Shown piece by piece: positions 1 to 64,000 of a stretch of 64,000 bases of DNA (position 1 is the first letter of the stretch; the number at the start of each line of letters is the position of its first letter). The translations under genes were made by a program, and so were the position numbers. The DNA is from Candidatus Krumholzibacteriia bacterium (lineage in GTDB: Bacteria > Krumholzibacteriota > Krumholzibacteriia > JAJRXK01). Below the pieces are notes generated by a model that made no database searches, was not told the DNA's origin, and was given only the letters and a program-made list of their open reading frames with translations. The stretch is taken from assembly GCA_035268685.1 (NCBI GenBank), contig DATFKK010000170.1, positions 11,708 through 75,707 on the forward strand, read 5' to 3'.

Positions 1-1538
1 GTTCCCGTGCGCAGCCCGAGCGCCACTTCGTTCGACACGCTCAACTGCGAACCGGCGTGGAAGTTCACCGTGGTGGTGTCGGCATGGCCGGCGATCAACG
101 GGGCGCCGCCCACGCTCCAGGTCTGCTCGAAGACGTCGAGCACGAATTCGCGGTCGTGGCCCAGGTCGGCGCCCTGGGCCAGGTCGAGGGTCCCGCCGGT
201 GAAGTCGTACAGGCTGAGCTCGCCGTTGCCGGGGCGCGTGACCAACGAGGCGAGGCAGGGATCGGCCCCCGACAGGGACCACGATGCGTCGCCGAACTCG
301 AATCCCACACCCGGGCCGCCGTCGAGGACCAACGACGCGTTCGCCGGGCCCGTCGACACGTCGACGACTCCGTCACCGCCCGACGTGTCGAAGCGCAGGA
401 CGTCCTCGGAGCCGGGAACGAAGTCGGCCGACCAGTTCGCGGTGTCGTCGTAGGACCCGGCCCCGCCCGTCCACGTGATCATCCCCTGCGGGTTCTCGGG
501 ATCGCGGCACGGCGGGCCGAGTTTCACACGGAAGATCTCGGGGGCGCCGGCGTTGGTACCCCAGCCGACGACCCACCCGGTTTCCGAGACGTCGAAGGCC
601 TTCTTCAGGTCGACCGGCCGGCCGAGCTGTGCGCTCACGAGGGCCGACAGGTCGTGGGCCCGGCCGGCCTCCCACACGATCGCTCCGAGGCCGCCGTCCC
701 AGCCCCAGCCCGCGATCTGATCGAAGTCGTTGATCGCGTGGGCGTCGGCCGACGAGTAGCCGGCGGGCAGGGGCAACTCCGAGTACGTCGCGCCGTCGTA
801 GAGGAAGGCCTGGTCGAAACCGTTCGAGGTCTCGGCGTCGCCGACCACGATGCCCGCGGAGTTCAGGTCGAGCGGATTGATCAGATCCCACGGCGCCTCG
901 GGGAGCGGCACGACGGTGTCGTCGGGCTCGATCAGGTAGACCTCGTTGCGGCTGCCGGCGAAGCGGCGGACGAGCATCGTGCCGGCCACGTTCCGGGCCA
1001 TGACCTCGCCGAACTCCACCGTTTTCGTCAGCACGTCGAACACGCCACCGGCCTCCCAGCGGAAGGGCCAGCAAGACCCGTCGTCGAGGCAGATGCGCCC
1101 GACCATCACGCCGTCGTCGCTGGTGGCGGTCGCCCGGACGAAGGACGTGCTCGCGGGCTGTACCGACTCGGTGGTGGCGAAGCCGCTCGAGGGTGACCAC
1201 ACGTAGCCGTGGGTGGGCTCGAAGTCGTTGTCGACCTTCCAGCCGGTGACCTCGCCCAAGGCGTTGATGCTCTCGACGCTGCTCTGCCACGACAGCAGCC
1301 CGGCCCACTCGCCCCCGACGCGGACGTGGCCCTGGGTGCGATTGAGCTCGGTCGCAGCCGTGAGGGCGACCACGCCGTCGTCGTTCACCACGACCTTCGA
1401 CACGCTGCGCACGGCGTCGGGCCAGCCGAGCCACTCCATGGACTCCACGGTGGGGGTCGCGGCCACCGGTACGGCAACGACGAGCGGGAAGACGGACAGG
1501 ATCGCGACGAGCACACGGATCGATCGGTCGCGGAGCAT
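1..1538 (-). CDS. Secreted HAF-repeat / beta-strand-repeat surface protein (C-terminus cut by the window edge)
   Basis: Runs off the left edge, so it is absent from the ORF track. My translation of the minus strand from the ATG (plus-strand CAT 1536-1538) gives MLRDRSIRVLVAILSVFPLVVAVPVAA (signal peptide). HAF-type repeats follow (SADAHAINDFDQIAGWGWDGGLGAIVWEAG), then G/T/S-rich beta-strand repeats. GAGG lies about 8 nt upstream of the ATG. The + ORF 57..1196 is its antisense shadow. Confidence 0.6.
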   Translation of the reverse strand, partial: MLRDRSIRVLVAILSVFPLVVAVPVAATPTVESMEWLGWPDAVRSVSKVVVNDDGVVALTAATELNRTQGHVRVGGEWAGLLSWQSSVESINALGEVTGWKVDNDFEPTHGYVWSPSSGFATTESVQPASTSFVRATATSDDGVMVGRICLDDGSCWPFRWEAGGVFDVLTKTVEFGEVMARNVAGTMLVRRFAGSRNEVYLIEPDDTVVPLPEAPWDLINPLDLNSAGIVVGDAETSNGFDQAFLYDGATYSELPLPAGYSSADAHAINDFDQIAGWGWDGGLGAIVWEAGRAHDLSALVSAQLGRPVDLKKAFDVSETGWVVGWGTNAGAPEIFRVKLGPPCRDPENPQGMITWTGGAGSYDDTANWSADFVPGSEDVLRFDTSGGDGVVDVSTGPANASLVLDGGPGVGFEFGDASWSLSGADPCLASLVTRPGNGELSLYDFTGGTLDLAQGADLGHDREFVLDVFEQTWSVGGAPLIAGHADTTTVNFHAGSQLSVSNEVALGLRTG

Positions 1539-1576
1539 GACGGCACCTCGCGGAAGCGGTCGGGGGTGCCGATGTC

Positions 1577-1610
1577 GTTTGACGGGATGCGGAGATCTCC
1601 CGCGGCGATC
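1577..1610 (-). promoter_or_regulatory. Conserved 34-nt motif, copy B, upstream of the HAF-repeat gene; candidate ECF-sigma-dependent promoter/operator
   Basis: Plus strand reads GTTTGACGGGATGCGGAGATCTCCCGCGGCGATC. It matches 5143..5176 at 28/34 positions with identical spacing. It contains the near-palindrome GGAGATCTCC and, on the coding strand, CCCGTCAAAC. It ends 38 nt upstream of the ATG at 1538. Confidence 0.55.
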
Positions 1611-1618
1611 GCGCGGGG

Positions 1619-4000
1619 TCAGCCGGCCGGTCGCCGCACGACGAGCCCGCGGAGGGCGAGCAGGACCAGTCCGAGTGCGATCCAAGGAGCGGACGGTGCG
1701 CCGTTGCCCGCCGGGCCGGTGCCGGCCAGTGCGGCGACGGGCTCGTGTCCCGGTCCGGTGAGCACGAAGGCCGCCCACTCGCGTGGGGGCAGTCCCTCGG
1801 CGCGGGCGCGCCGCCGCGCGCGGGCGAGAGCCTCGTCGCGGGGAAGTCCGGCCCGTAGCCCCTCGTACAGGTGCTCCACGAAGCGGCGGGCACCGACGTC
1901 GTCGACGTCCCACAGCGTGCTGATCACGCTGCGGGATCCCGCGCCGAGGAAGGCCCGGGGAAGTCCGAACCATCCTTCTCCGAGCACGCGGTGATCGCCG
2001 AAGGTGCTGCAGCCGCTCAGTACCACGAGGTCGTTCGACAGCTGCAGCCCGTCGACCTCGAGCGCCTCGACGACGGCCGGCCCCTCGTCGTCGGCGAGGA
2101 CCAGGGCCGATCGCCGGCCGTCGACCGGATCGACGACGGCGTGCGTGGCCAGGTGCAGCACCGCGGCGTCGCGCGTGACGTCGTCGCGGAGCATGGCGGC
2201 GGTGGCCGCTCCGCCCACGGCGACCACCGACGACGGATCACCGATCGTGCGGACCTCCTTCCGTGCTTCGGGCAGCGGAACGCCCGCCCGCGCGCGTCCC
2301 GGCGACTCGGGAAGCGGTCCCGGAGCGACGCCGCGCGGGAAGTCCGGGTCCGCCAGCGCGACCAGCGGTCCGTCGGCTGGTGCTCGCGCGGCGAGCGCGA
2401 GGAGCGACGCGGCGTTCGGCAGGTAGCCGAGCGCGACGCGATCGGTCCATTCCATCCCCTCCCGATCGCGCAGCAGGCCGAAGGGGAAGCCGGCCAGCGA
2501 CGACGGCGGGACCAGGAGCACACGGCGCGTGTCCGTGGGGATCGCCTCGAGCAGTGGCCACAGGATCTGCCGCTCCAGGCGCTCGAGGATCGGTGCGCAC
2601 GTTTCGATCGATTCGCCGGCGGCGAGCAGACGCAGGGCGGCGCGGGCGTCGGCCGCCGGCTCGTGCACCGGACCGACTTCGACGGCGACCAGCGTGTCGG
2701 CCGTCAGCACGAAGGCCACGAGCGGATCCGAGCGGGAGTCGTTGAACAGGACCAGGGCCCCGTCGTGCTCGGCGAGGATCGTCTGCAGACGATCGCGATC
2801 CGGAACGTCCTGGTCGACGCGTTCACGGAACAGCGGGGCGCGTCCGCGTTCGACCACGTCGAAGGCCGCCTCGACGTCGCCGCGCTCGAGCAGGCAGCGC
2901 GCGAGGGCGGCGTAGACCTCTCCGCTCGCCGCGAAGATCCCGGCGCGGCTGCGCTCGTCGACGAGCTCGCTCCGGCGCGCCTCGAAGAGGTCGAGCGCGG
3001 TACGCAGGGCTGCTTCGGCCTCGTCGACACGGCCGAGGGCGAAGAGGGCGTGTCCCTCGAGTCGACGCAGGACGGTGAGCAGGGGATCGTTGCCGGCGGT
3101 CCGGACTTCGTCGATCAAGGGCGGCACCGCATCCAGCGCCTCATCGGCCCGCCCCGATTCGAGCAGGGCGACGATCCGCATCTGCTCGGCGTAGCTCGCC
3201 GTGTAGCGATCTCCGTTCGCTCGGGCGAGGTCGCGGGCGCGCTCGAGCCACGGTGCAGCCCGGTCGAAGCGGCGCAGGTCGAGCAGCACGTCGCCCATGC
3301 GCATGCAGGCGATGCCTCGATGCTCTTCGAGCTCGTGGTCGTCGACCATGGCGAGGGCACGCTCCGCCCACACCAGCGCCTCGGTCGGGCGTCCGAACTG
3401 GTTCAGCAGCTGGGCCCGTCGGAGGGCGTTCGCCAGGCGGCCGGTGTGGTTGTCGGTGAAGGCCAGCCAGTGCTCTTCGCGCGCGGTGGCCTCGAGCGCC
3501 TCGGCGTTGCGGCCGATGTTTGCATAGGCGTTCGCCAGGTTGCCCCAGGTGCGCGACAGACCCACGGTGTCGGCCAGGCTGGTGCGCAGCTCGAGGGAGC
3601 GTTCGTAGACGGGCAGCGCCGCCTCGACGTCACCGCTCACGGTGTGACCGATCGCCAGCGCGTTGAGCAGCGACGATTCCGTGCGGGGCGATCCCTCGGT
3701 GCGGGCCAGGTCGACACCCCGCTGCCATCGTTCGAGCGCGAGGTCGAGCGCGTTGCGCCGATAGGCACCGATGCCCGCGACTTCGAGGCAGCGCGCGGCG
3801 AGTCCGATCTCGTCCTGGGCCCGAAGCGAATCGGCGTAGGCGAGCAGCCGTTCCTCGTGGTCTTCCATCCGCTCCGGTGTGGTGGGCCGATCCGCGAGTG
3901 CGCTGCGCGCACGGTCGACCAGCGTGGCCCTCGCGGGCAACGGCGTCGCCACCGTCGCGAGGCAAAGGAACACGGTGGCGAGCAGCCATCGACGGGTCAT
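1619..4000 (-). CDS. Exported TPR-repeat CHAT-domain (caspase-like) protease with C-terminal membrane anchor
   Basis: ORF 1619..4231 trimmed to the ATG at 4000; MTRRWLLATVFLCLATVATPLPARA is a signal peptide. The N-terminal two-thirds is TPR-like helical repeats. The C-terminal CHAT domain has intact His (VLHLATHAV) and Cys (VVLSGCSTF) dyad motifs. It ends in a hydrophobic helix plus basic tail (WIALGLVLLALRGLVVRRPAG). Its ATG overlaps the upstream stop (ATGA). Confidence 0.8.
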   Translation of the reverse strand: MTRRWLLATVFLCLATVATPLPARATLVDRARSALADRPTTPERMEDHEERLLAYADSLRAQDEIGLAARCLEVAGIGAYRRNALDLALERWQRGVDLARTEGSPRTESSLLNALAIGHTVSGDVEAALPVYERSLELRTSLADTVGLSRTWGNLANAYANIGRNAEALEATAREEHWLAFTDNHTGRLANALRRAQLLNQFGRPTEALVWAERALAMVDDHELEEHRGIACMRMGDVLLDLRRFDRAAPWLERARDLARANGDRYTASYAEQMRIVALLESGRADEALDAVPPLIDEVRTAGNDPLLTVLRRLEGHALFALGRVDEAEAALRTALDLFEARRSELVDERSRAGIFAASGEVYAALARCLLERGDVEAAFDVVERGRAPLFRERVDQDVPDRDRLQTILAEHDGALVLFNDSRSDPLVAFVLTADTLVAVEVGPVHEPAADARAALRLLAAGESIETCAPILERLERQILWPLLEAIPTDTRRVLLVPPSSLAGFPFGLLRDREGMEWTDRVALGYLPNAASLLALAARAPADGPLVALADPDFPRGVAPGPLPESPGRARAGVPLPEARKEVRTIGDPSSVVAVGGAATAAMLRDDVTRDAAVLHLATHAVVDPVDGRRSALVLADDEGPAVVEALEVDGLQLSNDLVVLSGCSTFGDHRVLGEGWFGLPRAFLGAGSRSVISTLWDVDDVGARRFVEHLYEGLRAGLPRDEALARARRRARAEGLPPREWAAFVLTGPGHEPVAALAGTGPAGNGAPSAPWIALGLVLLALRGLVVRRPAG

Positions 4001-4611
4001 CGCGGCGGGACCACCTCGAAGCTCGTGCTCGCGCTGGTCCCGCCCTCGGCGCCGTCGGGCGCGATCTCGACCACGATCCACCGCCAACGACCCGTGCTGT
4101 CCGCGGGGGTCGATTCCGGGGCGCGCACGAGGAGGGTATCGGCGACGACCTCCGTCGCGCGCCGTCGTGCCTGCGCGTCGTAGAGTTCCCACCGATAGGT
4201 GGTTCCCGGTTCGTCGGTCGTGGTCGACCATGTGAAGCGGCGGGGGAAGTGGTCGAACTCGCCCTCGGGCGCGAGCGGCGTGATGGAGCTGCCCGTGCCC
4301 CGCAGACGCGGCGTTCCGTCGTCACCGGGCTCGGTCAACGGGCCGAACACGACGAAGACGACCACCGCGGCCACCGCGGCGACCGCGGCAGCCAGGCGAC
4401 GCGGTGCCCACCGTGTCCGCCGACGCGTCGGCGTCGCGTTCGCGGTCTCCCGCAGAGTCTCGCGCATCGAGATCGCCGCGTACAGTTCCTCGCTCCGCTC
4501 CGGCGATTCGAGCGCGCGCCGCTCCCACGCCCCGCGCTCCGAGCCGGACATGTCGCCGGCAGCCCAGCGTTCGATCGCTTCGTCGTCGTGTCGATCGGGA
4601 TATTCGTTCAC
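3997..4611 (-). CDS. Single-pass transmembrane anti-sigma factor
   Basis: Lies within ORF 3997..5172. Start taken at GTG 4611, which overlaps the sigma stop (GTGA). IERWAAGDMSGSERGAWERRALESPERSEELYAA resembles an anti-sigma N-terminal helix. There is one TM segment (LAAAVAAVAAVVVFVVFGPL) and an extracytoplasmic domain of about 105 aa. No HxxxCxxC zinc motif. Confidence 0.65.
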   Translation of the reverse strand: MNEYPDRHDDEAIERWAAGDMSGSERGAWERRALESPERSEELYAAISMRETLRETANATPTRRRTRWAPRRLAAAVAAVAAVVVFVVFGPLTEPGDDGTPRLRGTGSSITPLAPEGEFDHFPRRFTWSTTTDEPGTTYRWELYDAQARRRATEVVADTLLVRAPESTPADSTGRWRWIVVEIAPDGAEGGTSASTSFEVVPPR

Positions 4612-5135
4612 GGCTGCACCCCCTCGCGCCGCAGGATCTCCTCGAGCTTCTTGCGGCAGCGGTACACGCGCCGGTAGAACACGGCCGGTTCGAGTCCGGC
4701 CCCGGCGGCCAGGTCGGCCGGCCGCTGGCCCTGGGCCATGGCCCACAACCAGCGGGCGCATTCCTCCGACACGGCGCGCAGAGTGGCCAGGGCGGCGTGG
4801 ACCGCGCGGTGGCGGCGTTCGTGGTCGAGCGCGTCGATCGGATCGGGTGCCGTATCGGCGAGGTCGATCGTGTCCACGTCGTCGTGCGAACGTCGCTTCT
4901 GGTACCAGTTGCCGGTCACGTTGCGCAGCACCACGAAACACCAGGCGAGCGGTGGATTCGCGGTTCCTTCGCGCATGGCGATGCCGGGGCCCTTCTCGAG
5001 GACGATGCCCAGGGTCTCCTGGACGACGTCCTCGACCGCGTCGTCCGGGACCCGACGTCCGGCGATCTCGAGCATGCGCGCGCGCAGGGTCGCGAGCCAG
5101 GCGGGGTCGATCGCGGGATCGTCGGCGTCGTGCAT
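4608..5135 (-). CDS. ECF-type sigma-70 family RNA polymerase sigma factor
   Basis: Last 175 codons of ORF 4608..8507, starting MHDADD at 5135. Region 2 is recognisable (AVEDVVQETLGIVLEK .. WCFVVLRNVTGNWYQKRR). So is the region 4 HTH (ECARWLWAMAQGQRPADLAAGAGLEPAVFYRRVYRCRKKL). The rest of the long ORF is the antisense shadow of recC. Confidence 0.85.
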   Translation of the reverse strand: MHDADDPAIDPAWLATLRARMLEIAGRRVPDDAVEDVVQETLGIVLEKGPGIAMREGTANPPLAWCFVVLRNVTGNWYQKRRSHDDVDTIDLADTAPDPIDALDHERRHRAVHAALATLRAVSEECARWLWAMAQGQRPADLAAGAGLEPAVFYRRVYRCRKKLEEILRREGVQP

Positions 5136-5142
5136 CGATCCG

Positions 5143-5176
5143 GTTTGACGGGTGGGGGAGATCTCCCGGCACGATC
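5143..5176 (-). promoter_or_regulatory. Conserved 34-nt motif, copy A, immediately upstream of the ECF sigma gene; candidate autoregulated promoter/operator
   Basis: Plus strand reads GTTTGACGGGTGGGGGAGATCTCCCGGCACGATC, with the perfect palindrome GGGAGATCTCCC. It matches 1577..1610 at 28/34 positions. It ends only 7 nt upstream of the sigma ATG, implying a leaderless or near-leaderless mRNA. Confidence 0.55.
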
Positions 5177-5291
5177 CAGGGTGCGCGGGAGGCGGGCTCC
5201 GGTCAACGCCGCGCCTAGCCCGGTCTCGACCGCCGCGCTGCCGCGCGCTACACTGCGCCGCCCCGAGGCTCCCGTCTCGTACCACCTGCCG

Positions 5292-8200
5292 ATGCCGATG
5301 ACCGCACCTCCCCTCGAATCCGGCCTGCGTCTGCCCACGAGCGATCGTCTGGAGGACCTGGCCGACGACCTCGTCGCCCGCCTGCACGCCCGGCCGTTGC
5401 CTCCGCTCGAGACCGAGACGGTGGTGGTGGGCAGCCGCGGCATGTCCCGCTGGTTGAACCTGCTCCTGGCCCGTGATCTGGGAATCGCCGCTTCGGTGGC
5501 GTATCCGTTTCCGTTCAACTGGGCGCGACGGACCACCGACATCGTCCTCGACCGCACCCGCAACGACACCGCCGATCCCTTCGGGCCGCAGGCCCTGCCC
5601 TGGCGGGTGCACGCCTGGCTGGGAAGGGTCGAAGAACTCGATCTCGAGCCCGACGCCCGCGCGCCGCTCGAGCGCTACCTGGCCGACGACCCCGACCGGC
5701 GCAAGCGCGGGCAACTGGCCCGGCGCGTGGCCCGCCTGTTCGTGCAGTACCAGACCCTGCGCGTGCCCGAGCTGCTGCGCTGGGAGCGCGGGGAGTGGTT
5801 CGGCGACGATCCCGACGAGAGTGGCGGCGAGATCTGGCAGCGCGCGCTGTGGAACACCCTGGTGGACGAGGCCGATCGTCCGTCGCTCGCGCGCGACCTG
5901 GACGATGGGATCGGGCGTCTGCAACGCGGGGAGGGTATCGAAGGACTTCCCCGGCGGGTCACGCTGTTCGGTCTGAGTTCGGTCCCTCCGGTGCTGCTCT
6001 CTCTCGCCGAGGCGGTGTCCCGGCACCGCGAGGTGACGATCGCCACGCTCACGCCCACACGCGAGTACATCGGCGACGCGCGTCCGGCGCGGTGGCAACC
6101 GGTCGAGCAGGGAGACCTGTTCGACGCGGCGAAGGTCCACCCGTTGCTCGCCGAGTGGGGGCGGGTGGGCCGTGACCTGCAGGATCAGCTGACCGAACTC
6201 GAGGGCATCCATCCGGAGGTCCAGCGGGAGACGGCACCCGAGAGGACCGTGCTCGGCCAGCTGCAGCAGGATCTGCTCGACGCCCGCATGCCGGCCCGCG
6301 CGGACGAACGCGCGGCTCCCGAACGCGTGCGCGTGCGGCCCGACGACCGTTCGCTGCGCATCCACGTGTGCCATTCCGAGCGCCGCGAGATCGAAGTGCT
6401 GCGCGACGAGATCCTGCGCGCCTTCGAAGAAGGGGTGGTGCGCGAGCCCTCGGACGTGCTGGTCCTCGTGCCCGACATCGATCGCTACGCGCCCTTCGTG
6501 CGGGCCGTCTTCGAGAGCCCGCGCGCGACCCCGGCGGGCCCGGTGCACCTTCCGGTGCAGGTGGCGGACGGGCGCGACACCGACCACTCCGACTTCGCCC
6601 GCTTCGCGCTCGACCTGCTCGACCACGCCGGTGGACGCCACACGGCGAGTGGCGTGCTCGAACTGCTCGAGTCCGGACCCGTGGCGCGTCGCTTCGGTCT
6701 GGACGACGTGCCGACGAGCGACGTGCACGACCTGGTCCGCGGAGCCGGTATCCGCTTCGGTCGCGATCCGGTGACGCGCGCGGCCGAACACGATCTCCCG
6801 GATCTCGACGGCGGCACGTGGCGCGAGGGACTCGACCGCCTGGTGCTGGGCTTCGCCCTGGGCCGCTCGGACGTGACGATCGACGGTGTGGTTCCCCGTG
6901 CCGACGCCACGACCGGCCGCGCGGAGACCGTGGGGCGTCTGGCCACCGCCGTCGACGCACTGTTCGCACAGCTCGACCGGCTGGTCCGGCCGCGCTCGTT
7001 GCGGCGGTGGTGCGAGGACCTGCGGTCGGCACTGTTCGCGCTCACCGCCGCCGACGGTCGGACCGACGCCGCACTGCGCGTCGACCTGGTGCGGACGATC
7101 GAGGCCCTGGCCGAGGTCGCCCGCGACGACGACACCGACGTCGCGCGCAGTACCTTCGCCGCCGCACTGCGTGCGCAGCTCGCCGACGACGCGGCCGGGC
7201 AGGGTTTCGTGAGTGGCAGCATCACCGTGGCCGAGTTGCGGCCCATGCGGAGTCTGCCCTACGCGATGATCGCCGTCGCCGGACTCGACAGCGATTCCTT
7301 CCCGCGCCGGGATCCGGCCGAAGGGCTCGATCTCACCCGAGGTCGGCCGCGTCGCGGGGACCGCTCGCCCCGCGCCGACGACCGGCAGATGCTCTTGGAG
7401 GTGCTGACCTCGGCCCGCCGGCGCCTGGCGCTGACGGCCATCGGGATGTCGCAACGCGACGGTACGGAGATCGCGCGCAGCGTGTGTCTGGACGAACTGG
7501 TCGACGTGATCGATGCGAGTTTCGTGGTCGACGCCGATCCCGACACGAAGCCTTCGGCGGTGCTCACCGTGGAGCACCGACTGCAACCTTTCCACGCCGC
7601 GTACGGCCGAGACGACCATCCCGAGCACTTCACCTACGCGCGCGAGACCGTCGACGCCGCGCGCGCGTTGCGTTCGCGGACGGCGGAACGCAGTCCCTTC
7701 GTCGACTCCTGCCGTGTCGACGACGGCCTGGTCCGCGACGCCGAGGGCCGCGCGCTGGTGACCGTCGACGACCTCGTCACCTTCTGGCGCAACCCCTGTC
7801 GCTGGTTCGTCGCGCGCGTGCTGGGCATGGCGCTGCACTTCGACGAGGGCGACCTCGACGACGAGCCCTTCGGCGTGGACGCACTCGGCAAGTATCGGAT
7901 CCGACGCTGGATGGTCGATCACGTGGACGACCTGCCGCCCGTCGACGCGATCGTGGAGCGCGCCGAACACGAACTGGGCACGGCGAGCGGTCGCTCGGGA
8001 CGCGCGCATGCGCGCGAGGTGGTCGAGACCACGCTCGGACGTTGGCACGACGTGCTCGCCTCGGATCCGCGGCCGCGGACGCGGGAGGTCGATCGGAGTG
8101 GGCCGACCTGGCGTCTGACCGGGACGCTCGACATCGACCCCGCGCAGGGTCAGGTCGTGTGGACACCGAAGCCGAAGGTCGAGGCCGATGCCCTGATCGA

Positions 8201-8690
8201 GGCCTACGTGCGGCACGTGATCCTGGGGGCCACGCGCGGTGAGGACGGCCCGCCGCCGTGGGCGACCTGTGTCGTCGCGGCCGAGGGCGCGTTCAAGGTC
8301 CTCACCGATGGGGTCGGAGATCCCATCGCTCTGCTCGACGAGATGATCGCAGGCTTCGTCGAGGGTCAGCGCCGACCCCTGCGGTTCTTCCGACGCAGCA
8401 CGGTGGCGTGGTGCTCGAAGACCCGGGGCGTCGACGATCGCTTCGACCCCGACGTCGCGCGGCACGGTTTCGGCGAGTTGGCCTCGGCCTGGGAGGGAGA
8501 CCACCACGCGCGGGGGGACCGCGGCGACGACGAGGTCACCCTCTGCATGCGGGGCGTGCGGACCTCGGAACTGATCGACGACGACTTCCTGCGTTGGGCG
8601 CGGCTCTTCGATCCGGTCGTCGTCGCGACCAGCGGCCGCAAGAAGGCGAAGTGGCCGCCGGCGTCCGGCGCGAAGGGGGGGACTTCGTGA
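5292..8690 (+). CDS. recC: Exodeoxyribonuclease V gamma subunit RecC
   Basis: ORF 4404..8690 trimmed to MPMTAPPLESGLRLPTSDRLEDLADDLV. The N-terminus matches the RecC pattern (VVVGSRGMSRWLNLLLARDLGIAASVAYPFP). Length is about 1130 aa. It is followed by recB with a GTGA overlap. Confidence 0.85.
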   Translation: MPMTAPPLESGLRLPTSDRLEDLADDLVARLHARPLPPLETETVVVGSRGMSRWLNLLLARDLGIAASVAYPFPFNWARRTTDIVLDRTRNDTADPFGPQALPWRVHAWLGRVEELDLEPDARAPLERYLADDPDRRKRGQLARRVARLFVQYQTLRVPELLRWERGEWFGDDPDESGGEIWQRALWNTLVDEADRPSLARDLDDGIGRLQRGEGIEGLPRRVTLFGLSSVPPVLLSLAEAVSRHREVTIATLTPTREYIGDARPARWQPVEQGDLFDAAKVHPLLAEWGRVGRDLQDQLTELEGIHPEVQRETAPERTVLGQLQQDLLDARMPARADERAAPERVRVRPDDRSLRIHVCHSERREIEVLRDEILRAFEEGVVREPSDVLVLVPDIDRYAPFVRAVFESPRATPAGPVHLPVQVADGRDTDHSDFARFALDLLDHAGGRHTASGVLELLESGPVARRFGLDDVPTSDVHDLVRGAGIRFGRDPVTRAAEHDLPDLDGGTWREGLDRLVLGFALGRSDVTIDGVVPRADATTGRAETVGRLATAVDALFAQLDRLVRPRSLRRWCEDLRSALFALTAADGRTDAALRVDLVRTIEALAEVARDDDTDVARSTFAAALRAQLADDAAGQGFVSGSITVAELRPMRSLPYAMIAVAGLDSDSFPRRDPAEGLDLTRGRPRRGDRSPRADDRQMLLEVLTSARRRLALTAIGMSQRDGTEIARSVCLDELVDVIDASFVVDADPDTKPSAVLTVEHRLQPFHAAYGRDDHPEHFTYARETVDAARALRSRTAERSPFVDSCRVDDGLVRDAEGRALVTVDDLVTFWRNPCRWFVARVLGMALHFDEGDLDDEPFGVDALGKYRIRRWMVDHVDDLPPVDAIVERAEHELGTASGRSGRAHAREVVETTLGRWHDVLASDPRPRTREVDRSGPTWRLTGTLDIDPAQGQVVWTPKPKVEADALIEAYVRHVILGATRGEDGPPPWATCVVAAEGAFKVLTDGVGDPIALLDEMIAGFVEGQRRPLRFFRRSTVAWCSKTRGVDDRFDPDVARHGFGELASAWEGDHHARGDRGDDEVTLCMRGVRTSELIDDDFLRWARLFDPVVVATSGRKKAKWPPASGAKGGTS

Positions 8691-11600
8691 ACGAGACCTC
8701 CCGGAGGTTCGATCCCGTCTGCCAACCCCTCGACCGTTTTCCCCTGTTGATCGAAGCGAGCGCGGGGACGGGCAAGACCTGGTCGTTGACCGCGCTGGCC
8801 ACCCGACTGGTCGTCGAGGGCAGGGTCGCCTCGATCGACCGGTTGCTGCTGGTGACCTTCACCGTGGCCGCAACGCACGAGCTGCGCGAACGTCTGCGCA
8901 CACGTCTCCAGGACACACGGAACGCGTTGATGGGCTGCAAGGTCGACGACGACTTCGTGCAGCGCCTCGTGGAGCGGTGCGACGACCGTGCGCTCGCCCG
9001 CGATCGTGTCCTGCGCGCCCTGCGCGACTTCGACGAAGCACGCGTGAGCACGATCCACGGCTTCTGCGCGCGCGTGCTGCAGGACAGCGCCTTCGAGGCG
9101 GGACTGGTCTTCGAGACCGACGAGACGCAGGACAGCGACTTCCTCCGGCAGGTGGCGGTGGCCGACGCCTGGCGTGCGCAGGTGCAGGCCGGCCCACCCT
9201 GGCGCGCGGCGTGGCTGGCCGAGAAGAGCTACCCGCCGCGCAAGGAAGGGCGGGGTCGTGATCTGTACGCCGACCTGGAGACGCGGCTGCAGTACGACGG
9301 CGCCGAGTTCCTGCCCGCCGTCGAGAGCTCGGTCGACGACGCCGACCGCGAGGTGCGCGGCATCCTCGCCGGTCTCCTGGACGACCCGGGGTTCCTGGAG
9401 TCGTTGCGGGAGGCGGTCGACACGGTGGAACAGGGCCTGGCCGGACGACACCGCGCGCGTTTCGAGGAGTTCCGTCGGATCGTGGACGAGGGCGCCCTGG
9501 CCGACGACGAGACCACCTGGTCGGTTCTCATGGGTCTGCTGCCCGGAAGGATCGAGAAGACCGTCGGCACGAAGCCGCTGAAGAACGAGGTGTGGAAGGC
9601 CGTCGTCGACCGCCTGGAACCGCTGGAGTCCTCTCTGGAGCGCGGATTCGAGGTCCTGCGGCGGGCATTGCTCGAATCGGCGGCCCGGCGCTTCGCCGCG
9701 GCCAAGCAGGCGGCGAACCTGCGCGACTTCGACGACATGATCGGCGAGGTGCACGACCGGCTGATCGACCCCGACACCCGTCGCGCTCTGCGGAACCGCA
9801 TCCGCGGCTCGATCGACGCCGCGCTGGTCGACGAGTTCCAGGATACCGACATTCGTCAGTGGACGATCTTCGAGACGCTCTTCACCGACGCGCCGTTGAT
9901 CCTCGTGGGCGATCCCAAGCAGGCCATCTACGGATTCCGCGGTGCCGACGTCTTCGCCTACCTTCGGGCGCGCGACGCCGCCCGGGCGACCACCTCGTTG
10001 CCCGGCAACCACCGCAGCCATCCCGATCTGGTCGAGACGGTGAACGCGCTCTTCACCGCCGACGGCGCCTTCGCGCTCGACGACCTGCAGTCGGGTCGGG
10101 TGCAGGCCGAGAAGTCGGCCGAGGCCCTGTCGATCGGAGATGGTCGACCGGCGGTGGAATGGATCCGGATCGACGCCGACGGGGCCCGGGAGTTCGGAGG
10201 CACGAAGAAGGACGACTACCGGCGTGCCTCATGTGCCCGGGTGGTCGAGCACACGCAGCGCCTGCTGCGGTCGCGGGTCCCGATCGACGGCGAGAGGGTT
10301 CATCCCGGACACGTGGCCGTGCTCACCCGTTCCCACGCCCAGAGCCGCGAGATGCAGGACACCTTCCGCGAGGCCGGTATCGACGCGATCGTGCGCGGTT
10401 CGGGCGACGTGCGGGCGACCGACGTCGTGGCCGAGGCGGGAGCGGTGCTCGAGGCGGTCCTCGATCCGACCGACACCCGGCGCGTCCGCACCGCGCTGGC
10501 CACGCGACTGTGGGGCGCACCGCTCTCCCGCCTCACGGGACTCGAACACGACGAGCGCGCCATGGCCGACGTCGTGGTCGAACTGGAGGCGTTGCGGGAA
10601 CGCTGGCGGCGCCGCGGCGCGTTCGACGTCCTGTCGTCGATCGTGGCCGAGCGCGAGGTCGAGGTCCGGTGGCTGTCCGAGCGCGACGGCGAGCGCGACG
10701 TCACCGATCTCCGTCACGCCATGGAGTGGATCCACGGCCTCGAGACCGAGCGTGGCCTGCGTCCCGAGGGCACCGTGGCGGCGCTGTGGTCCGAGCGTGA
10801 CGGCGACGAGAACGACGTCACGCGCCTGCGCCTGGAGCGCGACGAGCGCGCGGTGAAGATCGTCACCGCCCACGCGAGCAAGGGGCTGCAGTACCCGGTG
10901 GTGTTCGTGCCCTTCGCGTGGGAGGACCGCCCGGCACGCGCGCCGTGGGTCCACCACGATCCGGACGACCGGACCCGCGTGACCGTGGACTGGCGGACCG
11001 TCGATGCCGACGACGCGTGTCGCGAGCGCGCCGTGGTCGAAGGGCTGTCCGAGGAACTGCGTCTGCTCTACGTGGCGATGACACGGGCGGAGCGCCGCTG
11101 CGTGGTCGTCGACACCGACTTCACGCCCCGGAGTGTCGAGAAGGCCGAACGCCGTTTCTCGCCCCTGCACTGGTTGTTGCACCGGCCCGCACGAGCCGAG
11201 GGCGAATCGACGACGGGCTGGGTGGCCCGCGCGCTCGACGTGCTGAAGGCCGAGCCGGGTTCCGGGAGCCGTCACGAGGAACTCCGTCGCCTGAATTCCT
11301 GCGAGGCCGTCCGGGCCGAGGCGGAACCGACGACAGCCGATGCCGACGACGTCGGCGAACTGCGGGCGCGTGTGCTTCCCGCCGACGTGCGCGGTCGTCT
11401 CGTCCCCTGGTACGTGTCGAGCTTCACGCGCCTGACCCGCGACGTCGACCCAAGCGTCCCGCCCGAGGTCGCGCTCGCCGAACACGACGATCCCGCGGTC
11501 GAAACCACCGCCGCCGTGAGTGCGTCCGTGCCCGAGGGCATCTTCGCCTTCGCTCGTGGTCCCCGCGCCGGTGACTGCCTGCACGAGATCCTCGAGCACA

Positions 11601-12313
11601 GCGACTTCGGCGCCGATCCGGCCGATCCCGATCACCGCGACCGCGTGCGCCGGATCCTCGAGAACCACGACATGCTCCGACCGGCCGCCCACGCCGCCGA
11701 CATCGACCCCTTGCGCGAAGCGGTGGACCTGGTCGCCCGGGTGGGACGTGAACGCGTTCCCGGAGAGGACTTCGAACTCGCCCGGGTCGACGCGGCCCAC
11801 CGTGCGAACGAGTGGAACTTCCGTCTCCCGGTCGATCACCTCGACCTGCCGCGTCTCGCGCGAGCACTGCGCGACCACGCGCCGCGGGACATCGCCGACG
11901 GTCTCGTCGACGAACTGATGGCCCAGCCGGGTCGGCAGGAGGGCGGACTCTTCGGTGGCATCGTCGACCTCGTCTTCGAACACGAAGGTCGGTGGTTCCT
12001 GATCGACTGGAAGAGCAACCACCTCGGCGACGACGTCGACGACTACCATCCCGACGCCGTGCACCGCGCGATGATCGAGCACGCCTACCACCTGCAGTTG
12101 TTGCTGTACCAGGTCGCGCTGCACCGGCATCTGAGCGTGCGTCTCCGGGACTACGACTACGATCGTCACTGCGCCGGGGGCGCCTACGTCTTCCTGCGCG
12201 GACTGTGCGGACGCCCCGACCGGGGCTGGGTGCGGTGGCGGCCCGACCGGGCCCTGGTCGGCGCGGTCGACGCCTGCTTCGCCGTGGCGGCGGTGGAAGG
12301 GGGTGCGCGATGA
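8687..12313 (+). CDS. recB: Exodeoxyribonuclease V beta subunit RecB (helicase-nuclease)
   Basis: GTG start at 8687 overlaps the recC stop. Walker A is LLIEASAGTGKTWSL. UvrD-type helicase motifs are present (VDEFQDTD, VGDPKQAIYGFRGADV). The C-terminal nuclease region contains GGIVDLVFEHEGRWFLIDWKSN. Confidence 0.9.
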   Translation: MNETSRRFDPVCQPLDRFPLLIEASAGTGKTWSLTALATRLVVEGRVASIDRLLLVTFTVAATHELRERLRTRLQDTRNALMGCKVDDDFVQRLVERCDDRALARDRVLRALRDFDEARVSTIHGFCARVLQDSAFEAGLVFETDETQDSDFLRQVAVADAWRAQVQAGPPWRAAWLAEKSYPPRKEGRGRDLYADLETRLQYDGAEFLPAVESSVDDADREVRGILAGLLDDPGFLESLREAVDTVEQGLAGRHRARFEEFRRIVDEGALADDETTWSVLMGLLPGRIEKTVGTKPLKNEVWKAVVDRLEPLESSLERGFEVLRRALLESAARRFAAAKQAANLRDFDDMIGEVHDRLIDPDTRRALRNRIRGSIDAALVDEFQDTDIRQWTIFETLFTDAPLILVGDPKQAIYGFRGADVFAYLRARDAARATTSLPGNHRSHPDLVETVNALFTADGAFALDDLQSGRVQAEKSAEALSIGDGRPAVEWIRIDADGAREFGGTKKDDYRRASCARVVEHTQRLLRSRVPIDGERVHPGHVAVLTRSHAQSREMQDTFREAGIDAIVRGSGDVRATDVVAEAGAVLEAVLDPTDTRRVRTALATRLWGAPLSRLTGLEHDERAMADVVVELEALRERWRRRGAFDVLSSIVAEREVEVRWLSERDGERDVTDLRHAMEWIHGLETERGLRPEGTVAALWSERDGDENDVTRLRLERDERAVKIVTAHASKGLQYPVVFVPFAWEDRPARAPWVHHDPDDRTRVTVDWRTVDADDACRERAVVEGLSEELRLLYVAMTRAERRCVVVDTDFTPRSVEKAERRFSPLHWLLHRPARAEGESTTGWVARALDVLKAEPGSGSRHEELRRLNSCEAVRAEAEPTTADADDVGELRARVLPADVRGRLVPWYVSSFTRLTRDVDPSVPPEVALAEHDDPAVETTAAVSASVPEGIFAFARGPRAGDCLHEILEHSDFGADPADPDHRDRVRRILENHDMLRPAAHAADIDPLREAVDLVARVGRERVPGEDFELARVDAAHRANEWNFRLPVDHLDLPRLARALRDHAPRDIADGLVDELMAQPGRQEGGLFGGIVDLVFEHEGRWFLIDWKSNHLGDDVDDYHPDAVHRAMIEHAYHLQLLLYQVALHRHLSVRLRDYDYDRHCAGGAYVFLRGLCGRPDRGWVRWRPDRALVGAVDACFAVAAVEGGAR

Positions 12314-14139
12314 TCGAAGGGCTGCCCTGGCTGCAGCGCGACGATCTCGATCCCATGGCGCGCGCCTTCGCGCACACCGCGTGGCGTGCGAACGTCGAAC
12401 GGATCGGTCCGCAGCGTGCCGCCACGCTGGCCGCGCTCTGCGCGTTGCTCGTGGTCCAGAGGAGTGGCGGACACGGCGCGATCCATCCCGACGACTGGTC
12501 GTCGGTGCGCGAGCATCCCGATCTGGACGGTGTGGTCCTGCCCGACGTGGCCGCGTGGGAGCATGCGCTCGCCGCATCGCCCTGGGTCGGCGACGGATCG
12601 CAGGCCACACCGCTGGTCCGGCGCACCGACGGCAGCCTCGCCCTGTACCGCGATGATCGCGCCGAGATCGAACTCGCCCGACGGCTGCGTGCGCTCGCCT
12701 CCGACGTCGACGACACTCTGCCCACCCCCGATCGCGTCGAGGCCTTCGGCCGCTTGTTCACGCTGCGCGAACCGACGGGTCCGGCCCTGGCTGCGGCGAC
12801 CGCCCTGCGCTCGCGTCTGACGGTGGTCACCGGCGGGCCGGGCACGGGCAAGACCACGACCGTGATCCGTGTCCTCGCCCTGCTGCTGTCGGCCGATCCG
12901 TCCCTGCGTGTGGCCGTGGCCGCGCCCACGGGAAAGGCAGCGGCGCGCCTGAGCGAATCCTTCGCCGATCAGCGCGCGGGGCTTCCCGTGAGCGATCGCG
13001 TGCGTGCGGCGCTGGATCTTTCCGTGGTGACGGTCCACCGCCTGTTGCGGGCACGCCCGCACGACGGATCCTTCGGTCACGACGCCCGGCGCCCGGTGCC
13101 GCACGACGTGGTCGTGGTCGACGAGGCCTCGATGCTCGACCTCGGTCTGGCCCGGGCGCTCGTCGATGCCTTGCCACCGCGCGCGCGATTGATCCTGTTG
13201 GGAGATCCCGATCAGTTGGCCAGTGTCGACGCGGGGGCGGTGCTCGCCGATCTCGTGGCGGCGCGGACCACGCGTGGCGATCTGCGGTCGCCGGGCTTCG
13301 CGGCCTTCGCACGCCCCTTCTTCGAATCGGAGATCGAGACCGCGGCCGACGTCGACGTCTTCGCCGATGCCACCGTCGAACTCCGGGTGAACCATCGCTT
13401 CGACGCCCAACCGGCGATCGCGCAACTCGCCGAAGCGTTGCGCGCCGGCGAGCCCGATCACGTGCTCGAGGTGCTCGACACCGGCGCGTTCGACGAGGTG
13501 CGGCGCGTGGAACCGGGAGAGACCGCCGACACCCTCGATCCCGTGCTCGACGATTGGCTGCAACACGTTCCCGGTCAGGACGACGGCGACGATCTCGAGC
13601 GTTTGCGCCGGGTCGAGTCGGGGGTGCGCCTGCTGGCCGCGCTGCGCCGCGGGCCGTGGGGAGTGCAGGGATTGAACGCCCGTGTCGAGCGTCGCTTGCG
13701 GCGCCGCGCCGAACGCGCGTGGGACACGACGGAGACGTGGTATCCGGGACGGCCGGTGATGATCCGACGCAACGTCGCCGCCCTGGGCGTGTCGAACGGC
13801 GACCTCGGCGTGTGTGCGCCCGACCGTGAACACGACGGAGAACCCTCGCTGCTCCTTCGCGACTCCACGGGCTCGGTGCGTCGCCTGGCCGTGGCCCGGC
13901 TGCCGGAACACGAGACGGCCTGGGCCATGACCGTGCACAAGTCCCAGGGGTCGGAGGCCGATCACGTCCTGCTCGTGCTGCCGCGGGATCGTCACCCGCT
14001 GCTGACCCGATCCCTGCTGTACACGGGCGTGACGCGGGCGCGACGGTCGGTGACGGTGGTGGGAAGCATCGACGCGATCCGTGCGGCCGTGCGCGCGCGT
14101 GAGCAGCGACGCACGGCCCTTCGGGACCGGCTCCGGTAA
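12310..14139 (+). CDS. recD: Exodeoxyribonuclease V alpha subunit RecD
   Basis: ATG at 12310 overlaps the recB stop (ATGA). Walker A is VVTGGPGTGKTTTV. SF1 helicase motifs are present (VVVDEASMLD, LILLGDPDQLASVDAG, AMTVHKSQGSE). Confidence 0.9.
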   Translation: MIEGLPWLQRDDLDPMARAFAHTAWRANVERIGPQRAATLAALCALLVVQRSGGHGAIHPDDWSSVREHPDLDGVVLPDVAAWEHALAASPWVGDGSQATPLVRRTDGSLALYRDDRAEIELARRLRALASDVDDTLPTPDRVEAFGRLFTLREPTGPALAAATALRSRLTVVTGGPGTGKTTTVIRVLALLLSADPSLRVAVAAPTGKAAARLSESFADQRAGLPVSDRVRAALDLSVVTVHRLLRARPHDGSFGHDARRPVPHDVVVVDEASMLDLGLARALVDALPPRARLILLGDPDQLASVDAGAVLADLVAARTTRGDLRSPGFAAFARPFFESEIETAADVDVFADATVELRVNHRFDAQPAIAQLAEALRAGEPDHVLEVLDTGAFDEVRRVEPGETADTLDPVLDDWLQHVPGQDDGDDLERLRRVESGVRLLAALRRGPWGVQGLNARVERRLRRRAERAWDTTETWYPGRPVMIRRNVAALGVSNGDLGVCAPDREHDGEPSLLLRDSTGSVRRLAVARLPEHETAWAMTVHKSQGSEADHVLLVLPRDRHPLLTRSLLYTGVTRARRSVTVVGSIDAIRAAVRAREQRRTALRDRLR

Positions 14140-14216
14140 GAAGAGCCCGGGTCCCGATGCGACGCACCGGCCCGCCCCGAACGCCCGGAGCGCCCCGGGT
14201 CCACGGAGGACATCGG

Positions 14217-16049
14217 ATGGACACGACCCGATGGAGACAACGAGGACGGCGGTGGCGTCGGAGGCTCCTCCGCTTCGTTCCGCGACGCCACGGTGCGCCC
14301 GTCGAGTGGGTGTACAGCCGCCGGTACGCCGTGGACCTCGACTCTCCGGTCGTCGACCGCCGGCGCGGGCAGCGGGTGCTCACGCAGCTCGACCAGGAGG
14401 GAATCCTCCGGCAGGGCGACCTGCACCGGACGCGCCGCGTATCGCTGCGCAAGCTCCTGCACGTGCACGATCCCGACTATCTGCGGGCCCTCGAGTCGGC
14501 CGACGGTCTGTCGCGAGTGATCGGACACCCCGTCGACGCCGCGGCTGTCGACGACTTCCTGCTCGCCCAGCGGGCCATGGTGGGAGGCACGGTCCTCGCC
14601 GCACGTCTCGCGCTGCGGGACCGGCGCGTCCTCTTCAACCTCGGCGGCGGCCTGCACCACGCCATGCCCGACCGTGGCCAGGGCTTCTGCCTGTTCCACG
14701 ACATCGCGGTGGCCATCGCGCACCTGCGCGATCGCGGCTTCGGCGGCCCGATCCTCGTCGTCGACCTCGACCTGCACGACGGTGAGGGCACGCGCCGGAT
14801 CTTCGCCGACGATCCGACGGTGCACACGCTCTCGATCCACAACCGTCACCTCGACGACGTCGAGGCCGTCGAGTCGACCAGCGTGGAGCTGGGGACCGGC
14901 GTCGGCGACGAGCTCTACCTGCGGACGATCGAGGAGGTCCTGCCGCGCGTGGTGGCCGATGTCCAGCCGGGGTTCGTGTTCTATCTGGCCGGCGCCGATC
15001 CGGCCCACGACGATCGTCTGGGCGACTGGCAGATCAGCCCCGCCGCCATGCTGTACCGGGATCGGAGGGTCATGGAGATCGTCCGCCCGCAGGAGTCGCG
15101 TTTGCCCGTGGTGATCCTCCTCGCCGGCGGCTACGGGCACCAGGCGTGGCGTTACACGGCGCGCTTCGCGACCTGGCTGGCCACCGGTACCGCGGTGGAA
15201 CCGCCGACGACGGCCGCCCTGCCGATCACCGACTACCGGCGCCTGGTGCGCCATCTGAGCGAGCCCATGTTCCTGTCCGAACCCTCGGACGACGACTGGG
15301 GCCTGACCGAGGAGGACATGCCCGGACCGAACTCGATCGCGGCGAAGCGTCTGCTCGGACGTTACACGGTCCACGGAGTCGAACTCGCGCTGGAACGCAT
15401 GGGTTTCCTGCGCAAGGTGCGGTCGTTGGGTTACGAACACGTCATGGTCGAGGCCGACCTGGACAATCCGCTGGGGGACACCCTGCGCGTGGTCGCCGCC
15501 ACCCCGGACCGGCCGGTGATCATGGAGCTGCGCGGTCGGATCGAGTGGAAGATGGTTCCCGGTCTGCGCGTCCTCTTCGTGGAATGGATGCTCAGTCAGA
15601 ATCCACGCTCGGACTTCCCGGCGCACCGGCCGGGACTGTCGGGTCAGAAGCATCCGGGCACCGGCCTTCTGCGCGACGTCGCGAGCCTGCTGCTGCTCGC
15701 CTGCGAGCACCTCGAACTCGACGGGATGGCGTACGTGCCATCGCACGTGGCGCTGGCGGTGCAGTCGGCGGGACTGGCGGGCTTCGTCGACGACGAGTTC
15801 GGTCGGCACTTCCACGCCGCGTTGCGGGCGCTGCGCGGACATCCCTTCCTCGAGCGGGTGCGGCTGCTCGAGGCCGGAGCCGTGGTGGAGCAGCAGACCG
15901 GAGAGCCGATCCGATGGCACCCGACGACCATGTTGGTGCCGGTGAGCGACGCCGCGAAGCGGCGTGTCGATCCGAACTGGACGCTACCGCGCGAGGGCGA
16001 CCCGGTCTACGAGGTCGTGGAGGAACGAGAAACGGGCCGAGCGCTCTGA
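14217..16049 (+). CDS. Histone-deacetylase-family (HDAC/AcuC-like) enzyme fused to a C-terminal domain of about 270 aa, possibly GNAT-like
   Basis: ORF 14157..16049. I prefer the ATG at 14217 because GGAGGA lies 6 nt upstream. HDAC motifs: HDPDYLRAL, GGGLHHAMPDRGQGFCLFHDIAVAI, LVVDLDLHDGEGT. The C-terminal half has GQKHPGTGLLRDV (Q/RxxGxG/A-like) followed by HVALAVQSAGLAGF. Confidence 0.7.
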   Translation: MDTTRWRQRGRRWRRRLLRFVPRRHGAPVEWVYSRRYAVDLDSPVVDRRRGQRVLTQLDQEGILRQGDLHRTRRVSLRKLLHVHDPDYLRALESADGLSRVIGHPVDAAAVDDFLLAQRAMVGGTVLAARLALRDRRVLFNLGGGLHHAMPDRGQGFCLFHDIAVAIAHLRDRGFGGPILVVDLDLHDGEGTRRIFADDPTVHTLSIHNRHLDDVEAVESTSVELGTGVGDELYLRTIEEVLPRVVADVQPGFVFYLAGADPAHDDRLGDWQISPAAMLYRDRRVMEIVRPQESRLPVVILLAGGYGHQAWRYTARFATWLATGTAVEPPTTAALPITDYRRLVRHLSEPMFLSEPSDDDWGLTEEDMPGPNSIAAKRLLGRYTVHGVELALERMGFLRKVRSLGYEHVMVEADLDNPLGDTLRVVAATPDRPVIMELRGRIEWKMVPGLRVLFVEWMLSQNPRSDFPAHRPGLSGQKHPGTGLLRDVASLLLLACEHLELDGMAYVPSHVALAVQSAGLAGFVDDEFGRHFHAALRALRGHPFLERVRLLEAGAVVEQQTGEPIRWHPTTMLVPVSDAAKRRVDPNWTLPREGDPVYEVVEERETGRAL

Positions 16050-16239
16050 CGCCCGGCCCGTTCCGTGAAGGAGTCGGAGGGAGAATCTGCACTCTTCCCG
16101 GCCACGAGCGCTTCTCCTCCCTCCGTGCCGTGCACTATGGGCGAAGCCGTCCCGTATATCCAGTCTTGATTCGTGATATCGCCGATCGTTTCCACTTCGA
16201 GCCGTATCGGGTGGGGGAGGATTTCCTCGATTTTCCCCC

Positions 16240-16268
16240 TGGACAACCAAACATCTGTTTCACATACT
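16240..16268 (+). promoter_or_regulatory. Candidate sigma-70 promoter of the dinB operon (-35 TGGACA, 17-nt spacer, -10 CATACT)
   Basis: TGGACA at 16240-16245 and CATACT at 16263-16268. It lies in a locally GC-poorer 327-bp intergenic region, about 110 nt upstream of the dinB ATG. Confidence 0.45.
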
Positions 16269-16290
16269 GCCGGTCACCAAACAGATGTGT
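16249..16290. promoter_or_regulatory. Two related palindromic operator-like sites (candidate LexA/SOS boxes)
   Basis: AAACAtcTGTTT (16249-16260) sits inside the -35/-10 spacer. AAACAgaTGTgT (16279-16290) is 30 bp downstream. Both are preceded by ACC (gACAACC / gTCACC). lexA is in the operon they precede. Confidence 0.4.
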
Positions 16291-16376
16291 GGTCTCGGGC
16301 CTCCCGGATGGGGAGAAGACGAGGCACGCATCCGACGCCCCACCGGGGGCACCCTCGAATCCGGGATCCGGAGCGC

Positions 16377-17675
16377 ATGCGCCGCAAGTGGTTCGCCCAC
16401 GTCGACATGGACGCATTCTACGCGTCGGTCGAGGTGCTCGACCAGCCCCGACTCGCCGGTCGGCCGATCGCCGTGGGTGGACGCTCCGAGCACCGGGGCG
16501 TGATCGCCGCGGCTTCCTACGCCGCGCGCAGGTTCGGCGTGCGCAGCGCCATGCCCACGGCCGAAGCGCTGCGCCGCTGCCCGGAGCTCGTGCTGATCCC
16601 CGGACGCATGGAGCGCTACGCCGAGAAGAGCCGCGAGGTCATGCAGATCCTGCGGCAGGTCGCGCCCGCGGTCGAACCCCTGTCCCTCGACGAGGCCGCA
16701 CTCGATCTCACCGGCTGTGCCCGTCTGCACGGCGCCGACGTCGAGATCCGGGGCGATCGCCGCGAGGACTGGTCCCGGTTCGCCCTGGAGCTGCGCCGGC
16801 GCATTCGCACGCGCACCGGTCTCTGGTGTTCGATCGGTCTGGGCGAGACCCGACGCATCGCGAAGATCGCCAGTGACCTCCGGAAGCCGCGGGGTGTGGC
16901 CGTGGTGGAGGCCGGCGCCGGCCCGGATTTCTTCTCCGGTCTGCCCATCGAGCGACTGTGGGGCGTCGGTCCCAAGATGCGCGAGCGCCTGCGCGCGGCC
17001 GGAATCCGTACCGTGGCCGATGTCGTCGCCACGCCGCGCCCGGAGCTCGCCGCCCGCTTCGGCAAGGCCGGACCGTTGTTGCACGACGTCGTCCATGCCC
17101 GCGAGACCGGCCGCGTCGATCCCGACCGTCCACACAAGAGCGTCAGCCACGAGACCACGTTCTCCGTCGACCGTACCGGTCTCGAGGAACTCGAGCCGGT
17201 GTTGCAGAGGTTGTCCGACAAGGTCGGGGCACGCCTCCGCCGGGCCGGCCTGGCGGGGCGGGTGATCGTCCTCAAGATCCGCGACCGCGGCTTCCACACC
17301 TTCACCCGTCGGCGCTCCCTGGCCGCGGCCACCGACTCCGACACCACCATCTACGAGACCGGCCGAAGGCTGCTGGAGTCGATGGACTGGGACCGGGTCC
17401 CCGTGCGCCTGATCGGCATCGGGGTCACCGACCTGGCCAGTGTGTCGGCGCAGCAGGGCGACCTGTTCGCCAGCGAGATCGAGCGCGAACGGCCCCGGCT
17501 CGAGCGCGCCCTCGACGCGGTCCACGAACGCTTCGGTGAGGGCGCCATCGGTCACGCCCGCAGCGTGCTCGATCCACTGCGCCGCCGTGACGGCGTGTCA
17601 TGGCTGCCCAGCGCCCCCGCCCCGAGTGCGCCCAGGACGGCCGACGACGACGACTCCGACCCCAGGGAGAACTGA
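16377..17675 (+). CDS. dinB: DNA polymerase IV (Y-family translesion polymerase), catalytic residues intact
   Basis: ORF 16173..17675 trimmed to MRRKWFAHVDMDAFYASVE. Other motifs: SYAARRFGVRSAMP, SLDEAALDLTG. A possible clamp-binding QGDLF lies after the little finger. Confidence 0.9.
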   Translation: MRRKWFAHVDMDAFYASVEVLDQPRLAGRPIAVGGRSEHRGVIAAASYAARRFGVRSAMPTAEALRRCPELVLIPGRMERYAEKSREVMQILRQVAPAVEPLSLDEAALDLTGCARLHGADVEIRGDRREDWSRFALELRRRIRTRTGLWCSIGLGETRRIAKIASDLRKPRGVAVVEAGAGPDFFSGLPIERLWGVGPKMRERLRAAGIRTVADVVATPRPELAARFGKAGPLLHDVVHARETGRVDPDRPHKSVSHETTFSVDRTGLEELEPVLQRLSDKVGARLRRAGLAGRVIVLKIRDRGFHTFTRRRSLAAATDSDTTIYETGRRLLESMDWDRVPVRLIGIGVTDLASVSAQQGDLFASEIERERPRLERALDAVHERFGEGAIGHARSVLDPLRRRDGVSWLPSAPAPSAPRTADDDDSDPREN

Positions 17676-17676
17676 C

Positions 17677-19107
17677 ATGTCCGAGCCCCACCGGATTCCC
17701 CGTGTCCATCTGTCCGAACTCGAATCCGCGCGTGTCCGCGAAGTGGCCACGACTCCCGCGGGTGACCTCGACGCCCTGGCGTTGGAACAGGGACTGCGGG
17801 ACGCGCCGGGCGACGCGGTCCTCTTCGAGTGGGACGAATCCAGCGAGGACGCGGGGTCGGTCGACCTCCGTGGCCTCTACGCCGTGCTCGGTGCGGCGGC
17901 CCGGGCCCAGCGCGTGTTGTTCCCTGCGCGCTGGTTGCCCGTGCGTCGGGCGTCCGACGACGCCGCGAGTGTCCCTGACCCGTCTCCGCGCGTTCTGGCC
18001 TTCGCGCGGAGCGACACGGCTCTCCAACGCCTCTTCGCGGAGGCCACCCCGGAACTCGAGGCCCGCGGACTCGCGCGGCCGGACGAACCGGTGGTGTTGC
18101 TGGGTGTCGAGGGTGATGCGCTCGCGAACGGCGCGGGTTCCGATGCCGCGGAACTGCGCCGTCGTGCCGAGCACTGGATCCAACGGCTGGGCGCCGACCG
18201 CGTGGCCCTGGCCGTCCCCCCGGACTCCGCCGACGACCATCCATTGGCTCGTCTCGCGCGCGACCGGGCTCTGCCCCTGATGGTCCTCGGGGGCGCGCGG
18301 CGCCGGCAGGGTGAGCGCGTCTCGACGCCCATGTTGTGGACCGACTTCCAGCTCGACGTCGAGCACCGTCTGCCCGACGACGAGCAGATCGCCGGACTGC
18401 GCGATCTGCTGCACCGCGGTTCGCTCCTGCGAGAGCGCACCCTCCACGAGCGTCTTCCCTCCTCGTGGCGGGCGCGTCTCGACGCCGAGCTCCGCGCTCT
18501 GTACGCCTGGCACGTCAGTCCGCTGCTGCGGCGGGTGTCGGCGCTCGTGCAGTCGATCGAGTCCGTGGGTGGAAGCCGCGTCGAGGCGCCGCTGCCGGGC
18601 CTGCACTCGGTCACGGCCTACCTGCTGGGTCTGACGGATCGGCGCCCGGTCGAGATGGCGTTCGGCCTGGTGGATCCGGTCGACAGTGCCCGCTCTCTGG
18701 CCGTTGCGCTGCAGTCCTTCGACCGCCGGCTGGTCGTCCACGTCGAGGACCAGGCCTGGCCGGCCCTGGAGGGTCGACTGGCGGCCTGGTCCGAGGCCGG
18801 TCTGCTCGCGCGCTGCGCCCCGACGTCGAATCGGGCGTCGGAGTACTGCTTCAGTGGTCTTCCCCTGGCGCAGCGCGTCGGCGTCCGCCGCGGGCGCGAT
18901 GGCATCGGCGAGGTCGACATCGATCGCGCCGATCAGCGGGCGCTCGGTTGGTTCCACCTGACCTGCCGCCGGCAGGACGTCGTCGAGCGGCCGCTGCCGG
19001 CGTTCGGCGCCGACACCTCCGCGCCGGTCGTCGATCTTTCCGGCTCCCGGTCCCAGCTCGCGCTCGGGCTGGACAGCGATGTCCCGGTCCAGGAGAACAC
19101 CGCGTGA
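17677..19107 (+). CDS. Hypothetical 476-aa protein; looks like a truncated, catalytically dead Pol III alpha (DnaE/DnaE2) N-terminal fragment with a C-terminal clamp-binding-like motif
   Basis: The ATG is 1 nt after the dinB stop (TGAcATG), and its stop overlaps the lexA GTG (GTGA). The N-terminus MSEPHRIPRVHLSELES resembles E. coli DnaE MSEPRFVHLRVHSDYS with PHP histidines lost. HSVTAYLLGLTDRRPVE resembles GSLVAYALKITDLDPLE. The position of catalytic PDFDVDF reads SLAVALQSF. QLALGL lies 11 aa from the C-terminus. Confidence 0.4.
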   Translation: MSEPHRIPRVHLSELESARVREVATTPAGDLDALALEQGLRDAPGDAVLFEWDESSEDAGSVDLRGLYAVLGAAARAQRVLFPARWLPVRRASDDAASVPDPSPRVLAFARSDTALQRLFAEATPELEARGLARPDEPVVLLGVEGDALANGAGSDAAELRRRAEHWIQRLGADRVALAVPPDSADDHPLARLARDRALPLMVLGGARRRQGERVSTPMLWTDFQLDVEHRLPDDEQIAGLRDLLHRGSLLRERTLHERLPSSWRARLDAELRALYAWHVSPLLRRVSALVQSIESVGGSRVEAPLPGLHSVTAYLLGLTDRRPVEMAFGLVDPVDSARSLAVALQSFDRRLVVHVEDQAWPALEGRLAAWSEAGLLARCAPTSNRASEYCFSGLPLAQRVGVRRGRDGIGEVDIDRADQRALGWFHLTCRRQDVVERPLPAFGADTSAPVVDLSGSRSQLALGLDSDVPVQENTA

Positions 19108-19766
19108 CACCTCCCCGTCGCCGCGAGCTCACCGCACGTCAGGAAGACGTCCTGCGCACCCTGGTGCGCTGGATGCGCGAACACGGCTATCCGCCCACCA
19201 TGCGCGAACTCGGCCAGGCCGTCGGTCTGTCGAGCACGCGCAGCGTGTCGGACCACCTGGTCCGCCTCGAGGAAATGGGGTTCATCCGCCGCCGTCGGGA
19301 CCGCTCCCGGGCGATCGAGATCCTGCGGGAACCCGCGGACGCATCTCCGAGCGTCCACGGTTCGCCCGTACTCTCGGACGACCGGGTCGAGGTTCCGATC
19401 GTGGGGGAGGTTGCGGCGGGGAGCCCCATCCTCGCGGCGGAGAACGTCGACGGAATGCTGACCGTCGACTCGGGTCTGGTCCGCGATAGCCGGTCGTACT
19501 TCCTGCGGGTCCGCGGCGAGTCGATGGTGGAGGCCCACATCTGCGACGGCGATCTGGTGCTGATCCAGCCCCAGCAGGAGGCCCGCAACGGGGAGATCGT
19601 CGTGGTGCTGATCGACGACGACGCCACACTCAAGCGCTTCTACCGGCGGGACGGCTACATCGAGCTGAAGCCCGAGAACGAGGGCATGGCCAGCATCATC
19701 GTCACCCCCGAGATGGGCGAGGTCCGGGTGCTCGGTCGTCCGGTCGGGGTGTGGAGATCGATCTAG
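19104..19766 (+). CDS. lexA: LexA repressor (S24 self-cleaving SOS repressor)
   Basis: GTG at 19104. Winged-helix N-terminus: LTARQEDVLRTLVRWMREHGYPPTMRELGQAVGLSSTRSV. Cleavage site VAAG. Catalytic Ser (RVRGESMVEA) and Lys (DATLKRF). Confidence 0.9.
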   Translation: MTPPRRRELTARQEDVLRTLVRWMREHGYPPTMRELGQAVGLSSTRSVSDHLVRLEEMGFIRRRRDRSRAIEILREPADASPSVHGSPVLSDDRVEVPIVGEVAAGSPILAAENVDGMLTVDSGLVRDSRSYFLRVRGESMVEAHICDGDLVLIQPQQEARNGEIVVVLIDDDATLKRFYRRDGYIELKPENEGMASIIVTPEMGEVRVLGRPVGVWRSI

Positions 19767-19869
19767 ACCCCTCGACGAACCCTCTGCGGCCCCTCAGCGG
19801 CCGAGCAGAGCCTCGTGGACGTATGCTTGCGAAGACGGCCGAGCGCCCGTAGCCTGGCTTCTCACAGGC

Positions 19870-19944
19870 GGCCCCATCGTCTAGTGGTTAGGACATCACC
19901 CTTTCAAGGTGAGGACACGGGTTCGATTCCCGTTGGGGCTGCCA
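19870..19944 (+). tRNA. tRNA-Glu (anticodon UUC), CCA encoded
   Basis: GGCCCCATCGTCTAGTGGTTAGGAC .. anticodon stem TCACC/GGTGA with loop CTTTCAA .. T-arm ACGGGTTCGATTCCCGT .. acceptor TGGGGCT-G-CCA. Cloverleaf folded by hand. Confidence 0.85.
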
Positions 19945-19960
19945 TCCCGATCTACGACGA

Positions 19961-19999
19961 GCCGTCGTGGCCGCTCCGCCGGAGCCGCGCCACGGCGGC
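19961..19999. terminator. Long imperfect hairpin between tRNA-Glu and the convergent phosphoesterase gene (possible bidirectional terminator)
   Basis: GCCGTCGTGGC-CGCTCC-gcc-GGAGCCG-C-GCCACGGCGGC followed by TTTCGTCGTT. Confidence 0.4.
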
Positions 20000-20008
20000 T
20001 TTCGTCGT

Positions 20009-21679
20009 TCAGCGCCGCACCTCGAAGATCCTGTGCCCCCGGTGCTCGGTCCCGTACTCGTCGGTCGCCCGCACCTCGATCCGGTGGACGCCGGCATCGA
20101 GACCTTCGGTGGGAAGATCGGCGAACCACAAGTGCGTGGTCGCGACCGGTCCCACCCAACCCTTCATGCTGTCGGCGTGGCGGGCCATGTGCTCGAGCAC
20201 CCAGGGATCCTCCCGCACCTCACGCTCCATCTCGACCCAGGGACCGTCGTCGACACGCATCGCGACGCGTGAGCGCGGACCACCGTTGAACAGGTTCACG
20301 TACACGTCGGTCGAGGGCAGTTCGTCGAAGAGCAAGGGACCGACCTGCAGCTCGCCGGGACGGTAGGACTCGAGCAGCGCCACACCGAGTTGGTGGTAGG
20401 CGCGGTCGAAGCCGATCCGCATCTGGTGATCGGCTGGGTGCCCCGCCGCGCGGTAGTGTGCCACCGCCTCGTTGGCGTCGATCGACAGGATCGTGTAGCC
20501 GTTCGGCACGCCGTCGCGCTGCACGGTCACGGGCACGCCGCGCTCGTCGTGCGGGCCGGTCCACCAGCTCCCGCAGACGGTGGCCAGCACGTGATGGTGC
20601 AGCGGCTCGTCGCCCGGCCAATCGTCGGACTCGTCGAAGTGGTGGTGCTCCACGAGATGCGTGTGGCCGGCGAACGAGAGCACGTGGTCGCGCTCGCCGA
20701 GGATCCTGAACAGCCGATCGCGATCGAGCACGTTGATGTACGGCGCTTCGGGATCGACGTGGCTGCGCAGGGGGATGTGCATGGTCACCACGACGAGGTG
20801 ATCGCCGGGAACCAGCGCCAGGTCGGCTTCGAGCCAGTCGAGTTGACGCTCGGACAATCCGCCGTAATAGCCGCCGGCACCCCGCACGGGAGCGTCCTCT
20901 TCGCCGCGGCTCGTGCCACGGTAGACCACGTCGTCGAGCACGACGAAGTGGGCACGGCCGTAGGTGAACGAATAGGTCGTCGGACCGAGGTAGCGCTGGA
21001 AGGTCGCGAGCGAGTGCTCGTCGTCGGGCGACAGGAAGTTCAGCTCGTGGTTGCCGGGGACGTTGTACCAGGGCACGCCCAGGGCCCCGAGCAGATCGAG
21101 GTAGCGCGGGAACAGCGAGAGGTCGTCGTAGAGGAAGTCGCCCAGGGTCATGCCGAACGCGGCGTCGGTACCCGCCAGCTCGTTCAACACGTCCTCGCGG
21201 ATGTAGTCGAGTTCGACGTGGCTCTGCGGCTGGGTGTCGGCGAAGAGGATCACGTCGAAGGATTCGGGTTCGTCCACGGGCACCAGACCGAAGTCGATGG
21301 AATCGGGCAGAGGGCCGGTGGGCGCCAGGCCCGGATACGCCAGATCGAGTTCGGCGGGCGTGCCCTCGGGCCGGTGCACGTGGTAGAAGCGCGGCACGCC
21401 GTTCGGCGCGAGCTGCGTGCGGTAGCCGCTCGGCTTGACGACGAAGATCACGTCGCCCTCCTCGACCTCGAGTTGCCATCGCCCCTGTGCGTCGGTGGTG
21501 ACCACGCGATGGCCGTTGCTCACGGCCACGTCGGCGAGTCCGGCCTCGCCGGTGTCACGGCGGCCGTCGGCATCGGCGTCGACGTACACGTGGCCGCGGG
21601 CGGTCTCGGCCGCGGTGACCGCGGTGGGGGCACAGGACACGAGGGCGAGCACGCACAGGGTGCGCAGCGTTCTGGTCAT
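20009..21679 (-). CDS. Secreted calcineurin-like metallophosphoesterase
   Basis: Signal peptide MTRTLRTLCVLALVSCAPTAVTAA. Motifs: ILFADTQ, GDFLYDD, VPGNHELNF, VVTMHIPL, FAGHTHL. Confidence 0.8.
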   Translation of the reverse strand: MTRTLRTLCVLALVSCAPTAVTAAETARGHVYVDADADGRRDTGEAGLADVAVSNGHRVVTTDAQGRWQLEVEEGDVIFVVKPSGYRTQLAPNGVPRFYHVHRPEGTPAELDLAYPGLAPTGPLPDSIDFGLVPVDEPESFDVILFADTQPQSHVELDYIREDVLNELAGTDAAFGMTLGDFLYDDLSLFPRYLDLLGALGVPWYNVPGNHELNFLSPDDEHSLATFQRYLGPTTYSFTYGRAHFVVLDDVVYRGTSRGEEDAPVRGAGGYYGGLSERQLDWLEADLALVPGDHLVVVTMHIPLRSHVDPEAPYINVLDRDRLFRILGERDHVLSFAGHTHLVEHHHFDESDDWPGDEPLHHHVLATVCGSWWTGPHDERGVPVTVQRDGVPNGYTILSIDANEAVAHYRAAGHPADHQMRIGFDRAYHQLGVALLESYRPGELQVGPLLFDELPSTDVYVNLFNGGPRSRVAMRVDDGPWVEMEREVREDPWVLEHMARHADSMKGWVGPVATTHLWFADLPTEGLDAGVHRIEVRATDEYGTEHRGHRIFEVRR

Positions 21680-21957
21680 CGCACGATCTCCTGGAGCGGT
21701 GGTCCGCCGACGGCGGACCGGTCACGGGCCGGGCGCAGGACCCACGAGCCTGCCCAACGGGCCGACCCGCTGTCGAGAGGAGTTTTCGTGAAGGATGGAC
21801 GGCCGCGGGGTGTCCCGAAATCGTGATCGACGGCCCTCGTGACCTTTACCGCCGGGCCGGGCGCACCTAGCCTTCTGCCGGTTCCGCGCCCGCCGGTCGC
21901 GGGGCCGTTCCCCCGCCCAGTCCGCGATCGACCGCTGTCCCGTCTTCGGAGGATGTC

Positions 21958-22938
21958 ATGCTGCACCTGCCCCAGCGCCCCCGCCGCAATCGCAAGAACG
22001 AGGTCGTCCGGTCGTCGCACCGCGAGACCTGGGTCGGTCCCCAGCACTTCGTCTATCCGCTCTTCCTGCACGCGGGCAGTGGCAAGCAGCCCATCGAGAG
22101 CATGCCGGGCAGCGACCGCCACGACCTCGACACTCTGCTCGACGAGGTGGGCAAGGCGCGCGAACTGGGCGTGAAGAGCGTGGTGCTCTTCCCCGCCGTC
22201 GAGGAATCGCTCAAGAATCCGACCGGCGACGAGTCCTACAATCCCGAGGGCCTGATCCCGCGGGCGATCCGCCGGGTGAAGGAGAGCTTCGACGACGTCA
22301 TGGTCTTCACCGACGTCGCACTCGACCCCTACAACTCCGACGGCCACGACGGCATCGTGCGCGACGGCCGGATCCTGAACGACGAGACGGTCGAGGTGCT
22401 CTGCAAGCAGGCGCTGGCCCAGGCGCGCTCCGGCGCCGACGTGATCGCGCCGAGCGACATGATGGACGGCCGCATCGGCGCGATCCGCGAAGCGCTCGAC
22501 GATGACGGCTTCACCGAGGTGTCGATCCTCAGCTACTGCGCCAAGTACGCCTCGAGCTTCTACGGACCGTTCCGCGACGCGCTCGACTCGGCACCGAAGG
22601 CGGGCGACAAGAAGACCTACCAGATGGATCCGGCCAACGTGCGCGAGACCCTGCGCGAGATCGAGCTCGACGAGGACGAGGGCGCCGACTACCTGATGGT
22701 GAAGCCGGCCGGGCCGTACCTCGACGTGATCCGCTTCATGCGCGAGGCGACCACGCTCCCGGTGGCCGCTTACCAGGTCAGTGGGGAGTACGCCATGCTG
22801 AAGGCCGCGGCGGCCAACGGCTGGCTCGACGAGCGTGCCACGGTGCTCGAATCGTTGCTGGCGATCCGCCGCGCCGGAGCCGACGTCATCTTCACGTACT
22901 TCGCGGTGCAGGCCGCCGAGTATCTCCGTCAGGGATAG
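21958..22938 (+). CDS. hemB: Porphobilinogen synthase (delta-aminolevulinate dehydratase), Asp-rich (non-Cys/Zn) metal site
   Basis: PRRNRKNEVVR, FTDVALDPYNSDGHDG, IAPSDMMDGR, SYCAKYASSFYGPFRDA, YLMVKPAGPYLD and YQVSGEYAM are all characteristic. Confidence 0.9.
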   Translation: MLHLPQRPRRNRKNEVVRSSHRETWVGPQHFVYPLFLHAGSGKQPIESMPGSDRHDLDTLLDEVGKARELGVKSVVLFPAVEESLKNPTGDESYNPEGLIPRAIRRVKESFDDVMVFTDVALDPYNSDGHDGIVRDGRILNDETVEVLCKQALAQARSGADVIAPSDMMDGRIGAIREALDDDGFTEVSILSYCAKYASSFYGPFRDALDSAPKAGDKKTYQMDPANVRETLREIELDEDEGADYLMVKPAGPYLDVIRFMREATTLPVAAYQVSGEYAMLKAAAANGWLDERATVLESLLAIRRAGADVIFTYFAVQAAEYLRQG

Positions 22939-22971
22939 CGACTCACCCCGTACGGAGACGGGCGGCGGTGG

Positions 22972-23394
22972 TCAGCCCATGGATCTGACCACCGCCGCCG
23001 ATCGCCGCATCTCCTCGATCATCGCGTAGAAACCGTTGCGCCGGTTCGGCGAGAGGTGGCGGTCGAGTCCGATGCGCTCGAAGGCGGCGTCGAGGTCCAC
23101 GGCCAGGATCTCTTCGGGGGTCTTGTCGCTGAACAGCGTCCGCAGAACGGCGAAGAGCCCCTTGACGATCGCCGAGTCGCTGTCGGCGTTGAACCGCAGC
23201 TTCTTCTGACCGTTCTCCTGCACGATGTCGGTCTTCAACCAGACCTGACTCATGCACCCTTCAACGCGGTACTTGTCGGTGTGGTAGTCCTCGGGCAGGG
23301 GCGGCAGTTTCGCCCCCAGCCCGATGATGTACTGGTAGCGATCGCTCCAGTCGTCGAAGAACAGCAGATTGCTCTCGAGTTCTTCGTAGTCCAC
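22972..23394 (-). CDS. sufE: SufE-family cysteine desulfuration (sulfur acceptor) protein
   Basis: GTG start with AGGAGG upstream (caccAGGAGGtctgacGTG). Motifs: YQYIIGLGAKLPPLP, VEGCMSQVWL, ADSDSAIVKGL, SPNRRNGFYAMI. Confidence 0.8.
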   Translation of the reverse strand: MDYEELESNLLFFDDWSDRYQYIIGLGAKLPPLPEDYHTDKYRVEGCMSQVWLKTDIVQENGQKKLRFNADSDSAIVKGLFAVLRTLFSDKTPEEILAVDLDAAFERIGLDRHLSPNRRNGFYAMIEEMRRSAAVVRSMG

Positions 23395-23423
23395 GTCAGA
23401 CCTCCTGGTGAACCGCGCGCTTC

Positions 23424-25091
23424 CTACTCGAGCAACGCCGCGGCGAGTGCCGGGATCGGAGCGCCGGTGGGGCGGCCGTGCTGCCAGTCGCCACCTTCGG
23501 TCGCGCTTCCGGCCACGTCGAGATGCGTGAAGGGGAGCGGACGCTCGCTGCGCAACCCGTGGTCGGACAGACCCGCGGCGACCACCAGGAACGCCATGGG
23601 GAACTGATGACCGCGCGGCGTCGCCGAGCTGGGCTTGTTGTTGCAGCTGAGTACGTCGTCGGCCTTGCTGCGCGGAGCGATGAACTCGAAATCCTCGCGC
23701 CGCGAGCGGTTGACCTCGAAGGTGTCGCCCCACAGATCCCCGGCCTCGCTCAGGCGGGCGCCGATGCTCTGCGCGCGGGCGGCGCCGTTCTCGACGGCAA
23801 TGGTGTTCGGGCCGGCCGCCAGCGCGGCGTGGCCGGTCAGGGTGGCGGCGCTGAACAGCATGGGGTTCTCGGCGTCGACGGCCTTCTCGCGCAGGTGGCT
23901 GAGGCAGTCGGCCAGGACCAGGCGTCCCTCGGCGTCGGTGTTGCCGATGCGTACGCGGATGCCGGCATGGCTGGTGATGATCTCGTCGCTCACGAAGCAG
24001 TCCTCGCCGACGCTGTTGCGCACCGCACCGATCTCGGCGATCACGCGTACGTTCGCAGGAGCGAGTTCCGAGACCGTCTTCACGAAGCCGGCCACGGCGG
24101 CGGCGCCGCCCTTGTCGCGGCTCATGCCGGCCATGTGGCCTCCGGCCTTGATGTCGGCTCCGCCGGTGTCGTAGACGACGCCCTTGCCGGCCAACAGGAT
24201 CGTGCGCTCGATCGGTCCCGAACCCTGGTACTCGAGGCGGATCACACGCGGGTGGTGGCGTTCGACCTGCATCGAGGCGCGCCCCACGGCCATCATGAGC
24301 GGATACTCGCGTTCGAGCGTGGCGCGGTCCGAGACGATCTCGACCTCGACGTTCGATCCCGCGAAGGCGGCCTCGCACAGTTCGGCGAACCGGGGCGGTG
24401 CCATACGTTCGGGCTCGGTGCCTCCGAGATCGCGGGCGAGCCGGCGGCCGGCCTCGACGGCCCGGATCCGATCGCGGATCGCGTCTCCGTCGCGGTCGGC
24501 GACGAACCCGAGCATCTCCATGGGTTCGACGTCGGCTTCGCCGAGGGCCTCGCGTGCCTCCAGCGGCTCCCAGAGAGCACCGAGGGCCTGGAGGACCGAC
24601 ACGGCCTGGGCGTTGCCGTAGACCGGGTCGGACGGGACTCCGGCCACGACCAGGAGTGGTTTGCGGGCCCCGGCCTCGCGCGCGCGCTGGATCCCGCGCA
24701 GGGCGGCGTCACCGAAGCGGCGAACGTCGTCGAAGTCGCGGTCGAGCTGGCCGGTGGGAGCCATGACCAGACGCCGCCCCGCCAGATCGTCGGCACGACG
24801 AAGGGTGACCAGATGGTCGCTGCGCGCGTCGACGGCCGCGGCGGCGTCGAGGTGGGCCTGGATCTCGGGATGGTCGCCGAACTCCTTCATGGGTCCGACC
24901 GCGATCACGCAGTCGAATTCGGAGCCCTCGAGTTCGGCCTTGGCATCGGGCGAAACGTGCTTGAGTTCGACCACCACGGAACCTCCCACCGGAGTCTGGA
25001 GACGCTCGGGCGCTCCGGATCGGTCGAGGTGGCGGAGCGCACGGGCAGGAACGTAGACCCGCACCCGGGGCGCCGCAATCGGAGTGCGCAC
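23424..25091 (-). CDS. M17 family leucyl aminopeptidase
   Basis: GKGVVYDTGGADIKAGGHMAGMSRDKGGAA, NTDAEGRLVLADC and ATLTGHA are present. The start is uncertain (GTG at 25091 has no obvious SD). Confidence 0.8.
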   Translation of the reverse strand: MRTPIAAPRVRVYVPARALRHLDRSGAPERLQTPVGGSVVVELKHVSPDAKAELEGSEFDCVIAVGPMKEFGDHPEIQAHLDAAAAVDARSDHLVTLRRADDLAGRRLVMAPTGQLDRDFDDVRRFGDAALRGIQRAREAGARKPLLVVAGVPSDPVYGNAQAVSVLQALGALWEPLEAREALGEADVEPMEMLGFVADRDGDAIRDRIRAVEAGRRLARDLGGTEPERMAPPRFAELCEAAFAGSNVEVEIVSDRATLEREYPLMMAVGRASMQVERHHPRVIRLEYQGSGPIERTILLAGKGVVYDTGGADIKAGGHMAGMSRDKGGAAAVAGFVKTVSELAPANVRVIAEIGAVRNSVGEDCFVSDEIITSHAGIRVRIGNTDAEGRLVLADCLSHLREKAVDAENPMLFSAATLTGHAALAAGPNTIAVENGAARAQSIGARLSEAGDLWGDTFEVNRSRREDFEFIAPRSKADDVLSCNNKPSSATPRGHQFPMAFLVVAAGLSDHGLRSERPLPFTHLDVAGSATEGGDWQHGRPTGAPIPALAAALLE

Positions 25092-25152
25092 ACACGAGGA
25101 GGCACGCGCGGCGTCCGCCGGCGTGCCGAGGGTGTCAGGGCTGTGATCGGAC

Positions 25153-25437
25153 CTAGACCGACATGCCCTGATAGCGCGTGAGGGTCTCCTCGAGCGAACG
25201 GGCCACCGCTTCGCGATCGAGCCGTGCGCCGGGCCGGGCGTGCAGGGTCAGCTCGATCCGGCCGTCCAGTTCGTCGGCGTCCACACCGGCGAAGTGGTCG
25301 ATCTGGTCGGTGGCGCAGCCGCATCTGCCGTCGCGGCAGGCGTCGAAGGCGCGCAGCAACGGCAGGCGAGGTCCGTCGTATCCCACGATGGACACCACGA
25401 AGGCGCTGCCGTGTTCGGCCAGCTGGTATTCGGCCAT
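25153..25437 (-). CDS. Small hypothetical protein (94 aa) with a CRDGRCGC cysteine cluster
   Basis: MAEYQLAEHGSAFVVSIVGYDGPRLPLLRAFDACRDGRCGCATDQ.. lies within ORF 25153..25797. It is divergent from the Rrf2-suf operon. I recognise no family. Confidence 0.4.
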   Translation of the reverse strand: MAEYQLAEHGSAFVVSIVGYDGPRLPLLRAFDACRDGRCGCATDQIDHFAGVDADELDGRIELTLHARPGARLDREAVARSLEETLTRYQGMSV

Positions 25438-25583
25438 GGTGGAAACGGTCCTCTCAGGGGTGTCGGGCGGGACGACCCTGCCGCCGCCCGTCCCCCACAT
25501 TATAAGGCCGGACGCGCGGTGGTGGGGGGCTCCGCAACCTCCCGGAAGGACCGATTTCGTGACCCTCCGCGGCGGCCGGGCTA

Positions 25584-25607
25584 AATCTATACTCTCGAGT
25601 AGCGATT
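25584..25607. promoter_or_regulatory. 24-bp imperfect palindrome, candidate Rrf2 (IscR/SufR-like) operator
   Basis: AATCTATACTCT|CGAGTAGCGATT, with arms matching at 9/12. It sits in an AT-richer patch about 95 nt upstream of the Rrf2 gene start. Confidence 0.35.
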
Positions 25608-25702
25608 CGGCGCGGATTGGATATGCTATGCGGCGCGCGGCCGGAAGGAATGATCCGCGTGCATCAATCGAGCGACCCGTCCCCCGAGCGAGGACCTCCA
25701 CC

Positions 25703-26236
25703 GTGATCCTGACGGCGCAGGAAGAATTCGGACTCCGTTGCGCGCTCACGATCGCGCGCGCGGGGACCGACGACAGCGGCCAGCCGGCCTCGGTCACGCT
25801 CGGTCAGATCGCCGAGTCCGAGGGACTGACCCCGGCCTACGCCGGCAAGATCATGCGCCTGCTGGTCCAGGCGGGACTGGTCGAGAGCACGCGGGGCCGG
25901 AGCGGTGGTTACCGCCTGGCGCGCGCGGCAGAGAGCATCTCGGCGGACGAGGTGGTCCACGCCCTCGGCGGCAAGTTCTACGATGGCGAGATCTGCTCGC
26001 GGTCGGCCTCGGGCGAGGGTCTCTGCGTGCACAACAACGATTGCGCGGTGCGGTCGCTCTGGACCGGATTGCAGACCATGGTCGACGTCTTCCTGTCCCG
26101 GATCACTCTCCGGGACCTGGCGGTCGACGAGGCCACGATGCAGCGCACGGTCACCGTCGTGCGCGAGAGCCTGGATCAGGACCCGACCGACGCGGTCGGC
26201 GTGACGTCCGACGACGTGCAGGAGGGAGTGCGATGA
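25703..26236 (+). CDS. Rrf2 family transcriptional regulator (IscR/SufR-like, Cys-containing)
   Basis: GTG start gives [24 protein letters not shown]: [44 protein letters not shown]. Cys cluster: [17 protein letters not shown]. Its stop overlaps the sufB ATG. Confidence 0.8.
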
Positions 26237-27675
26237 CCGACAACCGTCAGATCGAGGAACTCGCCCGCCGCGAGTACGAGCACGGTTGGGAGACCGAGAT
26301 CGAGTCCGAACGGGCTCCGAAGGGCCTCAGTGCGGACATCGTGCGCCTGATCTCGCAGAAGAAGGGCGAACCCGACTGGCTGCTCGAATGGCGTCTCAAG
26401 GCGCTCGAGCAGTTCTTCGCCATGCAGGAACCGAACTGGGCGCACGTGAACTATCCGCCGGTGGATCTCCAGGACATCTACTACTACTCGGCTCCCAAGA
26501 AGAAGCCGACGCTCGAGAGCCTGGACGAGGTCGACCCGAAGCTGCTCGAGACCTTCGACAAGCTCGGGATTCCGCTCGAGGAGCAGAAGATGCTGACCGG
26601 CGTCGCCGTCGACGCCGTGTTCGACTCGGTGAGCGTGAAGACGACCTTCCGGGAGAAACTCGCCGAGGCCGGCGTGATCTTCTGCAGCTTCAGCGAGGCG
26701 GTGCAGGACCACCCCGAGCTGGTGAAGAAGTACCTGGGCAGCGTGGTGCCGACCACGGACAACTACTTCGCGTCGCTGAACAGTGCCGTGTTCACCGACG
26801 GCAGCTTCGTGTTCGTTCCCAAGGGCACCCGGTGCCCCATGGAGCTGTCGACCTACTTCCGGATCAACGACCGCGAGACGGGCCAGTTCGAGCGCACCCT
26901 GATCGTGGCCGAGGAGGGTGCCTACGTCAGCTACCTCGAGGGCTGCACCGCGCCGCAGCGCGACGAGAACCAGCTGCACGCCGCGGTGGTGGAGCTGGTG
27001 GCCCTCGACGACGCCGAGATCAAGTACTCCACGGTGCAGAACTGGTACCCGGGCGACGAAGAGGGCAAGGGCGGCATCTACAACTTCGTCACCAAGCGCG
27101 GTGCGTGCCGCGGCAAGAACTCCAAGATCAGTTGGACGCAGGTCGAGACCGGCAGCGCCGTCACCTGGAAGTATCCGAGCTGCATCCTGCAGGGCGACAA
27201 CTCGGTGGGCGAGTTCTACTCGGTGGCCCTGACCAACAACGCCCAGCAGGCCGACACCGGCACCAAGATGGTGCACATCGGCAAGAACACGAAGTCCACG
27301 ATCATCTCGAAGGGGATCAGCGCCGGGGCGGCGCAGAACAGCTACCGCGGCCTGGTCAAGGTGAACAAGGGCGCCGACGGCGCGCGCAACTTCTCGCAGT
27401 GCGACTCGCTGCTGATCGGCGATCGGTGCGGTGCGCACACCTTCCCCTACATCGAGAGCAAGAATCCCACCGCGCAGATCGAGCACGAGGCCACCACGAG
27501 CAAGATCGGCGACGACCAGCTCTTCTACTGCCGGCAGCGCGGTCTCAGCGAGGAGGACGCGGTGTCGATGATCGTCAACGGCTTCTGCAAGGAAGTCTTC
27601 AACGAACTCCCCATGGAGTTCGCGGTCGAGGCGGGCAAGCTGCTCGCCGTGAGTCTCGAAGGCGCCGTGGGCTGA
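26233..27675 (+). CDS. sufB: Fe-S cluster assembly scaffold protein SufB
   Basis: [52 protein letters not shown] and [20 protein letters not shown] are typical of SufB. Confidence 0.9.
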
Positions 27676-27716
27676 CCCGGCCCCGTTCCACGACACGACG
27701 AAGCGAAGGAAACGTC

Positions 27717-28463
<747 letters not shown>

Positions 28464-28502
28464 GCCGCGCACCGAACCGAGCTCGACGCGAAAGGACGTG
28501 CA

Positions 28503-29831
28503 GTGAGTCAGCAGCAACCCTTCTCGGGCGGACTCGACGCCTGGATCGAGGCCCTGTCGACGAACGGCGGTGGCTGGAGCGCCGACGTCCGCCGTGCCGC
28601 CGCGGCGCGCTACCGCGAACTTGGGCTGCCCGGCCGCAAGGACGAAGACTGGCGCCAGATCAACCTGAGCGCGATCTCGGCGGTCGAACGTCAGGTGCCC
28701 GAGGCGCCGCCCGCGATCGAAGCCGATGCGCTGGAGCGGTTCGCGATCGCCGATCTCGGCGCGATCCGCGTGGTTCTGGTCGACGGCTTCCTCGTGCCCG
28801 AGCTCAGCGAGATCAGCGATCTACCGTCCGGCGTCACGATCGAGAGCCTGTACGGGGCAGCCGAGGCCGGGCGCGAAACCGCGCTGACCGGACTGCGTCG
28901 CGACGGCGGGGATCGGGCGACCGGCTTCGAAGCCCTGAATGCGGCGTGGTTTCGCGACGGAGTCGTCTTGCGGATCGACGCCGACGTGAAGGTCGAGCGA
29001 CCCCTGCACGTGCTGCACGTCAGCACGAGGCACGACCGCCCGACCGTCGTGCATCCTCGCCTGGTGGTGGCCGTCGGCCGCAGTGCCGAATTGACGGTGG
29101 TGGAGGACCACGTGGCTCTCGACGGGAGCGACGATTTCGTGAATGCGGTGGTCGACCTGCAGCTCGACGACAACGCACAGGTCGACTGGGTCCGTGTGGT
29201 GCGGACCGGTGCCGAGCACCTGCACGTGGCCTCGATCCGATCGCGGCAGGGCCGGGACAGTCGTCTGCGCGAGCACGCGATGGTCGTCGACGGCGAACTC
29301 GTGCGCCAGGACGTGCGCGCACACCTGCAGGGCAGCAACAGCGAAGTCGTCCTCAACGGCTTGGTCGTCCTCGACCAGCGTCAGGTGGCCGACAACCACA
29401 CGTGGGTCCACCACGAGGTCCCCTACACACGCAGCGAAGAAGTCTACCGCAACGTTCTGGACGGCAAGGCCCGCGGTGTGTTCATGGGGCGCGTCGTCGT
29501 GGCCGAAGGCGCGAAGGGGACCGACGCCCAGCAGAACAACGCGAACCTTCTGCTGAGTGACGAAGCGCAGATCAACACCCTGCCGCAGCTGGAGATCTAC
29601 AACGACGACGTCAAGGCCAGTCACGGAGCGACCCTGGGGCAGCTCGATCGGGACGGTCTGTTCTACCTGCGCAGCCGCGGCATCGACGAGACCACCGCGC
29701 GTGGCCTGCTGACCTTCGCCTTTGCCAGCACCGTGGTCGAGTCCATGCCGCTGGCGGCGCTGCGTCGTTTCGCTCGGCGTAGTATCTTCGAGCACCTGCC
29801 CCACGAACACCTGAGCGAGGAGCTCGTGTGA
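28503..29831 (+). CDS. sufD: Fe-S cluster assembly protein SufD
   Basis: Sits between sufC and sufS. The SufBD-type beta-helix C-terminus has QQNNANLLLSDEAQINTLPQLEIYNDDVKASHGATLGQLD. Confidence 0.85.
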   Translation: MSQQQPFSGGLDAWIEALSTNGGGWSADVRRAAAARYRELGLPGRKDEDWRQINLSAISAVERQVPEAPPAIEADALERFAIADLGAIRVVLVDGFLVPELSEISDLPSGVTIESLYGAAEAGRETALTGLRRDGGDRATGFEALNAAWFRDGVVLRIDADVKVERPLHVLHVSTRHDRPTVVHPRLVVAVGRSAELTVVEDHVALDGSDDFVNAVVDLQLDDNAQVDWVRVVRTGAEHLHVASIRSRQGRDSRLREHAMVVDGELVRQDVRAHLQGSNSEVVLNGLVVLDQRQVADNHTWVHHEVPYTRSEEVYRNVLDGKARGVFMGRVVVAEGAKGTDAQQNNANLLLSDEAQINTLPQLEIYNDDVKASHGATLGQLDRDGLFYLRSRGIDETTARGLLTFAFASTVVESMPLAALRRFARRSIFEHLPHEHLSEELV

Positions 29832-31099
29832 ACCAGGTCCGACCCGAATCGACCCCGCCCGTCCAGGACGCCGCGAACGACTACGACGTCACGGCGGTCC
29901 GGGCCGAGTTCCCCCAGCTCGCGCGGACGATCCACGGACGACGGCTGGTGTACCTGGACAGCGCAGCGACGGCGCAGCGGCCGCGCACCGTGCTCGACGC
30001 CATGCACGAGTACCACACCCACTGCAACGCGAACGTGCATCGCGGTCTGTACACGCTGTCCGAGGAGGCCACGGCGAAGTACGAGGCCGTGCGGGGGACG
30101 TTGGCCCGGTTCACCGGTGTGGACGATCCACGCCGCGTGGTGTTCGGCCGCGGGTGCACCGAGGCGATCAATCTGGTCGCCCACTCCTATCTGGCGCCGC
30201 GTCTTCGACCCGGTGACGAGATCCTGGTGACCGAGATGGAGCACCACTCGAACATCGTTCCCTGGCAGCTCGTTGCCGAGGAGAAGGGTGCGAAGGTGGT
30301 CGCGGCTCCGATCGACGACCGCGGGGAGCTGGTGCTCGAGGAGGTCGAGCGCCGGCTGAACGACCGTACGCGGCTGCTCGCCTTCAACCATGTCTCGAAC
30401 GCGCTCGGGACGATCAATCCCGTGGCCACTCTGGTCGAACTGGCCCACTCCCAGGGTGTGCCGGTGCTGGTCGACGGGGCACAGGGTGGACCGCACGCGC
30501 CGATCGACATCGACGGCTGGGACGTCGACTTCTACACCGTGAGTGGGCACAAGGTCTACGGGCCCACCGGTGTGGGAGCCCTGGTCGCGAAGTGGGAGCA
30601 CCTCGAGTCCATGCCGCCCTGGCACGGTGGGGGCGACATGATCCGGCGGGTCAGCTTCGAGGGCACCACCTATGCCGATCCACCGCAACGCTTCGAGGCG
30701 GGTACGCCGCCGATCGCGGCGGTGATCGGTCTGGGCGCCGCCGTGGAGTTCGTCGAATCCATCGGCCACGATGCCCTGGGCGAGCACGAGCGCCAGGTGC
30801 TCGAGTACGGTACGCAGCGGTTGCTGGAACTCGAGGGTGTGCGTTTGTTCGGCGAGGCTCGCGAGAAGAGCCCGGTGCTGTCGTTCGTGCTCGAGGGCAT
30901 TCACGCCCAGGACGTGGCCACTCTTCTCGACGAGGAGGGCGTGGCCGTTCGCGCCGGGCACCACTGCACCCAGCCGCTGTGGGACCACTTCGGCGTGCCG
31001 GCGACCATCCGTGCTTCGTTCGGTTGCTACAGCGATCGTGACGACGTCGATCGCCTGGTCGAAGCCCTGCAGAAGGTCCGCAAGATCTTCGCGGCCTGA
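29828..31099 (+). CDS. sufS: Cysteine desulfurase SufS (class V aminotransferase, group II)
   Basis: YLDSAATAQRP, NVHRG, TVSGHKVYGPTGVG (PLP lysine) and RAGHHCTQPL (active-site Cys). The start overlaps the sufD stop. Confidence 0.9.
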   Translation: MNQVRPESTPPVQDAANDYDVTAVRAEFPQLARTIHGRRLVYLDSAATAQRPRTVLDAMHEYHTHCNANVHRGLYTLSEEATAKYEAVRGTLARFTGVDDPRRVVFGRGCTEAINLVAHSYLAPRLRPGDEILVTEMEHHSNIVPWQLVAEEKGAKVVAAPIDDRGELVLEEVERRLNDRTRLLAFNHVSNALGTINPVATLVELAHSQGVPVLVDGAQGGPHAPIDIDGWDVDFYTVSGHKVYGPTGVGALVAKWEHLESMPPWHGGGDMIRRVSFEGTTYADPPQRFEAGTPPIAAVIGLGAAVEFVESIGHDALGEHERQVLEYGTQRLLELEGVRLFGEAREKSPVLSFVLEGIHAQDVATLLDEEGVAVRAGHHCTQPLWDHFGVPATIRASFGCYSDRDDVDRLVEALQKVRKIFAA

Positions 31100-31116
31100 C
31101 GCGACGGAGAACAGCC

Positions 31117-31662
31117 ATGAAGAACGAACTCGTCACCTTCCAGCGTGACACCAAGGCCATTCTGGTGCCGGACGGCACGCCGGCCACGATCTCCGAGGGC
31201 ATGCAGGGCCGGGTGACCCAGGCCCTGGGTACGAGCTTCACCGTGGTGACCCAGTACGGCCAGATGTTCCGGGTGGCCAACGAGGACGCCGATGCCGTGG
31301 GCAAGGATCCCAGCGACTTCGAGGTCGACATGCCGACCGGCGGCGATCTCGAGGAGAAGGTCTGGGGTCAGCTCGGCACCTGCTACGACCCGGAGATTCC
31401 GATCGACATCGTGCAGCTCGGCCTGGTCTACAGTTGCGAGCTCACCCCGCTCGAGGGCAGCCCCGGCCTGCACCACGTGGACGTCGTGATGACGCTCACC
31501 GCACCCGGCTGCGGGATGGGCGACGTGCTCAAGAACGAGATCGAGGAGAAGATCCAGATGCTGCCCGAGGTGGCCAGCGTGCAGGTCGATCTGGTGTTCG
31601 AGCCCGCCTGGAACCCGAGCATGATGAGCGAAGAGGCCCGTCTCAGGACCGGGATGATGTAG
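31117..31662 (+). CDS. sufT: SUF-system Fe-S assembly protein, DUF59/SufT type
   Basis: CYDPEIPIDIVQLGLVY and MTLTAPGCGMG (DUF59 motifs). It has the N-terminal extension typical of SufT and is the last gene of the suf operon. Confidence 0.75.
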   Translation: MKNELVTFQRDTKAILVPDGTPATISEGMQGRVTQALGTSFTVVTQYGQMFRVANEDADAVGKDPSDFEVDMPTGGDLEEKVWGQLGTCYDPEIPIDIVQLGLVYSCELTPLEGSPGLHHVDVVMTLTAPGCGMGDVLKNEIEEKIQMLPEVASVQVDLVFEPAWNPSMMSEEARLRTGMM

Positions 31663-31668
31663 GCACGA

Positions 31669-31690
31669 GCGGGCTCGTCTCCGAGCCCGC
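31669..31690. terminator. Perfect 9-bp GC hairpin between convergent sufT and the DUF3160-like gene
   Basis: GCGGGCTCG-tctc-CGAGCCCGC followed by CCTTGTCG. Confidence 0.55.
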
Positions 31691-31702
31691 CCTTGTCGCG
31701 GT

Positions 31703-34300
31703 CTACCGGACCAGGGTCAGTTTCGTGGTCGCCGTGCGCATGCCGGCGGCCACTTTTGCATGGTAGACGCCTGATGCGACCGCACGACCGTTCGCGTCCT
31801 CACCCCGCCAGGGGATCAGGTACGTCCCCGGCTGGAGCGTCTCGTCGACCAGTACCGCGACGCGCGCGCCTCGGGCGTCGACGATCTCCACGCGCACGGA
31901 CATCGGCTGCTTCCCGGTCAGCTCGAAGCCGATCACCGTCCGGGGATTGAAGGGATTGGGCTGACCACGCACCCATCGAACGCCGTCCCGAGCCGGGGTG
32001 GGCGTATCACCGGGGTCGGCCGGAGCGTCGACCGCCACGGGCCCGAGGATCGAGGCGGCGTCGGTGCGCACCCGGCCCTCGGTGTCGGTGAGATAGACGT
32101 GGGTCCAGCTCTCGGTGGGCGGAACGTCGTAGGTCAGGCTCAGCGGGTTCGACCAGTCCCCGCCGTCGAGGATCGATTCCCAGTCGTCGTCGGTGAGCCG
32201 GTGGAAGTCCAGGGTCACCAGTTCCCGGTACGAGGCCACCGGCCCGACGAAGGCCGTCGGCGCCCCGCCCGGGCACCGCGCGACGAACACGCCGAGCAGG
32301 GGATTCGCCGTGGCCACGTGCAGCACCTTGCCCACGGTCGAGCCGAACTCGTCGGTGGGCTGGGTGTGGACGTCGGCGATGATGCGATCGGTCTCGCTGG
32401 CCGGGGCGCTGCAGCCGTCGGCGCAGTAGTAGAGACGGGGCAACCATCCCGACTCCACCAGATTGCAGCCGGACTCGGCGAAGAGCACCCGCTGCAGGAA
32501 CGAGCTCTCGGCCGCGGAGAAGGCCACGCCGTCGAGTTCCTTCTGTGCGATGGTGCCCACGGTGTCCATGAGGGCCGCGGCGCGGTCGAAGTACTGGGCG
32601 ATGCGGTCGCTGTGCGGGCCGGGGTCGAGGCGCGCCACGATCTCGTCGCGCCCGAACTCGGCGAAGCGCCGCAGGCGGTCGTACAGCGCCGGAACCGGCT
32701 CGACGTATCCGTGCGGATACGAGCAGATCACGCCCCCGGTGTAGGACTGCTTCACGTACAGGATGGTGTCGTGCCGCAGCTCGGCCCACGAGGCGAGCTG
32801 GGTGTTCATCTTCTGCTGCTGCCAGCCGCCGGTGCGCATGAAGTCGGGCGCTCCATCGATCTCGCCCGTTCCGGTGAGGGTGCGCAGGGCGGCGAGCCAG
32901 TGGGTGTAGAGGCTCGAACTCCAGAAGGTGTCGTCGTACGAGTCGATCAGGTAGCGCAGGGCACTGAGGTTGGCGGCGTAGTGGTAGGTCTCGAGTTCGT
33001 CCTCGAGCAGCGGCAGGACATCGTCGTTGCCCAGGGCGTAGAGCACGTCCAGCGGGTCGGGCAGTCCCCGGAAGGGCGTCGATCCTTGGTAGCGGATCCG
33101 GTCGTAGACCACGTTGCCCAGCACGTTCGAGTCGATCGTGAAGCGCTGGCCCATGAGGAGGAAGGCGTAGGGCGGATCGAGGGGCTCGCCCGACATGGGA
33201 TCGCCGATCAGCACGCGTGAGTTGATCGCCTGCGGCTGGTAGGCGCCGCTGTCGAGCAGGTCCTCGAAGGCTTCGTACGTCGTGGCATCCCACAGTTGCG
33301 CGGGATCGGACAGCGTGAGCTCGGTCGCCATGGCGTCGAGGTGCGCGAGCGTGGTGTTGTCGGACTCGCCGATGAACACGCGCAGCAGGTCATCGATGCG
33401 TTCGAGCTGGGGGCGCACACCGGCGCGGTCGACGAGAGCGCGCAGGAGGAAGGCGTCGACGACTTCGCGCTGCACCGAGGGCGGCGCGCCGATCCCCGGC
33501 GGGATCGACAGCCGGAAGTCGATCCGGCCCAGCCACATGAGGCAGCGGAAGTAGCGTTCGAGTTCGGGTCGGTCGGTGTAGTGACCGCGCGGGACGAACT
33601 GGCTGAAGTCGACCGTGCGCGGCGTGTCGTTGAAAAGCGCGACGTCCTGCAGGCCGCTCGCGTCGCGGGCCGCGGCGACCACGGTGTCGTACAGCGCCTG
33701 GTTCGCCGGGTCCAGCGGCCCGGTGGTCTCGTCGCGCAGCAACGTCAGGGCCACGCTCAGGTACAGGTCGAGATCGGCCACGCAGTCCTGCATGGCCGTG
33801 TCTTCGGCGTGGGCGGCGGCGAGATCGGGCCAGGCCGCGCGCATCGACGCGAGCGCTCCGTCCACGGTCGGGATCAGTGTGGTGAGCTCGATGCCCTTCA
33901 GGATCTCGTCGAAGGAGCGGTGGAAGGTGTGCAGGAACAGATCGCTCGACAGGAACACGGGCAGGTCGGCGTGCCACACCCAGCGCAGGGCCGCGCCGTA
34001 GGAGCTGTGGTGGAGGCGTTCGCTGACCACGAAACCGTGGCGCTCGAGCAGGTCGAGTTCGCCGTCGCGCAGTTCGAGCGCGGTGATCACCGAATCGAGG
34101 AAGGCGGTGCCGCCGAGCGTGTCGTCGACACGGTGGAGGTAGGGGCCGACCGGCGCGTGGCGTTCGAGCAGGGCGCTCGCGGTGAGGTCGGCGTCCTGCT
34201 CGAGATGCGCGCGGTAGGCGTCGAGATCGAAGTCGCCGGCCGTGGCCGGACCGCAGAGGACGAACAGGGACAGGACGACGAGGACGGACAGCCGTGCCAT
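31703..34300 (-). CDS. Secreted DUF3160-like protein with PNPFNP-type (FlgD-Ig / T9SS-like) C-terminal domain
   Basis: Start trimmed to MARLSVLVVLSLFVLCGPATAG (signal peptide). The large body resembles DUF3160 (LPVFLSSDLFLHTFHRSFDEILK). The last ~85 aa read GQPNPFNPRTVIGFEL..GVYHAKV..KLTLVR. Confidence 0.65.
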   Translation of the reverse strand: MARLSVLVVLSLFVLCGPATAGDFDLDAYRAHLEQDADLTASALLERHAPVGPYLHRVDDTLGGTAFLDSVITALELRDGELDLLERHGFVVSERLHHSSYGAALRWVWHADLPVFLSSDLFLHTFHRSFDEILKGIELTTLIPTVDGALASMRAAWPDLAAAHAEDTAMQDCVADLDLYLSVALTLLRDETTGPLDPANQALYDTVVAAARDASGLQDVALFNDTPRTVDFSQFVPRGHYTDRPELERYFRCLMWLGRIDFRLSIPPGIGAPPSVQREVVDAFLLRALVDRAGVRPQLERIDDLLRVFIGESDNTTLAHLDAMATELTLSDPAQLWDATTYEAFEDLLDSGAYQPQAINSRVLIGDPMSGEPLDPPYAFLLMGQRFTIDSNVLGNVVYDRIRYQGSTPFRGLPDPLDVLYALGNDDVLPLLEDELETYHYAANLSALRYLIDSYDDTFWSSSLYTHWLAALRTLTGTGEIDGAPDFMRTGGWQQQKMNTQLASWAELRHDTILYVKQSYTGGVICSYPHGYVEPVPALYDRLRRFAEFGRDEIVARLDPGPHSDRIAQYFDRAAALMDTVGTIAQKELDGVAFSAAESSFLQRVLFAESGCNLVESGWLPRLYYCADGCSAPASETDRIIADVHTQPTDEFGSTVGKVLHVATANPLLGVFVARCPGGAPTAFVGPVASYRELVTLDFHRLTDDDWESILDGGDWSNPLSLTYDVPPTESWTHVYLTDTEGRVRTDAASILGPVAVDAPADPGDTPTPARDGVRWVRGQPNPFNPRTVIGFELTGKQPMSVRVEIVDARGARVAVLVDETLQPGTYLIPWRGEDANGRAVASGVYHAKVAAGMRTATTKLTLVR

Positions 34301-34470
34301 CGGTCGGTTCCCTTCGACGGATCCGGGAGGCCGACCGCGCCGCACACCCGTGGGCGCGCGAAGGAGGGCGCGGCCGCTGCACTCCCGGTCTCCTTCACAG
34401 GATTCCGGGAGTGCGGGCCCGTGTCAAGATGGTGCGGCGTCGGTTGATGCGGCCGCACCAGCCGGGGTGC

Positions 34471-36354
34471 TCACCGCCGCGACCTGACCGGCATCTCGTC
34501 GAGGGCCGCGATCCCGTTCTTCGGGTGGATCCGTCGGACCTCACGGTCTCCGGCCATGATCACGTCGGCGGTGTCGATGATCAGCTGTTTCACGGTGATC
34601 GGGTCGAGGTCGGGCCGGATCGCCAGGATCTTGGCGGCCAGGTTGGCCACGTTCGGCGAGGCCATCGACGTGCCGTTCAGGGCGAGGCGGTCGCCGCCCG
34701 GGACGTAGCTGTCGACGTCGAAGCCGCTCGCGTAGACGTCGACCTTGCCGAAGGTGGTGAACGAGGTCTCCTCGCCCGCCTGGTCGACGGCACCCACGGT
34801 CATGATGTTGGGCAGTTCGATCGAACTCGGAACGAACTCCTCGAACACGTTGTCGTTGTCGGAGTTACCGGCGGCGACGCAGAACAGGACGTCGGGAGCC
34901 TCGGCCATGGCCTCGGTCAACGCCTGCTTGCCGATCTCGAAGTACTCGCGGGCCAGGGCCTTGCGCTGCTCGGGGTCGGCCGGGTCGTTGTGCGCGGCGA
35001 GCGCGGCCTCGATGTCGGCCACGCTGCCGCCCCAGCTCATGTTGACCACGCGCACGCCGTGGTCGCGGAAGTAGGCGACGACGGCGCGGTACGAGTCGGC
35101 CCAGCGCTCGATGCGTTCGCGGGTGGGCTTCGGCGGGATCATCTCGTGGTCGAAGCTGAGGCGGGCGTTCATGATCCGGGCGGCGGGGTTGCCCTCGGCG
35201 GCGATCCCGGCCACGTGCGTACCGTGCGAGTGGTTGCCGTAGGCGTTGATCGCCTCCATGAAGGGTTCGACCTCGTCGGTACCGAGTTCGTCGATCCGCT
35301 CCTTGAGGGCGTCGGCCTCGGGGCTGTCGATCGACATCTGGACGTCACGCAGTCCCTTCATCTGCCGCTGCAACCGCCGCGGATCGTCGATCTCGCCGAC
35401 GGGGTACAGGGGCTCGGTGGCGCTCCGGGCCTCGGTGTCGAAGTAGATCCCGTGGACGTCGTCCACGTAGCCATTGCCGTCGTCGTCGGTGCCGTTGTCG
35501 GCGACCTCGCCGGGATTCGTCCAGATCTGGTCGAGTTCGGCGAAGACTCTCTCGTCGACGCCCGAATCCCACACGCCGATCACGACCTCGGTGAGATCGT
35601 CGCGGCCGGAGAGGTCGACCGATCGGGCCTGCCAGATGTCCTGCTTCTCGACGGCGTGGGCGTCGAGGAAGTCGGCGTACACGCCGGCGATGACGTCCTT
35701 GTGGGGTAGCATCATGTGCACGGCGAAGCCCTGCTGGACGAGGCTCAGGGCCAGGTCCTTGGTCAGCACGCCGTCGCTGCGGTCGATCTGCGGTTGGACC
35801 TGTGCCTGGACCATGCCTTCGAGCAGATTGCGATTCACGATCTCCATCATGCCCTTGCGCTGCTTGAGGTCGGCCTCGACCACTTCGTAGGGGAGGACGT
35901 TCACGCGGTCGCGCAGGGCGTCCTCGTAGGCCTCCTCGAACTCGCGCTCGGGCTGCTGGATCGCGTCGATCCAGGCGAGCGCGGTGAGCCCGGCGAGCAG
36001 CCGCTGGGCCTCCTTGCTCTCGAGCTCGCGCACCCTCGCGAGGTGCTCGCGGTAGTCGTCGTACCGGCCCTCGACGAGCGCCACCGTGCCCAGAGCACCG
36101 TGGTAGTTCTTGAGCGTGGTCGCGTCCTCGATCGCATAGGTCTCGAGGTCGGAGTGGAGATCGGCTGCGACCTCGCGGGCCAGTTCGAGCAGCAGGTCGC
36201 GGTCCTCGAGCAGGTCCACGGCCGCGCCGTCGATGGTGTAGGTGTGCCGCGGGAGGTCGTCCGCGCGCTCGATGGGGATCTTCTCGGCGTGGGCGTCGGC
36301 GACGACGAACAGGACGGCGAGCGCGGTCAGGGCGCGGAGGGCGAACCGGAGCAT
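34471..36354 (-). CDS. Secreted S8 family (subtilisin-like) serine peptidase
   Basis: MLRFALRALTALAVLFVVADAHA is a signal peptide. The catalytic triad motifs are VWDSGVD, HGTHVAG and GTSMASP. Confidence 0.85.
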   Translation of the reverse strand: MLRFALRALTALAVLFVVADAHAEKIPIERADDLPRHTYTIDGAAVDLLEDRDLLLELAREVAADLHSDLETYAIEDATTLKNYHGALGTVALVEGRYDDYREHLARVRELESKEAQRLLAGLTALAWIDAIQQPEREFEEAYEDALRDRVNVLPYEVVEADLKQRKGMMEIVNRNLLEGMVQAQVQPQIDRSDGVLTKDLALSLVQQGFAVHMMLPHKDVIAGVYADFLDAHAVEKQDIWQARSVDLSGRDDLTEVVIGVWDSGVDERVFAELDQIWTNPGEVADNGTDDDGNGYVDDVHGIYFDTEARSATEPLYPVGEIDDPRRLQRQMKGLRDVQMSIDSPEADALKERIDELGTDEVEPFMEAINAYGNHSHGTHVAGIAAEGNPAARIMNARLSFDHEMIPPKPTRERIERWADSYRAVVAYFRDHGVRVVNMSWGGSVADIEAALAAHNDPADPEQRKALAREYFEIGKQALTEAMAEAPDVLFCVAAGNSDNDNVFEEFVPSSIELPNIMTVGAVDQAGEETSFTTFGKVDVYASGFDVDSYVPGGDRLALNGTSMASPNVANLAAKILAIRPDLDPITVKQLIIDTADVIMAGDREVRRIHPKNGIAALDEMPVRSRR

Positions 36355-36482
36355 CGGGAATCCTCGGTTGGGGGCGAGCGGTGGACCCGTACAGTACGTC
36401 CAGCTGGGGATCGGGTTACGGCGGGACGACGAAGGGGCCGCTCCCGGCACGGAACGGCCCCGAGAGACTGCCGCCGTCGGGC

Positions 36483-38732
36483 TCAGCGCGCAAGCACCAT
36501 GCGGCGGGCGCTGGTGCCGTCGTCGCTGATCAGGGAGTACAGGTACACCCCGCTCGACACGGGCCGGCCGGTGTCGTCCAGGCCGTCCCAGTCGGCGTGC
36601 AGCTTCCCGGGCTCGACGACGTCGTCGACGAGGGTCCGCACCTGACGACCGCGGGCGTCGTGGATCACCAGGCGGGCGTGCATGCGGCGCGGCACGCTGA
36701 ACTCGATGCGTGTCGAAGGATTGAAGGGGTTCGGATAGTTCTGCCCGACCTCGGCCCGGCGCGGCGCGGGCGTGGTGCCGGCCGTGACCTCGGCCACGGT
36801 GCTCTGGATCTCGTCGCCGCTCGCCAGGCGAAGCGCCAGCCGGTAGCGGTAACTGCGGCCGATGACGGCCGTCGGGTCGAAGACCTCGCCGCCGGCCGCG
36901 CGCAGCGTGACCTCGACGTCGTCGAGGCGCACGAAGCGCTCGGGGGTGCGGGCCTCGGCGCGGTCGACCGCCACGTCCACGATCCGCACGCCGGGGGCCG
37001 AGCGCCACTCGAGCAGCACGCCCCGTCCGAAGGGGCGGGCCGCGAAGGTCGAAAGGGCGGTCGCCACCGGCGTCGCCTCGCCCTGGCCCTCGATCAGCCG
37101 GTAGAAGCGGTTGGCCTCGATACCGGAGAACTCCTCCATCGCGCCGCCGGGCCACTTCACCTCGACCGACTCGACGTCACCCCAGCCGAGACCGAACTCG
37201 ACCTCGAGCGAGGGGTGGCTCATGAAGCTCGTTCCCGCGTGCACCTCGCGCATCATGGTCACGCCCGCCGTGGTGGTCAGGTAGACCTTCGCGCCGATCC
37301 CCATGCGGTTGGTGACGCCGCCGTCGCCCACGCGTCCCTCGAGCCGCAGGTTCACCCAGTTGTGGCCGGTGTCCTGGTCGTTGCGGAACACCATGCTGTG
37401 GCCGGTGAAGACCTGCGTGTAGTCCTGCGGCGTGGGGTCGTAGTAGGTGTTGTTCGTGGTCACCACGTCGAGGTCGCCGTCGCGGTCGAGGTCGCCGGTC
37501 GCCAGTCCGCGGCCGAACAGACCGGCGTCGAAGCCCGCGCTCTCGTTCGCCGGGGTGAAGGTCCAGCCGCTGGCGGGCCCGTCGTTGATGTAGAGCTGAT
37601 CGGGGATGTCGAAGGGCTGCGAGAAGATGTTCGAGAAGATGTGCCCACCGGTGAGGATCAGGTCGAGGTCGGTGTCGTTGTCGAGGTCGACGAACTCCAC
37701 GCCCCAGCAGTTCAGGTCGAACTCCACGCCGGCACTGGCCGCGACGTCGGTGAACGACAGATCGCCGGTCGAGCCGTCCACGCCGTCGTTGCGGTACAGC
37801 GCGTTGAGCTGGAAGTTCGTGACGTAGATGTCGAGGTCGAGGTCGTTGTCGTAGTCGGCGATGGCCAGGCCCATGCTCTGGGCCTTGGGCTCGTCGGCGC
37901 GACCGTCACCCAGGATCCCCAGGGCCCGGGCGCGTTCCACGAAGGCATAGTCCCCGGCCGGCCCCTGGTTCTCGTAGAAGAAATTGAAGCCGAAGTCGTT
38001 GGCGACGTACAGGTCGAGGTCGTCGTCGTCGTCCAGGTCGGTGAAGACACCGGTGAAGCCCCAGAACGGATCGTCCTTGCCGTCGATCACCGCGTCCGGG
38101 ATCTGGCGCACGAACGAGAATCCGTTCCCACTCTCGTTGCGGTACAGCACGTCGACCTGGAAGCGGTAGTGGGCGATGTACAGGTCGACGAAGCCGTCCT
38201 GGTCGTAGTCACCGAAGGACACGCCCATCGACTCGGGCGGAGGGAAGTAGGAACCGTCGAACTCCAGACTTCCCGGCAGCACGGGAACGAGCCCGTACTG
38301 GGTCTCGTTCGAGCGATAGCGGTCGCCGCCGTTGATCTGCAGGAGCGGCTGCTCGTAGAAGTTCGCGATCGCCAGGTCCGGACGGCCGTTGTTGTTGACG
38401 TCGGCGAAGGCCAGACCGTTCCCCCCGCGGCTGTTCGACACGCCCATCTGCGCACTGACGTCGGTGAAGGTCCAGTCGCCGTCGTTCAGGAAGAGGCGGT
38501 TGCCCACCTCGCTGCCGTTGGTGAAGAAGACGTCGAGCCAGCCGTCGCCGTTGACGTCCTCGATCCCCACCCCCGGTCCGTAGAGGTTCTGCTCCTCCAG
38601 GGTGAGCGAGCGCGGGTCGTGCTCGAAGCGCATTCCCGTCTGCTCGGAGATCTCGGTGAAGGTGACCGCGGCCGCGGCGGGGAGGGTCGTGCTCACGCAC
38701 AGGGCGAGAGCCGGGAGCACGAGACGACGCAT
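36483..38732 (-). CDS. CRTAC1/ASPIC-UnbV family FG-GAP (VCBS) repeat protein with PNPFNP-type C-terminal domain
   Basis: Start trimmed to MRRLVLPALALCVSTTLPAAAA. Repeated D.DGDG.lD motifs (DVNGDGWLDVFF, DYDQDGFVDLYI, DLDRDGDLDVV). UnbV-like block NRMGIGAKVYL..REVHAGTSFMS. The C-terminus reads NYPNPFNPSTRIEF..GVYLYSL..MVLAR. Confidence 0.8.
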   Translation of the reverse strand: MRRLVLPALALCVSTTLPAAAAVTFTEISEQTGMRFEHDPRSLTLEEQNLYGPGVGIEDVNGDGWLDVFFTNGSEVGNRLFLNDGDWTFTDVSAQMGVSNSRGGNGLAFADVNNNGRPDLAIANFYEQPLLQINGGDRYRSNETQYGLVPVLPGSLEFDGSYFPPPESMGVSFGDYDQDGFVDLYIAHYRFQVDVLYRNESGNGFSFVRQIPDAVIDGKDDPFWGFTGVFTDLDDDDDLDLYVANDFGFNFFYENQGPAGDYAFVERARALGILGDGRADEPKAQSMGLAIADYDNDLDLDIYVTNFQLNALYRNDGVDGSTGDLSFTDVAASAGVEFDLNCWGVEFVDLDNDTDLDLILTGGHIFSNIFSQPFDIPDQLYINDGPASGWTFTPANESAGFDAGLFGRGLATGDLDRDGDLDVVTTNNTYYDPTPQDYTQVFTGHSMVFRNDQDTGHNWVNLRLEGRVGDGGVTNRMGIGAKVYLTTTAGVTMMREVHAGTSFMSHPSLEVEFGLGWGDVESVEVKWPGGAMEEFSGIEANRFYRLIEGQGEATPVATALSTFAARPFGRGVLLEWRSAPGVRIVDVAVDRAEARTPERFVRLDDVEVTLRAAGGEVFDPTAVIGRSYRYRLALRLASGDEIQSTVAEVTAGTTPAPRRAEVGQNYPNPFNPSTRIEFSVPRRMHARLVIHDARGRQVRTLVDDVVEPGKLHADWDGLDDTGRPVSSGVYLYSLISDDGTSARRMVLAR

Positions 38733-38763
38733 GGTGTCCTCCGGGACGGGGTCGAGGTCGATC

Positions 38764-40236
38764 TCAGCGGGCGTCGACGTGTTCGGGTAGTGGGACCATC
38801 GAGAAGGGCTCGAGGGCATCGACGATCGGCGATCCGCTGGGCACGCGCGTGGGCACGGTCGGATCCGAACGGCCGTCGATCGTACGGTCGGTCATCGCGT
38901 GCATGAACGCGACGAGATCGTCGACCTCCTGATCGGTCAGGTCGATCGGGACCAGGCGGTCGTCGAGCAGGTCGGGGGTCAGGATCGGTCCCGGCGTGCG
39001 CGTCATCTGCAGGCGGCCCATGTATCGATCGTAGATCGCTGACCACTCGGGTCGGGTTTCCGGGTCGGGCGGAACGCCCGCGATCAGGTGGAAGATCACC
39101 ACGTCGCGCAGACTGTTCGCCGTGCCGTGGCGGAACCAAGGTCCCGTCAGGGCCACGTTACGCAGCGTCGGCACGCGGTATCGGTGCACGTCCTCGGGAT
39201 TCGAGGTGTGCTCCATGCGGCCGATGTCCACGCCGTTGCCGCCGCGCTCCACCGGGTACCGGCCGGGCGCGCGGGGGTTGTCGGCGACGCCGATCCGCGA
39301 GAACGAGAAGTCGCTGAACATGGGTCCGGAGTGGCAGGCGGCGCAGTTCGCCTTCCCGTAGTAGAGGTCGGCGCCCCGGAGCTGCTCGAGGGTCAGGGCT
39401 CGGTCGTCCCCTCGCACCCACTGGTCGTAGGCGCTGTCGATCGTCACCAGTTCGCGCTGGTAGGCGGCCAACGCACGCTCCAGCGTGTTCTTCCGGACGA
39501 CCTGCTCGGTCGGATCCGCCTCCGCGGCTTCCCCGGGGAAGGCCTGCGCGAACAGGTCGACGTACTCGTCGATCTGTTGCAACCGGGCGACCATCGTGTC
39601 GGCCGCCGCCGAGTCGGAGTAGGTGTGGACGCCGTGGTTGGGCAGGTGGTAGCTCATCTCGTCGATGGTCGCCGTGGGTTGCAGCGACTGACGCTCCAGG
39701 CCCGCCGTCCGACCATCCCAGAGCAGCAGTCCGCGGTGGCTCGGCGGACCGCCGGCTTCGGCGCTGTTGAAGCCGACGTTCATCGCGGTGGGGGTGTTGC
39801 GCGGCATCAGCATGACGTTCTCGTCGGTGAGCACGCGCTCGGGACCGAAGCCGGACCCGCTGACCCCGGAGCTGAGGTCCACGCCGTCCTGCCAGGCCAT
39901 TGCAGGGTGGTGGCAGCTGCCGCAACTGGTGTCGAGTCGTCCGGACAAGAGCTGGTCGAAGAACAGGAAGCGGCCCAGCTCCAGGCGCTTCTCGAAGCCC
40001 GGCTCCGACGGCGCGTTCTGTGGCGGATACGGCAGATCGCCCAGCTCGAGTGTCTCGAGGGCGTAGACCTCGCGCGGGTCCGGCCCATCGAAGTCGTCGT
40101 AGGGATTCGGGCGGTCGTCGACCGGAGAGGAGGGACCGCCGTCGTCCGAGCAGCCTCCGAGCGAGAGCAGGGCCGAAGCGGAGAAGACGACGAGGATGCA
40201 CGTTGCGAGACCACGTGGCAGACCACGAGGCATCAT
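38764..40236 (-). CDS. Di-haem cytochrome c peroxidase (CCP/MauG family) lipoprotein
   Basis: Lipobox LLSLGGC. Two CxxCH motifs (CGSCHHP, CAACHSG). PTLRNVALTGPWFRHG is typical of CCP. Confidence 0.8.
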   Translation of the reverse strand: MMPRGLPRGLATCILVVFSASALLSLGGCSDDGGPSSPVDDRPNPYDDFDGPDPREVYALETLELGDLPYPPQNAPSEPGFEKRLELGRFLFFDQLLSGRLDTSCGSCHHPAMAWQDGVDLSSGVSGSGFGPERVLTDENVMLMPRNTPTAMNVGFNSAEAGGPPSHRGLLLWDGRTAGLERQSLQPTATIDEMSYHLPNHGVHTYSDSAAADTMVARLQQIDEYVDLFAQAFPGEAAEADPTEQVVRKNTLERALAAYQRELVTIDSAYDQWVRGDDRALTLEQLRGADLYYGKANCAACHSGPMFSDFSFSRIGVADNPRAPGRYPVERGGNGVDIGRMEHTSNPEDVHRYRVPTLRNVALTGPWFRHGTANSLRDVVIFHLIAGVPPDPETRPEWSAIYDRYMGRLQMTRTPGPILTPDLLDDRLVPIDLTDQEVDDLVAFMHAMTDRTIDGRSDPTVPTRVPSGSPIVDALEPFSMVPLPEHVDAR

Positions 40237-40445
40237 GACGGTGTCCTTCCTGACGTGTGCAGCATGTCACTGCGCCGGACCCGCGGCGAAACGGGCGGGG
40301 AGCGGGGGGCGAAACCCTGGCGCAGCGAACTGAATCATACCCCAGAACAGGGCTCGACGGCAATCCGGAGGGGGGCGGATGGGCACCGGTCCGGCCCGGC
40401 CGGAAACTGGTGCTTCTGCATCAGTCGGCACGCCAACGACTTGTC

Positions 40446-40462
40446 TGGCACGAAGGTCGCAT
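40446..40462 (+). promoter_or_regulatory. Candidate sigma-54 (-24/-12) promoter
   Basis: TGGCACGAAGGTCGCAT versus consensus TGGCACG-N4-TTGCW (one mismatch). It lies about 210 nt upstream of the thioesterase gene in a 435-bp intergenic region. Confidence 0.25.
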
Positions 40463-40671
40463 TTCCACAGTTGTCGTCGGAACGGGGGTTGTTATCGTGC
40501 CCCTGCACACACGACGTGGATTTCGGGTCCGGGACGAGGCGGAGTGGCTAGAACGACCAAGAGGGACCGCCGTCCCAACCATGTGACAAGCACACCGGTT
40601 TCTCTCCCGGACCCCACCATCCCCACGCCCACGTCATCCCGGCGTCCGCCGTCCCCCTTCGCCGAGATCTC

Positions 40672-41160
40672 GTGAACCAGCGCATCGCTCTACCCTGGAG
40701 CCGCTCCTGCTTCGTCTGCGGTACGGAGAACCCCATCGGTCTCCGCGCGCGCAGCTATCTGGTCGACGACCACGTCGAGCTCGCCTTCACTCCGCGGCCC
40801 GAGCACGCCGGGTGGACGGATGTCGTCCACGGTGGGCTGATCACGACCGTTCTCGACGAGGTGATGACCTGGGCGGCGATCGTCGTCCGCGAACGCGCCT
40901 GTTTCGCGGCCGACTTCTCCGTGCGACTGCGGAAGCCCCTGGTCCCGGGCACACCCTGTACCGCGATTGCTCGCGTGGAGTCGGAGCGCCGCCGCGTGCT
41001 CGGCACCGCAGCCGAGCTGATCGGTGCCGACGGGACCACCTACGCGACGGCGTCCGGACGCTACGTCTCGATCCCTCCGGAGAAGATGACCCACATGGAG
41101 CAGGAGTGGGTGAGCGAGCCCGGAGGATGGCCGATCGAGAAGCTCTTCGATCCCTCTTGA
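40672..41160 (+). CDS. PaaI-family hotdog-fold thioesterase
   Basis: GTG start. SCFVCGTENPIGL and HGGLITTVLDEVMTWA are typical of PaaI/4HBT thioesterases. Confidence 0.7.
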   Translation: MNQRIALPWSRSCFVCGTENPIGLRARSYLVDDHVELAFTPRPEHAGWTDVVHGGLITTVLDEVMTWAAIVVRERACFAADFSVRLRKPLVPGTPCTAIARVESERRRVLGTAAELIGADGTTYATASGRYVSIPPEKMTHMEQEWVSEPGGWPIEKLFDPS

Positions 41161-41282
41161 TACACAGAACCGTAGAGCGATCCGTACGACGAACGGCGAG
41201 GCGCCCCCGAGCCCGCAGGCTCCCGGTGCAGGCCCGACTCCGGCGCCCCGCCACGTTCGTGACGTGCTCCAAGATGAGGGCA

Positions 41283-41307
41283 CACCGTTCCAGACTACGG
41301 AACGGTG
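41283..41307. promoter_or_regulatory. Perfect 9-bp inverted repeat upstream of the WYL regulator (candidate operator)
   Basis: CACCGTTCC-agactac-GGAACGGTG, about 60 nt upstream of the preferred GTG start at 41368. Confidence 0.4.
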
Positions 41308-41367
41308 GGGCCGTATTCTTCCTGTCCTGCCGAATCCGGCGTACTCCAGGCTCCCGAGGTGTACACC

Positions 41368-42411
41368 GTGCCGAGCAAGCGCGACCGAGACGCCACCCAT
41401 GCGAACAAGCTGTTGCGGCTGTTCGCCAAGCTGTTCTTCAACGACCGCGAATACTCGCTCACCGAGCTCTCGGAGATGCTCGAGTGTTCCAAACAGACGG
41501 TCCTGCGCCTCGTCGACGCGATCGAGGAGTCCATGGGCCTCGACGTCGAGCGAACGCGTCGCGGGAACCGGAGCTTCTTCCGTCTTCCGAGACGGAGAGC
41601 GGTTCCCGCGGTCAAACTCCTGAGCCACGAGGAGCTCCAGGCCCTGCACATGTGCGCGGCCTTCGCCGAGTCGCTTCTCGGCCGTGAGCTCTTCGACGAG
41701 GCCACCATGGGTCTCGAGAAGACCTCGGTCCTCCTGCCGGTCGAACAGCCGCCGTCCGAGGAGCACTTCGCCACCTTGAGCGGGGGCCACGTCGACTACG
41801 GCGAGCACGCCGACACCCTGCGGCTGCTGATCGAGGCGATGGAGGAGAAACGCGTGTGCCGGGTGCGCTACCGACGTCTCCTCGCCGACCGCGAGCGCAC
41901 CTTCAACGTCAAACCGCTGAAGATCTTCTCGTACCGCGACTGCATCTACCTGCACACGCGGCGGGCGCGGGAACCAGGGCAGCCCTGGAAGGAGCCCAAG
42001 TACCACCCGCTGCTCGCAGTGCATCGGATCCAGTGGATCGACAAGACCGACCAGGTCTTCCGCGTTCCCGACAACTACGACTTCGAGCGCGACGTGAAGG
42101 CCGGCTTCGGTGTCTGGCAGAACGAACCCTTCCGGGTGCGTTGCCGTTTCACCGGCTGGGCTGCCGAGTACGTCGCCGAGCGGCGGTGGAGTCCCGATCA
42201 GGTGGTCGAGCAGCGCAGCGACCGCTCGATCGTGCTCGAGTTCACGGCACGGGGACGTCCCGAGGTCGTGTCGTGGATCCTCGGTTTCGGGCCGAACGCC
42301 CGGGTGCTCGAGCCGACCGACATGGTCGACGAGGTCCGGGCGCAGATGGAGCAGGCGCTCGCGGGCTACGGGGACGAGGACGCGCTCGACGACCGCAGCC
42401 AGTCGGCGTAG
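41368..42411 (+). CDS. HTH-WYL-WCX type transcriptional regulator
   Basis: ORF 41305..42411; the start may be GTG 41368. N-terminal HTH: YSLTELSEMLECSKQTVLRLVDAIEE. WYL-like core: RTFNVKPLKIFSYRDCIYLH. C-terminal WCX-like region: VLEFTARGRPEVVSWILGFGPNARVLEP. Confidence 0.7.
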   Translation: MPSKRDRDATHANKLLRLFAKLFFNDREYSLTELSEMLECSKQTVLRLVDAIEESMGLDVERTRRGNRSFFRLPRRRAVPAVKLLSHEELQALHMCAAFAESLLGRELFDEATMGLEKTSVLLPVEQPPSEEHFATLSGGHVDYGEHADTLRLLIEAMEEKRVCRVRYRRLLADRERTFNVKPLKIFSYRDCIYLHTRRAREPGQPWKEPKYHPLLAVHRIQWIDKTDQVFRVPDNYDFERDVKAGFGVWQNEPFRVRCRFTGWAAEYVAERRWSPDQVVEQRSDRSIVLEFTARGRPEVVSWILGFGPNARVLEPTDMVDEVRAQMEQALAGYGDEDALDDRSQSA

Positions 42412-43355
42412 GGGAACAGCGCCGGCGTGCCGCCGGTGTGCCAGAAGAGGACGCGCGAAGCTCGGGGCAGGCGACCGTCGGCCGTCATCGCCAGCAGTCC
42501 CCCGAAGGCCCGTGCAGTGTAGACGGGGTCGAGCAGGACGCCCTCGGTACGGGCCGATCGGTGCACGGCGTCGCGCTCCCGAGCGGTGACCGTGCCGTAG
42601 CCGGGCACGGCGAACTCGTCGACGACTTCGATGGCCGCGCCGGTCGTCGTGCCGTCTTCGGTGTCGAGGGCGGCGATCAGCTCCGTGATCTCGTCGCGCA
42701 GGTCTCCGTTCGGACCGGGCTCGGGGTCGATCCGGACACCGATCCCACGTGCGTTCAGATCGGCCCGGGCCATCCCGACACACAGTCCGGCCTGCGTGCC
42801 GCCGCTGCTCGACGCGAACACGATCGCGTCGAAGTGCAGCGAACGGGCTTCGCACTGCTCGCGCAGCTCGGCCGCCGCACGCACGTAGCCGCGGGCACCG
42901 ATCGGATTCGATCCTCCGTAGGGCACGACCACCGGTGACCGTCCGCGCTCGCGCAGCGCGGTCACGATCGTCGGCACCGTCTCGCCCTTGCGCGCCTCGC
43001 CGCACCAGTGCAGATGCGCGCCGAGCAGGTCGTCGAGCAGAAGGTTTCCGTCGCGCGTGCCCGGGTCCGCGCCCCCGAGTGCGAGGTGGCACTCGAGTCC
43101 GGCGCAGGCGGCGGCCGCGGCCGTCTGCCGGCAGTGGTTCGACTGTACCGCGCCCGAGGTGACGAGCGTGTCGGCGCCGCGCGCCAAGGCGTCGCCGACC
43201 AGGAACTCGAGCTTGCGAGTCTTGTTGCCGCCGAAGGCCAGACCGGTCAGGTCGTCGCGCTTGATCCACAGCTCGATGTCCAGCTCCGCGCTCAGGCGTC
43301 GCATGGGGTGCAGCGGCGTGGGCTGGGGAACGAGTTCGAAGCGAGGCGTGGTCAC
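42366..43355 (-). CDS. PLP-dependent D-cysteine desulfhydrase / ACC deaminase family enzyme
   Basis: GTG start with GGAAGGA upstream. IKRDDLTGLAFGGNKTRKLEFL (PLP lysine), SNHCRQTA and FWHTGGTPALF. The 3' end overlaps the convergent WYL gene by 46 nt. Confidence 0.8.
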   Translation of the reverse strand: MTTPRFELVPQPTPLHPMRRLSAELDIELWIKRDDLTGLAFGGNKTRKLEFLVGDALARGADTLVTSGAVQSNHCRQTAAAAACAGLECHLALGGADPGTRDGNLLLDDLLGAHLHWCGEARKGETVPTIVTALRERGRSPVVVPYGGSNPIGARGYVRAAAELREQCEARSLHFDAIVFASSSGGTQAGLCVGMARADLNARGIGVRIDPEPGPNGDLRDEITELIAALDTEDGTTTGAAIEVVDEFAVPGYGTVTARERDAVHRSARTEGVLLDPVYTARAFGGLLAMTADGRLPRASRVLFWHTGGTPALFPYADWLRSSSASSSP

Positions 43356-43359
43356 GATC

Positions 43360-44397
43360 TCAGTCCTTCCTCGGAGCCGGCGGCACACCGGAGAGCAGAT
43401 CCCACACGGGCAGTCGTTCGCCCGCGAAATCGATCCAGGCCAGATTCTCCCACGGCGACCCAGGGGCGCTTCCGGCGAGCCACGCGGGCTCCCACGCGAA
43501 CAGGGCGTCGGTGGCCGGTTGGGCGCGCACGAGGTCGGCGACGGCCGCGAACCAGGCACGCTGCCCGGCGGGTGTGGCCGGGGGGCCGTTGCGAAGTTGT
43601 TCGGTGGTGCCCACGACGTTGTGTTCGGCGTCGGCCCAGCCGAGCGTGAAGGGGTACGCCGTCTCCACGATCCACACCCGCCGTTCGCCGGCCGCCCGGG
43701 CCACGCGGTCGAGGGCGCGACGCAGCGCCGCGAGATCGCCGTGCCACCACGGATACCATGACAGGCCGACCACGTCGAAGTGCACGCCGGCGGCATCGAG
43801 TGCGGTCACGCGCGCGGCGGCGACCTTGCCTTCGGCCTGACCCGAGACGTGCATCACGATGGTGGTGGTGGAGTCCGACCGCGCGGTGGCCGCACGGAGC
43901 AGGCGCGTCGCGCCGGCGGACTCGAACGAGCCGTGGGGGAGCAGGATTCCCGGATCGATCTCGTTGCCGATCTGCACGGCGTCGACACGGCCGGCGAAGC
44001 CCGCCGTGATCGATGCCACATAGGCCGCGAGGCTGTCGGCCAACACTTCCGGTGCGAGACCACGCCACGCGCGCGGCAGTTCCTGTCGTCCGGGGTCGGC
44101 CCAGGTGTCGGACAGGTGCAGGGCGAGCAGGACCTTCAGGCCGTGGCGCTTCGCCCGCGTGGCCAGACGGTGGGCCTGCTCGCGACCGCCGTGCTCGTGG
44201 CGTGAGGTGTGGAAGACGCGCAGGCGGATCCAGTCGCCACCGGCTCCGGCCCACGCGGACACGGGGTCGATCCCGGGGTGCCGATCGGCGATGGCCGGCC
44301 AGGAGGAGAGGTCCGCTCCCCACATCGGACCCGCAGCCGGTGCCGATCCGACCGCAAGCATGGCGCTCAGCAGCAGGGCCACGGGCACGAGCGTCAA
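43360..44397 (-). CDS. GH53 arabinogalactan endo-beta-1,4-galactanase (secreted)
   Basis: The tentative TTG start at 44397 overlaps the pip stop and gives LTLVPVALLLSAMLAVGSAPAAG as a signal-like N-terminus; an alternative ATG is at 44361. Motifs: VQIGNEI, GLSWYPWWHG, VWIVETAYPF. Confidence 0.7.
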   Translation of the reverse strand: MTLVPVALLLSAMLAVGSAPAAGPMWGADLSSWPAIADRHPGIDPVSAWAGAGGDWIRLRVFHTSRHEHGGREQAHRLATRAKRHGLKVLLALHLSDTWADPGRQELPRAWRGLAPEVLADSLAAYVASITAGFAGRVDAVQIGNEIDPGILLPHGSFESAGATRLLRAATARSDSTTTIVMHVSGQAEGKVAAARVTALDAAGVHFDVVGLSWYPWWHGDLAALRRALDRVARAAGERRVWIVETAYPFTLGWADAEHNVVGTTEQLRNGPPATPAGQRAWFAAVADLVRAQPATDALFAWEPAWLAGSAPGSPWENLAWIDFAGERLPVWDLLSGVPPAPRKD

Positions 44398-45344
44398 TCC
44401 AGTGTCGCGAATCGATCCGTGGCTCGGATCAGGTGATCCACGATTCCCGGTTCGCTCGCCGAATGGCCTGCGTCGCCCACGACCTCGAACTCGGCCTCGG
44501 GCCAACGCCGGTGCAGCTCCCAGGCCGTGATCATCGGGCACACCACGTCGTAACGGCCCTGGACGATGAAGGTCGGGATGTTCCGGATGGTGTCGATGCC
44601 GTCGAGCAGCTGGTCGGGATGGTCGAAGAAGCCGTGGTTCGTGAAGTAGTGGCACTCGATCCGCGCGAAGGCCGCGGCGAAGGTCGGGTCGCCGGTCCGC
44701 GCGATCAGGTTCTCGTCGGGGTGCAGCTTGCTGGTGCTTCCTTCCCACACGCTCCAGGCGCGTGCCGCGCGGTCGCGGACCTCGGCGTCGTCGCTGGTCA
44801 GGCGACGGTAGTAGGCCGCGAGCAGGTCGTCGCGCTCGTCCTCGGGAATGGGGGCGAGGTAGTGCTCCCAGGCGTCGGGGAAGATGAAGTTCGCGCCCTC
44901 CTGGTAGAACCAGTGGATCTCCTTGGGCCGCAGCATGAAGATCCCGCGTAGCACCAGTCCCTTCACGCGGTCGGGGTGCTTCTGGGCGTAGGCCAGGCTC
45001 AGGGTGCTGCCCCAGCTGCCCCCGAACACCACCCAGCGATCGATGCCGAGTTCGGTGCGGATTCGCTCCATGTCGTCGACCAGGTGCCAGGTCGTGTTCT
45101 CCTCGAGCTCGGCGTGGGGCGTACTCTGGCCGCTTCCTCGCTGGTCGAAGATCACGATTCGGTAGCGCTCGGGATCGAAGTAGCGGCGGTACACCGGATC
45201 GCCGCCGCCGCCGGGTCCGCCGTGGACGAAGACCACGGGCTGGCCGTCGGGATTGCCGCACTGCTCGACGTGGATCTCGTGCAGGTCGCTCACCTTCAGG
45301 CGGGCGGTCCAGTAGGGTTCGATCTCGGGGTGGAGCGTGCGCAT
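44394..45344 (-). CDS. pip: Prolyl aminopeptidase (proline iminopeptidase, S33)
   Basis: MRTLHPEIEPY, VVFVHGGPGGG, FDQRGSGQS, GGSWGSTL (GxSxG), IVQGRYDVVCP, GHSA. Confidence 0.9.
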   Translation of the reverse strand: MRTLHPEIEPYWTARLKVSDLHEIHVEQCGNPDGQPVVFVHGGPGGGGDPVYRRYFDPERYRIVIFDQRGSGQSTPHAELEENTTWHLVDDMERIRTELGIDRWVVFGGSWGSTLSLAYAQKHPDRVKGLVLRGIFMLRPKEIHWFYQEGANFIFPDAWEHYLAPIPEDERDDLLAAYYRRLTSDDAEVRDRAARAWSVWEGSTSKLHPDENLIARTGDPTFAAAFARIECHYFTNHGFFDHPDQLLDGIDTIRNIPTFIVQGRYDVVCPMITAWELHRRWPEAEFEVVGDAGHSASEPGIVDHLIRATDRFATLD

Positions 45345-45405
45345 CCGGGGCCCTCCGGTGGTGTGGTGTGCGTCGCGGAAGGCCCCGGGGGAGACGGCGG
45401 TCGGG

Positions 45406-48117
45406 TCAGCGCACGAGCGTGACCTTGGTGTGGTCGAGCGTGTCGCCGGAGCGCAGGCGCACCGTGTACACGCCCGAGGCCACCGCCTGGCCGGTGTCGT
45501 CGAGGCCGTTCCAGAGGATCGAACCGTCGCCCTGTGGGCGGACCTCGTCAAGCAGCATTCGCACGCGCCGACCACGTACGTCGAAGACCTCGATCGTCAC
45601 CCTGGTCTCGCGCTCCAGCGCGTACTCGATCGACACGCGCGGGTTGAAGGGATTGGGCACGGCGCCGCGGATCGCGGTGCGCGTGCGGGGCACGGTCTCG
45701 ACGTCGGTCGCCATGGGCTCGCCGATCAGTTCGGTGAGGATGAACTCGGTGTTCTGCCGCAGTGCCGTTCGATCCCAGCGATAGGGCCGGCCCACGACAT
45801 GGGCGAAGTGCCCGCCGGACGCCCGCACGGATCCGCCTCCCTCCGGTCGTCGCCACGCGCCGAGCGACCGGCTCGGGTCGGACGAATCGACGAAGAGGTT
45901 CACCGTCTCCGCCTGGGTGAAGACCGGCGACAGCGGCGACGACAGGGTCTGTGTTCCGGTCGCGGTCATCGGGACGAGGCCGGCCAGGTCGGGTGTCGCG
46001 TTGCCGACGGTCTGATAGGTGTCGTCGGACAGCTGCACGCCCAGATAGCTCTGTCGCGGTTGGGTGAGGAAGTTCGCTCCCCGGCGGGTGAGCAGCAGCA
46101 GATTCCCGCCCTGTTCGAGATAGCTGAGCACGGCCGCCTCGAGCCAGGGTTCGAGGTCACCGAGGTAGTCGTTGCCGACCCACACCACGGCACTGTATTC
46201 GCCCAGGACCGACGGGGGGATGGTGCCGGTGCCGCGCGGTGCCGGAAGGGACGACGGATACCCGGACGACGGCGCCGGGATCACGTCCCAGAATTCGAAG
46301 GGCTGCTGCCCGGTGAAGACGCTGTCCTGGTAGGCCGGCTCGATGGTGAAGCGGTAGGTGTCCCAGTCGACGCCGTTCACCAGGAGAATGCCGCGGTCGA
46401 AGCTCGGGGTCTCGATCCTACGCTCGAGCGCGTGCAGGACCCAGTCGTCGGGATCGATCACGACGTCGGTGACCGGGGCGCCGGCGGTGAAGCTCAGGGT
46501 CTCCACGGGCTCGTCGAGCTGCACCACGTGGTCGGTGCTGCCGAGTTCGTCGACCACGCGTAGCGTGATCGGCGTCTCGTACACGTGATGGGTCTGCACC
46601 TGCTGCAACGCGACGTCGACGCCCGTCTCGGTCGGCGCCCAGTCGAGCTGGAAGGTCGGGTACCACGGCAGCTCGATCCACTGCGTGAAGAAGGTCGTCA
46701 GGTCGCGTCCGCTGACCTGCTCGGCCACCCGGCGCACGTCGTCGGTGCCGGCCACTCCGTAGGTCACGTTCGGATCGCTGGCGTAGGCCTTCATGAAGTC
46801 GAAGAAGTCCTGGTCGCCGAGCACGTAGCGCAGCATGTGCAGTACCCACGAGGCCTTGTCGTAGCTGAGGTCGGCGCTGAAGATGCGGGCGAAGTCGTCG
46901 AGGCCGTCCTCGGGCACGCGGATCGTGCCGGCGCCGAGATAACGGGCGGCGAGCATCTCGTCGACGTAGCCGGCGCGCCCCTCGCTCACCTCGCGCCACA
47001 GCGCCTCGGAGTAGGTCGCGAAGCCCTCGTTCACCCAGATCTCGGTGAAGTCGGTGCAGGTGACCTGGTTGCCGTACCACTGGTGGGCGAGCTCGTGGGC
47101 GATGAGGAAGTCGATGCCCCAGCAGCACATGGAGCTGGCCGTCTGGTGCTCCATGCCGCCGCCCCAGGTGAACTGCGCCTGCCCGTACTTCTCGGTGAGG
47201 AAGGGGTAGGGCCCGAACATGGACTCGAAGGCGGTGAGCATGTCGCGCGTGGTGTGGGCCGCGTTCAGGGCGCTCGAGGCCTCGTTCGGGAAGCTCCACA
47301 CGGTGACCGGCATCGTGGTGCCCGTGCTGGATTGCCACGAAAGGGTCTGCTCGGTGTAGGGGTACGCCGCGATCGAGATCAGATAGGTGGTGATCGGGTA
47401 GCGCTCGAACCACTCGTAGCGCTTGGTCGCGCCGAGGTCGACCACCCGTTCGAGCGTGCCGTTGCTGACCGCGGTCAGGTTCGACGGCACCGTGAACCTG
47501 ATCGAAGCCGAGTCGGCCTTGTCGGCCGGCATGTCCTTGCACGGCCACCAGGCACGGGCGCCGAAAGGCTCGCTCAGGCTCCAGATCAGGGGCTGGCCGC
47601 TCACCGACTGCACGCCGAAGGAGCCGATCGACTGATCGGGCACTCCCTGGTAGTCGACGTGGAAGACCACGCGCTCGCCGGTGTCGTAGGCGCGGTCGAG
47701 CGCGATGTCGATCCGGTCGAGGGAATGGACGAAGCCGGTGCCGGCGCCACCGACGGCGGTCACCGTCATGGCGTCGTCGAGGTCGACGACCACGCGGTCG
47801 ATGGGTCCGTCGACGACGGTGGTCTCGAAGCCGACGCGGCCACTCACGCCCTCGGTGCCCACGTCGAAGCTCAGGTCGAGGTCGACGAAGGTGACGTCCC
47901 AGCGCTCCTGGTTCGGGTCGACCGTCACCCGGCCGAGAGCGTCGCTCCAGCGGGCCGCGGCCGCGGCCTTGCGAGCCGCCTCGGCGTGGCGATGGGGGGC
48001 GTGGACGTCGAGGTCCATCGACGCGGGCGGATCGGCCGCGGCGGGGACGGTCAGGATCGTGATCGTGGCGGCGGACACGGCGACGGTCCGCGCGCTGCGG
48101 AGAACGGCGTGCAGCAT
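45406..48117 (-). CDS. Secreted M1 family metallopeptidase (aminopeptidase N-like) with PNPFNP-type C-terminal domain
   Basis: GGMEHQT, HELAHQWYGN (HExxH) and WVNEGFATY. There is a long extra C-terminal region. The last ~85 aa read AVPNPFNPRVSIEY..GVYTVRL..KVTLVR. Confidence 0.85.
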   Translation of the reverse strand: MLHAVLRSARTVAVSAATITILTVPAAADPPASMDLDVHAPHRHAEAARKAAAAARWSDALGRVTVDPNQERWDVTFVDLDLSFDVGTEGVSGRVGFETTVVDGPIDRVVVDLDDAMTVTAVGGAGTGFVHSLDRIDIALDRAYDTGERVVFHVDYQGVPDQSIGSFGVQSVSGQPLIWSLSEPFGARAWWPCKDMPADKADSASIRFTVPSNLTAVSNGTLERVVDLGATKRYEWFERYPITTYLISIAAYPYTEQTLSWQSSTGTTMPVTVWSFPNEASSALNAAHTTRDMLTAFESMFGPYPFLTEKYGQAQFTWGGGMEHQTASSMCCWGIDFLIAHELAHQWYGNQVTCTDFTEIWVNEGFATYSEALWREVSEGRAGYVDEMLAARYLGAGTIRVPEDGLDDFARIFSADLSYDKASWVLHMLRYVLGDQDFFDFMKAYASDPNVTYGVAGTDDVRRVAEQVSGRDLTTFFTQWIELPWYPTFQLDWAPTETGVDVALQQVQTHHVYETPITLRVVDELGSTDHVVQLDEPVETLSFTAGAPVTDVVIDPDDWVLHALERRIETPSFDRGILLVNGVDWDTYRFTIEPAYQDSVFTGQQPFEFWDVIPAPSSGYPSSLPAPRGTGTIPPSVLGEYSAVVWVGNDYLGDLEPWLEAAVLSYLEQGGNLLLLTRRGANFLTQPRQSYLGVQLSDDTYQTVGNATPDLAGLVPMTATGTQTLSSPLSPVFTQAETVNLFVDSSDPSRSLGAWRRPEGGGSVRASGGHFAHVVGRPYRWDRTALRQNTEFILTELIGEPMATDVETVPRTRTAIRGAVPNPFNPRVSIEYALERETRVTIEVFDVRGRRVRMLLDEVRPQGDGSILWNGLDDTGQAVASGVYTVRLRSGDTLDHTKVTLVR

Positions 48118-48281
48118 GCGTGGATTTCCTCGGGCGACGGGGCGCGGGGGGAGGGGCCGCCGGGGACCAGCGTTCCTTCACCTTACCCAGAATCCGCCGG
48201 CCGTTGCACCCCCGACCGGCACGGAATTCGTGATGCAGGGTCGGGGCCGGACGGCGCACCCCGAGGCGCCGTCGCGCCGGC

Positions 48282-49664
48282 TCAGCGGTATCCGATCAGC
48301 GTCGCCGTGATCAGGGCCAGGGCTCCCAGGGCCCACATCTTCAGCATGAACGGCATGACGAAGCGCACCCACCGGTCGTAGGGTACCCCAGCCAGACCCA
48401 GGATCCCGACCAGCACCGCGTTGGTGGGAACGAGGATGTTGGTGAAGCCGTCGCCGAACTGGTAGGCCAGCACCGCGGCCTGCCGGGACACGCCGACGAG
48501 GTCGGCCAGCGGCGCCATGAGCGGCATGGTCACGTAGGCCTGCCCGCTGCCCGACGGGATGAAGAAGTTGCACAGGCTCTGGAACACGAGCATGCCCACG
48601 GCCGCCCCCTGCGCGCCCAGCGTCTCGAGCGGCTGGGCGATGCCGTGGATGATGGTGTCGACCACCTGGCCGTCGTCGAGCACCACCTGGATCGTGCGCG
48701 CGAAGCCGATGAGCAGGGCGGTCGTGGTGAGCTCCGAGGCACCCAGGCAGAACTTCGCGGCCCAGGTGTCGGGACTCAACCGCGCGATCACCGCGATCGC
48801 GATCGACAGGCCGACGAAGATCGCCCCCATCTCGGCCAGGTACCAGTGCCACTGGCTCAGGCCGATCACGATCACCACGATGGTCACCACGATCAGGGCC
48901 AGCACCGCCACGTGGGTCTGCGTGAAGCGCTTCTCCTCGACGTCCTCCACCTCGACCAGCGAGTCGACGTCGTGCATCAGGCTCTTCGTCGGATCGGCGG
49001 TGATCCGGCGCGTGTACGACCACACGTGGTGGATGGCCACGGGCAGGAAGATCGCCAGCAGCACCACCCGCATCGCCCAGCCCGAGGTCGGCTGCAAGCC
49101 CGACACCTCCTGGGCGACCAGCACCGTGAAGGGATTCATGAAGGCCGCGCCGTAGCCCACGCCGTAGCCCAGGCACAGGATCCCCACCGCGGTCACGGCG
49201 TCGAAGCCCAGCCCGCGCACGAGTACCAGCAGGATGGGCACGAAGGGCAGGTACTCTTCGGCCATGCCGATGGTCGCCGAGCCGACCGCGAAGGCGAACA
49301 TGCCCGCCGCGATCAACGCGATCGGGACGTTGCGGAACCTCCGCAGCAACCACGAGATCATGGCGTCGACCGCGCCGCTCGCTCGCAGGACCTCGAAGGC
49401 CCCGCCCACGAGGAAGACGAAGAAGATGATGTCGGCCGCGGCCGCGAAGCCCGAGGGGATCGCCGTCAGGGCCTTGTGCCAGGGGACACTCGCCGGGTCC
49501 TCGACCGGCTCGAAGCTCCCGGCCACGACCTCCTCGCGTCCCTGGGCGTTCGTCTGACGCTCGTAGCTGCCCTGCGGGAGCACGTAGGTGAGGATCTGTG
49601 CGATGACGATCATCGACAGCAGCAGGACGAGCGTGTGCGGTACGTGGAACTTCGGCTGGGACAT
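48282..49664 (-). CDS. YfcC/DcuC-like (C4-dicarboxylate anaerobic carrier family) membrane transporter
   Basis: Start trimmed to [16 protein letters not shown]. Polytopic membrane protein with [34 protein letters not shown] and QFGDGFTN. Confidence 0.7.
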
Positions 49665-49878
49665 GCGTCGCTGGCCTCGCGGGAGCGGATCGAACGGGAA
49701 CCGGCGGTGGGGGCGAGGCGTCACACTAGCAGCCGGTCCGCCCCCGGTCCACGTCGGGACGGTCGCGGTCGGACGGGTGCTCGCCCCGGTCCGCGGGGCG
49801 CGTTAGCCTGGGTCCGGTGCGTGGTCGTGCTCCGGCGAAACCCTGCCGGATCCCCGCTCGTACCCTTTTCTTGTTCCC

Positions 49879-49901
49879 CGCACGCCGATCCTCGGCGTGC
49901 G
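49879..49901 (+). promoter_or_regulatory. Perfect 10-bp hairpin in the leader of the RND operon
   Basis: CGCACGCCGA-tcc-TCGGCGTGCG, about 30 nt upstream of the preferred adaptor start. It covers the alternative GTG at 49897. Confidence 0.3.
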
Positions 49902-49932
49902 TTGTCTCGCATCCGAGTCCCGGAGGCCGCCC

Positions 49933-51021
49933 GTGCGCCGTCGCTCCTCGTGGTTCATGCCCCTCGCCCTGCTGACGTTCGTCTGCGCGCTCGCCGCCTG
50001 CGGACCCGGGGACGGCCCTGGTGGCAAGGACGCCGATGCCGCCCCCGACAGCACCACGGCGGCGGAGGCCAGCGTTCCCGTCGAGGTCCAGGCCGTTGCG
50101 CGGGGTCCGATCGAGGCGGTCATCCGCGCGACCTCGACCCTCGAGGCGGAGGAACGCGTGATCGTGTCCGCCGAGGCTGCCCGACGCGTGGTCGAGATCC
50201 TCGCCGAAGAAGGCGACCAGGTCGCCAAGGGCGCCCTCATGCTCCGACTCCAGGACGAAGAGCAGGAGAGTATGCTGGCCAAGGCGCGTACCGCGCTCGA
50301 GACGGCCCGTCGCGAGTGGGAGAGGCAGCAACGGCTGTACGACCGCGAATTGACCACCGAGAAGGCCTACAACGACGCCCTGGCCAACTTCGAACAGCGC
50401 CAGATCGAACTGCAGGACGCCGAGCGCGAACTGTCCTACACCCGAGTGCGGGCCACGATCGCGGGCACGGTCACCCAGCGTTTCGTCAAGCTGGGCGACC
50501 AGGTGAGCCCGGGGCAGCAGCTCTTCGAGCTGATCGACTTCCGGTCGCTGCAGGCGCTGGTCTACGTGCCCGAGAAGGAACTGACCCGCCTGGAGCCCGG
50601 CCAACCGGTCCGCGTCCGCGCCCCCGCGATCCGCGAAGAGCCCTACATGGCCACGCTTCAGCGCGTCTCCCCGATCGTGGACGCCCGCACCGGGACGGTG
50701 AAGGCCACCGTCGACGTGGGCGGTCAGCCGGGTCTGCGCCCCGGTCTGTACGTCGACGTCGAGCTGATCACCGAGGTCCGTGAGGACGCGCTGCTGGTGC
50801 CCAAGCGGGCGCTGGTCTACGAGGACGATCGCATGACCGCGTACCGGGTGCGCAGCGGGGTGGTGGAGCGCGTGCCCATCGTGCCCGCCATGAGCAACGA
50901 CGCCTTCGTCCTGCCGGCGGGTGGCATTGCAGAGGGCGACACGCTGGTCACCGCCGGTCAGGCCGGGCTCAAGAGTGGTGCCCGCGTGGAGATCGTCACG
51001 CGGGAGACGGGAGCGCGATGA
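49933..51021 (+). CDS. RND efflux periplasmic adaptor (membrane fusion) lipoprotein
   Basis: The GTG at 49933 has GGAGG 6 nt upstream. Lipobox-like CALAACG. Coiled-coil and lipoyl-like motifs are present (RVRATIAGTVTQRFVKLGDQVSPGQQLFEL). Confidence 0.8.
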   Translation: MRRRSSWFMPLALLTFVCALAACGPGDGPGGKDADAAPDSTTAAEASVPVEVQAVARGPIEAVIRATSTLEAEERVIVSAEAARRVVEILAEEGDQVAKGALMLRLQDEEQESMLAKARTALETARREWERQQRLYDRELTTEKAYNDALANFEQRQIELQDAERELSYTRVRATIAGTVTQRFVKLGDQVSPGQQLFELIDFRSLQALVYVPEKELTRLEPGQPVRVRAPAIREEPYMATLQRVSPIVDARTGTVKATVDVGGQPGLRPGLYVDVELITEVREDALLVPKRALVYEDDRMTAYRVRSGVVERVPIVPAMSNDAFVLPAGGIAEGDTLVTAGQAGLKSGARVEIVTRETGAR

Positions 51022-54000
51022 ACGACCCCCGGCCCCGCTCGCAACGGTCGAGCTTCTCCACGCGCCGGCCGGTCGCGATCACCATGCTGTTCGTGGCCGC
51101 CGTGGTCTTCGGCTGGTTCTCGTTGGCCAAGCTGCCCGTGAATCTCATGCCGGAACTGACCTATCCCACGATCACCGTGCGCACCGAGTACGAGGGCGCC
51201 GCCCCCGAAGAGGTCGAGAACGACGTCTCGCGGCCGATCGAAGAGGCCCTGGGCGTGATCGGCGGCCTGCAGCGGATCAGCAGCGTGAGCCGGGCCGAGG
51301 TCAGCGACGTGGTCCTCGAGTTCGACTGGGACGTCGACATCAGCGACGTCACCCAGGACGTGCTCGAGAAGCTCGACCTGGTCTTCCTCCCCGACGAGGC
51401 CGAACGGCCGCTGATCCTGCACTTCGACCCTTCGCTCGACCCGATCATGGAGCTCTCGTTGAGCGGCGAGGGTGCCGGGTGGGAAGGCGAGTCGGGTCTG
51501 CGCCGCGCGCGTCGCCTGGCCGACCTCTTCGTCAAACGCCAGCTCGAGCCGGTCCGTGGCGTGGCCGCGGTGCGGGTGAAGGGTGGTCTGGAGGAGGAGA
51601 TCCACGTCGCACTGCAGGAGGAGCAGCTCGAGCGCACGCGGATCTCGATCCAACAGGTGATCGACCGCATCGCGCAGGAGAACATCAACGTCGCCGGCGG
51701 GACCATCGAGGAGGGCCGGACGGAGTTCCTCGTACGGACCCTGAACGAGTACGGCGACCTCGAGCAGATCCGGGACACGATCGTCACGGTGATCGACGGC
51801 CGGCCGATCCGGGTGCGCGACCTGGGCGAGGTGGCCATGGCGCACAAGGAGCGCCAGATCCTCACCCGTACCGACGGGCGCGAGAGCGTCCAGATCGAGG
51901 TGTACAAGGAAGCCGATGCGAACATCGTCGACCTGGCTGCGCGGGTGAAGACCCTCGTGGGAGAAGTCGATCGCGACCGGGAGGCGGCGGACCAGGGGGG
52001 ACGAGGAGGACGCGGCCGCGGCACGGCGGGGCTCGCTCAACAGGTCTACGACGAAGAGGGTGCCGTCCTGCAGGTCGTGGCCGATCGGTCGCTGTTCATC
52101 GAGAGCAGCATCGACGAAGTGCGCCAGACCGCGATCCTCGGTGGGGTTCTCGCGGTGATCGTCTTGTTCCTGTTCCTGCGCGAGGGCCGGTCGACCTCGA
52201 TCGTCGCCGTGAGCATTCCCATCTCGCTGGTCATGGCCTTCGCGCCCATGAACCTGTTCGGTGTGTCGCTCAACATCATGTCACTGGGAGGTCTGGCGCT
52301 CGGCATCGGCATGTTGGTCGACTCGTCGATCGTGGTTCTCGAATCGATCTTCCGATGTCGCGAAGAGGGCGATGACGTGGTGACCGCCGCCGTGCGTGGC
52401 ACCGACGAAGTCAAGGGGGCGGTGATCGCCTCGACCCTCACCACGATCGCGGTCTTCTTCCCGATGGTCTTCGTCGAGGGCGTGGCGGGGCAGGCCTTCG
52501 GAGACCTGGGCACGGCGGTGGTGGTGTCGCTGATCGCCTCGGTGCTCGTGGCGATCTGGTTCATCCCGATGCTGGCCAGCCGCGGGGCACGGACTCCGAC
52601 CGTGGTCGGATCGGCACCGGTGGGAGAGAGCCGGCGCCCGCGGCTGATCCACTTCGAAATGGGCCGGCGTTTCGCGCGGTCGTGGCGCGAGGCCGGCTGG
52701 TTCTCCCGCGTGGTCTTCGCTCCCTGGTGGTGCGTGCGCTTCGTGCTCCAGCTCGTGCTGCACTACACGGTCGCACTGTTGCTCATGCTGATCGTCCTGC
52801 TGCTCGGCTGGTCGGTCCGGAGCCTCTTCCTCACGCGCGCGGGTCGGTTGGCGCTGGGCGGTCTCTTCCTGGTCGGATTCGCCGCCCTCCTGCACCGGAT
52901 GGCCGGAGTGCCGCTTCCCGTCGCGGCCGGGGTGGCGGTGACGATCGCGTTGGCGATCGGTTTCCGTCTCGTGGACGTCGTCATGCGGTGGCTCGACGGC
53001 GTGTACCCGGGTGTGCTGCGCAGCGCGCTGAACCAACCACTCGGCGTGGTGGTCGTCGTGGTCCTGTGCTTCTGGGGCACGGTGGAGTTGGCACAGCGTC
53101 TCGACAGCGAGCTCCTTCCCGAGGTGCGCCAGGGCGAGTTCACGGTCGAGGTCATGCTTCCTGTCGGGTCTCCGCTCGAGGAGACGGAGCGCCGCCTGAG
53201 CGCGATCGAGTCGGCCCTGAACACCGAGCGCGAGCACATCCGGGCACTGGTCGTGACCTACGGCTTCGATCCCGCCCAGAGCGAGCGCAGCGACGAGGGC
53301 GAGCACACGGCGCGGTTCAAGGTGCTGCTCGAGACCGGCAGCGGAGCCGAGATCGAGGACCAGGTCGTCGATCGCGTGCGGTCGCGCTTCGAGGGCGTGC
53401 CGGATCTCGACGCGACGATCACGCGGCCGGTGCTGTTCAGCAGCAAGACGCCGATCGAGGTCGAGATCCACGGCGACGATCTCGACGCACTGCGCGACCG
53501 CACCGAAGGGGTGCGCACGGTGCTCGACGAGCTGCCCGAGCTGGCCGACGTGCAGGCCACGTTGCGCGCCGGGGCCCCCGAGCTGCAGGTGATCTACGAC
53601 CGCGAGCGTCTCATGCGTTACGGCCTGGACCTGGGCAACGTGGCGCGCCTGGTGCGCGACAAGGTGCAGGGCAACGAGGCCACGCGTTTCAACCGCGTGG
53701 ACCGAAGGATTCCCGTGCTCGTCCAGTTGTCCGAGGAGGACCGCGCGGCCGTCAGCGACATCGAGGAGATCGTGGTCAATCCCGGCGGGGAGCGGCCCAT
53801 CCAGTTGGCCGCGGTGGCCGAGGTGGTCATGGGGGAGGGACCGAGCGAGGTCCGCCGGATCGACGGACAGCGGGTGGGTCTCGTGCGCGCGAACATCGAG
53901 CAGGGCTCATTGGGGTCGGCCGTCGAGGCCATCCGCGGCACCCTGCAGCAACGCATCGAATGGCCGGCCGATCAGACCTTCTTCATCAGCGGTCAGAGCG

Positions 54001-54596
54001 AGGAGTGGGATCGCAGCCAGCAGAGCCTGATCCTGGCCCTGGGGCTGTCGATCTTCCTCGTGTACGTGATCATGGCCGTGCAATTCGAGAGCCTGGTGCA
54101 CCCGCTGGTGATCCTGTTCAGCATCCCGCTGGCCTTCTTCGGCAGCGTGATCGTGCTGCGGGCGCTGGAGATCCCGATCTCGGTGGTGGTGTTCCTGGGC
54201 ATGATCATGCTGGCGGGGATCGTCGTGAACAACGCGATCGTGCTGGTCGACTACGTGAACCAGCTACGTCGTCGGGGAATGCCGAAGCGCGAGGCGATCG
54301 TCACCGCGGGCCGTGTGCGTCTACGGCCGATCTTCATGACCACGGCCACCACCGTGCTCGGTCTGCTGCCCATGGCCGTGGGCCTGGGTGACGGAGCCGA
54401 GCTGCGCACGCCCATGGCGATCACGGTGATCGCCGGACTGCTGAGTTCGACGCTGCTCACGCTGCTGGTGGTTCCCACCCTGTATTCGATCTTCGACCGC
54501 CTGGCGCCGGTGCGCGCCGACGTCGAGACGGAAGCGGCGACCGGGATGCGCCGTGGTCCAACGCCCACGACCTCCCCCGGAGAGGCCACGTCGTGA
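51018..54596 (+). CDS. RND efflux permease 1 (AcrB/MdtB-like), 1192 aa with an extra hydrophobic insertion
   Basis: RRPVAITMLFVAAVVFGWFSLAKLPVNLMPELTYPTITV, MSLGGLALGIGMLVDSSIVVLE and MLAGIVVNNAIVLVDY. The start overlaps the adaptor stop. Confidence 0.85.
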   Translation: MNDPRPRSQRSSFSTRRPVAITMLFVAAVVFGWFSLAKLPVNLMPELTYPTITVRTEYEGAAPEEVENDVSRPIEEALGVIGGLQRISSVSRAEVSDVVLEFDWDVDISDVTQDVLEKLDLVFLPDEAERPLILHFDPSLDPIMELSLSGEGAGWEGESGLRRARRLADLFVKRQLEPVRGVAAVRVKGGLEEEIHVALQEEQLERTRISIQQVIDRIAQENINVAGGTIEEGRTEFLVRTLNEYGDLEQIRDTIVTVIDGRPIRVRDLGEVAMAHKERQILTRTDGRESVQIEVYKEADANIVDLAARVKTLVGEVDRDREAADQGGRGGRGRGTAGLAQQVYDEEGAVLQVVADRSLFIESSIDEVRQTAILGGVLAVIVLFLFLREGRSTSIVAVSIPISLVMAFAPMNLFGVSLNIMSLGGLALGIGMLVDSSIVVLESIFRCREEGDDVVTAAVRGTDEVKGAVIASTLTTIAVFFPMVFVEGVAGQAFGDLGTAVVVSLIASVLVAIWFIPMLASRGARTPTVVGSAPVGESRRPRLIHFEMGRRFARSWREAGWFSRVVFAPWWCVRFVLQLVLHYTVALLLMLIVLLLGWSVRSLFLTRAGRLALGGLFLVGFAALLHRMAGVPLPVAAGVAVTIALAIGFRLVDVVMRWLDGVYPGVLRSALNQPLGVVVVVVLCFWGTVELAQRLDSELLPEVRQGEFTVEVMLPVGSPLEETERRLSAIESALNTEREHIRALVVTYGFDPAQSERSDEGEHTARFKVLLETGSGAEIEDQVVDRVRSRFEGVPDLDATITRPVLFSSKTPIEVEIHGDDLDALRDRTEGVRTVLDELPELADVQATLRAGAPELQVIYDRERLMRYGLDLGNVARLVRDKVQGNEATRFNRVDRRIPVLVQLSEEDRAAVSDIEEIVVNPGGERPIQLAAVAEVVMGEGPSEVRRIDGQRVGLVRANIEQGSLGSAVEAIRGTLQQRIEWPADQTFFISGQSEEWDRSQQSLILALGLSIFLVYVIMAVQFESLVHPLVILFSIPLAFFGSVIVLRALEIPISVVVFLGMIMLAGIVVNNAIVLVDYVNQLRRRGMPKREAIVTAGRVRLRPIFMTTATTVLGLLPMAVGLGDGAELRTPMAITVIAGLLSSTLLTLLVVPTLYSIFDRLAPVRADVETEAATGMRRGPTPTTSPGEATS

Positions 54597-57500
54597 ACGG
54601 CCCCCGCGATCCGAGCCGCGACGTCGCGGCCACGCTGACCCGCTTCGCCCTGCGGCGACGGATCTCGGTCCTGGTGTTGTTGATGACCGCGCTCGTGGTC
54701 GGGGGTGTGGCGGCCTCGGGAGTGCCCGTCGAGCTGTTCCCGAAGGGCTTCACGCCGTCGTTCCTTCGGATCCAGATCCCGTGGCGCGACGCACCGCCGC
54801 GCGAAGTGCTCGAGAAGATCAGCGAGCCGCTCGAGGAGGAGCTGAGCACGGTCAAGGGGCTTGACCGGATCGTGTCGGTGAGCTCGGTGGGCGCGTCGCG
54901 CGTCTTCCTGACCTTCAAGCACGGTACCGACATGGACCTGGCCTACCGCGAGGTTCGCGATCGCATCGAGCGGGCCCGTCGCGAGTTCCCCGACGACGTC
55001 GATCGCGTGTTCACCTTCAAGGAAGACGTGTCGGGGATCCCGGTCTCGGTGCTGGGCGTGGCCGTCGATCCCAGTGTGACCGACAGCTACAACCTGATCG
55101 ACAAGAACATCATCCGGCGATTGGAGCGCGTGGACGGCGTGGCCAACGTCGAGGCGAACGGGCTCGAGGAGAAGGAGATCCTCATCGAGCTCGACCGGGA
55201 GCGGACGGAGTCCGCCGGGCTGAACATCTTCGACCTCGCCCAGCAGATGCGCGACGACTCCTTCACCATGGCCAGCGGCCACGTCTACGAGGGACAGAGA
55301 AAGCTGTTGCTGCGTTCGGTGGCGCGCTACGACGACATTGCTGCGCTCGAGAATCGACCGGTGTCGGAGACGGGCATTCGCCTGAAGGACATTGCCAATG
55401 TCACCTACGGCGAGCCCGACAAGGACTACCGCGTGCGAGCCATGAGCCGGCCCGCCTACGCCATCGTCATCTTCAAGGAGGGCGACGCGAACGTCCGTGA
55501 GGTCAGCGCTCGGATCGACGACACGTTCCGGGAGATGCAGGTCGACCCTCGCCTCTCGGGGGTGGAGACGATCAAGATCTTCGACCAGGGCGAGGTCGTG
55601 GGCGAGCAGCTCGGGGTACTGCTCCAGAGCGGCATGATCGGCGGAATCGTCGCCGGTCTGGTCCTGTTCTTCTTCCTGCGCCGCTTCCGTGTGACCATGG
55701 TCGTGAACCTGGCGGTGCCGCTCAGCCTGCTGATCGCGGTCACGGTCATGTTCTTCGCGGGCGAGTCGCTGAACCTGCTGTCGTTGCTCGCACTCATGGT
55801 GTGTGTCGGCTTGCTGGTCGACAACTCGGTGGTGGTGGCCGAGAACATCGACCGGCTTCACCGAGCCGGAGCGCGCCGCCGGGACGCGGCCGTGAGCGGG
55901 GCCGGAGAGATCGCCCTGGCCATCACCATGAGCACGCTGACGACCATCGTGGTGTTCCTGCCGGTGTCGCTGGTCGAGGGGCAGGCGCAGTTCTTCCTGC
56001 TGCGCATGTCGATCCCGATCAGCGTGGCCCTGGCCGCCTCGCTCGTCGTGGCCATGGTCATCGTTCCGTTGGGCGTGGTGTTGACCCTGCCGAAGGACCG
56101 CGACGCCGATCGCGCGCGCAGGCTGAGGGGCCAGGGACCGCGGGGACGGATCGATCGCGCCATGCGCCGGGGCTACGACCTCACCTTCGAACGCCTGAAC
56201 ACTTTGTACAACCGGTTGCTCGCCCGTTCCCTGCGGCATCGCATGGAGCTGGTCGCCCTTCTGGTCGTGACGGCGGTCGCCACCGGCGCCTGGTGGAATG
56301 CGCAGGGTCTGGACATCGTCGATCAGCAGGAGGACGAGCGCAGCGGATTCGAGATCGACGTCGACATGCCCGACCACTACACGCTCGAGGAGACCGAGGA
56401 CTGGTTCCTGCGGGCCGAGGCGCTCGTCGAGGAACACGCCGAGGAGCTCGGACTCGAGGGCTGGTTCCTGTTCCACGGCAAGACACGTGGCGAGCTGCAG
56501 GGCTGGTTCGCCACCCCCCGGACGGTCGATCTGACGCCGCAGGAAGTCACACAGCGCGTGGTGGAGATGCTGCCGGAGCGGGCGGGCATGGAGCTGAGCA
56601 CCGGCCGCGAGAGTCAGGTCGACGACGAGGGAGGCGGCGGCGACACCTGGCGCGTGACGCTGAACGGGGAGGACGCCGACCAGCTCGAGGACGTGGCCGA
56701 GCAGCTGGAAGAAGTCTTCCTGAACGTCGACGGGGTGCTCGGCATCCGTCGCGACAACGTCGAGCAGCCCAACGAGCTCGGCCTGGTCGTCGACCGTGAC
56801 CGCGCGCGCCAGTACGGGGTCGATCCGCGCGTGGCCGCCGGCCTGGTCGGCTACGCGCTCCGTGGACAGACCCTTCCCGACTACCGCGACGAGGGCCGCG
56901 AGATCCCCGTCCGCGTTCGCTACCGCGAAGAGGACCGCGACGATCTCGATGCCCTGGGTAGCTTCCTGCTGCCGACGGCCACCGGGGATTTCCTGCCGCT
57001 GTCGTCGGTGACCGACGCCCGGATGCTCGATTCGCCCCAGTCCATCGTACGCCGCGACAAACGCATCGCGCGGACCATCACGCTCGATCTCGAGCCCGAC
57101 ACCGCCGACGAGACACAGGACCGTCTCGACGTGCTGCGCGCGGGGGCGAATCTCCCCGAGGGGGTGCGCTTCTCCGCGGCGTCGATCCAGCGGGGGATGG
57201 ACGAGGATCTCGTGACCATGATGCAGGCTCTGCTGATCTCGGTGGTGTTCATCTATCTGCTCATGGGCATGCTGTTCGAGAGCGCGATCCTTCCCCTGTC
57301 GATCATCTTCACCATTCCGCTCGCGGGCTTCGGTGTGTTCTGGCTGCATCTGGCCACGGGGACCGACCTCGACTTCCTGGGACTGGTGGGCGTCGTGCTG
57401 CTCGTCGGCGTCGTCGTGAACAACGGGATCGTCCTGGTCGATACGGTGAATCGGCTCCGGGTGAGCGGATTGGCGCGATCCGACGCGATCCTCCGCGCCA

Positions 57501-57832
57501 CGGCCCAGCGCTTCCGGCCGATCATGATGACGGCGATCACCACCATCGGTGGCCTGGTGCCCCTGGCCCTGAACGGCCGGATGGACTCGGGAATCAGCTA
57601 CACGAGCTTCGCCTACACCCTGATCGGTGGTCTCAGTACCGCGACGCTGCTCACCTTGCTCGTGATCCCCGTCTTCTACACCTTCTTCGACGATCTGCGC
57701 AGCGCGGCCACGGGAGTGTTCGGAGCCGGACTCGGGCGGCGGAGACGGCTGTCACCCTCGGTGGGGGCGGCCCGGACCGATCGAACGATCGAGCACGGTC
57801 CCGGTCTGGACCAAAGGCCACGGAGCGGCTAG
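54593..57832 (+). CDS. RND efflux permease 2 (AcrB/MdtC-like), 1079 aa
   Basis: GTG overlaps the stop of permease 1. RRRISVLVLLMTALVVGG, LSLLALMVCVGLLVDNSVVVAENI and LLVGVVVNNGIVLVDT. Confidence 0.85.
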   Translation: MNGPRDPSRDVAATLTRFALRRRISVLVLLMTALVVGGVAASGVPVELFPKGFTPSFLRIQIPWRDAPPREVLEKISEPLEEELSTVKGLDRIVSVSSVGASRVFLTFKHGTDMDLAYREVRDRIERARREFPDDVDRVFTFKEDVSGIPVSVLGVAVDPSVTDSYNLIDKNIIRRLERVDGVANVEANGLEEKEILIELDRERTESAGLNIFDLAQQMRDDSFTMASGHVYEGQRKLLLRSVARYDDIAALENRPVSETGIRLKDIANVTYGEPDKDYRVRAMSRPAYAIVIFKEGDANVREVSARIDDTFREMQVDPRLSGVETIKIFDQGEVVGEQLGVLLQSGMIGGIVAGLVLFFFLRRFRVTMVVNLAVPLSLLIAVTVMFFAGESLNLLSLLALMVCVGLLVDNSVVVAENIDRLHRAGARRRDAAVSGAGEIALAITMSTLTTIVVFLPVSLVEGQAQFFLLRMSIPISVALAASLVVAMVIVPLGVVLTLPKDRDADRARRLRGQGPRGRIDRAMRRGYDLTFERLNTLYNRLLARSLRHRMELVALLVVTAVATGAWWNAQGLDIVDQQEDERSGFEIDVDMPDHYTLEETEDWFLRAEALVEEHAEELGLEGWFLFHGKTRGELQGWFATPRTVDLTPQEVTQRVVEMLPERAGMELSTGRESQVDDEGGGGDTWRVTLNGEDADQLEDVAEQLEEVFLNVDGVLGIRRDNVEQPNELGLVVDRDRARQYGVDPRVAAGLVGYALRGQTLPDYRDEGREIPVRVRYREEDRDDLDALGSFLLPTATGDFLPLSSVTDARMLDSPQSIVRRDKRIARTITLDLEPDTADETQDRLDVLRAGANLPEGVRFSAASIQRGMDEDLVTMMQALLISVVFIYLLMGMLFESAILPLSIIFTIPLAGFGVFWLHLATGTDLDFLGLVGVVLLVGVVVNNGIVLVDTVNRLRVSGLARSDAILRATAQRFRPIMMTAITTIGGLVPLALNGRMDSGISYTSFAYTLIGGLSTATLLTLLVIPVFYTFFDDLRSAATGVFGAGLGRRRRLSPSVGAARTDRTIEHGPGLDQRPRSG

Positions 57833-57842
57833 ACTGCCCGAG

Positions 57843-57879
57843 CGCCGGCTGCCCTGCCGCAGCCGGCGTCGCTTTTTTT
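57843..57879 (+). terminator. Rho-independent terminator after the RND operon
   Basis: CGCCGGCTGC-cctgcc-GCAGCCGGCG followed by TCGCTTTTTTT. Confidence 0.8.
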
Positions 57880-57918
57880 CCTGCCCAGTCCTCCCCTTCG
57901 GCTCGAGGTTCCTTCCTC

Positions 57919-59478
57919 ATGAACGACTCCCGGCCCGGCGAGGCCGCTCCGCGCGACTTCGTCGAGAGGGCCCTGAACTGGATCGAAGTGGCGGGCAACA
58001 AACTGCCCGATCCCGCTGTCCTCTTCGTGATCGCCATGGTGATCACCTGGATCCTGTCGGCGCTGTTGGCACCCGTCGAGTTCAGCGACGTCAATCCGAC
58101 CACGGGTGAGCCGCTCCGGATCATCAACCAGCTCGATCCACAGAATCTCACCACGTTCATGACGAGCATGGTGAACACCTTCGTCACCTTCGCTCCGCTC
58201 GGTGTGGTCCTGGTGGCCCTCCTGGGTGTGGGCGTGGCCGAACATTCGGGCTACATCAGCGCCGGACTGAAGCAGATGCTGCAGTTCACGCCGGCGAAGC
58301 TGTTGACGCCCATGCTCACCCTGGTGGCGATCGTCAGCCACACCGCGGCCGATGCGGGGTACGTGCTCGTGATCCCGCTCGGGGGCGTGATCTTCTACGC
58401 CGCGGGTCGGCATCCCCTCGCGGGCATCGCGGCCGCCTTCGCCGGTGTGTCGGGCGGCTTCAGCGCGAACTTCATCCCCTCGGGGATCGATCCGCTGCTC
58501 GCGAACTTCACGCAGATCGGCGCGAACGTCCTCGATCCGGACTACATCGTGAATCCGCTGTGCAACCTGCTGTTCACGGGACTCTCGAGCGTCCTCGTGA
58601 TCGCGGTCGTGTGGTTCCTCACGGACCGGATCATCGAGCCACGTCTCCGGGGGACCGAGATCGATGGCGACCCCGACGAGATGCCGAAGATGGAGACGCT
58701 CGGCGGCAAGGAGAAGCGCGCTCTGACGATCGCGAACGTGGTCGTGGTCGTGGTCTTCGCCCTGCTGATCGCTGTCGCGCTGCCGGCGGACTCGCCGCTC
58801 CGCAACTCCGAAACGGGAAGCCTGACCCGGAACGCCCCGCTCATGGGTATGATCGTGCCCCTGATCTTCGTGTTCTTCCTCGTTCCGGGTGTGGTCTACG
58901 GCTATCTGTCGGGGACCTTCGCGTCGCACAAGGACGTGATCAAGGGCATGAGCCGGGCCATGGAGACCATGGGCTATTACATGGTCATGGCCTTCTGCGC
59001 GTCGCTCTTCACCTATGCCTTCGGGCAGTCGAACCTCGGCGCCCTGATCGCGATCAAGGGTGCCGCCGGGCTCGAGGCCCTGGCCCTGCCGGGCGAGGTG
59101 ACGCTCGTCGGGATCATCGCACTGAGCGCGATCGTGAACCTGCTCGTGGGTTCGGCCTCGGCGAAGTGGGCTCTGCTCGCACCGATCTTCGTGCCCATCC
59201 TCATGGGTGTCGGGCTCTCACCGGAGCTCACGCAGGCGGCCTATCGTGTCGGGGATTCGAGTACGAACATCATCACACCGCTCATGCCCTACTTCCCGTT
59301 GATCGTGGTCTTCTGCGCGCGCTACGTGAAGAACACCGGCATCGGCACGGTGGTGTCGCTCATGCTCCCGTACTCGATCGCGTTGCTGATCCTGTGGACG
59401 GCATTCCTGGTCGTCTACTGGCTGATCGGGATCCCGCTGGGCTTCGAGGCCGGTTACGTCTATCCGCCCGGGAGCTGA
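57919..59478 (+). CDS. AbgT family transporter (p-aminobenzoyl-glutamate / antimetabolite transporter family)
   Basis: ALNWIEVAGNKLPDPAVLF, FAPLGVVLVALLGVGVAEHSGY, AAFAGVSGGFSANFIPSGIDPLL and RVGDSSTNIITPLMPYFPL. Confidence 0.8.
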   Translation: MNDSRPGEAAPRDFVERALNWIEVAGNKLPDPAVLFVIAMVITWILSALLAPVEFSDVNPTTGEPLRIINQLDPQNLTTFMTSMVNTFVTFAPLGVVLVALLGVGVAEHSGYISAGLKQMLQFTPAKLLTPMLTLVAIVSHTAADAGYVLVIPLGGVIFYAAGRHPLAGIAAAFAGVSGGFSANFIPSGIDPLLANFTQIGANVLDPDYIVNPLCNLLFTGLSSVLVIAVVWFLTDRIIEPRLRGTEIDGDPDEMPKMETLGGKEKRALTIANVVVVVVFALLIAVALPADSPLRNSETGSLTRNAPLMGMIVPLIFVFFLVPGVVYGYLSGTFASHKDVIKGMSRAMETMGYYMVMAFCASLFTYAFGQSNLGALIAIKGAAGLEALALPGEVTLVGIIALSAIVNLLVGSASAKWALLAPIFVPILMGVGLSPELTQAAYRVGDSSTNIITPLMPYFPLIVVFCARYVKNTGIGTVVSLMLPYSIALLILWTAFLVVYWLIGIPLGFEAGYVYPPGS

Positions 59479-59514
59479 TCGACGAAGCGCGTTTCTGGTG
59501 TCCATGCACCACGC

Positions 59515-59543
59515 AACGGGGCCGGCAGATCGCCGGCCCCGTT
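59515..59543 (+). terminator. 12-bp GC hairpin after the abgT-family gene
   Basis: AACGGGGCCGGC-agatc-GCCGGCCCCGTT followed by CTCGTTGT (weak T tract). Confidence 0.5.
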
Positions 59544-59850
59544 CTCGTTGTCACACCACCGGTTGTGGTCTTGTGACCCGCGTCACGGATTCGCTGCCTC
59601 GGCACATCGGGGGCGGATTCGGGAAAACCTCTGCCGCGACGCCGACTTGCGCCGTCGGCGGCCCGGATTGCAACGACGAAACGCGCAACTCGCTACAAAA
59701 TCGAATCTTGTAGGCCTCGTCGTCGGGAATGAGACTGTTCGCCGAGAGTAGGACTCCATGAGACCATCGACTCGCGCGCGTGGTCGCCGGCTGCTCGACC
59801 CCCTGTTCCGAACCCGGACCCCTGCGGGTCCAGAACCGATGAGGAATCCG

Positions 59851-60396
59851 ATGCGTCGCAGCGCAACGTTGTTCGCGATCGTTCTGACGGCCGGCCTGGT
59901 CCTGTCGGCAGGGACGGCCCTCGCCGAGGAATTCGAGTACGTCGGGGCCGAAGGGTGCAAGATGTGCCATCGTGCCAAGACGGGGAACCAGTGGCAGAAG
60001 TGGCTGGACGGGCCGCACGCGAGCGCCTACGAGACCTTGAAGAACGATGCCTCGGCCGAGATCGTCGCCGACATGGGCCTCGATGGCAACGCCTGGGAAC
60101 TCGACCAGTGCCTGGAGTGTCACGTCACCGCGCACGGTGTCTCCGAGGATCGTCTCGGCCGTCGCTACAGCGTGGAGCAGGGTGTGGGCTGCGAGAGCTG
60201 CCACGGTCCGGGGAGCGAGTACAAGAGTATGAAGACCATGAGGAGCCACGATGCTGCCGTGGCCGCCGGTCTGGTCGAGATCAGTACCGAGACCTGCACC
60301 GACTGCCACAACGAGGACAGCCCCACCTTCAAGGGCTTCGACTACGACGACTACGTGGCCCGGATCGCCCATCCGATCCCGGCCGAGGACGAGTAG
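59851..60396 (+). CDS. Periplasmic tetrahaem c-type cytochrome (cytochrome c554-like family)
   Basis: ORF 59758..60396. I prefer the ATG at 59851 (GAGGA 5 nt upstream), giving MRRSATLFAIVLTAGLVLSAGTALA. Four CxxCH motifs: CKMCH, CLECH, CESCH, CTDCH. Confidence 0.75.
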   Translation: MRRSATLFAIVLTAGLVLSAGTALAEEFEYVGAEGCKMCHRAKTGNQWQKWLDGPHASAYETLKNDASAEIVADMGLDGNAWELDQCLECHVTAHGVSEDRLGRRYSVEQGVGCESCHGPGSEYKSMKTMRSHDAAVAAGLVEISTETCTDCHNEDSPTFKGFDYDDYVARIAHPIPAEDE

Positions 60397-60551
60397 CCGA
60401 GTCCCTTCGTCCGATCCCGGCCGCGCCTGCCAGTGGCCGGGATCCGTTCAACCCCCTCTGAGAGTCAAGGATCGGAGCCTCGATGGTCCCCGCATCCGCA
60501 CGGGAATGCGACGGATACCGACCGGGGCACGTACACCGGAAGGGTAGCGCC

Positions 60552-62486
60552 ATGCGCGTTCGGAGGAACACGTTCGCCTGGCTCACGATCTCCTGCCTGG
60601 TCGGAGTCGTTGCCATCAACAGTCCGGCCCTCGCCCAGGACGAGGAGTGCCTTCTCTGCCACGGCAGTGGCGAGGGCATGGTCGAGCCGGCCCACGAGAT
60701 CGATGCCGAGGCCTACGAGGCATCGATCCACGCCGAGATGGGATTCGCCTGCACCGACTGTCATTCGACGGGCGACTTCGAAGAGCTCCCGCACGAGGGG
60801 ACCGAGACGCCGCGTTGCGCCGATTGCCACCCCTCGGCGCAGGAGGACTTCGCGCTCAGCGTCCACGCAGGTGTCGAGCAGTTCGGGGAGGAGTCGTGCG
60901 GTGCCTGTCATTCCACGCACGAGATCCGGGCCATCGACGATCCCGACTCGCGTCTGTTCTCGGTGAACCAGCCGGGGACCTGCGGCAACTGCCACGCCGA
61001 TGATCAGGTCGTCGGGAACCTGAATCTCGACCTCGAGGTGATCCGCAAGTACCAGGGCAGCGTGCACGGCCTGGGCCTGGGGATCCAGGACCAGCAGCCG
61101 GCCGTCTGCAGTGACTGCCATGGCGGCCACGCGATCCTGCCCGCCAACGACGGAGACTCGCGGATCAATCCCTTCAATCTCACCGAGACCTGCGGCGAGT
61201 GTCACGCGGACGAGTCCGAACTCTACGCAGAGTCGGTGCACGGAGTGGCGTTCTCGCAGGGGCGGACCACGTCCCCGACCTGCACCGTGTGCCACGGGAT
61301 CCACGAGATCAAGAACGTGCCCGAGCCGGGCGCTACCGTTCAGGAGGCTCGGCTGGTCCGGACGACGTGCACCAGCTGCCACGCCAGCGCGGCGTTGATG
61401 ACCGGGCTCGGTGTCGACGCGTCCCGCGTGGCCAGCTACGAGGCCAGCTTCCACGGCCTCGTGCGTCAGCGCGACGAAGCAGCGGTGGCCGACTGCGCGA
61501 GCTGCCACGGGGTGCACGGGATCTTCAACTCGTCCGATCCGCGGTCGACGGTCCACGTGGACAACCTGCAGGAGACCTGTGGCGACTGTCATCCCGGTGC
61601 CACTGCCCAGTTCGCCTCGACCCCGGTCCACTACGTCAGTCCGACCGGAGGGCTCGAAGGCGCTGACATCGGGACGGTGGTGGTCGAGTGGGTCAAGCGG
61701 ATCTACTGGATCCTGCTCTTCGGTGTCCTGGGCGGCATGCTCGCGCACAACCTGGTCATCGTGAGCTGGTACGTACGGCGGAACTGGCGCAAGGAGAACG
61801 CGCAGCGCATGCGCCGGCGCTTCGACGGTTGGCAGATCGCGCAGCACGCCATGCTGGTGATCTCGTTCGCGGTCCTGGTGATCAGCGGGTTCATGCTGGC
61901 CTACCCGGACACCTGGTGGGGACGGCTCATGGTCGACGTCGGGGTCAGCGAGGAGATCCGGCGCTGGACCCACCGCGTCGCCGCGATCGTGATGATCGTC
62001 GCCTCGTTCATCCATCTGTTCTGGATGTTGGGGACCTCGTACGGGCGTAGGGAGCTCAAGCGGATCGCTCCGGGTATGCGCGACGTGCGTGAGGTCATGC
62101 AGAACATGAAGTACCACCTGGGCACCAGCGATCGGCCGGCGGCCTTCGCCAAGTACGACTACCCGGCCAAGGCCGAGTACTGGGCGCTGGTGTGGGGTAC
62201 GGTGGTCATGGCGATCACCGGTCTCATGCTGTGGTTCCCGGTGTTCACGACCTCGTTCCTGCCCGGCTGGTCGCTGAAGGTGGCCGAGGTGATCCACCTC
62301 TTCGAGGCGTGGCTCGCCACGTTGGCCATCCTGATCTTCCACTTCTTCTACGTCTTCGGTCATCCCGAGGTGTATCCGCTGAACTTCTCCATGTTCCACG
62401 GGGGCATGCGCGAGGACCACGCGAAGCACCACCACCCGGGGTGGCACGACGACGAGGAGTCGAAGTCCGCGACGACCAGCTCGTAG
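60552..62486 (+). CDS. Fusion of a periplasmic multihaem c-type cytochrome (11 CxxCH) to a C-terminal membrane cytochrome b (FdnI/HydC-like), CbcL-like architecture
   Basis: MRVRRNTFAWLTISCLVGVVAINSPALA is a signal peptide. CxxCH motifs: CLLCH, CTDCH, CADCH, CGACH, CGNCH, CSDCH, CGECH, CTVCH, CTSCH, CASCH, CGDCH. Five predicted TM helices with conserved His follow (AQHAMLVISF, WTHRVAAIVMIVASFIHLF, VIHLFEAWLATLAILIFHFFY). Confidence 0.75.
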   Translation: MRVRRNTFAWLTISCLVGVVAINSPALAQDEECLLCHGSGEGMVEPAHEIDAEAYEASIHAEMGFACTDCHSTGDFEELPHEGTETPRCADCHPSAQEDFALSVHAGVEQFGEESCGACHSTHEIRAIDDPDSRLFSVNQPGTCGNCHADDQVVGNLNLDLEVIRKYQGSVHGLGLGIQDQQPAVCSDCHGGHAILPANDGDSRINPFNLTETCGECHADESELYAESVHGVAFSQGRTTSPTCTVCHGIHEIKNVPEPGATVQEARLVRTTCTSCHASAALMTGLGVDASRVASYEASFHGLVRQRDEAAVADCASCHGVHGIFNSSDPRSTVHVDNLQETCGDCHPGATAQFASTPVHYVSPTGGLEGADIGTVVVEWVKRIYWILLFGVLGGMLAHNLVIVSWYVRRNWRKENAQRMRRRFDGWQIAQHAMLVISFAVLVISGFMLAYPDTWWGRLMVDVGVSEEIRRWTHRVAAIVMIVASFIHLFWMLGTSYGRRELKRIAPGMRDVREVMQNMKYHLGTSDRPAAFAKYDYPAKAEYWALVWGTVVMAITGLMLWFPVFTTSFLPGWSLKVAEVIHLFEAWLATLAILIFHFFYVFGHPEVYPLNFSMFHGGMREDHAKHHHPGWHDDEESKSATTSS

Positions 62487-62509
62487 AGAAGCGCGAACAA
62501 CCGTGTGCG

Positions 62510-62537
62510 GGGCCCGTGGTCGATCGACCGCGGGCCC
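62510..62537 (+). terminator. Near-perfect 28-bp palindrome/hairpin after the cytochrome c-b fusion gene
   Basis: GGGCCCGTGGTCGA|TCGACCGCGGGCCC with one mismatch, followed by TTCTCG. Confidence 0.45.
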
Positions 62538-62791
62538 TTCTCGTAGGGCTCGCAGCCCTCCGGGATCACGGATTCATGACGATCGGCTCCACACCCCTGT
62601 GGAGCGATCCCCCAACGTTGCAACCTCTTGTAGAGAAATCATTTACGGCTATAGACCACGGCTCGCCGCCGAGGTGTTGTGGTTTTCCTCGACACGGCCC
62701 CATGGGTGTGGCGAGAACGGCCACATGTGGCTGTCTTCGTAACTCATTGCACGAAAGCCACTTGAAGAATTGCGGAAGGCTGCGACGCACT

Positions 62792-62807
62792 CGGCACATC
62801 CGATGCC
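62792..62807 (+). promoter_or_regulatory. Candidate sigma-54 (-24/-12) promoter upstream of the GcvH-like gene
   Basis: cGGCACatccgaTGCc with correct GG-N10-GC spacing. The inverted repeats TGTGGC-N7-GCCACA-TGTGGC (62707-62731) lie about 65-85 bp upstream, as a possible enhancer site. Confidence 0.25.
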
Positions 62808-62887
62808 ATGGGAAGGGGTGAAGTCGTCGCCGGACATCAACACCGCTCATCTGGGCGGGACCGACGACGCCAGAGGAGGTGAGAAGG

Positions 62888-63577
62888 ATGGTCGTCATTT
62901 TCGTCGCTGTGTTCTTCGCAGTCTTCGTGACCATCGATCTGGTGCTGGAACGGCGTCGTCGCACTGAGCTGGCTCGCCAGGGTCAGGTTCTGCACGACCG
63001 TATGCGTGAAGCCGAGCCGCACTTCGCGGCGGGTTACGAACTCCCGGAGGGCTTCGCCTTCCACAAGGGTCACACCTGGGTGCACTGGGTGGCTCCGGAC
63101 CAGGCGCTCGTCGGAGTCGACGACTTCGCGCGCCGCCTGATCGGGCATCCCGACAAGGTCGACATCCCGGCCATCGGTGCCTGGCTCGACCAGGGCGAGG
63201 GCTCGGTCAAGGTCCGCCACGGTGAAGACACGGTCAGTCTGGCATCGCCGGTGAGTGGCGAGATCATCGCTCGCAATCCCGAGCTGAAGGGCGATCCCGA
63301 CCTGCTGCACAAGGACAGCTACGGTCGTGGTTGGTTGTTCAAGGTCCGGTCACCGGAACTGGTCGAGCAGATCAAGAACCTGCTGGACGGCTCGCTGGCC
63401 GACCGTTGGATGGAAGACGTCCGTGACCGCTTCCACCATCAGCTCGTGCTCGCCACGGGTAGCGTGATCCAGGACGGCGGCACGACCGTGGACGATCTGC
63501 CCGCCGTGCTCGAGCACGACCGCTGGCGCGCCCTGACCGATGAATTCCTCGACGTCGACGCGCAGCGTCGCAACTAG
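62888..63577 (+). CDS. Membrane-anchored glycine-cleavage-H-like (lipoyl/biotinyl-attachment fold) protein
   Basis: The ATG at 62888 has AGGAGG 8 nt upstream (the track start GTG 62879 is inside the SD). N-terminal TM: MVVIFVAVFFAVFVTIDLVL, then RRRR. The GcvH-like core is HKGHTWV..VGVDDFARRLIG..EGSVKV..SPVSGEIIARNPEL..DSYGRGWLFKV. Confidence 0.7.
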   Translation: MVVIFVAVFFAVFVTIDLVLERRRRTELARQGQVLHDRMREAEPHFAAGYELPEGFAFHKGHTWVHWVAPDQALVGVDDFARRLIGHPDKVDIPAIGAWLDQGEGSVKVRHGEDTVSLASPVSGEIIARNPELKGDPDLLHKDSYGRGWLFKVRSPELVEQIKNLLDGSLADRWMEDVRDRFHHQLVLATGSVIQDGGTTVDDLPAVLEHDRWRALTDEFLDVDAQRRN

Positions 63578-63597
63578 GACGAAGAGGGGTGTTGACG

Positions 63598-64000
63598 ATG
63601 AAGGCTCTACTGTTCGATGCCTACAATTGCGTCGGTTGCGGGGAGTGCTCTCTGGCCTGCCAGGAAGAGAACGGACTCCCCGAAGAGGCCGAACCTGGAC
63701 TGTCGGCTGCACGCTTCACCGCGATCGAGGACCACGACGACATCTACCTGCGCCGCATGTGCATGCACTGTGTCGAGCCGAGCTGCGCCTCGGCCTGCCC
63801 GGTGGGGGCCCTGAAGAAGAGCGAAGAGGGGCCCGTCACCTACGACTTCGACATCTGCATCGGCTGCCGGTACTGCATGGTCGCCTGCCCGTTCCAGATC
63901 CCGCGCTACACCTGGGACTCGCTGACGCCGCGCGTCCAGAAGTGCCAGATGTGCCCACAGCGCCTGGCCCAGGGCAAGCAGACGGCATGTGCGGAGGCCT
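63598..64000 (+). CDS. 4Fe-4S dicluster protein of the NrfC/DmsB/PsrB type (partial, continues past the window end)
   Basis: Open at the right edge, so not in the track. MKALLFDAYNCVGCGECSLACQEENG .. CMHCVEPSCASACPVGAL .. CIGCRYCMVACPFQIP .. CQMCPQRL. No twin-arginine signal at the N-terminus. Confidence 0.8.
   Translation, partial: MKALLFDAYNCVGCGECSLACQEENGLPEEAEPGLSAARFTAIEDHDDIYLRRMCMHCVEPSCASACPVGALKKSEEGPVTYDFDICIGCRYCMVACPFQIPRYTWDSLTPRVQKCQMCPQRLAQGKQTACAEA

Follow-up and report, generated by a model that had tools for sequence, protein, structure and literature searches.

Near its left end, the window (the whole 64-kb stretch of DNA that we analysed) carries three minus-strand genes predicted to encode a sigma factor, an anti-sigma factor and a TPR-CHAT protein, each joined to the next via a 4-nt overlap. 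Here we describe their gene structure, domain architecture and topology signals, the conservation of the catalytic dyad, the co-occurrence of the three genes and a conserved linker motif. The first gene (4608..5135) codes for a divergent ECF-type sigma factor of 175 aa, the second (3997..4611), which begins with GTG, for a single-pass anti-sigma factor of 204 aa, and the third (1619..4000), which begins with ATG, for a TPR-CHAT caspase-like protease of 793 aa. The sigma stop overlaps the anti-sigma start at 4608-4611, where TCAC on the plus strand is GTGA on the minus strand; the anti-sigma stop likewise overlaps the TPR-CHAT start at 3997-4000 (TCAT, read as ATGA). Both overlaps had been pointed out in an earlier note on this DNA, and the sequence agrees. 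Next after the TPR-CHAT gene comes a gene for a HAF-repeat secreted protein, also on the minus strand, which starts at 1538 and continues past the left end of the window; its 5' part (1..1538) codes for >512 aa.

The sigma factor does not reach the curated ECF thresholds (Pfam Sigma70_r2/r4_2, TIGR02937): it scored 26.3 bits against NCBIfam TIGR02937 (cut-off 42.9) and 13.4 bits against Pfam Sigma70_r2 (cut-off 24). Orthologues were found at the related loci L002-L006, L009 and L023, and a profile (A6) built from seven orthologues was searched against the PDB. Its best match was SigL of M. tuberculosis (E 4.4e-5), with positions 33-175 aligned to SigL residues 38-176 across both sigma2 and sigma4, and the remaining matches at E<0.2 were likewise ECF sigma factors (5uxx, SigH/E, SigR and RpoE). 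The partner sigma factors of loci L010, L022 and L024 have recorded Pfam r2/r4_2 matches. The window protein shows the make-up of the ECF group (group 4), namely sigma2 and sigma4 similarity in a short protein without sigma1.1 and sigma3. The earlier call of an ECF sigma factor thus holds: the curated matches are below threshold, but in the PDB the profile matches ECF sigma factors only. By these profile comparisons, the protein is a divergent member of the ECF family.

The 204-aa protein has the layout of a class I (ASD) membrane anti-sigma factor: an N-terminal helical domain, a single transmembrane (TM) helix, an extracytoplasmic domain and a gene directly 3' of that of the sigma factor. 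Its AF2 model (pLDDT 81.6) contains helices at 5-17, 23-35 and 37-58, a TM helix at 70-89 and a beta-sandwich at 110-200. The predicted cytoplasmic three-helix domain (residues 5-58; 4438..4599) is modelled with pLDDT ~83-93. One hydrophobic span (residues ~70-92; 4336..4404) follows, with a hydropathy peak of 2.6 at 68-96, basic residues ahead and acidic residues behind; because the sequence RRRTRWAPRR precedes it, the N terminus is predicted to lie inside the cell. This leaves ~112 aa outside the membrane, close to the ~105 aa that had been put forward for a single-pass protein. Most of this part (residues 110-200; 4012..4284) forms an FN3/Ig-like beta-sandwich in the model (pLDDT >90), whose Foldseek matches are FN3 and cytokine-receptor domains and which matched no Pfam family. 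Between the TM helix and the FN3-like domain, in a linker (residues 94-105) with pLDDT <50 and outside the generic beta-sandwich repeat domain, falls a hydrophobic-Arg-Gly motif. This juxtamembrane motif, R102-L103-R104-G105-T106-G107 (4291..4308), includes two of the best-conserved positions of the protein, R104 (unchanged in 148 of the 151 family members) and G107 (139 of 151), and it is a candidate site of recognition or cleavage by a protease. Alternatively, its role could be structural, capping the FN3 domain, or it could be a docking motif. The window anti-sigma matched no curated anti-sigma family above threshold in Pfam or NCBIfam, and the three-helix domain of the Krumholzibacteriia orthologues contains no His or Cys that could act as a zinc ligand (alignments A3 and A5). 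The HxxxCxxC zinc (ZAS) motif is, however, not obligatory for class I anti-sigma factors; it is kept in the distant family members L010, L011, L022, L025 and L028, and weak zf-HC2 matches were obtained for 4 of 43 family members. We regard the protein as a predicted class I membrane anti-sigma factor, expected from sequence and model to bind and inhibit the sigma factor.

The third protein matched the Pfam CHAT family (PF12770) with E 3.4e-49 and 168.3 bits (cut-off 24), over profile positions 3-288 of 289, and several TPR families as well. Its CHAT domain (residues 471-749; 1754..2590) contains the motifs LHLATHAV and VVLSGCSTF with the predicted catalytic dyad, His620 (codon 2141-2143) and Cys664 (codon 2009-2011), both residues being invariant across 16 orthologues. 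In profile A2, H620 and C664 fall on the catalytic H862 and C907 of M. xanthus DdvA (8rot_B, E 5e-8; residue numbers from PMC11506125), so that the dyad, previously described as intact, is also in register with that of a solved relative. The AF2 model (pLDDT 83.5, pTM 0.76) gave as top PDB folds in Foldseek DdvA (8rw5/8rot, E 4e-14), then Csx29 (E ~1e-11) and then separase. We conclude that the CHAT domain belongs to the clan CD caspase-like family and is a putative peptidase. Relatives in this clan, such as separase, the metacaspases and gingipain R, cut after Arg. The protein begins with a hydrophobic segment that ends in ARA|T, a predicted signal peptide (residues 1-25; 3926..4000), and each of the 16 orthologues likewise has such a segment and, after it, an AxA-like site. 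At its other end, a predicted membrane anchor (residues 769-789; 1634..1696; AF2 helix 773-788) is followed by RR; a hydrophobic stretch with a basic C-terminal tail was found in all orthologues and distant partners. Signal peptide, C-terminal anchor and HxATHA are retained throughout the partner CHAT proteins, and LSGC/LSAC was matched in all but L010. Because of the signal peptide and the C-terminal anchor, the TPR-CHAT module is predicted to reside in the periplasm, the side on which the earlier note had placed it.

We then considered the recurrence of this arrangement. All 13 other loci whose flanking DNA was long enough contained the trio, including five of five reached with the anti-sigma, rather than the CHAT protein, as the starting query. 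Three gene orders were observed: sigma, anti-sigma, CHAT (the window and L002-L006); CHAT, sigma, anti-sigma (L009, L023 and L011); and sigma, anti-sigma with the CHAT gene convergent to them (L010, L022, L024, L025 and L027). The anti-sigma gene invariably came after the ECF sigma gene, mostly with a 4-nt overlap, and coupling by 4-nt overlaps was conserved in L002-L006, L009 and L023. The adjacency of the three genes persists across lineages at 25-30% identity, while all other neighbours differ. Anti-sigma and TPR-CHAT are on separate genes in the window and the 13 related loci; in L012 alone, the sigma gene is followed by one for a fused zf-HC2-TM-TPR-CHAT protein, a Rosetta-stone form. The anti-sigma belongs to a large family (>1,100 cluster representatives at E<=1e-10 and 5,164 at E<=1e-3), and the genomic contexts inspected are a small sample of the 5,164 representatives. 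In two family members on contigs of <=1.6 kb (L028 and L029), a non-CHAT gene lies immediately 3'; therefore the association of anti-sigma and CHAT may not be universal. Taken together, the comparative data support the view that the trio is a conserved functional module. A coincidental adjacency, or a function other than anti-sigma for the small protein, might be argued from the lack of a curated family match and of the zinc motif in the window protein and from the sub-threshold scores of the sigma factor. We find this highly improbable, given the recurrence of the trio in 13 other loci, the HxxxCxxC motif and weak zf-HC2 matches of distant relatives, the modelled three-helix N-terminal domain together with a TM helix, and the constant position behind an ECF sigma gene, in most cases overlapping it by 4 nt.

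The locus had been described as CRISPR-free, and this was borne out: no CRISPR array and no Rfam CRISPR family was found in the 64-kb window, no cas gene was found among the ORFs scanned in the same 64 kb, and a PADLOC defence search of the four locus proteins gave no match. The neighbourhood consists of recC/recB-like genes and housekeeping genes. The likeness to the type III-E craspase system (Cas7-11/gRAMP, Csx29, Csx30, Csx31 and RpoE) is that a TPR-CHAT protease is linked genetically to an ECF-type sigma factor and a sigma-binding protein. In craspase the sigma-binding protein is the substrate of the protease, whereas in the window the anti-sigma is a candidate substrate only. Furthermore, craspase is cytoplasmic, activated by RNA and bound to Cas7-11, while here the protease has export signals, its candidate substrate is a membrane anti-sigma and no cas gene or CRISPR accompanies it. 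We rejected an identity with type III-E craspase on three grounds, namely the lack of a cas gene among the ORFs scanned and of an array in the 64 kb, the export and anchor signals, and a score of 21.2 bits for the window sigma against the type III-E sigma model NF041236 (cut-off 100).

Judged by sequence profile and modelled fold, the nearest known system is DdvA/DdvS rather than type III-E Csx29/Csx30/RpoE, because DdvA tops both the profile and the fold matches. The earlier comparison with Csx29/Csx30/RpoE stands insofar as Csx29 is the second-best fold, but not as the best precedent. DdvA of M. xanthus is a membrane anti-sigma factor whose periplasmic TPR-CHAT part is proposed to be a site-1 protease; when this part is missing, the remaining stub becomes a substrate of RseP (PMC11506125). 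When the DdvA dyad was mutated, the conditions tested revealed no phenotype, and autoproteolysis has been no more than proposed (PMC11506125). DdvA-type factors are further marked by a CHAT active site without a three-helix motif and by a dimeric arrangement. As in DdvA/DdvS, the window has an ECF sigma gene and then a single-pass anti-sigma whose cytoplasmic part is a three-helix domain; as in DdvA, a periplasm-facing TPR-CHAT module of the separase/craspase type carries a canonical His-Cys dyad. The logic that we propose is also shared, in that CHAT would make the site-1 cut in a flexible juxtamembrane linker and RseP would act afterwards. However, DdvA is one polypeptide, whereas here there are two, the protease having its own signal peptide and C-terminal anchor and the anti-sigma carrying an Arg-Gly motif in the linker and an FN3-like domain in place of the TPR scaffold. 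The zinc motif has been lost in the window lineage, and no island like the adjacent CBASS/CRISPR-Cas defence island controlled by DdvA-type factors lies beside the trio. The identity to DdvA is only ~16%, and in PDB searches the window sigma and anti-sigma domain showed no specific similarity to DdvS and to the DdvA N terminus, respectively. The locus is a split, trans-acting and hitherto undescribed two-protein variant of the recently solved DdvA sensor.

The same precedents bear on the possibility that the two periplasmic parts form a complex in which the anti-sigma is not cleaved, either because the linker and FN3 domain are a securin-like pseudosubstrate or because TPR-CHAT is a shield against site-2 cleavage that is lost by dissociation or self-degradation. 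Separase is kept inactive by a pseudosubstrate, the dyad is at rest in the DdvA structure, where the active site is incomplete, and the mass of the DdvA TPR-CHAT part blocks RseP (PMC11506125); in addition, the linker motif would suit a pseudosubstrate as well as a substrate. We nevertheless consider a complex of this kind unlikely, since the catalytic His and Cys do not vary among the partners examined (except that LSGC/LSAC was unmatched in L010), which argues that catalysis is used.

Other regulatory systems share parts of this design. In CnrH/CnrY/CnrX, a sigma factor is encoded together with a small anti-sigma of the membrane and a periplasmic sensor that is a separate, membrane-anchored protein. 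The window trio resembles it as a three-component ECF module, with no homology; CnrX is a small metal-binding sensor without a protease domain. A periplasmic site-1 cut followed by an intramembrane site-2 cut, as proposed here, is found in RseA/DegS/RseP, RsiW/PrsW/RasP, MucA/AlgW and FecR/Prc. The known site-1 proteases of anti-sigma factors are serine proteases, metalloproteases or signal peptidases and are mostly encoded elsewhere in the genome, in contrast to the dedicated caspase-like cysteine protease encoded here together with the sigma/anti-sigma pair. RsgI and the SEAL-domain anti-sigma factors cleave themselves non-enzymatically, which is a different chemistry (PMC10328401, PMC10556640). 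In the ECF54 group, genes for CHAT, subtilase and carboxypeptidase proteins occur in the genomic context, and proteolytic control has been suggested (PMC8999054). The window sigma likewise has a CHAT-domain neighbour, but ECF54, compared here by its description, is actinobacterial and has no anti-sigma, whereas the window has a clear one.

The earlier note had included the HAF-repeat gene in the locus. The protein does match TIGR02913 above the curated cut-off (35.1 bits against 22.65, residues 225-251) and has a signal peptide. Of the four-gene neighbourhood, however, only the trio is conserved: the HAF gene is a lineage-specific neighbour, adjacent to the trio only in L001 (same species, 97% identical DNA), and the genes 3' of the trio differ in L002-L007. 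Two copies of a 41-nt element (repeat family D2, 78% identity), both on the minus strand, lie upstream of the sigma and HAF genes only. Copy 1 (5136..5176), with the core GGGAGATCTCC-N5-CCGTCAAAC, abuts the sigma ATG, the core ending 8 nt upstream of it, and is identical in L026. Copy 2 (1570..1610), identical in L001, sits within the 80 nt that separate the CHAT stop from the HAF start, its core 38 nt away from the HAF ATG. The core has exactly two matches in the 64 kb (0 expected), and the shared element thus appears to link the HAF gene to the sigma operon; it is at odds with canonical ECF -35/-10 spacing. Farther upstream, TTGACC-N17-CACCCTGGAT (5177..5207, minus strand) is a possible counterpart, by eye only, of the motif CTGGACC-N17-CTATA[CG]TGGA that L002, L004 and L005 have in common 60-70 nt upstream of the sigma ATG.

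The TPR-CHAT protein might itself be an output, co-transcribed with an autoregulated pair and acting on other proteins that are secreted or belong to the envelope (large surface proteins like the HAF-repeat protein, for instance), the anti-sigma being inactivated otherwise. Regulon members are common in ECF operons, where neighbours may be regulators or targets (PMC7826278). The CHAT gene is the last of the window operon and is convergent and separately transcribed in L010, L022, L024, L025 and L027, and the secreted HAF gene adjoins it with a cis element in common. Nonetheless, we doubt this explanation: one would not expect an output gene to keep its place beside the pair through three rearrangements, and in lineages at 25-30% identity, while its other neighbours change, the fused proteins DdvA and L012 carry TPR-CHAT on the anti-sigma itself, and the conserved Arg-Gly motif of the anti-sigma linker would be left unexplained.

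We favor the view, at a probability of about 0.5, that the trio is a three-component ECF envelope-signalling module, a split form of DdvA/DdvS in which CHAT would cut the anti-sigma and so release the sigma factor. What we infer is the direction in which the signal runs, the cleavage and where it falls, the part played by a site-2 protease and the regulon. At rest, the three-helix domain of the single-pass anti-sigma would hold the sigma factor at the inner membrane, with the flexible Arg-Gly linker and then the FN3-like domain displayed in the periplasm; the exported protease, a TPR superhelix with the CHAT domain, would be tethered to the same membrane via its C-terminal helix. Either TPR-CHAT or the FN3 domain while docked on TPR-CHAT would sense a periplasmic signal, which would activate the His620/Cys664 dyad; the protease would then cleave the linker beside the membrane, with Arg104 or its immediate vicinity as the most likely position. 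An RseP-type intramembrane protease would thereby gain access to the stub, setting the sigma factor free. The sigma factor would transcribe its own operon and, in the window lineage, probably also the adjacent gene of the HAF-repeat surface protein, upstream of which the unique 41-nt element recurs.

This cleavage model draws on the conserved overlaps, the co-occurrence that survives rearrangement and the existence of fused forms (L012 and DdvA). It is also consistent with the conservation of R104 and G107 in a low-pLDDT linker combined with the Arg preference of clan CD relatives, and with DdvA being the best solved relative, whose stub lacking TPR-CHAT is an RseP substrate. Against it stand the lack of phenotype of the DdvA dyad mutants, the context of L028 and L029, the small sample of contexts from a large anti-sigma family and the spacing of the 41-nt element; moreover, no site-2 (RseP/M50) protease gene was seen among the subset of ORFs scanned in the 64-kb window. 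On balance, comparative genomics makes CHAT a plausible site-1 protease of the anti-sigma. With protease and candidate substrate on separate polypeptides, such a split module would allow the proposed step, in which a caspase-like enzyme cuts an inhibitor, to be tested directly.

The left end of the window (G+C about 71%) carries four minus-strand genes, the first three of which are joined by overlaps. The sigma factor gene (4608-5135, 175 aa) is followed by the anti-sigma gene (3997-4611, 204 aa), whose GTG start overlaps the sigma stop (GTGA), and by the TPR-CHAT gene (1619-4000, 793 aa), whose ATG overlaps the anti-sigma stop (ATGA); after an 80-nt gap, a HAF-repeat gene starts at 1538 and continues past the window edge. 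The coordinates and motifs quoted for these genes in an earlier note were all correct on re-examination, and the observation of the cassette was confirmed. Searches with curated profiles identified the CHAT domain (Pfam CHAT, E 3.4e-49) and failed for its two neighbors, the sigma scoring under the cut-offs (26 bits against 42.9 for TIGR02937 and 13 against 24 for Pfam Sigma70_r2) and the anti-sigma matching no curated family. When a profile of seven sigma orthologues was compared with the PDB, only ECF sigmas were matched, SigL best (E 4.4e-5), with sigma2 and sigma4 both aligned. Judged by its sequence, the protein is a divergent ECF sigma. An AlphaFold2 model of the anti-sigma (43 sequences, mean pLDDT 81.6) comprises an N-terminal three-helix bundle (residues 5-58), a transmembrane helix (70-89), a linker of low confidence (94-105, pLDDT below 50) and a confident beta-sandwich (110-200), for which Foldseek returned FN3 and cytokine-receptor domains. 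Because basic residues precede the transmembrane helix and acidic residues follow it, about 112 residues are predicted to be periplasmic.

The N terminus of the TPR-CHAT protein resembles a signal peptide closing in ARA, and at the C terminus a hydrophobic helix precedes arginines, in agreement with the export and membrane anchoring postulated in the earlier note. The best matches in the PDB to its AlphaFold2 fold (pLDDT 83.5, pTM 0.76) were, in this order, DdvA (8rw5 and 8rot; E 4e-14), a Myxococcus xanthus anti-sigma with a periplasmic TPR-CHAT part in the same chain, the craspase protease Csx29 (about 1e-11) and separase. A single-sequence phmmer search of the PDB with the CHAT protein found TPR proteins only; DdvA and separase came up once a family profile was used. 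With the CHAT-domain profile, DdvA was the best solved relative (E 5e-8), and H620 and C664 land on H862 and C907, the residues defined as the DdvA catalytic dyad (PMC11506125). Neither residue varies among 16 orthologues. Ahead of the catalytic His, a low-confidence loop in the CHAT domain (residues about 556-572, window 2285-2335) holds an invariant R569 and has conserved flanks (LPxSPAR..AGxPLPEAR); a role as a site of autoprocessing or regulation is conceivable.

The sigma, anti-sigma and TPR-CHAT genes recur together in other assemblies. CHAT orthologues with 50-55% identity were found in MAGs labelled Candidatus Krumholzibacteriia or Krumholzibacteria, and in two labelled Fibrobacteraceae; all five of those loci with upstream DNA (L002-L006) keep the order sigma, anti-sigma, CHAT, with tight packing and overlaps. 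In L009 (43% identical) and its close relative L023 the order is permuted to CHAT, sigma, anti-sigma, and 4-nt overlaps are present here too. More distant TPR-CHAT proteins (28-32% identity) also adjoin an ECF sigma and a small anti-sigma, the CHAT gene being convergent with the sigma/anti-sigma pair in L010 and preceding it in the order CHAT, sigma, anti-sigma in L011. A further locus, L012, encodes a sigma and then a zf-HC2-TM-TPR-CHAT protein, a fused form that corresponds to the DdvA architecture. In a second, independent search direction, with the anti-sigma periplasmic domain as query, a TPR-CHAT gene was present at every locus with enough flank, convergent to the sigma/anti-sigma pair in L022, L024, L025 and L027 and permuted in L023. 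The convergent partners are 958-984 aa long (the L027 copy stops at the contig end). All partner proteases have an N-terminal hydrophobic segment, a C-terminal anchor with a basic tail and HxATHA, and all but that of L010 match the LSGC/LSAC Cys motif. On two contigs of at most 1.6 kb (L028 and L029), each spanning one side only, the gene next to the family member is not a CHAT gene. The anti-sigma and TPR-CHAT genes are therefore strongly associated, though perhaps not in every case. A HAF gene is the neighbor in L001 only, where the DNA is 97% identical, and the other loci have varying downstream genes; the four-gene unit of the earlier note was accordingly rejected, the HAF neighbor being seen in the same species only. 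The CHAT protein of the cyanobacterial locus L008, 25% identical, was rejected as a family member. It is of a different CHAT class, a 1,239-aa protein (6393-10112) in which a haemagglutinin-type N-terminal secretion domain (FHA) is fused to CHAT (peptide-pattern match), and none of the flanking ORFs listed was recognised as a sigma gene.

An exhaustive HMMER search for the anti-sigma family among 1.84 billion cluster representatives gave 5,164 matches at E<=1e-3, 1,159 of them at E<=1e-10. About 110 of the best 150 of the 5,164 are full-length look-alikes of ~200 aa, and the remainder are giant proteins with the beta-sandwich in 5-26 tandem copies. This FN3-like domain, which no Pfam family covers, is repeated in this manner in P0149, P0153, P0156 and P0159, representative proteins of 1,000-3,500 aa. 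Distant members keep an HxxxCxxC zinc motif, lost in the Krumholzibacteriia branch, that links the family with classical anti-sigma factors. When 151 small members were aligned, conservation was highest at R104 and P115 (148/151 each), G117 (142/151) and G107 (139/151). The resulting motif, hydrophobic-Arg-Gly-(Asp/Glu), lies a few residues outside the membrane, in the segment that AlphaFold2 leaves disordered, and it is specific to the anti-sigmas, since the repeat in the giant proteins begins past it.

The earlier note likened the cassette to the type III-E Csx29/Csx30/RpoE system, with CHAT as the site-1 protease, an interpretation that is supported in part. The likeness itself holds at the level of logic only: neither a cas gene nor a CRISPR array was found in the 64 kb, the protease is an exported enzyme, and the type III-E sigma model does not recognise this sigma. 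The precedent is better placed in DdvA, the nearest relative, although its defining fusion and its defence-island context are both missing at this locus. The evidence fits best with a split version of the design of DdvA and its partner sigma DdvS, in which a membrane-tethered periplasmic caspase-like protease would be coupled to a separate single-pass anti-sigma. On comparative grounds, a functional coupling of the two proteins is well supported by their co-occurrence through three gene orders, the fusion, the shared compartment and the invariant dyad. The protease would cut the anti-sigma at site 1, most likely in the conserved juxtamembrane linker; an RseP-type protease would then cut within the membrane at site 2, and the sigma would be released. 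Several clan CD proteases cut after Arg. The direction of signalling, the cleavage and its site, which we infer, are helped by this preference and by DdvA itself, whose stub turns into an RseP substrate when the TPR-CHAT part is removed (PMC11506125). The coupling could also be read the other way round, with the protease as the output of the sigma/anti-sigma pair and not its input, but we consider this less likely; a complex in which the partners form a non-cleaving pseudosubstrate or shield would account for the linkage without cleavage of the anti-sigma and seems to us less likely to the same degree. We assign a probability of about 0.4 to the full proposal of a widespread class of ECF modules in which a stand-alone, membrane-tethered periplasmic TPR-CHAT protein is the dedicated site-1 protease and cuts at the hydrophobic-Arg-Gly motif in the linker, DdvA being a rare fused form.

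A 41-nt element abuts the sigma ATG (5136-5176), and a second copy on the same strand, 78% identical, lies between the CHAT and HAF genes (1570-1610). Its core, GGGAGATCTCC-N5-CCGTCAAAC, occurs exactly twice in 64 kb, where none is expected by chance, which favors a putative co-regulation of the sigma operon and the HAF gene. As a canonical ECF promoter, the element was rejected because its spacing is wrong (GGGAGA to CGTC 11-13 nt and GATCG to CGTC 21 nt; usual 16-18 nt). It was also rejected as an RNA hairpin, its 10-bp palindrome GGAGATCTCC being unextended by compensatory changes between the copies; an operator is an equally possible role for this palindrome. Scanning metagenomes for the core in search of a regulon returned only 9 chance matches, on unrelated contigs of 33-62% GC, and the loci L001 and L026, at 96-97% DNA identity, are too alike for judging conservation of the element. 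A scan of 1-5600 for sigma-70 promoters and intrinsic terminators returned nothing. Orthologous operons have another conserved upstream motif, CTGGACC-N17-CTATA[CG]TGGA, located 60-70 nt before the sigma ATG (L002 1802-1835, L004 704-737, L005 6809-6842). The L002 copy holds an in-frame stop codon, and the motif is therefore a DNA-level signal and not coding sequence. Downstream of the motif, L004 and L005 have a possible conserved hairpin (GTCGCC...GGCGGC).

Across an intergenic region of 156 nt (5136-5291), recC-like (Exonuc_V_gamma, RecC_C) and recB-like (UvrD helicase, PD-(D/E)XK nuclease) genes on the plus strand (5292-12313) adjoin the sigma gene divergently, and an IMS polymerase gene (16170-17675) lies about 11 kb from it. 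In L009 (3391-5782) and L023 (1-1811), the CHAT operon adjoins a cassette of lexA, an unknown gene and a Y-family polymerase (IMS). The proximity of IMS and recBC-like genes in the window and the IMS cassette in these two loci are probably a coincidence. Further away are a tRNA gene (19870-19941, plus strand), the sole Rfam match in the window, and a gene for a WYL/WCX-domain regulator (41278-42411, plus strand). Three minus-strand genes (31703-34423, 36483-38891 and 45406-48177) encode large proteins ending in FlgD_ig, namely a DUF3160 protein, an FG-GAP/ASPIC protein and an M1 peptidase; this C terminus may be a lineage-specific sorting or secretion tag.

In the literature searched we found no description of the split sigma/anti-sigma/TPR-CHAT form, only of the fused DdvA type, which is reported to be limited to Myxococcota and one Comamonas. 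CHAT neighbors have been noted for ECF54, a group described without an anti-sigma (PMC8999054), and the ECF reclassification paper contains no mention of CHAT in its main text (PMC7826278). Besides Krumholzibacteriia, the module is kept in at least two further high-GC clades, all of them uncultured lineages, which suggests that this design is far more widespread than reported. The way in which membrane anti-sigma factors perceive signals, and the protease that makes the first cut, are known for only a handful of the many ECF groups, and this locus offers a specific candidate cleavage motif. For DdvA, the proposed caspase-like self-cleavage could not be demonstrated, since no signal is known and a single chain holds both enzyme and substrate. 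Here the two are separate proteins, and the caspase-driven regulated intramembrane proteolysis hypothesised for DdvA therefore becomes testable in trans. If the cleavage is true, caspase-like proteases could constitute a new class of site-1 protease in bacterial transmembrane signalling, and this would suggest that the regulation of sigma factors by prokaryotic TPR-CHAT proteins has an older origin and a wider reach than the type III-E CRISPR systems and DdvA.

Follow-up and report, generated by a model that had tools for sequence, protein, structure and literature searches.

Introduction

The ImuA-ImuB-DnaE2 (ImuABC) system is a damage-inducible, LexA-controlled cassette of several genes which pairs a Y-family with a C-family protein, where one of the two, devoid of catalytic activity, has a clamp-binding motif, and to which lexA can also belong. 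In the mutasome model for M. tuberculosis, the PHP domain of DnaE2 is the main interface to the C-terminal domain of ImuB (PMC12926913). In Bacteroidetes, e.g. Cellulophaga algicola, PolY2-DnaE2 operons (DnaE2B-PolY-RecA) combine an active PolY of the RecA-NT type with a C-family polymerase (PMC6511836, PMC12926913), contain neither ImuA nor ImuB-C and often include lexA (PMC6511836; PMC8565304). In the DnaE2 of these bacteria, PHP domain and thumb have been noted to be reduced (PMC3919608). Small non-catalytic partners are also found beside SOS-regulated Y-family polymerases, as is the case of UmuD'2 (Pol V) and B. subtilis YqjX/YolD, where the polymerase itself has a RecA-NT motif as well as a C-terminal tail that is conserved. 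Furthermore, phages encode split or short DnaE proteins, presumably components of active replicases.

The locus described here, found in a window of 64,000 nucleotides (the whole stretch of DNA analysed) from a Candidatus Krumholzibacteriia bacterium, comprises dinB, a gene termed X and lexA (Table 1). Unlike in ImuABC, the Y-family protein is the active one and the C-family protein is predicted to be dead and cut down to PHP and palm, so that the roles are swapped; moreover, there is neither an imuA/RecA-like gene nor an ImuB-C domain, motifs of clamp-binding type lie on both proteins, and X is not detected by DnaE2 or DnaE sequence models. With respect to the Bacteroidetes DnaE2, which is full-length and apparently active, X represents an extreme in the same direction of reduction of PHP domain and thumb, with some 430 structured residues, no recognizable active site and a new C-terminal motif of clamp-binding type, and it may descend from DnaE2B. 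UmuD'2 and YqjX/YolD differ from X in size, in having no clamp-binding motif and in their unrelated fold, an SH3-like beta-barrel as opposed to PHP and palm.

Table 1. Features of the dinB-X-lexA locus (positions within the window).
Feature	Positions	Strand	Description
Sigma-70-like promoter	16240-16268	+	TGGACA (-35), 17-nt spacer, CATACT (-10)
Putative LexA operator 1	16249-16260		AAACATCTGTTT, context CCAAAC-N4-GTTTC, within promoter spacer
Putative LexA operator 2	16279-16290		AAACAGATGTGT, one mismatch, just 3' of -10
dinB	16377-17675	+	Active Y-family DNA polymerase IV, 432 aa
DinB clamp-binding-type motif	17454-17468	+	QGDLF, residues 360-364, predicted
DinB RecA-NT-like motif	17493-17558	+	PRLERALDAVHERFGEGAIGHA, residues 373-394, weak resemblance
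Trp peptide of DinB C-terminal tail	17586-17606	+	RDGVSWL; D..ASWE in relatives
Gene X	17677-19107	+	476 aa, predicted polymerase-dead C-family (Pol III alpha) remnant, new unannotated family
X reduced PHP-like domain	17698-18288	+	Residues about 8-204, metal-ligand set missing
X palm-like domain (Pol III alpha)	18382-18975	+	Residues 236-433, thumb excised, catalytic Asp strand deleted
X clamp-binding-type hexapeptide	19054-19071	+	QLALGL, residues 460-465, C-terminal disordered tail
lexA	19104-19766	+	SOS repressor of the canonical self-cleaving type, 220 aa, start codon GTG

Organization and conservation of the operon

The first-pass annotation had proposed a tightly coupled operon with a single upstream promoter and a co-transcribed repressor, and the junctions could be confirmed exactly from the sequence. 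One base separates the dinB stop codon (TGA, 17673-17675) from the ATG of X (17677) in TGAcATG, and the GTG of lexA (19104-19106) overlaps the TGA of X (19105-19107) in GTGA. Shine-Dalgarno sequences of the GGAG type are found 5' of all three starts, that of lexA (GGAG) lying within the last codons of X. As for the promoter, the sigma-70-like site was the only promoter-like one between 15900 and 20100, shuffled controls containing 0.1 sites on average, and co-transcription of lexA with dinB and X is supported in silico and by conservation.

The gene order is not peculiar to this contig. In 22 loci drawn from different genomes and metagenomes, those bearing an organism name being Candidatus Krumholzibacteriota, X-lexA was kept throughout and dinB-X-lexA in 20, with X identities of 41-87% and gaps of -14 to +2 (dinB/X) and -4 to +28 (X/lexA). 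In loci L009 and L035, X-lexA is present with the same operator and dinB is not adjacent, and the dinB of the closest relative (L001) contains an in-frame TGA, so that X may be able to do without this DinB. It is thus conceivable, though rather unlikely, that X works independently of DinB, either as an SOS-induced mimic of alpha which, on the beta clamp or an alpha partner, pauses or remodels the replisome, or as a partner or modulator of LexA, dinB being co-regulated only. Such a role would be consistent with the constant X-lexA adjacency, with the overlap of X stop and lexA start in most loci, and with the fact that X has a clamp-binding-type motif of its own and still has the surfaces of the PHP domain and the palm of alpha. 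Nevertheless, the tight dinB-X junction, with an overlap of 1-4 nt, has been kept in 20 loci over that whole range of identity, and DinB keeps, near its C-terminus, an additional conserved peptide to which no partner has been assigned. Moreover, the dinB of L009 and L035 could lie elsewhere in the genome, and the stop in L001 comes from a metagenome-assembled genome of 5.6x coverage, whose dinB still has a dN/dS of 0.09.

LexA and its putative operators

LexA scored 215 bits against TIGR00498 (cut-off 111), matched the Pfam families LexA_DNA_bind and Peptidase_S24, and keeps all of A105-G106, S140 and K177, equivalent to E. coli A84-G85, S119 and K156. Upstream of dinB, two palindromes of the form AAAC-N4-GTTT, the second 30 bp from the first, are putative LexA operators. 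The first is the only exact copy in the window, where 0.08-0.11 would be expected. This distal box (box 1) was found in all 22 loci, either exact or with one mismatch, followed in 19 of them by a second box 24-38 bp (mostly 28-32 bp) 3' of the first; in locus L004 a comparable promoter, TTGACA-17-TAAATT, could be read by eye with box 1 within its spacer. In addition, each of the 27 exact copies found in 264.6 kb of related DNA lies 20-230 bp upstream of the operon, whereas about 0.45 copies would be expected by chance from base composition.

DinB, the active polymerase

DinB matched the Pfam families IMS, IMS_C and IMS_HHH and scored 376 bits against the Pol IV equivalog of NCBIfam, above its cut-off of 371. 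Its catalytic residues, claimed to be intact, are indeed so: D10, D12, D105 and E106, the equivalents of E. coli D8, D10, D103 and E104, are kept in the 11 aligned orthologues, as is the motif Q[GA][DE]LF, represented here by QGDLF, which fits the QxxLF clamp-binding consensus. Further towards the C-terminus, a segment common to all aligned orthologues weakly resembles the RecA-NT motif, a class defined in PMC6511836 (hhalign P=0.047 against E. coli RecA residues 5-29, as compared with 0.61 for the reversed control), and a search for Pfam DUF4113 in DinB detected none. The Trp of the tail peptide is conserved in 10 of the 11 aligned tails, the rest of the acidic tail being variable, and this peptide could be considered a candidate for partner binding. 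DinB is basic (pI 10.1) and X is acidic (pI 5.5) and devoid of Lys, which agrees better with a protein partner than with a DNA-binding core.

Gene X, a reduced C-family protein

No match to X was found in Pfam, NCBIfam or PDB (phmmer, hmmsearch), nor in PHROGs or PADLOC. HMMER, run as an exhaustive profile search against 1.84 billion proteins, returned nothing beyond its own small family, with only 16 clusters. None of the 46 homologues bears a functional name. X is a real, functional gene under purifying selection, since dN/dS was 0.15-0.33 in six of seven pairs (0.475 in the seventh), and its predicted fold is a confident one. Down to 40% identity, 55 columns are invariant and the length remains steady, at about 445-527 aa.

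As these sequence searches revealed no relationship outside the family, the initial identification of X as a fragment of Pol III alpha, for which a lack of detectable homology had been named as a refutation, only narrowly escaped rejection, and it was at the level of the fold that it held, with C-family matches at E of about 1e-11. The full-length AlphaFold (AF2) model (pLDDT 80.4) gave a Foldseek match to M. tuberculosis DnaE1 with E=1.3e-11, the best 20 matches in the PDB being all C-family polymerases (among them the N-terminal region of Pol III alpha/DnaE1 in 7pu7, 2hpi, 4iqj and 2hnh) and the best 16 in BFVD all phage DnaE. Identity to the matched structures is 9-15% for full-length chains and up to 18% for PHP-only chimeras. 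For the PHP-like region, a match of 228 columns (E=1.4e-5) was obtained with 4gx8/4gx9, an alpha-epsilon chimera that contains only PHP, and the C-terminal half, modelled separately with pLDDT 90, found its best matches in the Pol III alpha of Taq and M. tuberculosis (prob 0.99, TMq 0.47-0.53), ahead of folds of the Pol beta/lambda type. There are local sequence echoes, e.g. SVTAYLLGLTDRRP in X and SLVAYALKITDLDP in E. coli, and hhalign gave a collinear, though weak, alignment with E. coli alpha residues 21-591 (415 columns, E=0.003, probability 10%), in which X 30-204 is aligned with alpha 22-200. On the basis of predicted structure and this weak score, X is clearly related to Pol III alpha in its fold, being modelled as the reduced PHP domain and the palm of a C-family polymerase.

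The same comparisons support the view, already put forward in the first reading of the sequence, that X is inactive as a polymerase. Thumb, fingers, (HhH)2 clamp-binding domain, OB fold and tau-binding domain are absent from X when model and alignment are compared with Pol III alpha. At the active sites, where the mapping is approximate at residue level, nothing in X corresponds to E. coli D401 and D403, D555 falls on T429, a residue that varies, and the columns of the PHP ligands either lie outside the alignment or hold other residues (W52 for D43, G206 for D201). The canonical PHP ligand set, HHDHEH[C/H]DH (PMC12926913), was not found in X, whose family has H230 as its sole near-invariant His. 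An enzymatic role, in which X would process damaged termini for DinB as a phosphoesterase, nuclease or nucleotidyltransferase by means of a remodelled site (for example the invariant loop D227-x-E229-H230-R231, or else D147 or D174-R175), is improbable, even if many Asp, Glu and Arg are invariant, the FQLDxEHRLPDD segment is strongly conserved and both folds, PHP and palm of the Pol beta type, are scaffolds for catalysis. Apart from the missing PHP ligands, X lacks the strand on which the two catalytic Asp are found, and the third one varies; the conserved DxEH loop appears in the model as an unstructured linker of low confidence; and the small alarmone synthetases among the weak fold matches of the C-terminal half belong to the non-polymerase matches, all with prob below 0.2.

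X is shorter than every characterised C-family polymerase, and its fold matches include phage proteins named 'DnaE' of a mere 466-652 aa, such as that of Pseudomonas phage PA5 (466 aa, BFVD), which are of similar length and correspond, like X, to the N-terminal region of Pol III alpha. X could hence be thought of as a decaying dnaE2 relic, or as the N-terminal half of a split, active DnaE as in some phages, in either case with no function of its own. This is very improbable indeed, given the purifying selection, invariant columns and constant length described above, the missing catalytic aspartates, and the finding that no C-terminal polymerase half adjoins X in the 22 loci. Unlike the phage proteins, moreover, X is chromosomal and part of an SOS operon, and it has gained a new conserved C-terminal motif. 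In this motif, Q460 and L461 do not vary among 36 sequences, and QL.[LF].[LF] occurs at the C-terminus in all 22 loci, within a tail of pLDDT below 50. Like the QLVLGL at the C-terminus of E. coli Pol IV, QLALGL matches the QLxLxL clamp-binding consensus, and X seems to bind the sliding clamp through this short pattern.

A proposed translesion synthesis module

Considering all of the above, X would have no catalytic activity of its own and would act, tethered to the clamp, as the partner of DinB in a translationally coupled, LexA-autoregulated SOS operon for translesion synthesis, a reading to which a probability of about 0.55 can be given. It is above all the partnership of DinB and X that we infer here, together with LexA binding to its boxes, co-transcription and clamp binding. 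In uninduced cells, LexA dimers would occupy both operators, in the spacer between -35 and -10 and just past the -10; upon DNA damage, RecA filaments would provoke the self-cleavage of LexA and the operon would be derepressed. Owing to the overlapping stops and starts, DinB, X and new LexA would be made together, and the latter would switch the operon off again. DinB, with its QGDLF and RecA-NT-like motifs, would be the sole catalytic polymerase of the module, while X, of C-family descent, with only the reduced PHP domain and palm left and a QLxLxL clamp-binding-type motif gained, would serve it as an accessory subunit, either as a scaffold or as a polymerase manager. The PHP-like domain of X may bind the acidic, Trp-containing tail of DinB, and the relation of X to DinB would mirror that of the dead ImuB to the active DnaE2.

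The pairing of an active Y-family polymerase with a truncated, inactive C-family protein, proposed at first sight of the sequence, is supported by the intact residues of DinB and the lost active sites of X. It had also been regarded as previously undescribed, and in fact a module of active DinB and a dead C-family fragment appears neither in the comprehensive polymerase surveys consulted, which discarded truncated or inactive C-family fragments, nor in the literature searched. In this uncultured bacterial phylum, a working error-prone polymerase would be paired with a conserved, dead piece of the replicative polymerase.

Organisation and proposed control of the operon

The dinB, X and lexA genes lie exactly where the first-pass annotation had placed them, and the coupled junctions that it described could be read directly from the window sequence: the ATG of X stands one base past the dinB stop (TGAcATG), and the lexA start overlaps the X stop (GTGA). 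A GGAG-type Shine-Dalgarno sequence precedes all three starts, that of lexA being located within the last X codons, in the same place as a conserved Glu close to the C-terminal end of X. The single promoter region proposed upstream corresponds to a sigma-70-like site (TGGACA-17-CATACT), the sole one in positions 15900-20100, where shuffled sequences gave a mean of 0.1. In the same scan no terminator-like site was seen between lexA and a tRNA-Glu (TTC) gene 104 nt beyond it, while a terminator-like site within dinB (16910-16923) was rejected as a chance match, the shuffles having a mean of 0.8.

Two palindromes accompany this promoter. Box 1, CCAAAC-N4-GTTT(C/G), is found exactly or with one mismatch in all 22 loci carrying X, window included, and in 19 of them it is accompanied by a second box lying 24-38 bp further downstream, most often 28-32 bp. 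The exact AAAC-N4-GTTT pattern has 27 matches in 264.6 kb of related DNA, all of them these operon sites, for about 0.45 expected from composition, and the box 1 site is the only exact match in the 64-kb window. The LexA box of Gram-positive bacteria is GAAC-N4-GTTC, which this palindrome resembles. The conserved palindromes overlap the promoter and lexA itself is inside the operon. We infer that LexA binds the AAAC-N4-GTTT palindromes, which are candidate operators.

Features of the operon and its surroundings (window positions in nucleotides; residues numbered in the encoded protein)
Feature	Window position	Strand	Residues	Remark
TPR/CHAT protein	1619-4231	-		870 aa
recC-recB-recD cluster	4404-14139	+		limits are longest ORFs, overlapping
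HDAC-family protein	14157-16049	+		630 aa
sigma-70-like promoter	16240-16268
Putative LexA operator box 1	16249-16260			within promoter spacer
Putative LexA operator box 2	16279-16290			just 3' of -10
dinB	16377-17675	+		432 aa
Trp-containing DinB peptide	17586-17606		404-410
Gene X	17677-19107	+		476 aa
X, PHP domain			30-204	hhalign map on E. coli alpha
X, FQLDxEHRLPDD	18346-18381		224-235	start of palm on the map
X, segment equivalent to E. coli 320-386			263-330	includes X SVTAYLLGLTDRRP vs E. coli SLVAYALKITDLDP
X, thumb				E. coli 433-510; gap in X
lexA	19104-19766	+		220 aa; GTG start at 19104
tRNA-Glu (TTC)	19870-19944	+
Two tandem RND transporter genes	51018-57832	+		1192 and 1079 aa

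Conservation and neighbourhood

The arrangement is not unique to this contig. A scan of one genome per species gave nine loci, seven of them from Candidatus Krumholzibacteriota or Krumholzibacteriia and the other two from MAGs, including the 87% relative, and metagenome contigs contributed 12 further distinct loci. The order dinB-X-lexA recurs in 20 of the 22 loci, window included, and X-lexA in every one, with junction gaps of -14 to +2 for dinB/X and of -4 to +28 for X/lexA. The two exceptions, loci L009 (5879-8048) and L035 (2957-5044), carry X-lexA and an AAAC-N4-GTTT box with no adjacent dinB, unrelated genes on the opposite strand being found upstream of X. These two loci favour the main rival to a DinB-X partnership, namely that X has the replisome or LexA as its target and works without DinB. 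In L001, the closest relative with 87% X identity, from a MAG of 5.6x coverage, dinB contains an in-frame TGA at codon 306 (positions 5619-5621), TTC in the window; the remainder of that gene shows a dN/dS of 0.09, and the stop is either a recent pseudogene event or an assembly error.

Directly upstream lies a recC-recB-recD cluster, encoding in order Exonuc_V_gamma/RecC_C, UvrD-helicase plus PDDEXK, and RecD_N/AAA_30 domains; a RecD-like gene is upstream in locus L013 too. A 630-aa protein, whose histone-deacetylase-family (HDAC) domain is confined to residues 68-336 and whose C-terminal half matches no assigned domain, is the conserved upstream neighbour in 8 of the 12 metagenome loci with called genes (loci with such a neighbour include L011, L013, L026, L027, L029, L030 and L031), the promoter and operators standing between its gene and dinB. 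The window also encodes a TPR-repeat protein whose CHAT domain is C-terminal, and two tandem transporters of the AcrB/AcrD/AcrF (RND) family.

Gene X as a remnant of Pol III alpha

At the level of sequence models the X family stands alone. X has no match in Pfam or NCBIfam at E<=1, nor in PHROGs or PADLOC, and PDB sequences gave no match to the single sequence or to a 36-sequence profile, the latter finding no polymerase. The PHP (PF02811) and DNA_pol3_alpha (PF07733) models were matched by none of the 36 family members, among which only four unrelated Pfam families scored, at E-values of at least 0.045. A tblastn search of plasmids gave no match, and the 46 relatives present in a 5.8-billion-protein index are all 'hypothetical protein' or unnamed, with no Pfam domain in any. 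Furthermore, when 1.84 billion cluster representatives were searched exhaustively with an HMMER profile, 16 proteins were returned, all of the X family or fragments of it, and no DnaE.

The homology to Pol III alpha claimed for the middle gene, which sequence models do not recover, does emerge from the fold. The AlphaFold2 model built on the 36-sequence alignment has a mean pLDDT of 80.4 and a pTM of 0.77, low confidence being limited to the last ~35 residues and to the linker around 205-235. When this model was compared with the PDB by Foldseek, the best 20 matches were all C-family polymerases, including M. tuberculosis DnaE1 (7pu7, E=1.3e-11), Thermus Pol III alpha (2hpi, 4iqj, 3e0d), E. 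coli alpha (2hnh, TM 0.48 on query) and PolC (3f2c); the alpha-epsilon chimera 4gx8/9, which has only the PHP domain, was also among them, matching over 228 columns. In the BFVD structure database the best 16 matches were phage DnaE proteins, with E down to 1.4e-10. Several phage 'Pol III alpha' proteins among these matches have only 466 aa (Pseudomonas phage PA5), 525 aa (Cellulophaga phage phiST) or 652 aa (Corynebacterium phage P1201); these short proteins, which may be split polymerases, cover the N-terminal part that X covers.

Residues 236-440, modelled separately (pLDDT 90, pTM 0.85), again had Pol III alpha as their best matches (2hpi, E=0.02, probability 0.99; 7pu7, probability 0.99, TM 0.51; 5lew, TM 0.53). 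Lower down the list, with low probabilities, came Pol beta, Pol lambda and small alarmone synthetases, which all have the Pol-beta-type nucleotidyltransferase palm. X is thus predicted to consist of a PHP-domain fold followed by a Pol-beta-like palm fold.

Against a single-sequence E. coli DnaE, hhalign gave a local match only (E=0.036), the sole pairing being that of SVTAYLLGLTDRRP with SLVAYALKITDLDP. When the template was instead a profile combining the N-terminal regions of 15 DnaE/DnaE2 proteins encoded by E. coli and by plasmids, the X family aligned collinearly over 415 columns (X 25-445 with E. coli alpha 21-591); since the statistics of this alignment are weak (E=0.003, probability 10%), it was used only as a map agreeing with the fold result. 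On this map the helical insert closing the PHP domain is absent from X, which stops after the last palm strand with ~433 structured residues, the family lengths being 444-527 aa. The best-conserved stretch of X, FQLDxEHRLPDD (invariant F, D, E, R, P and D), nevertheless falls in the low-confidence linker between the PHP-like and palm-like parts. Two motif assignments were discarded: 'WTDFQLDxEH' as the last PHP motif (NDxH), because the profile alignment puts the segment at the palm start (E. coli VRLGEYFLPQF), and 'FDRR' as a remnant of PDFDVDF, because by alignment and secondary structure FDRR belongs to the strand that follows the helix (E. coli YGRDAV).

Loss of catalysis and maintenance by selection

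X offers no counterpart of E. coli D401 and D403, which are present in 14-15 of the 15 DnaE profile sequences; this mapping is approximate given the weak alignment. The model shows no strand between helices 326-330 and 334-347, the expected site of the PDFDVDF strand. D555 aligns, again approximately, with T429 of X, a variable column in the family (E24 T6 R3 Q1). The PHP ligand columns are unaligned or replaced in X (W52 for D43, G206 for D201), and no His is invariant in the family, H230 alone being near-invariant. The canonical nine-residue PHP metal site, HHDHEH[C/H]DH, needs five or six histidines (PMC12926913), this site being a requirement for an active proofreader and not for C-family membership. 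Fingers, thumb, (HhH)2 clamp-binding domain and OB fold are not in X, the absence of the fingers, (HhH)2 and OB fold following from its length alone. The lost palm aspartates, the lost PHP ligands and the missing domains bear out the earlier description of a truncated, apparently inactive C-family fragment, but one seen through structure only, and on the model X is predicted to be catalytically dead.

In spite of this loss, X is by its sequence evolution a functional gene. In pairwise comparisons it has a dN/dS of 0.15-0.33 for six pairs and of 0.475 for one that is more diverged (0.09-0.23 for dinB and 0.01-0.26 for lexA), and 55 columns are invariant across 36 X sequences with identity down to 40%. 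The purifying-type dN/dS, together with the active-site mapping, counts against two other readings, a residual enzymatic role and a functionless relic, both of which are much less likely.

The C-terminal tail of X is disordered (pLDDT below 50) and variable except for the invariant Q460-L461, where QL.[LF].[LF] is present in all 22 loci. The peptide matches the QL[SD]LF / QLxLxL consensus, lies in an exposed disordered segment and is conserved in the orthologues, and is thus assigned from sequence as a putative beta-clamp-binding-type motif of the QLxLxL form, the form that E. coli Pol IV carries as QLVLGL. Since the clamp-binding domain of full-length alpha was lost in X, this peptide would be a new acquisition. 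Furthermore, X is acidic (pI 5.5, no lysine) whereas DinB is basic (pI 10.1), a charge pattern easier to reconcile with binding to a protein than with a DNA-binding core.

DinB and LexA

DinB matches Pfam IMS, IMS_C and IMS_HHH, and scores 376 bits with the NCBIfam Pol IV equivalog (cut-off 371). Its D10, D12, D105 and E106 align with E. coli D8, D10, D103 and E104, so that the catalytic residues are retained as had been noted, and with its Y-family core, these carboxylates and a score above the curated cut-off the protein is a DNA polymerase IV. Past the little finger, a clamp-binding-type motif, Q[GA][DE]LF, and the stretch P.LE..LD.VH.RFG..AIG.A are both kept in 11 of 11 aligned orthologues. 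The latter stretch, a RecA-NT-like motif, aligned weakly with residues 5-29 of E. coli RecA (hhalign P=0.047; reversed control 0.61), this motif class having been defined by Timinskas and Venclovas (PMC6511836); Pfam DUF4113 was not detected in DinB. Only ~38 residues of tail lie beyond the RecA-NT-like motif, and this acidic tail contains a short Trp peptide (D..ASWE) whose Trp is present in 10 of the 11 aligned orthologues.

LexA scores 215 bits with TIGR00498, contains the Pfam winged-helix LexA DNA-binding domain and S24 peptidase, and retains the Ala-Gly cleavage site (A105-G106) and the Ser140/Lys177 dyad, as a LexA repressor should.

Comparison with known mutagenesis modules

In ImuA-ImuB-DnaE2, ImuB is an inactive Y-family protein with an ImuB-C domain and DnaE2 is full-length and active, whereas in the Krumholzibacteriota operon the Y-family DinB keeps its catalytic residues and X is truncated and without an active site; no RecA-like ORF that could be imuA occurs within the three-gene operon, between promoter and tRNA. 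The Bacteroidetes DnaE2B-PolY-RecA module joins an active PolY bearing a RecA-NT motif to a C-family gene and has neither ImuA nor ImuB-C. In the Krumholzibacteriota operon an active PolY does adjoin a C-family-derived gene, its RecA-NT-like motif being a weak assignment; the C-family partner of the Bacteroidetes module is a complete polymerase and X is not. In Bacteroidetes, operons of active PolY with full-length DnaE2 are 'often' accompanied by lexA (PMC6511836, PMC12926913). Bacteroidetes DnaE2 has reduced PHP and thumb domains (PMC3919608), which makes a possible descent of X from a DnaE2 of that type an attractive idea.

The surveys of bacterial polymerases of 2013, 2019 and 2026 describe DnaE1-3, PolC, DnaE2A/B/X and 11 mutasome-type modules, none of which has a polymerase-dead C-family member. 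Their pipelines discarded truncated sequences and fragments lacking an intact active site, and that of 2026 was restricted to complete genomes. A full-text literature search did not turn up a protein or operon of this kind, and among the matches listed for Krumholzibacteriota the SOS response was not a topic. The first-pass view that this is not a described arrangement agrees with these surveys and this search. We read the operon as a variant form of the known SOS translesion modules, whose gene X represents a new protein family with Pol III alpha ancestry.

Proposed mechanism and significance

In the most likely reading, LexA would repress its own operon through the two putative operators, and its RecA-stimulated self-cleavage would derepress it; translational coupling would then supply DinB, X and new LexA together, DinB acting as the catalyst and X as a non-catalytic partner tethered to the clamp. 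ImuB is a dead Y-family protein with a clamp motif, which organises the active DnaE2, and the ImuB/DnaE2 pair is the strongest analogy, the dead and active families being swapped in the DinB/X operon. In the published M. tuberculosis mutasome model DnaE2 contacts the C-terminal domain of ImuB mainly through its PHP domain (PMC12926913), which makes the retained PHP-palm module of X, by analogy, a plausible interaction platform.

The original interpretation is supported at the level of fold and by conservation; the functional pairing of DinB and X is what we infer. The fullest version, to which we give roughly one chance in three, is that X is the hub of a role-reversed mutasome: the dead C-family remnant would tether an active, RecA-binding DinB to the clamp, its PHP-like domain holding the DinB tail while QLxLxL fills one clamp pocket. 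If this hub role is true, the design of a dead polymerase acting as scaffold for a live one arose on two occasions, the families having changed places, and X would be the first recognised conserved family of polymerase-dead C-family proteins.

Mutagenesis modules that are SOS-inducible are a driving force in stress-induced mutation and in the evolution of resistance to drugs. Wherever one of the known forms (Pol V, ImuA-ImuB-DnaE2 and the variants in the 2019 and 2026 catalogues) has a C-family polymerase, the enzyme is active. The present operon shows that a replicative-type polymerase can lose catalysis, shrink to its PHP and palm parts and gain a new clamp-binding-type peptide, and that selection maintains the product next to the SOS repressor and a DinB that is active. 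It shows too that functional polymerase-derived proteins can escape surveys whose filters exclude fragments with no intact active site. If the partnership is real, X would add a class of polymerase manager and would be a natural minimal construct for studying what the PHP/palm surface contributes to the assembly of a DnaE2-type mutasome apart from catalysis, while the operon, with AAAC-N4-GTTT as candidate operator, would give the first in-silico view of SOS regulation in Krumholzibacteriota.
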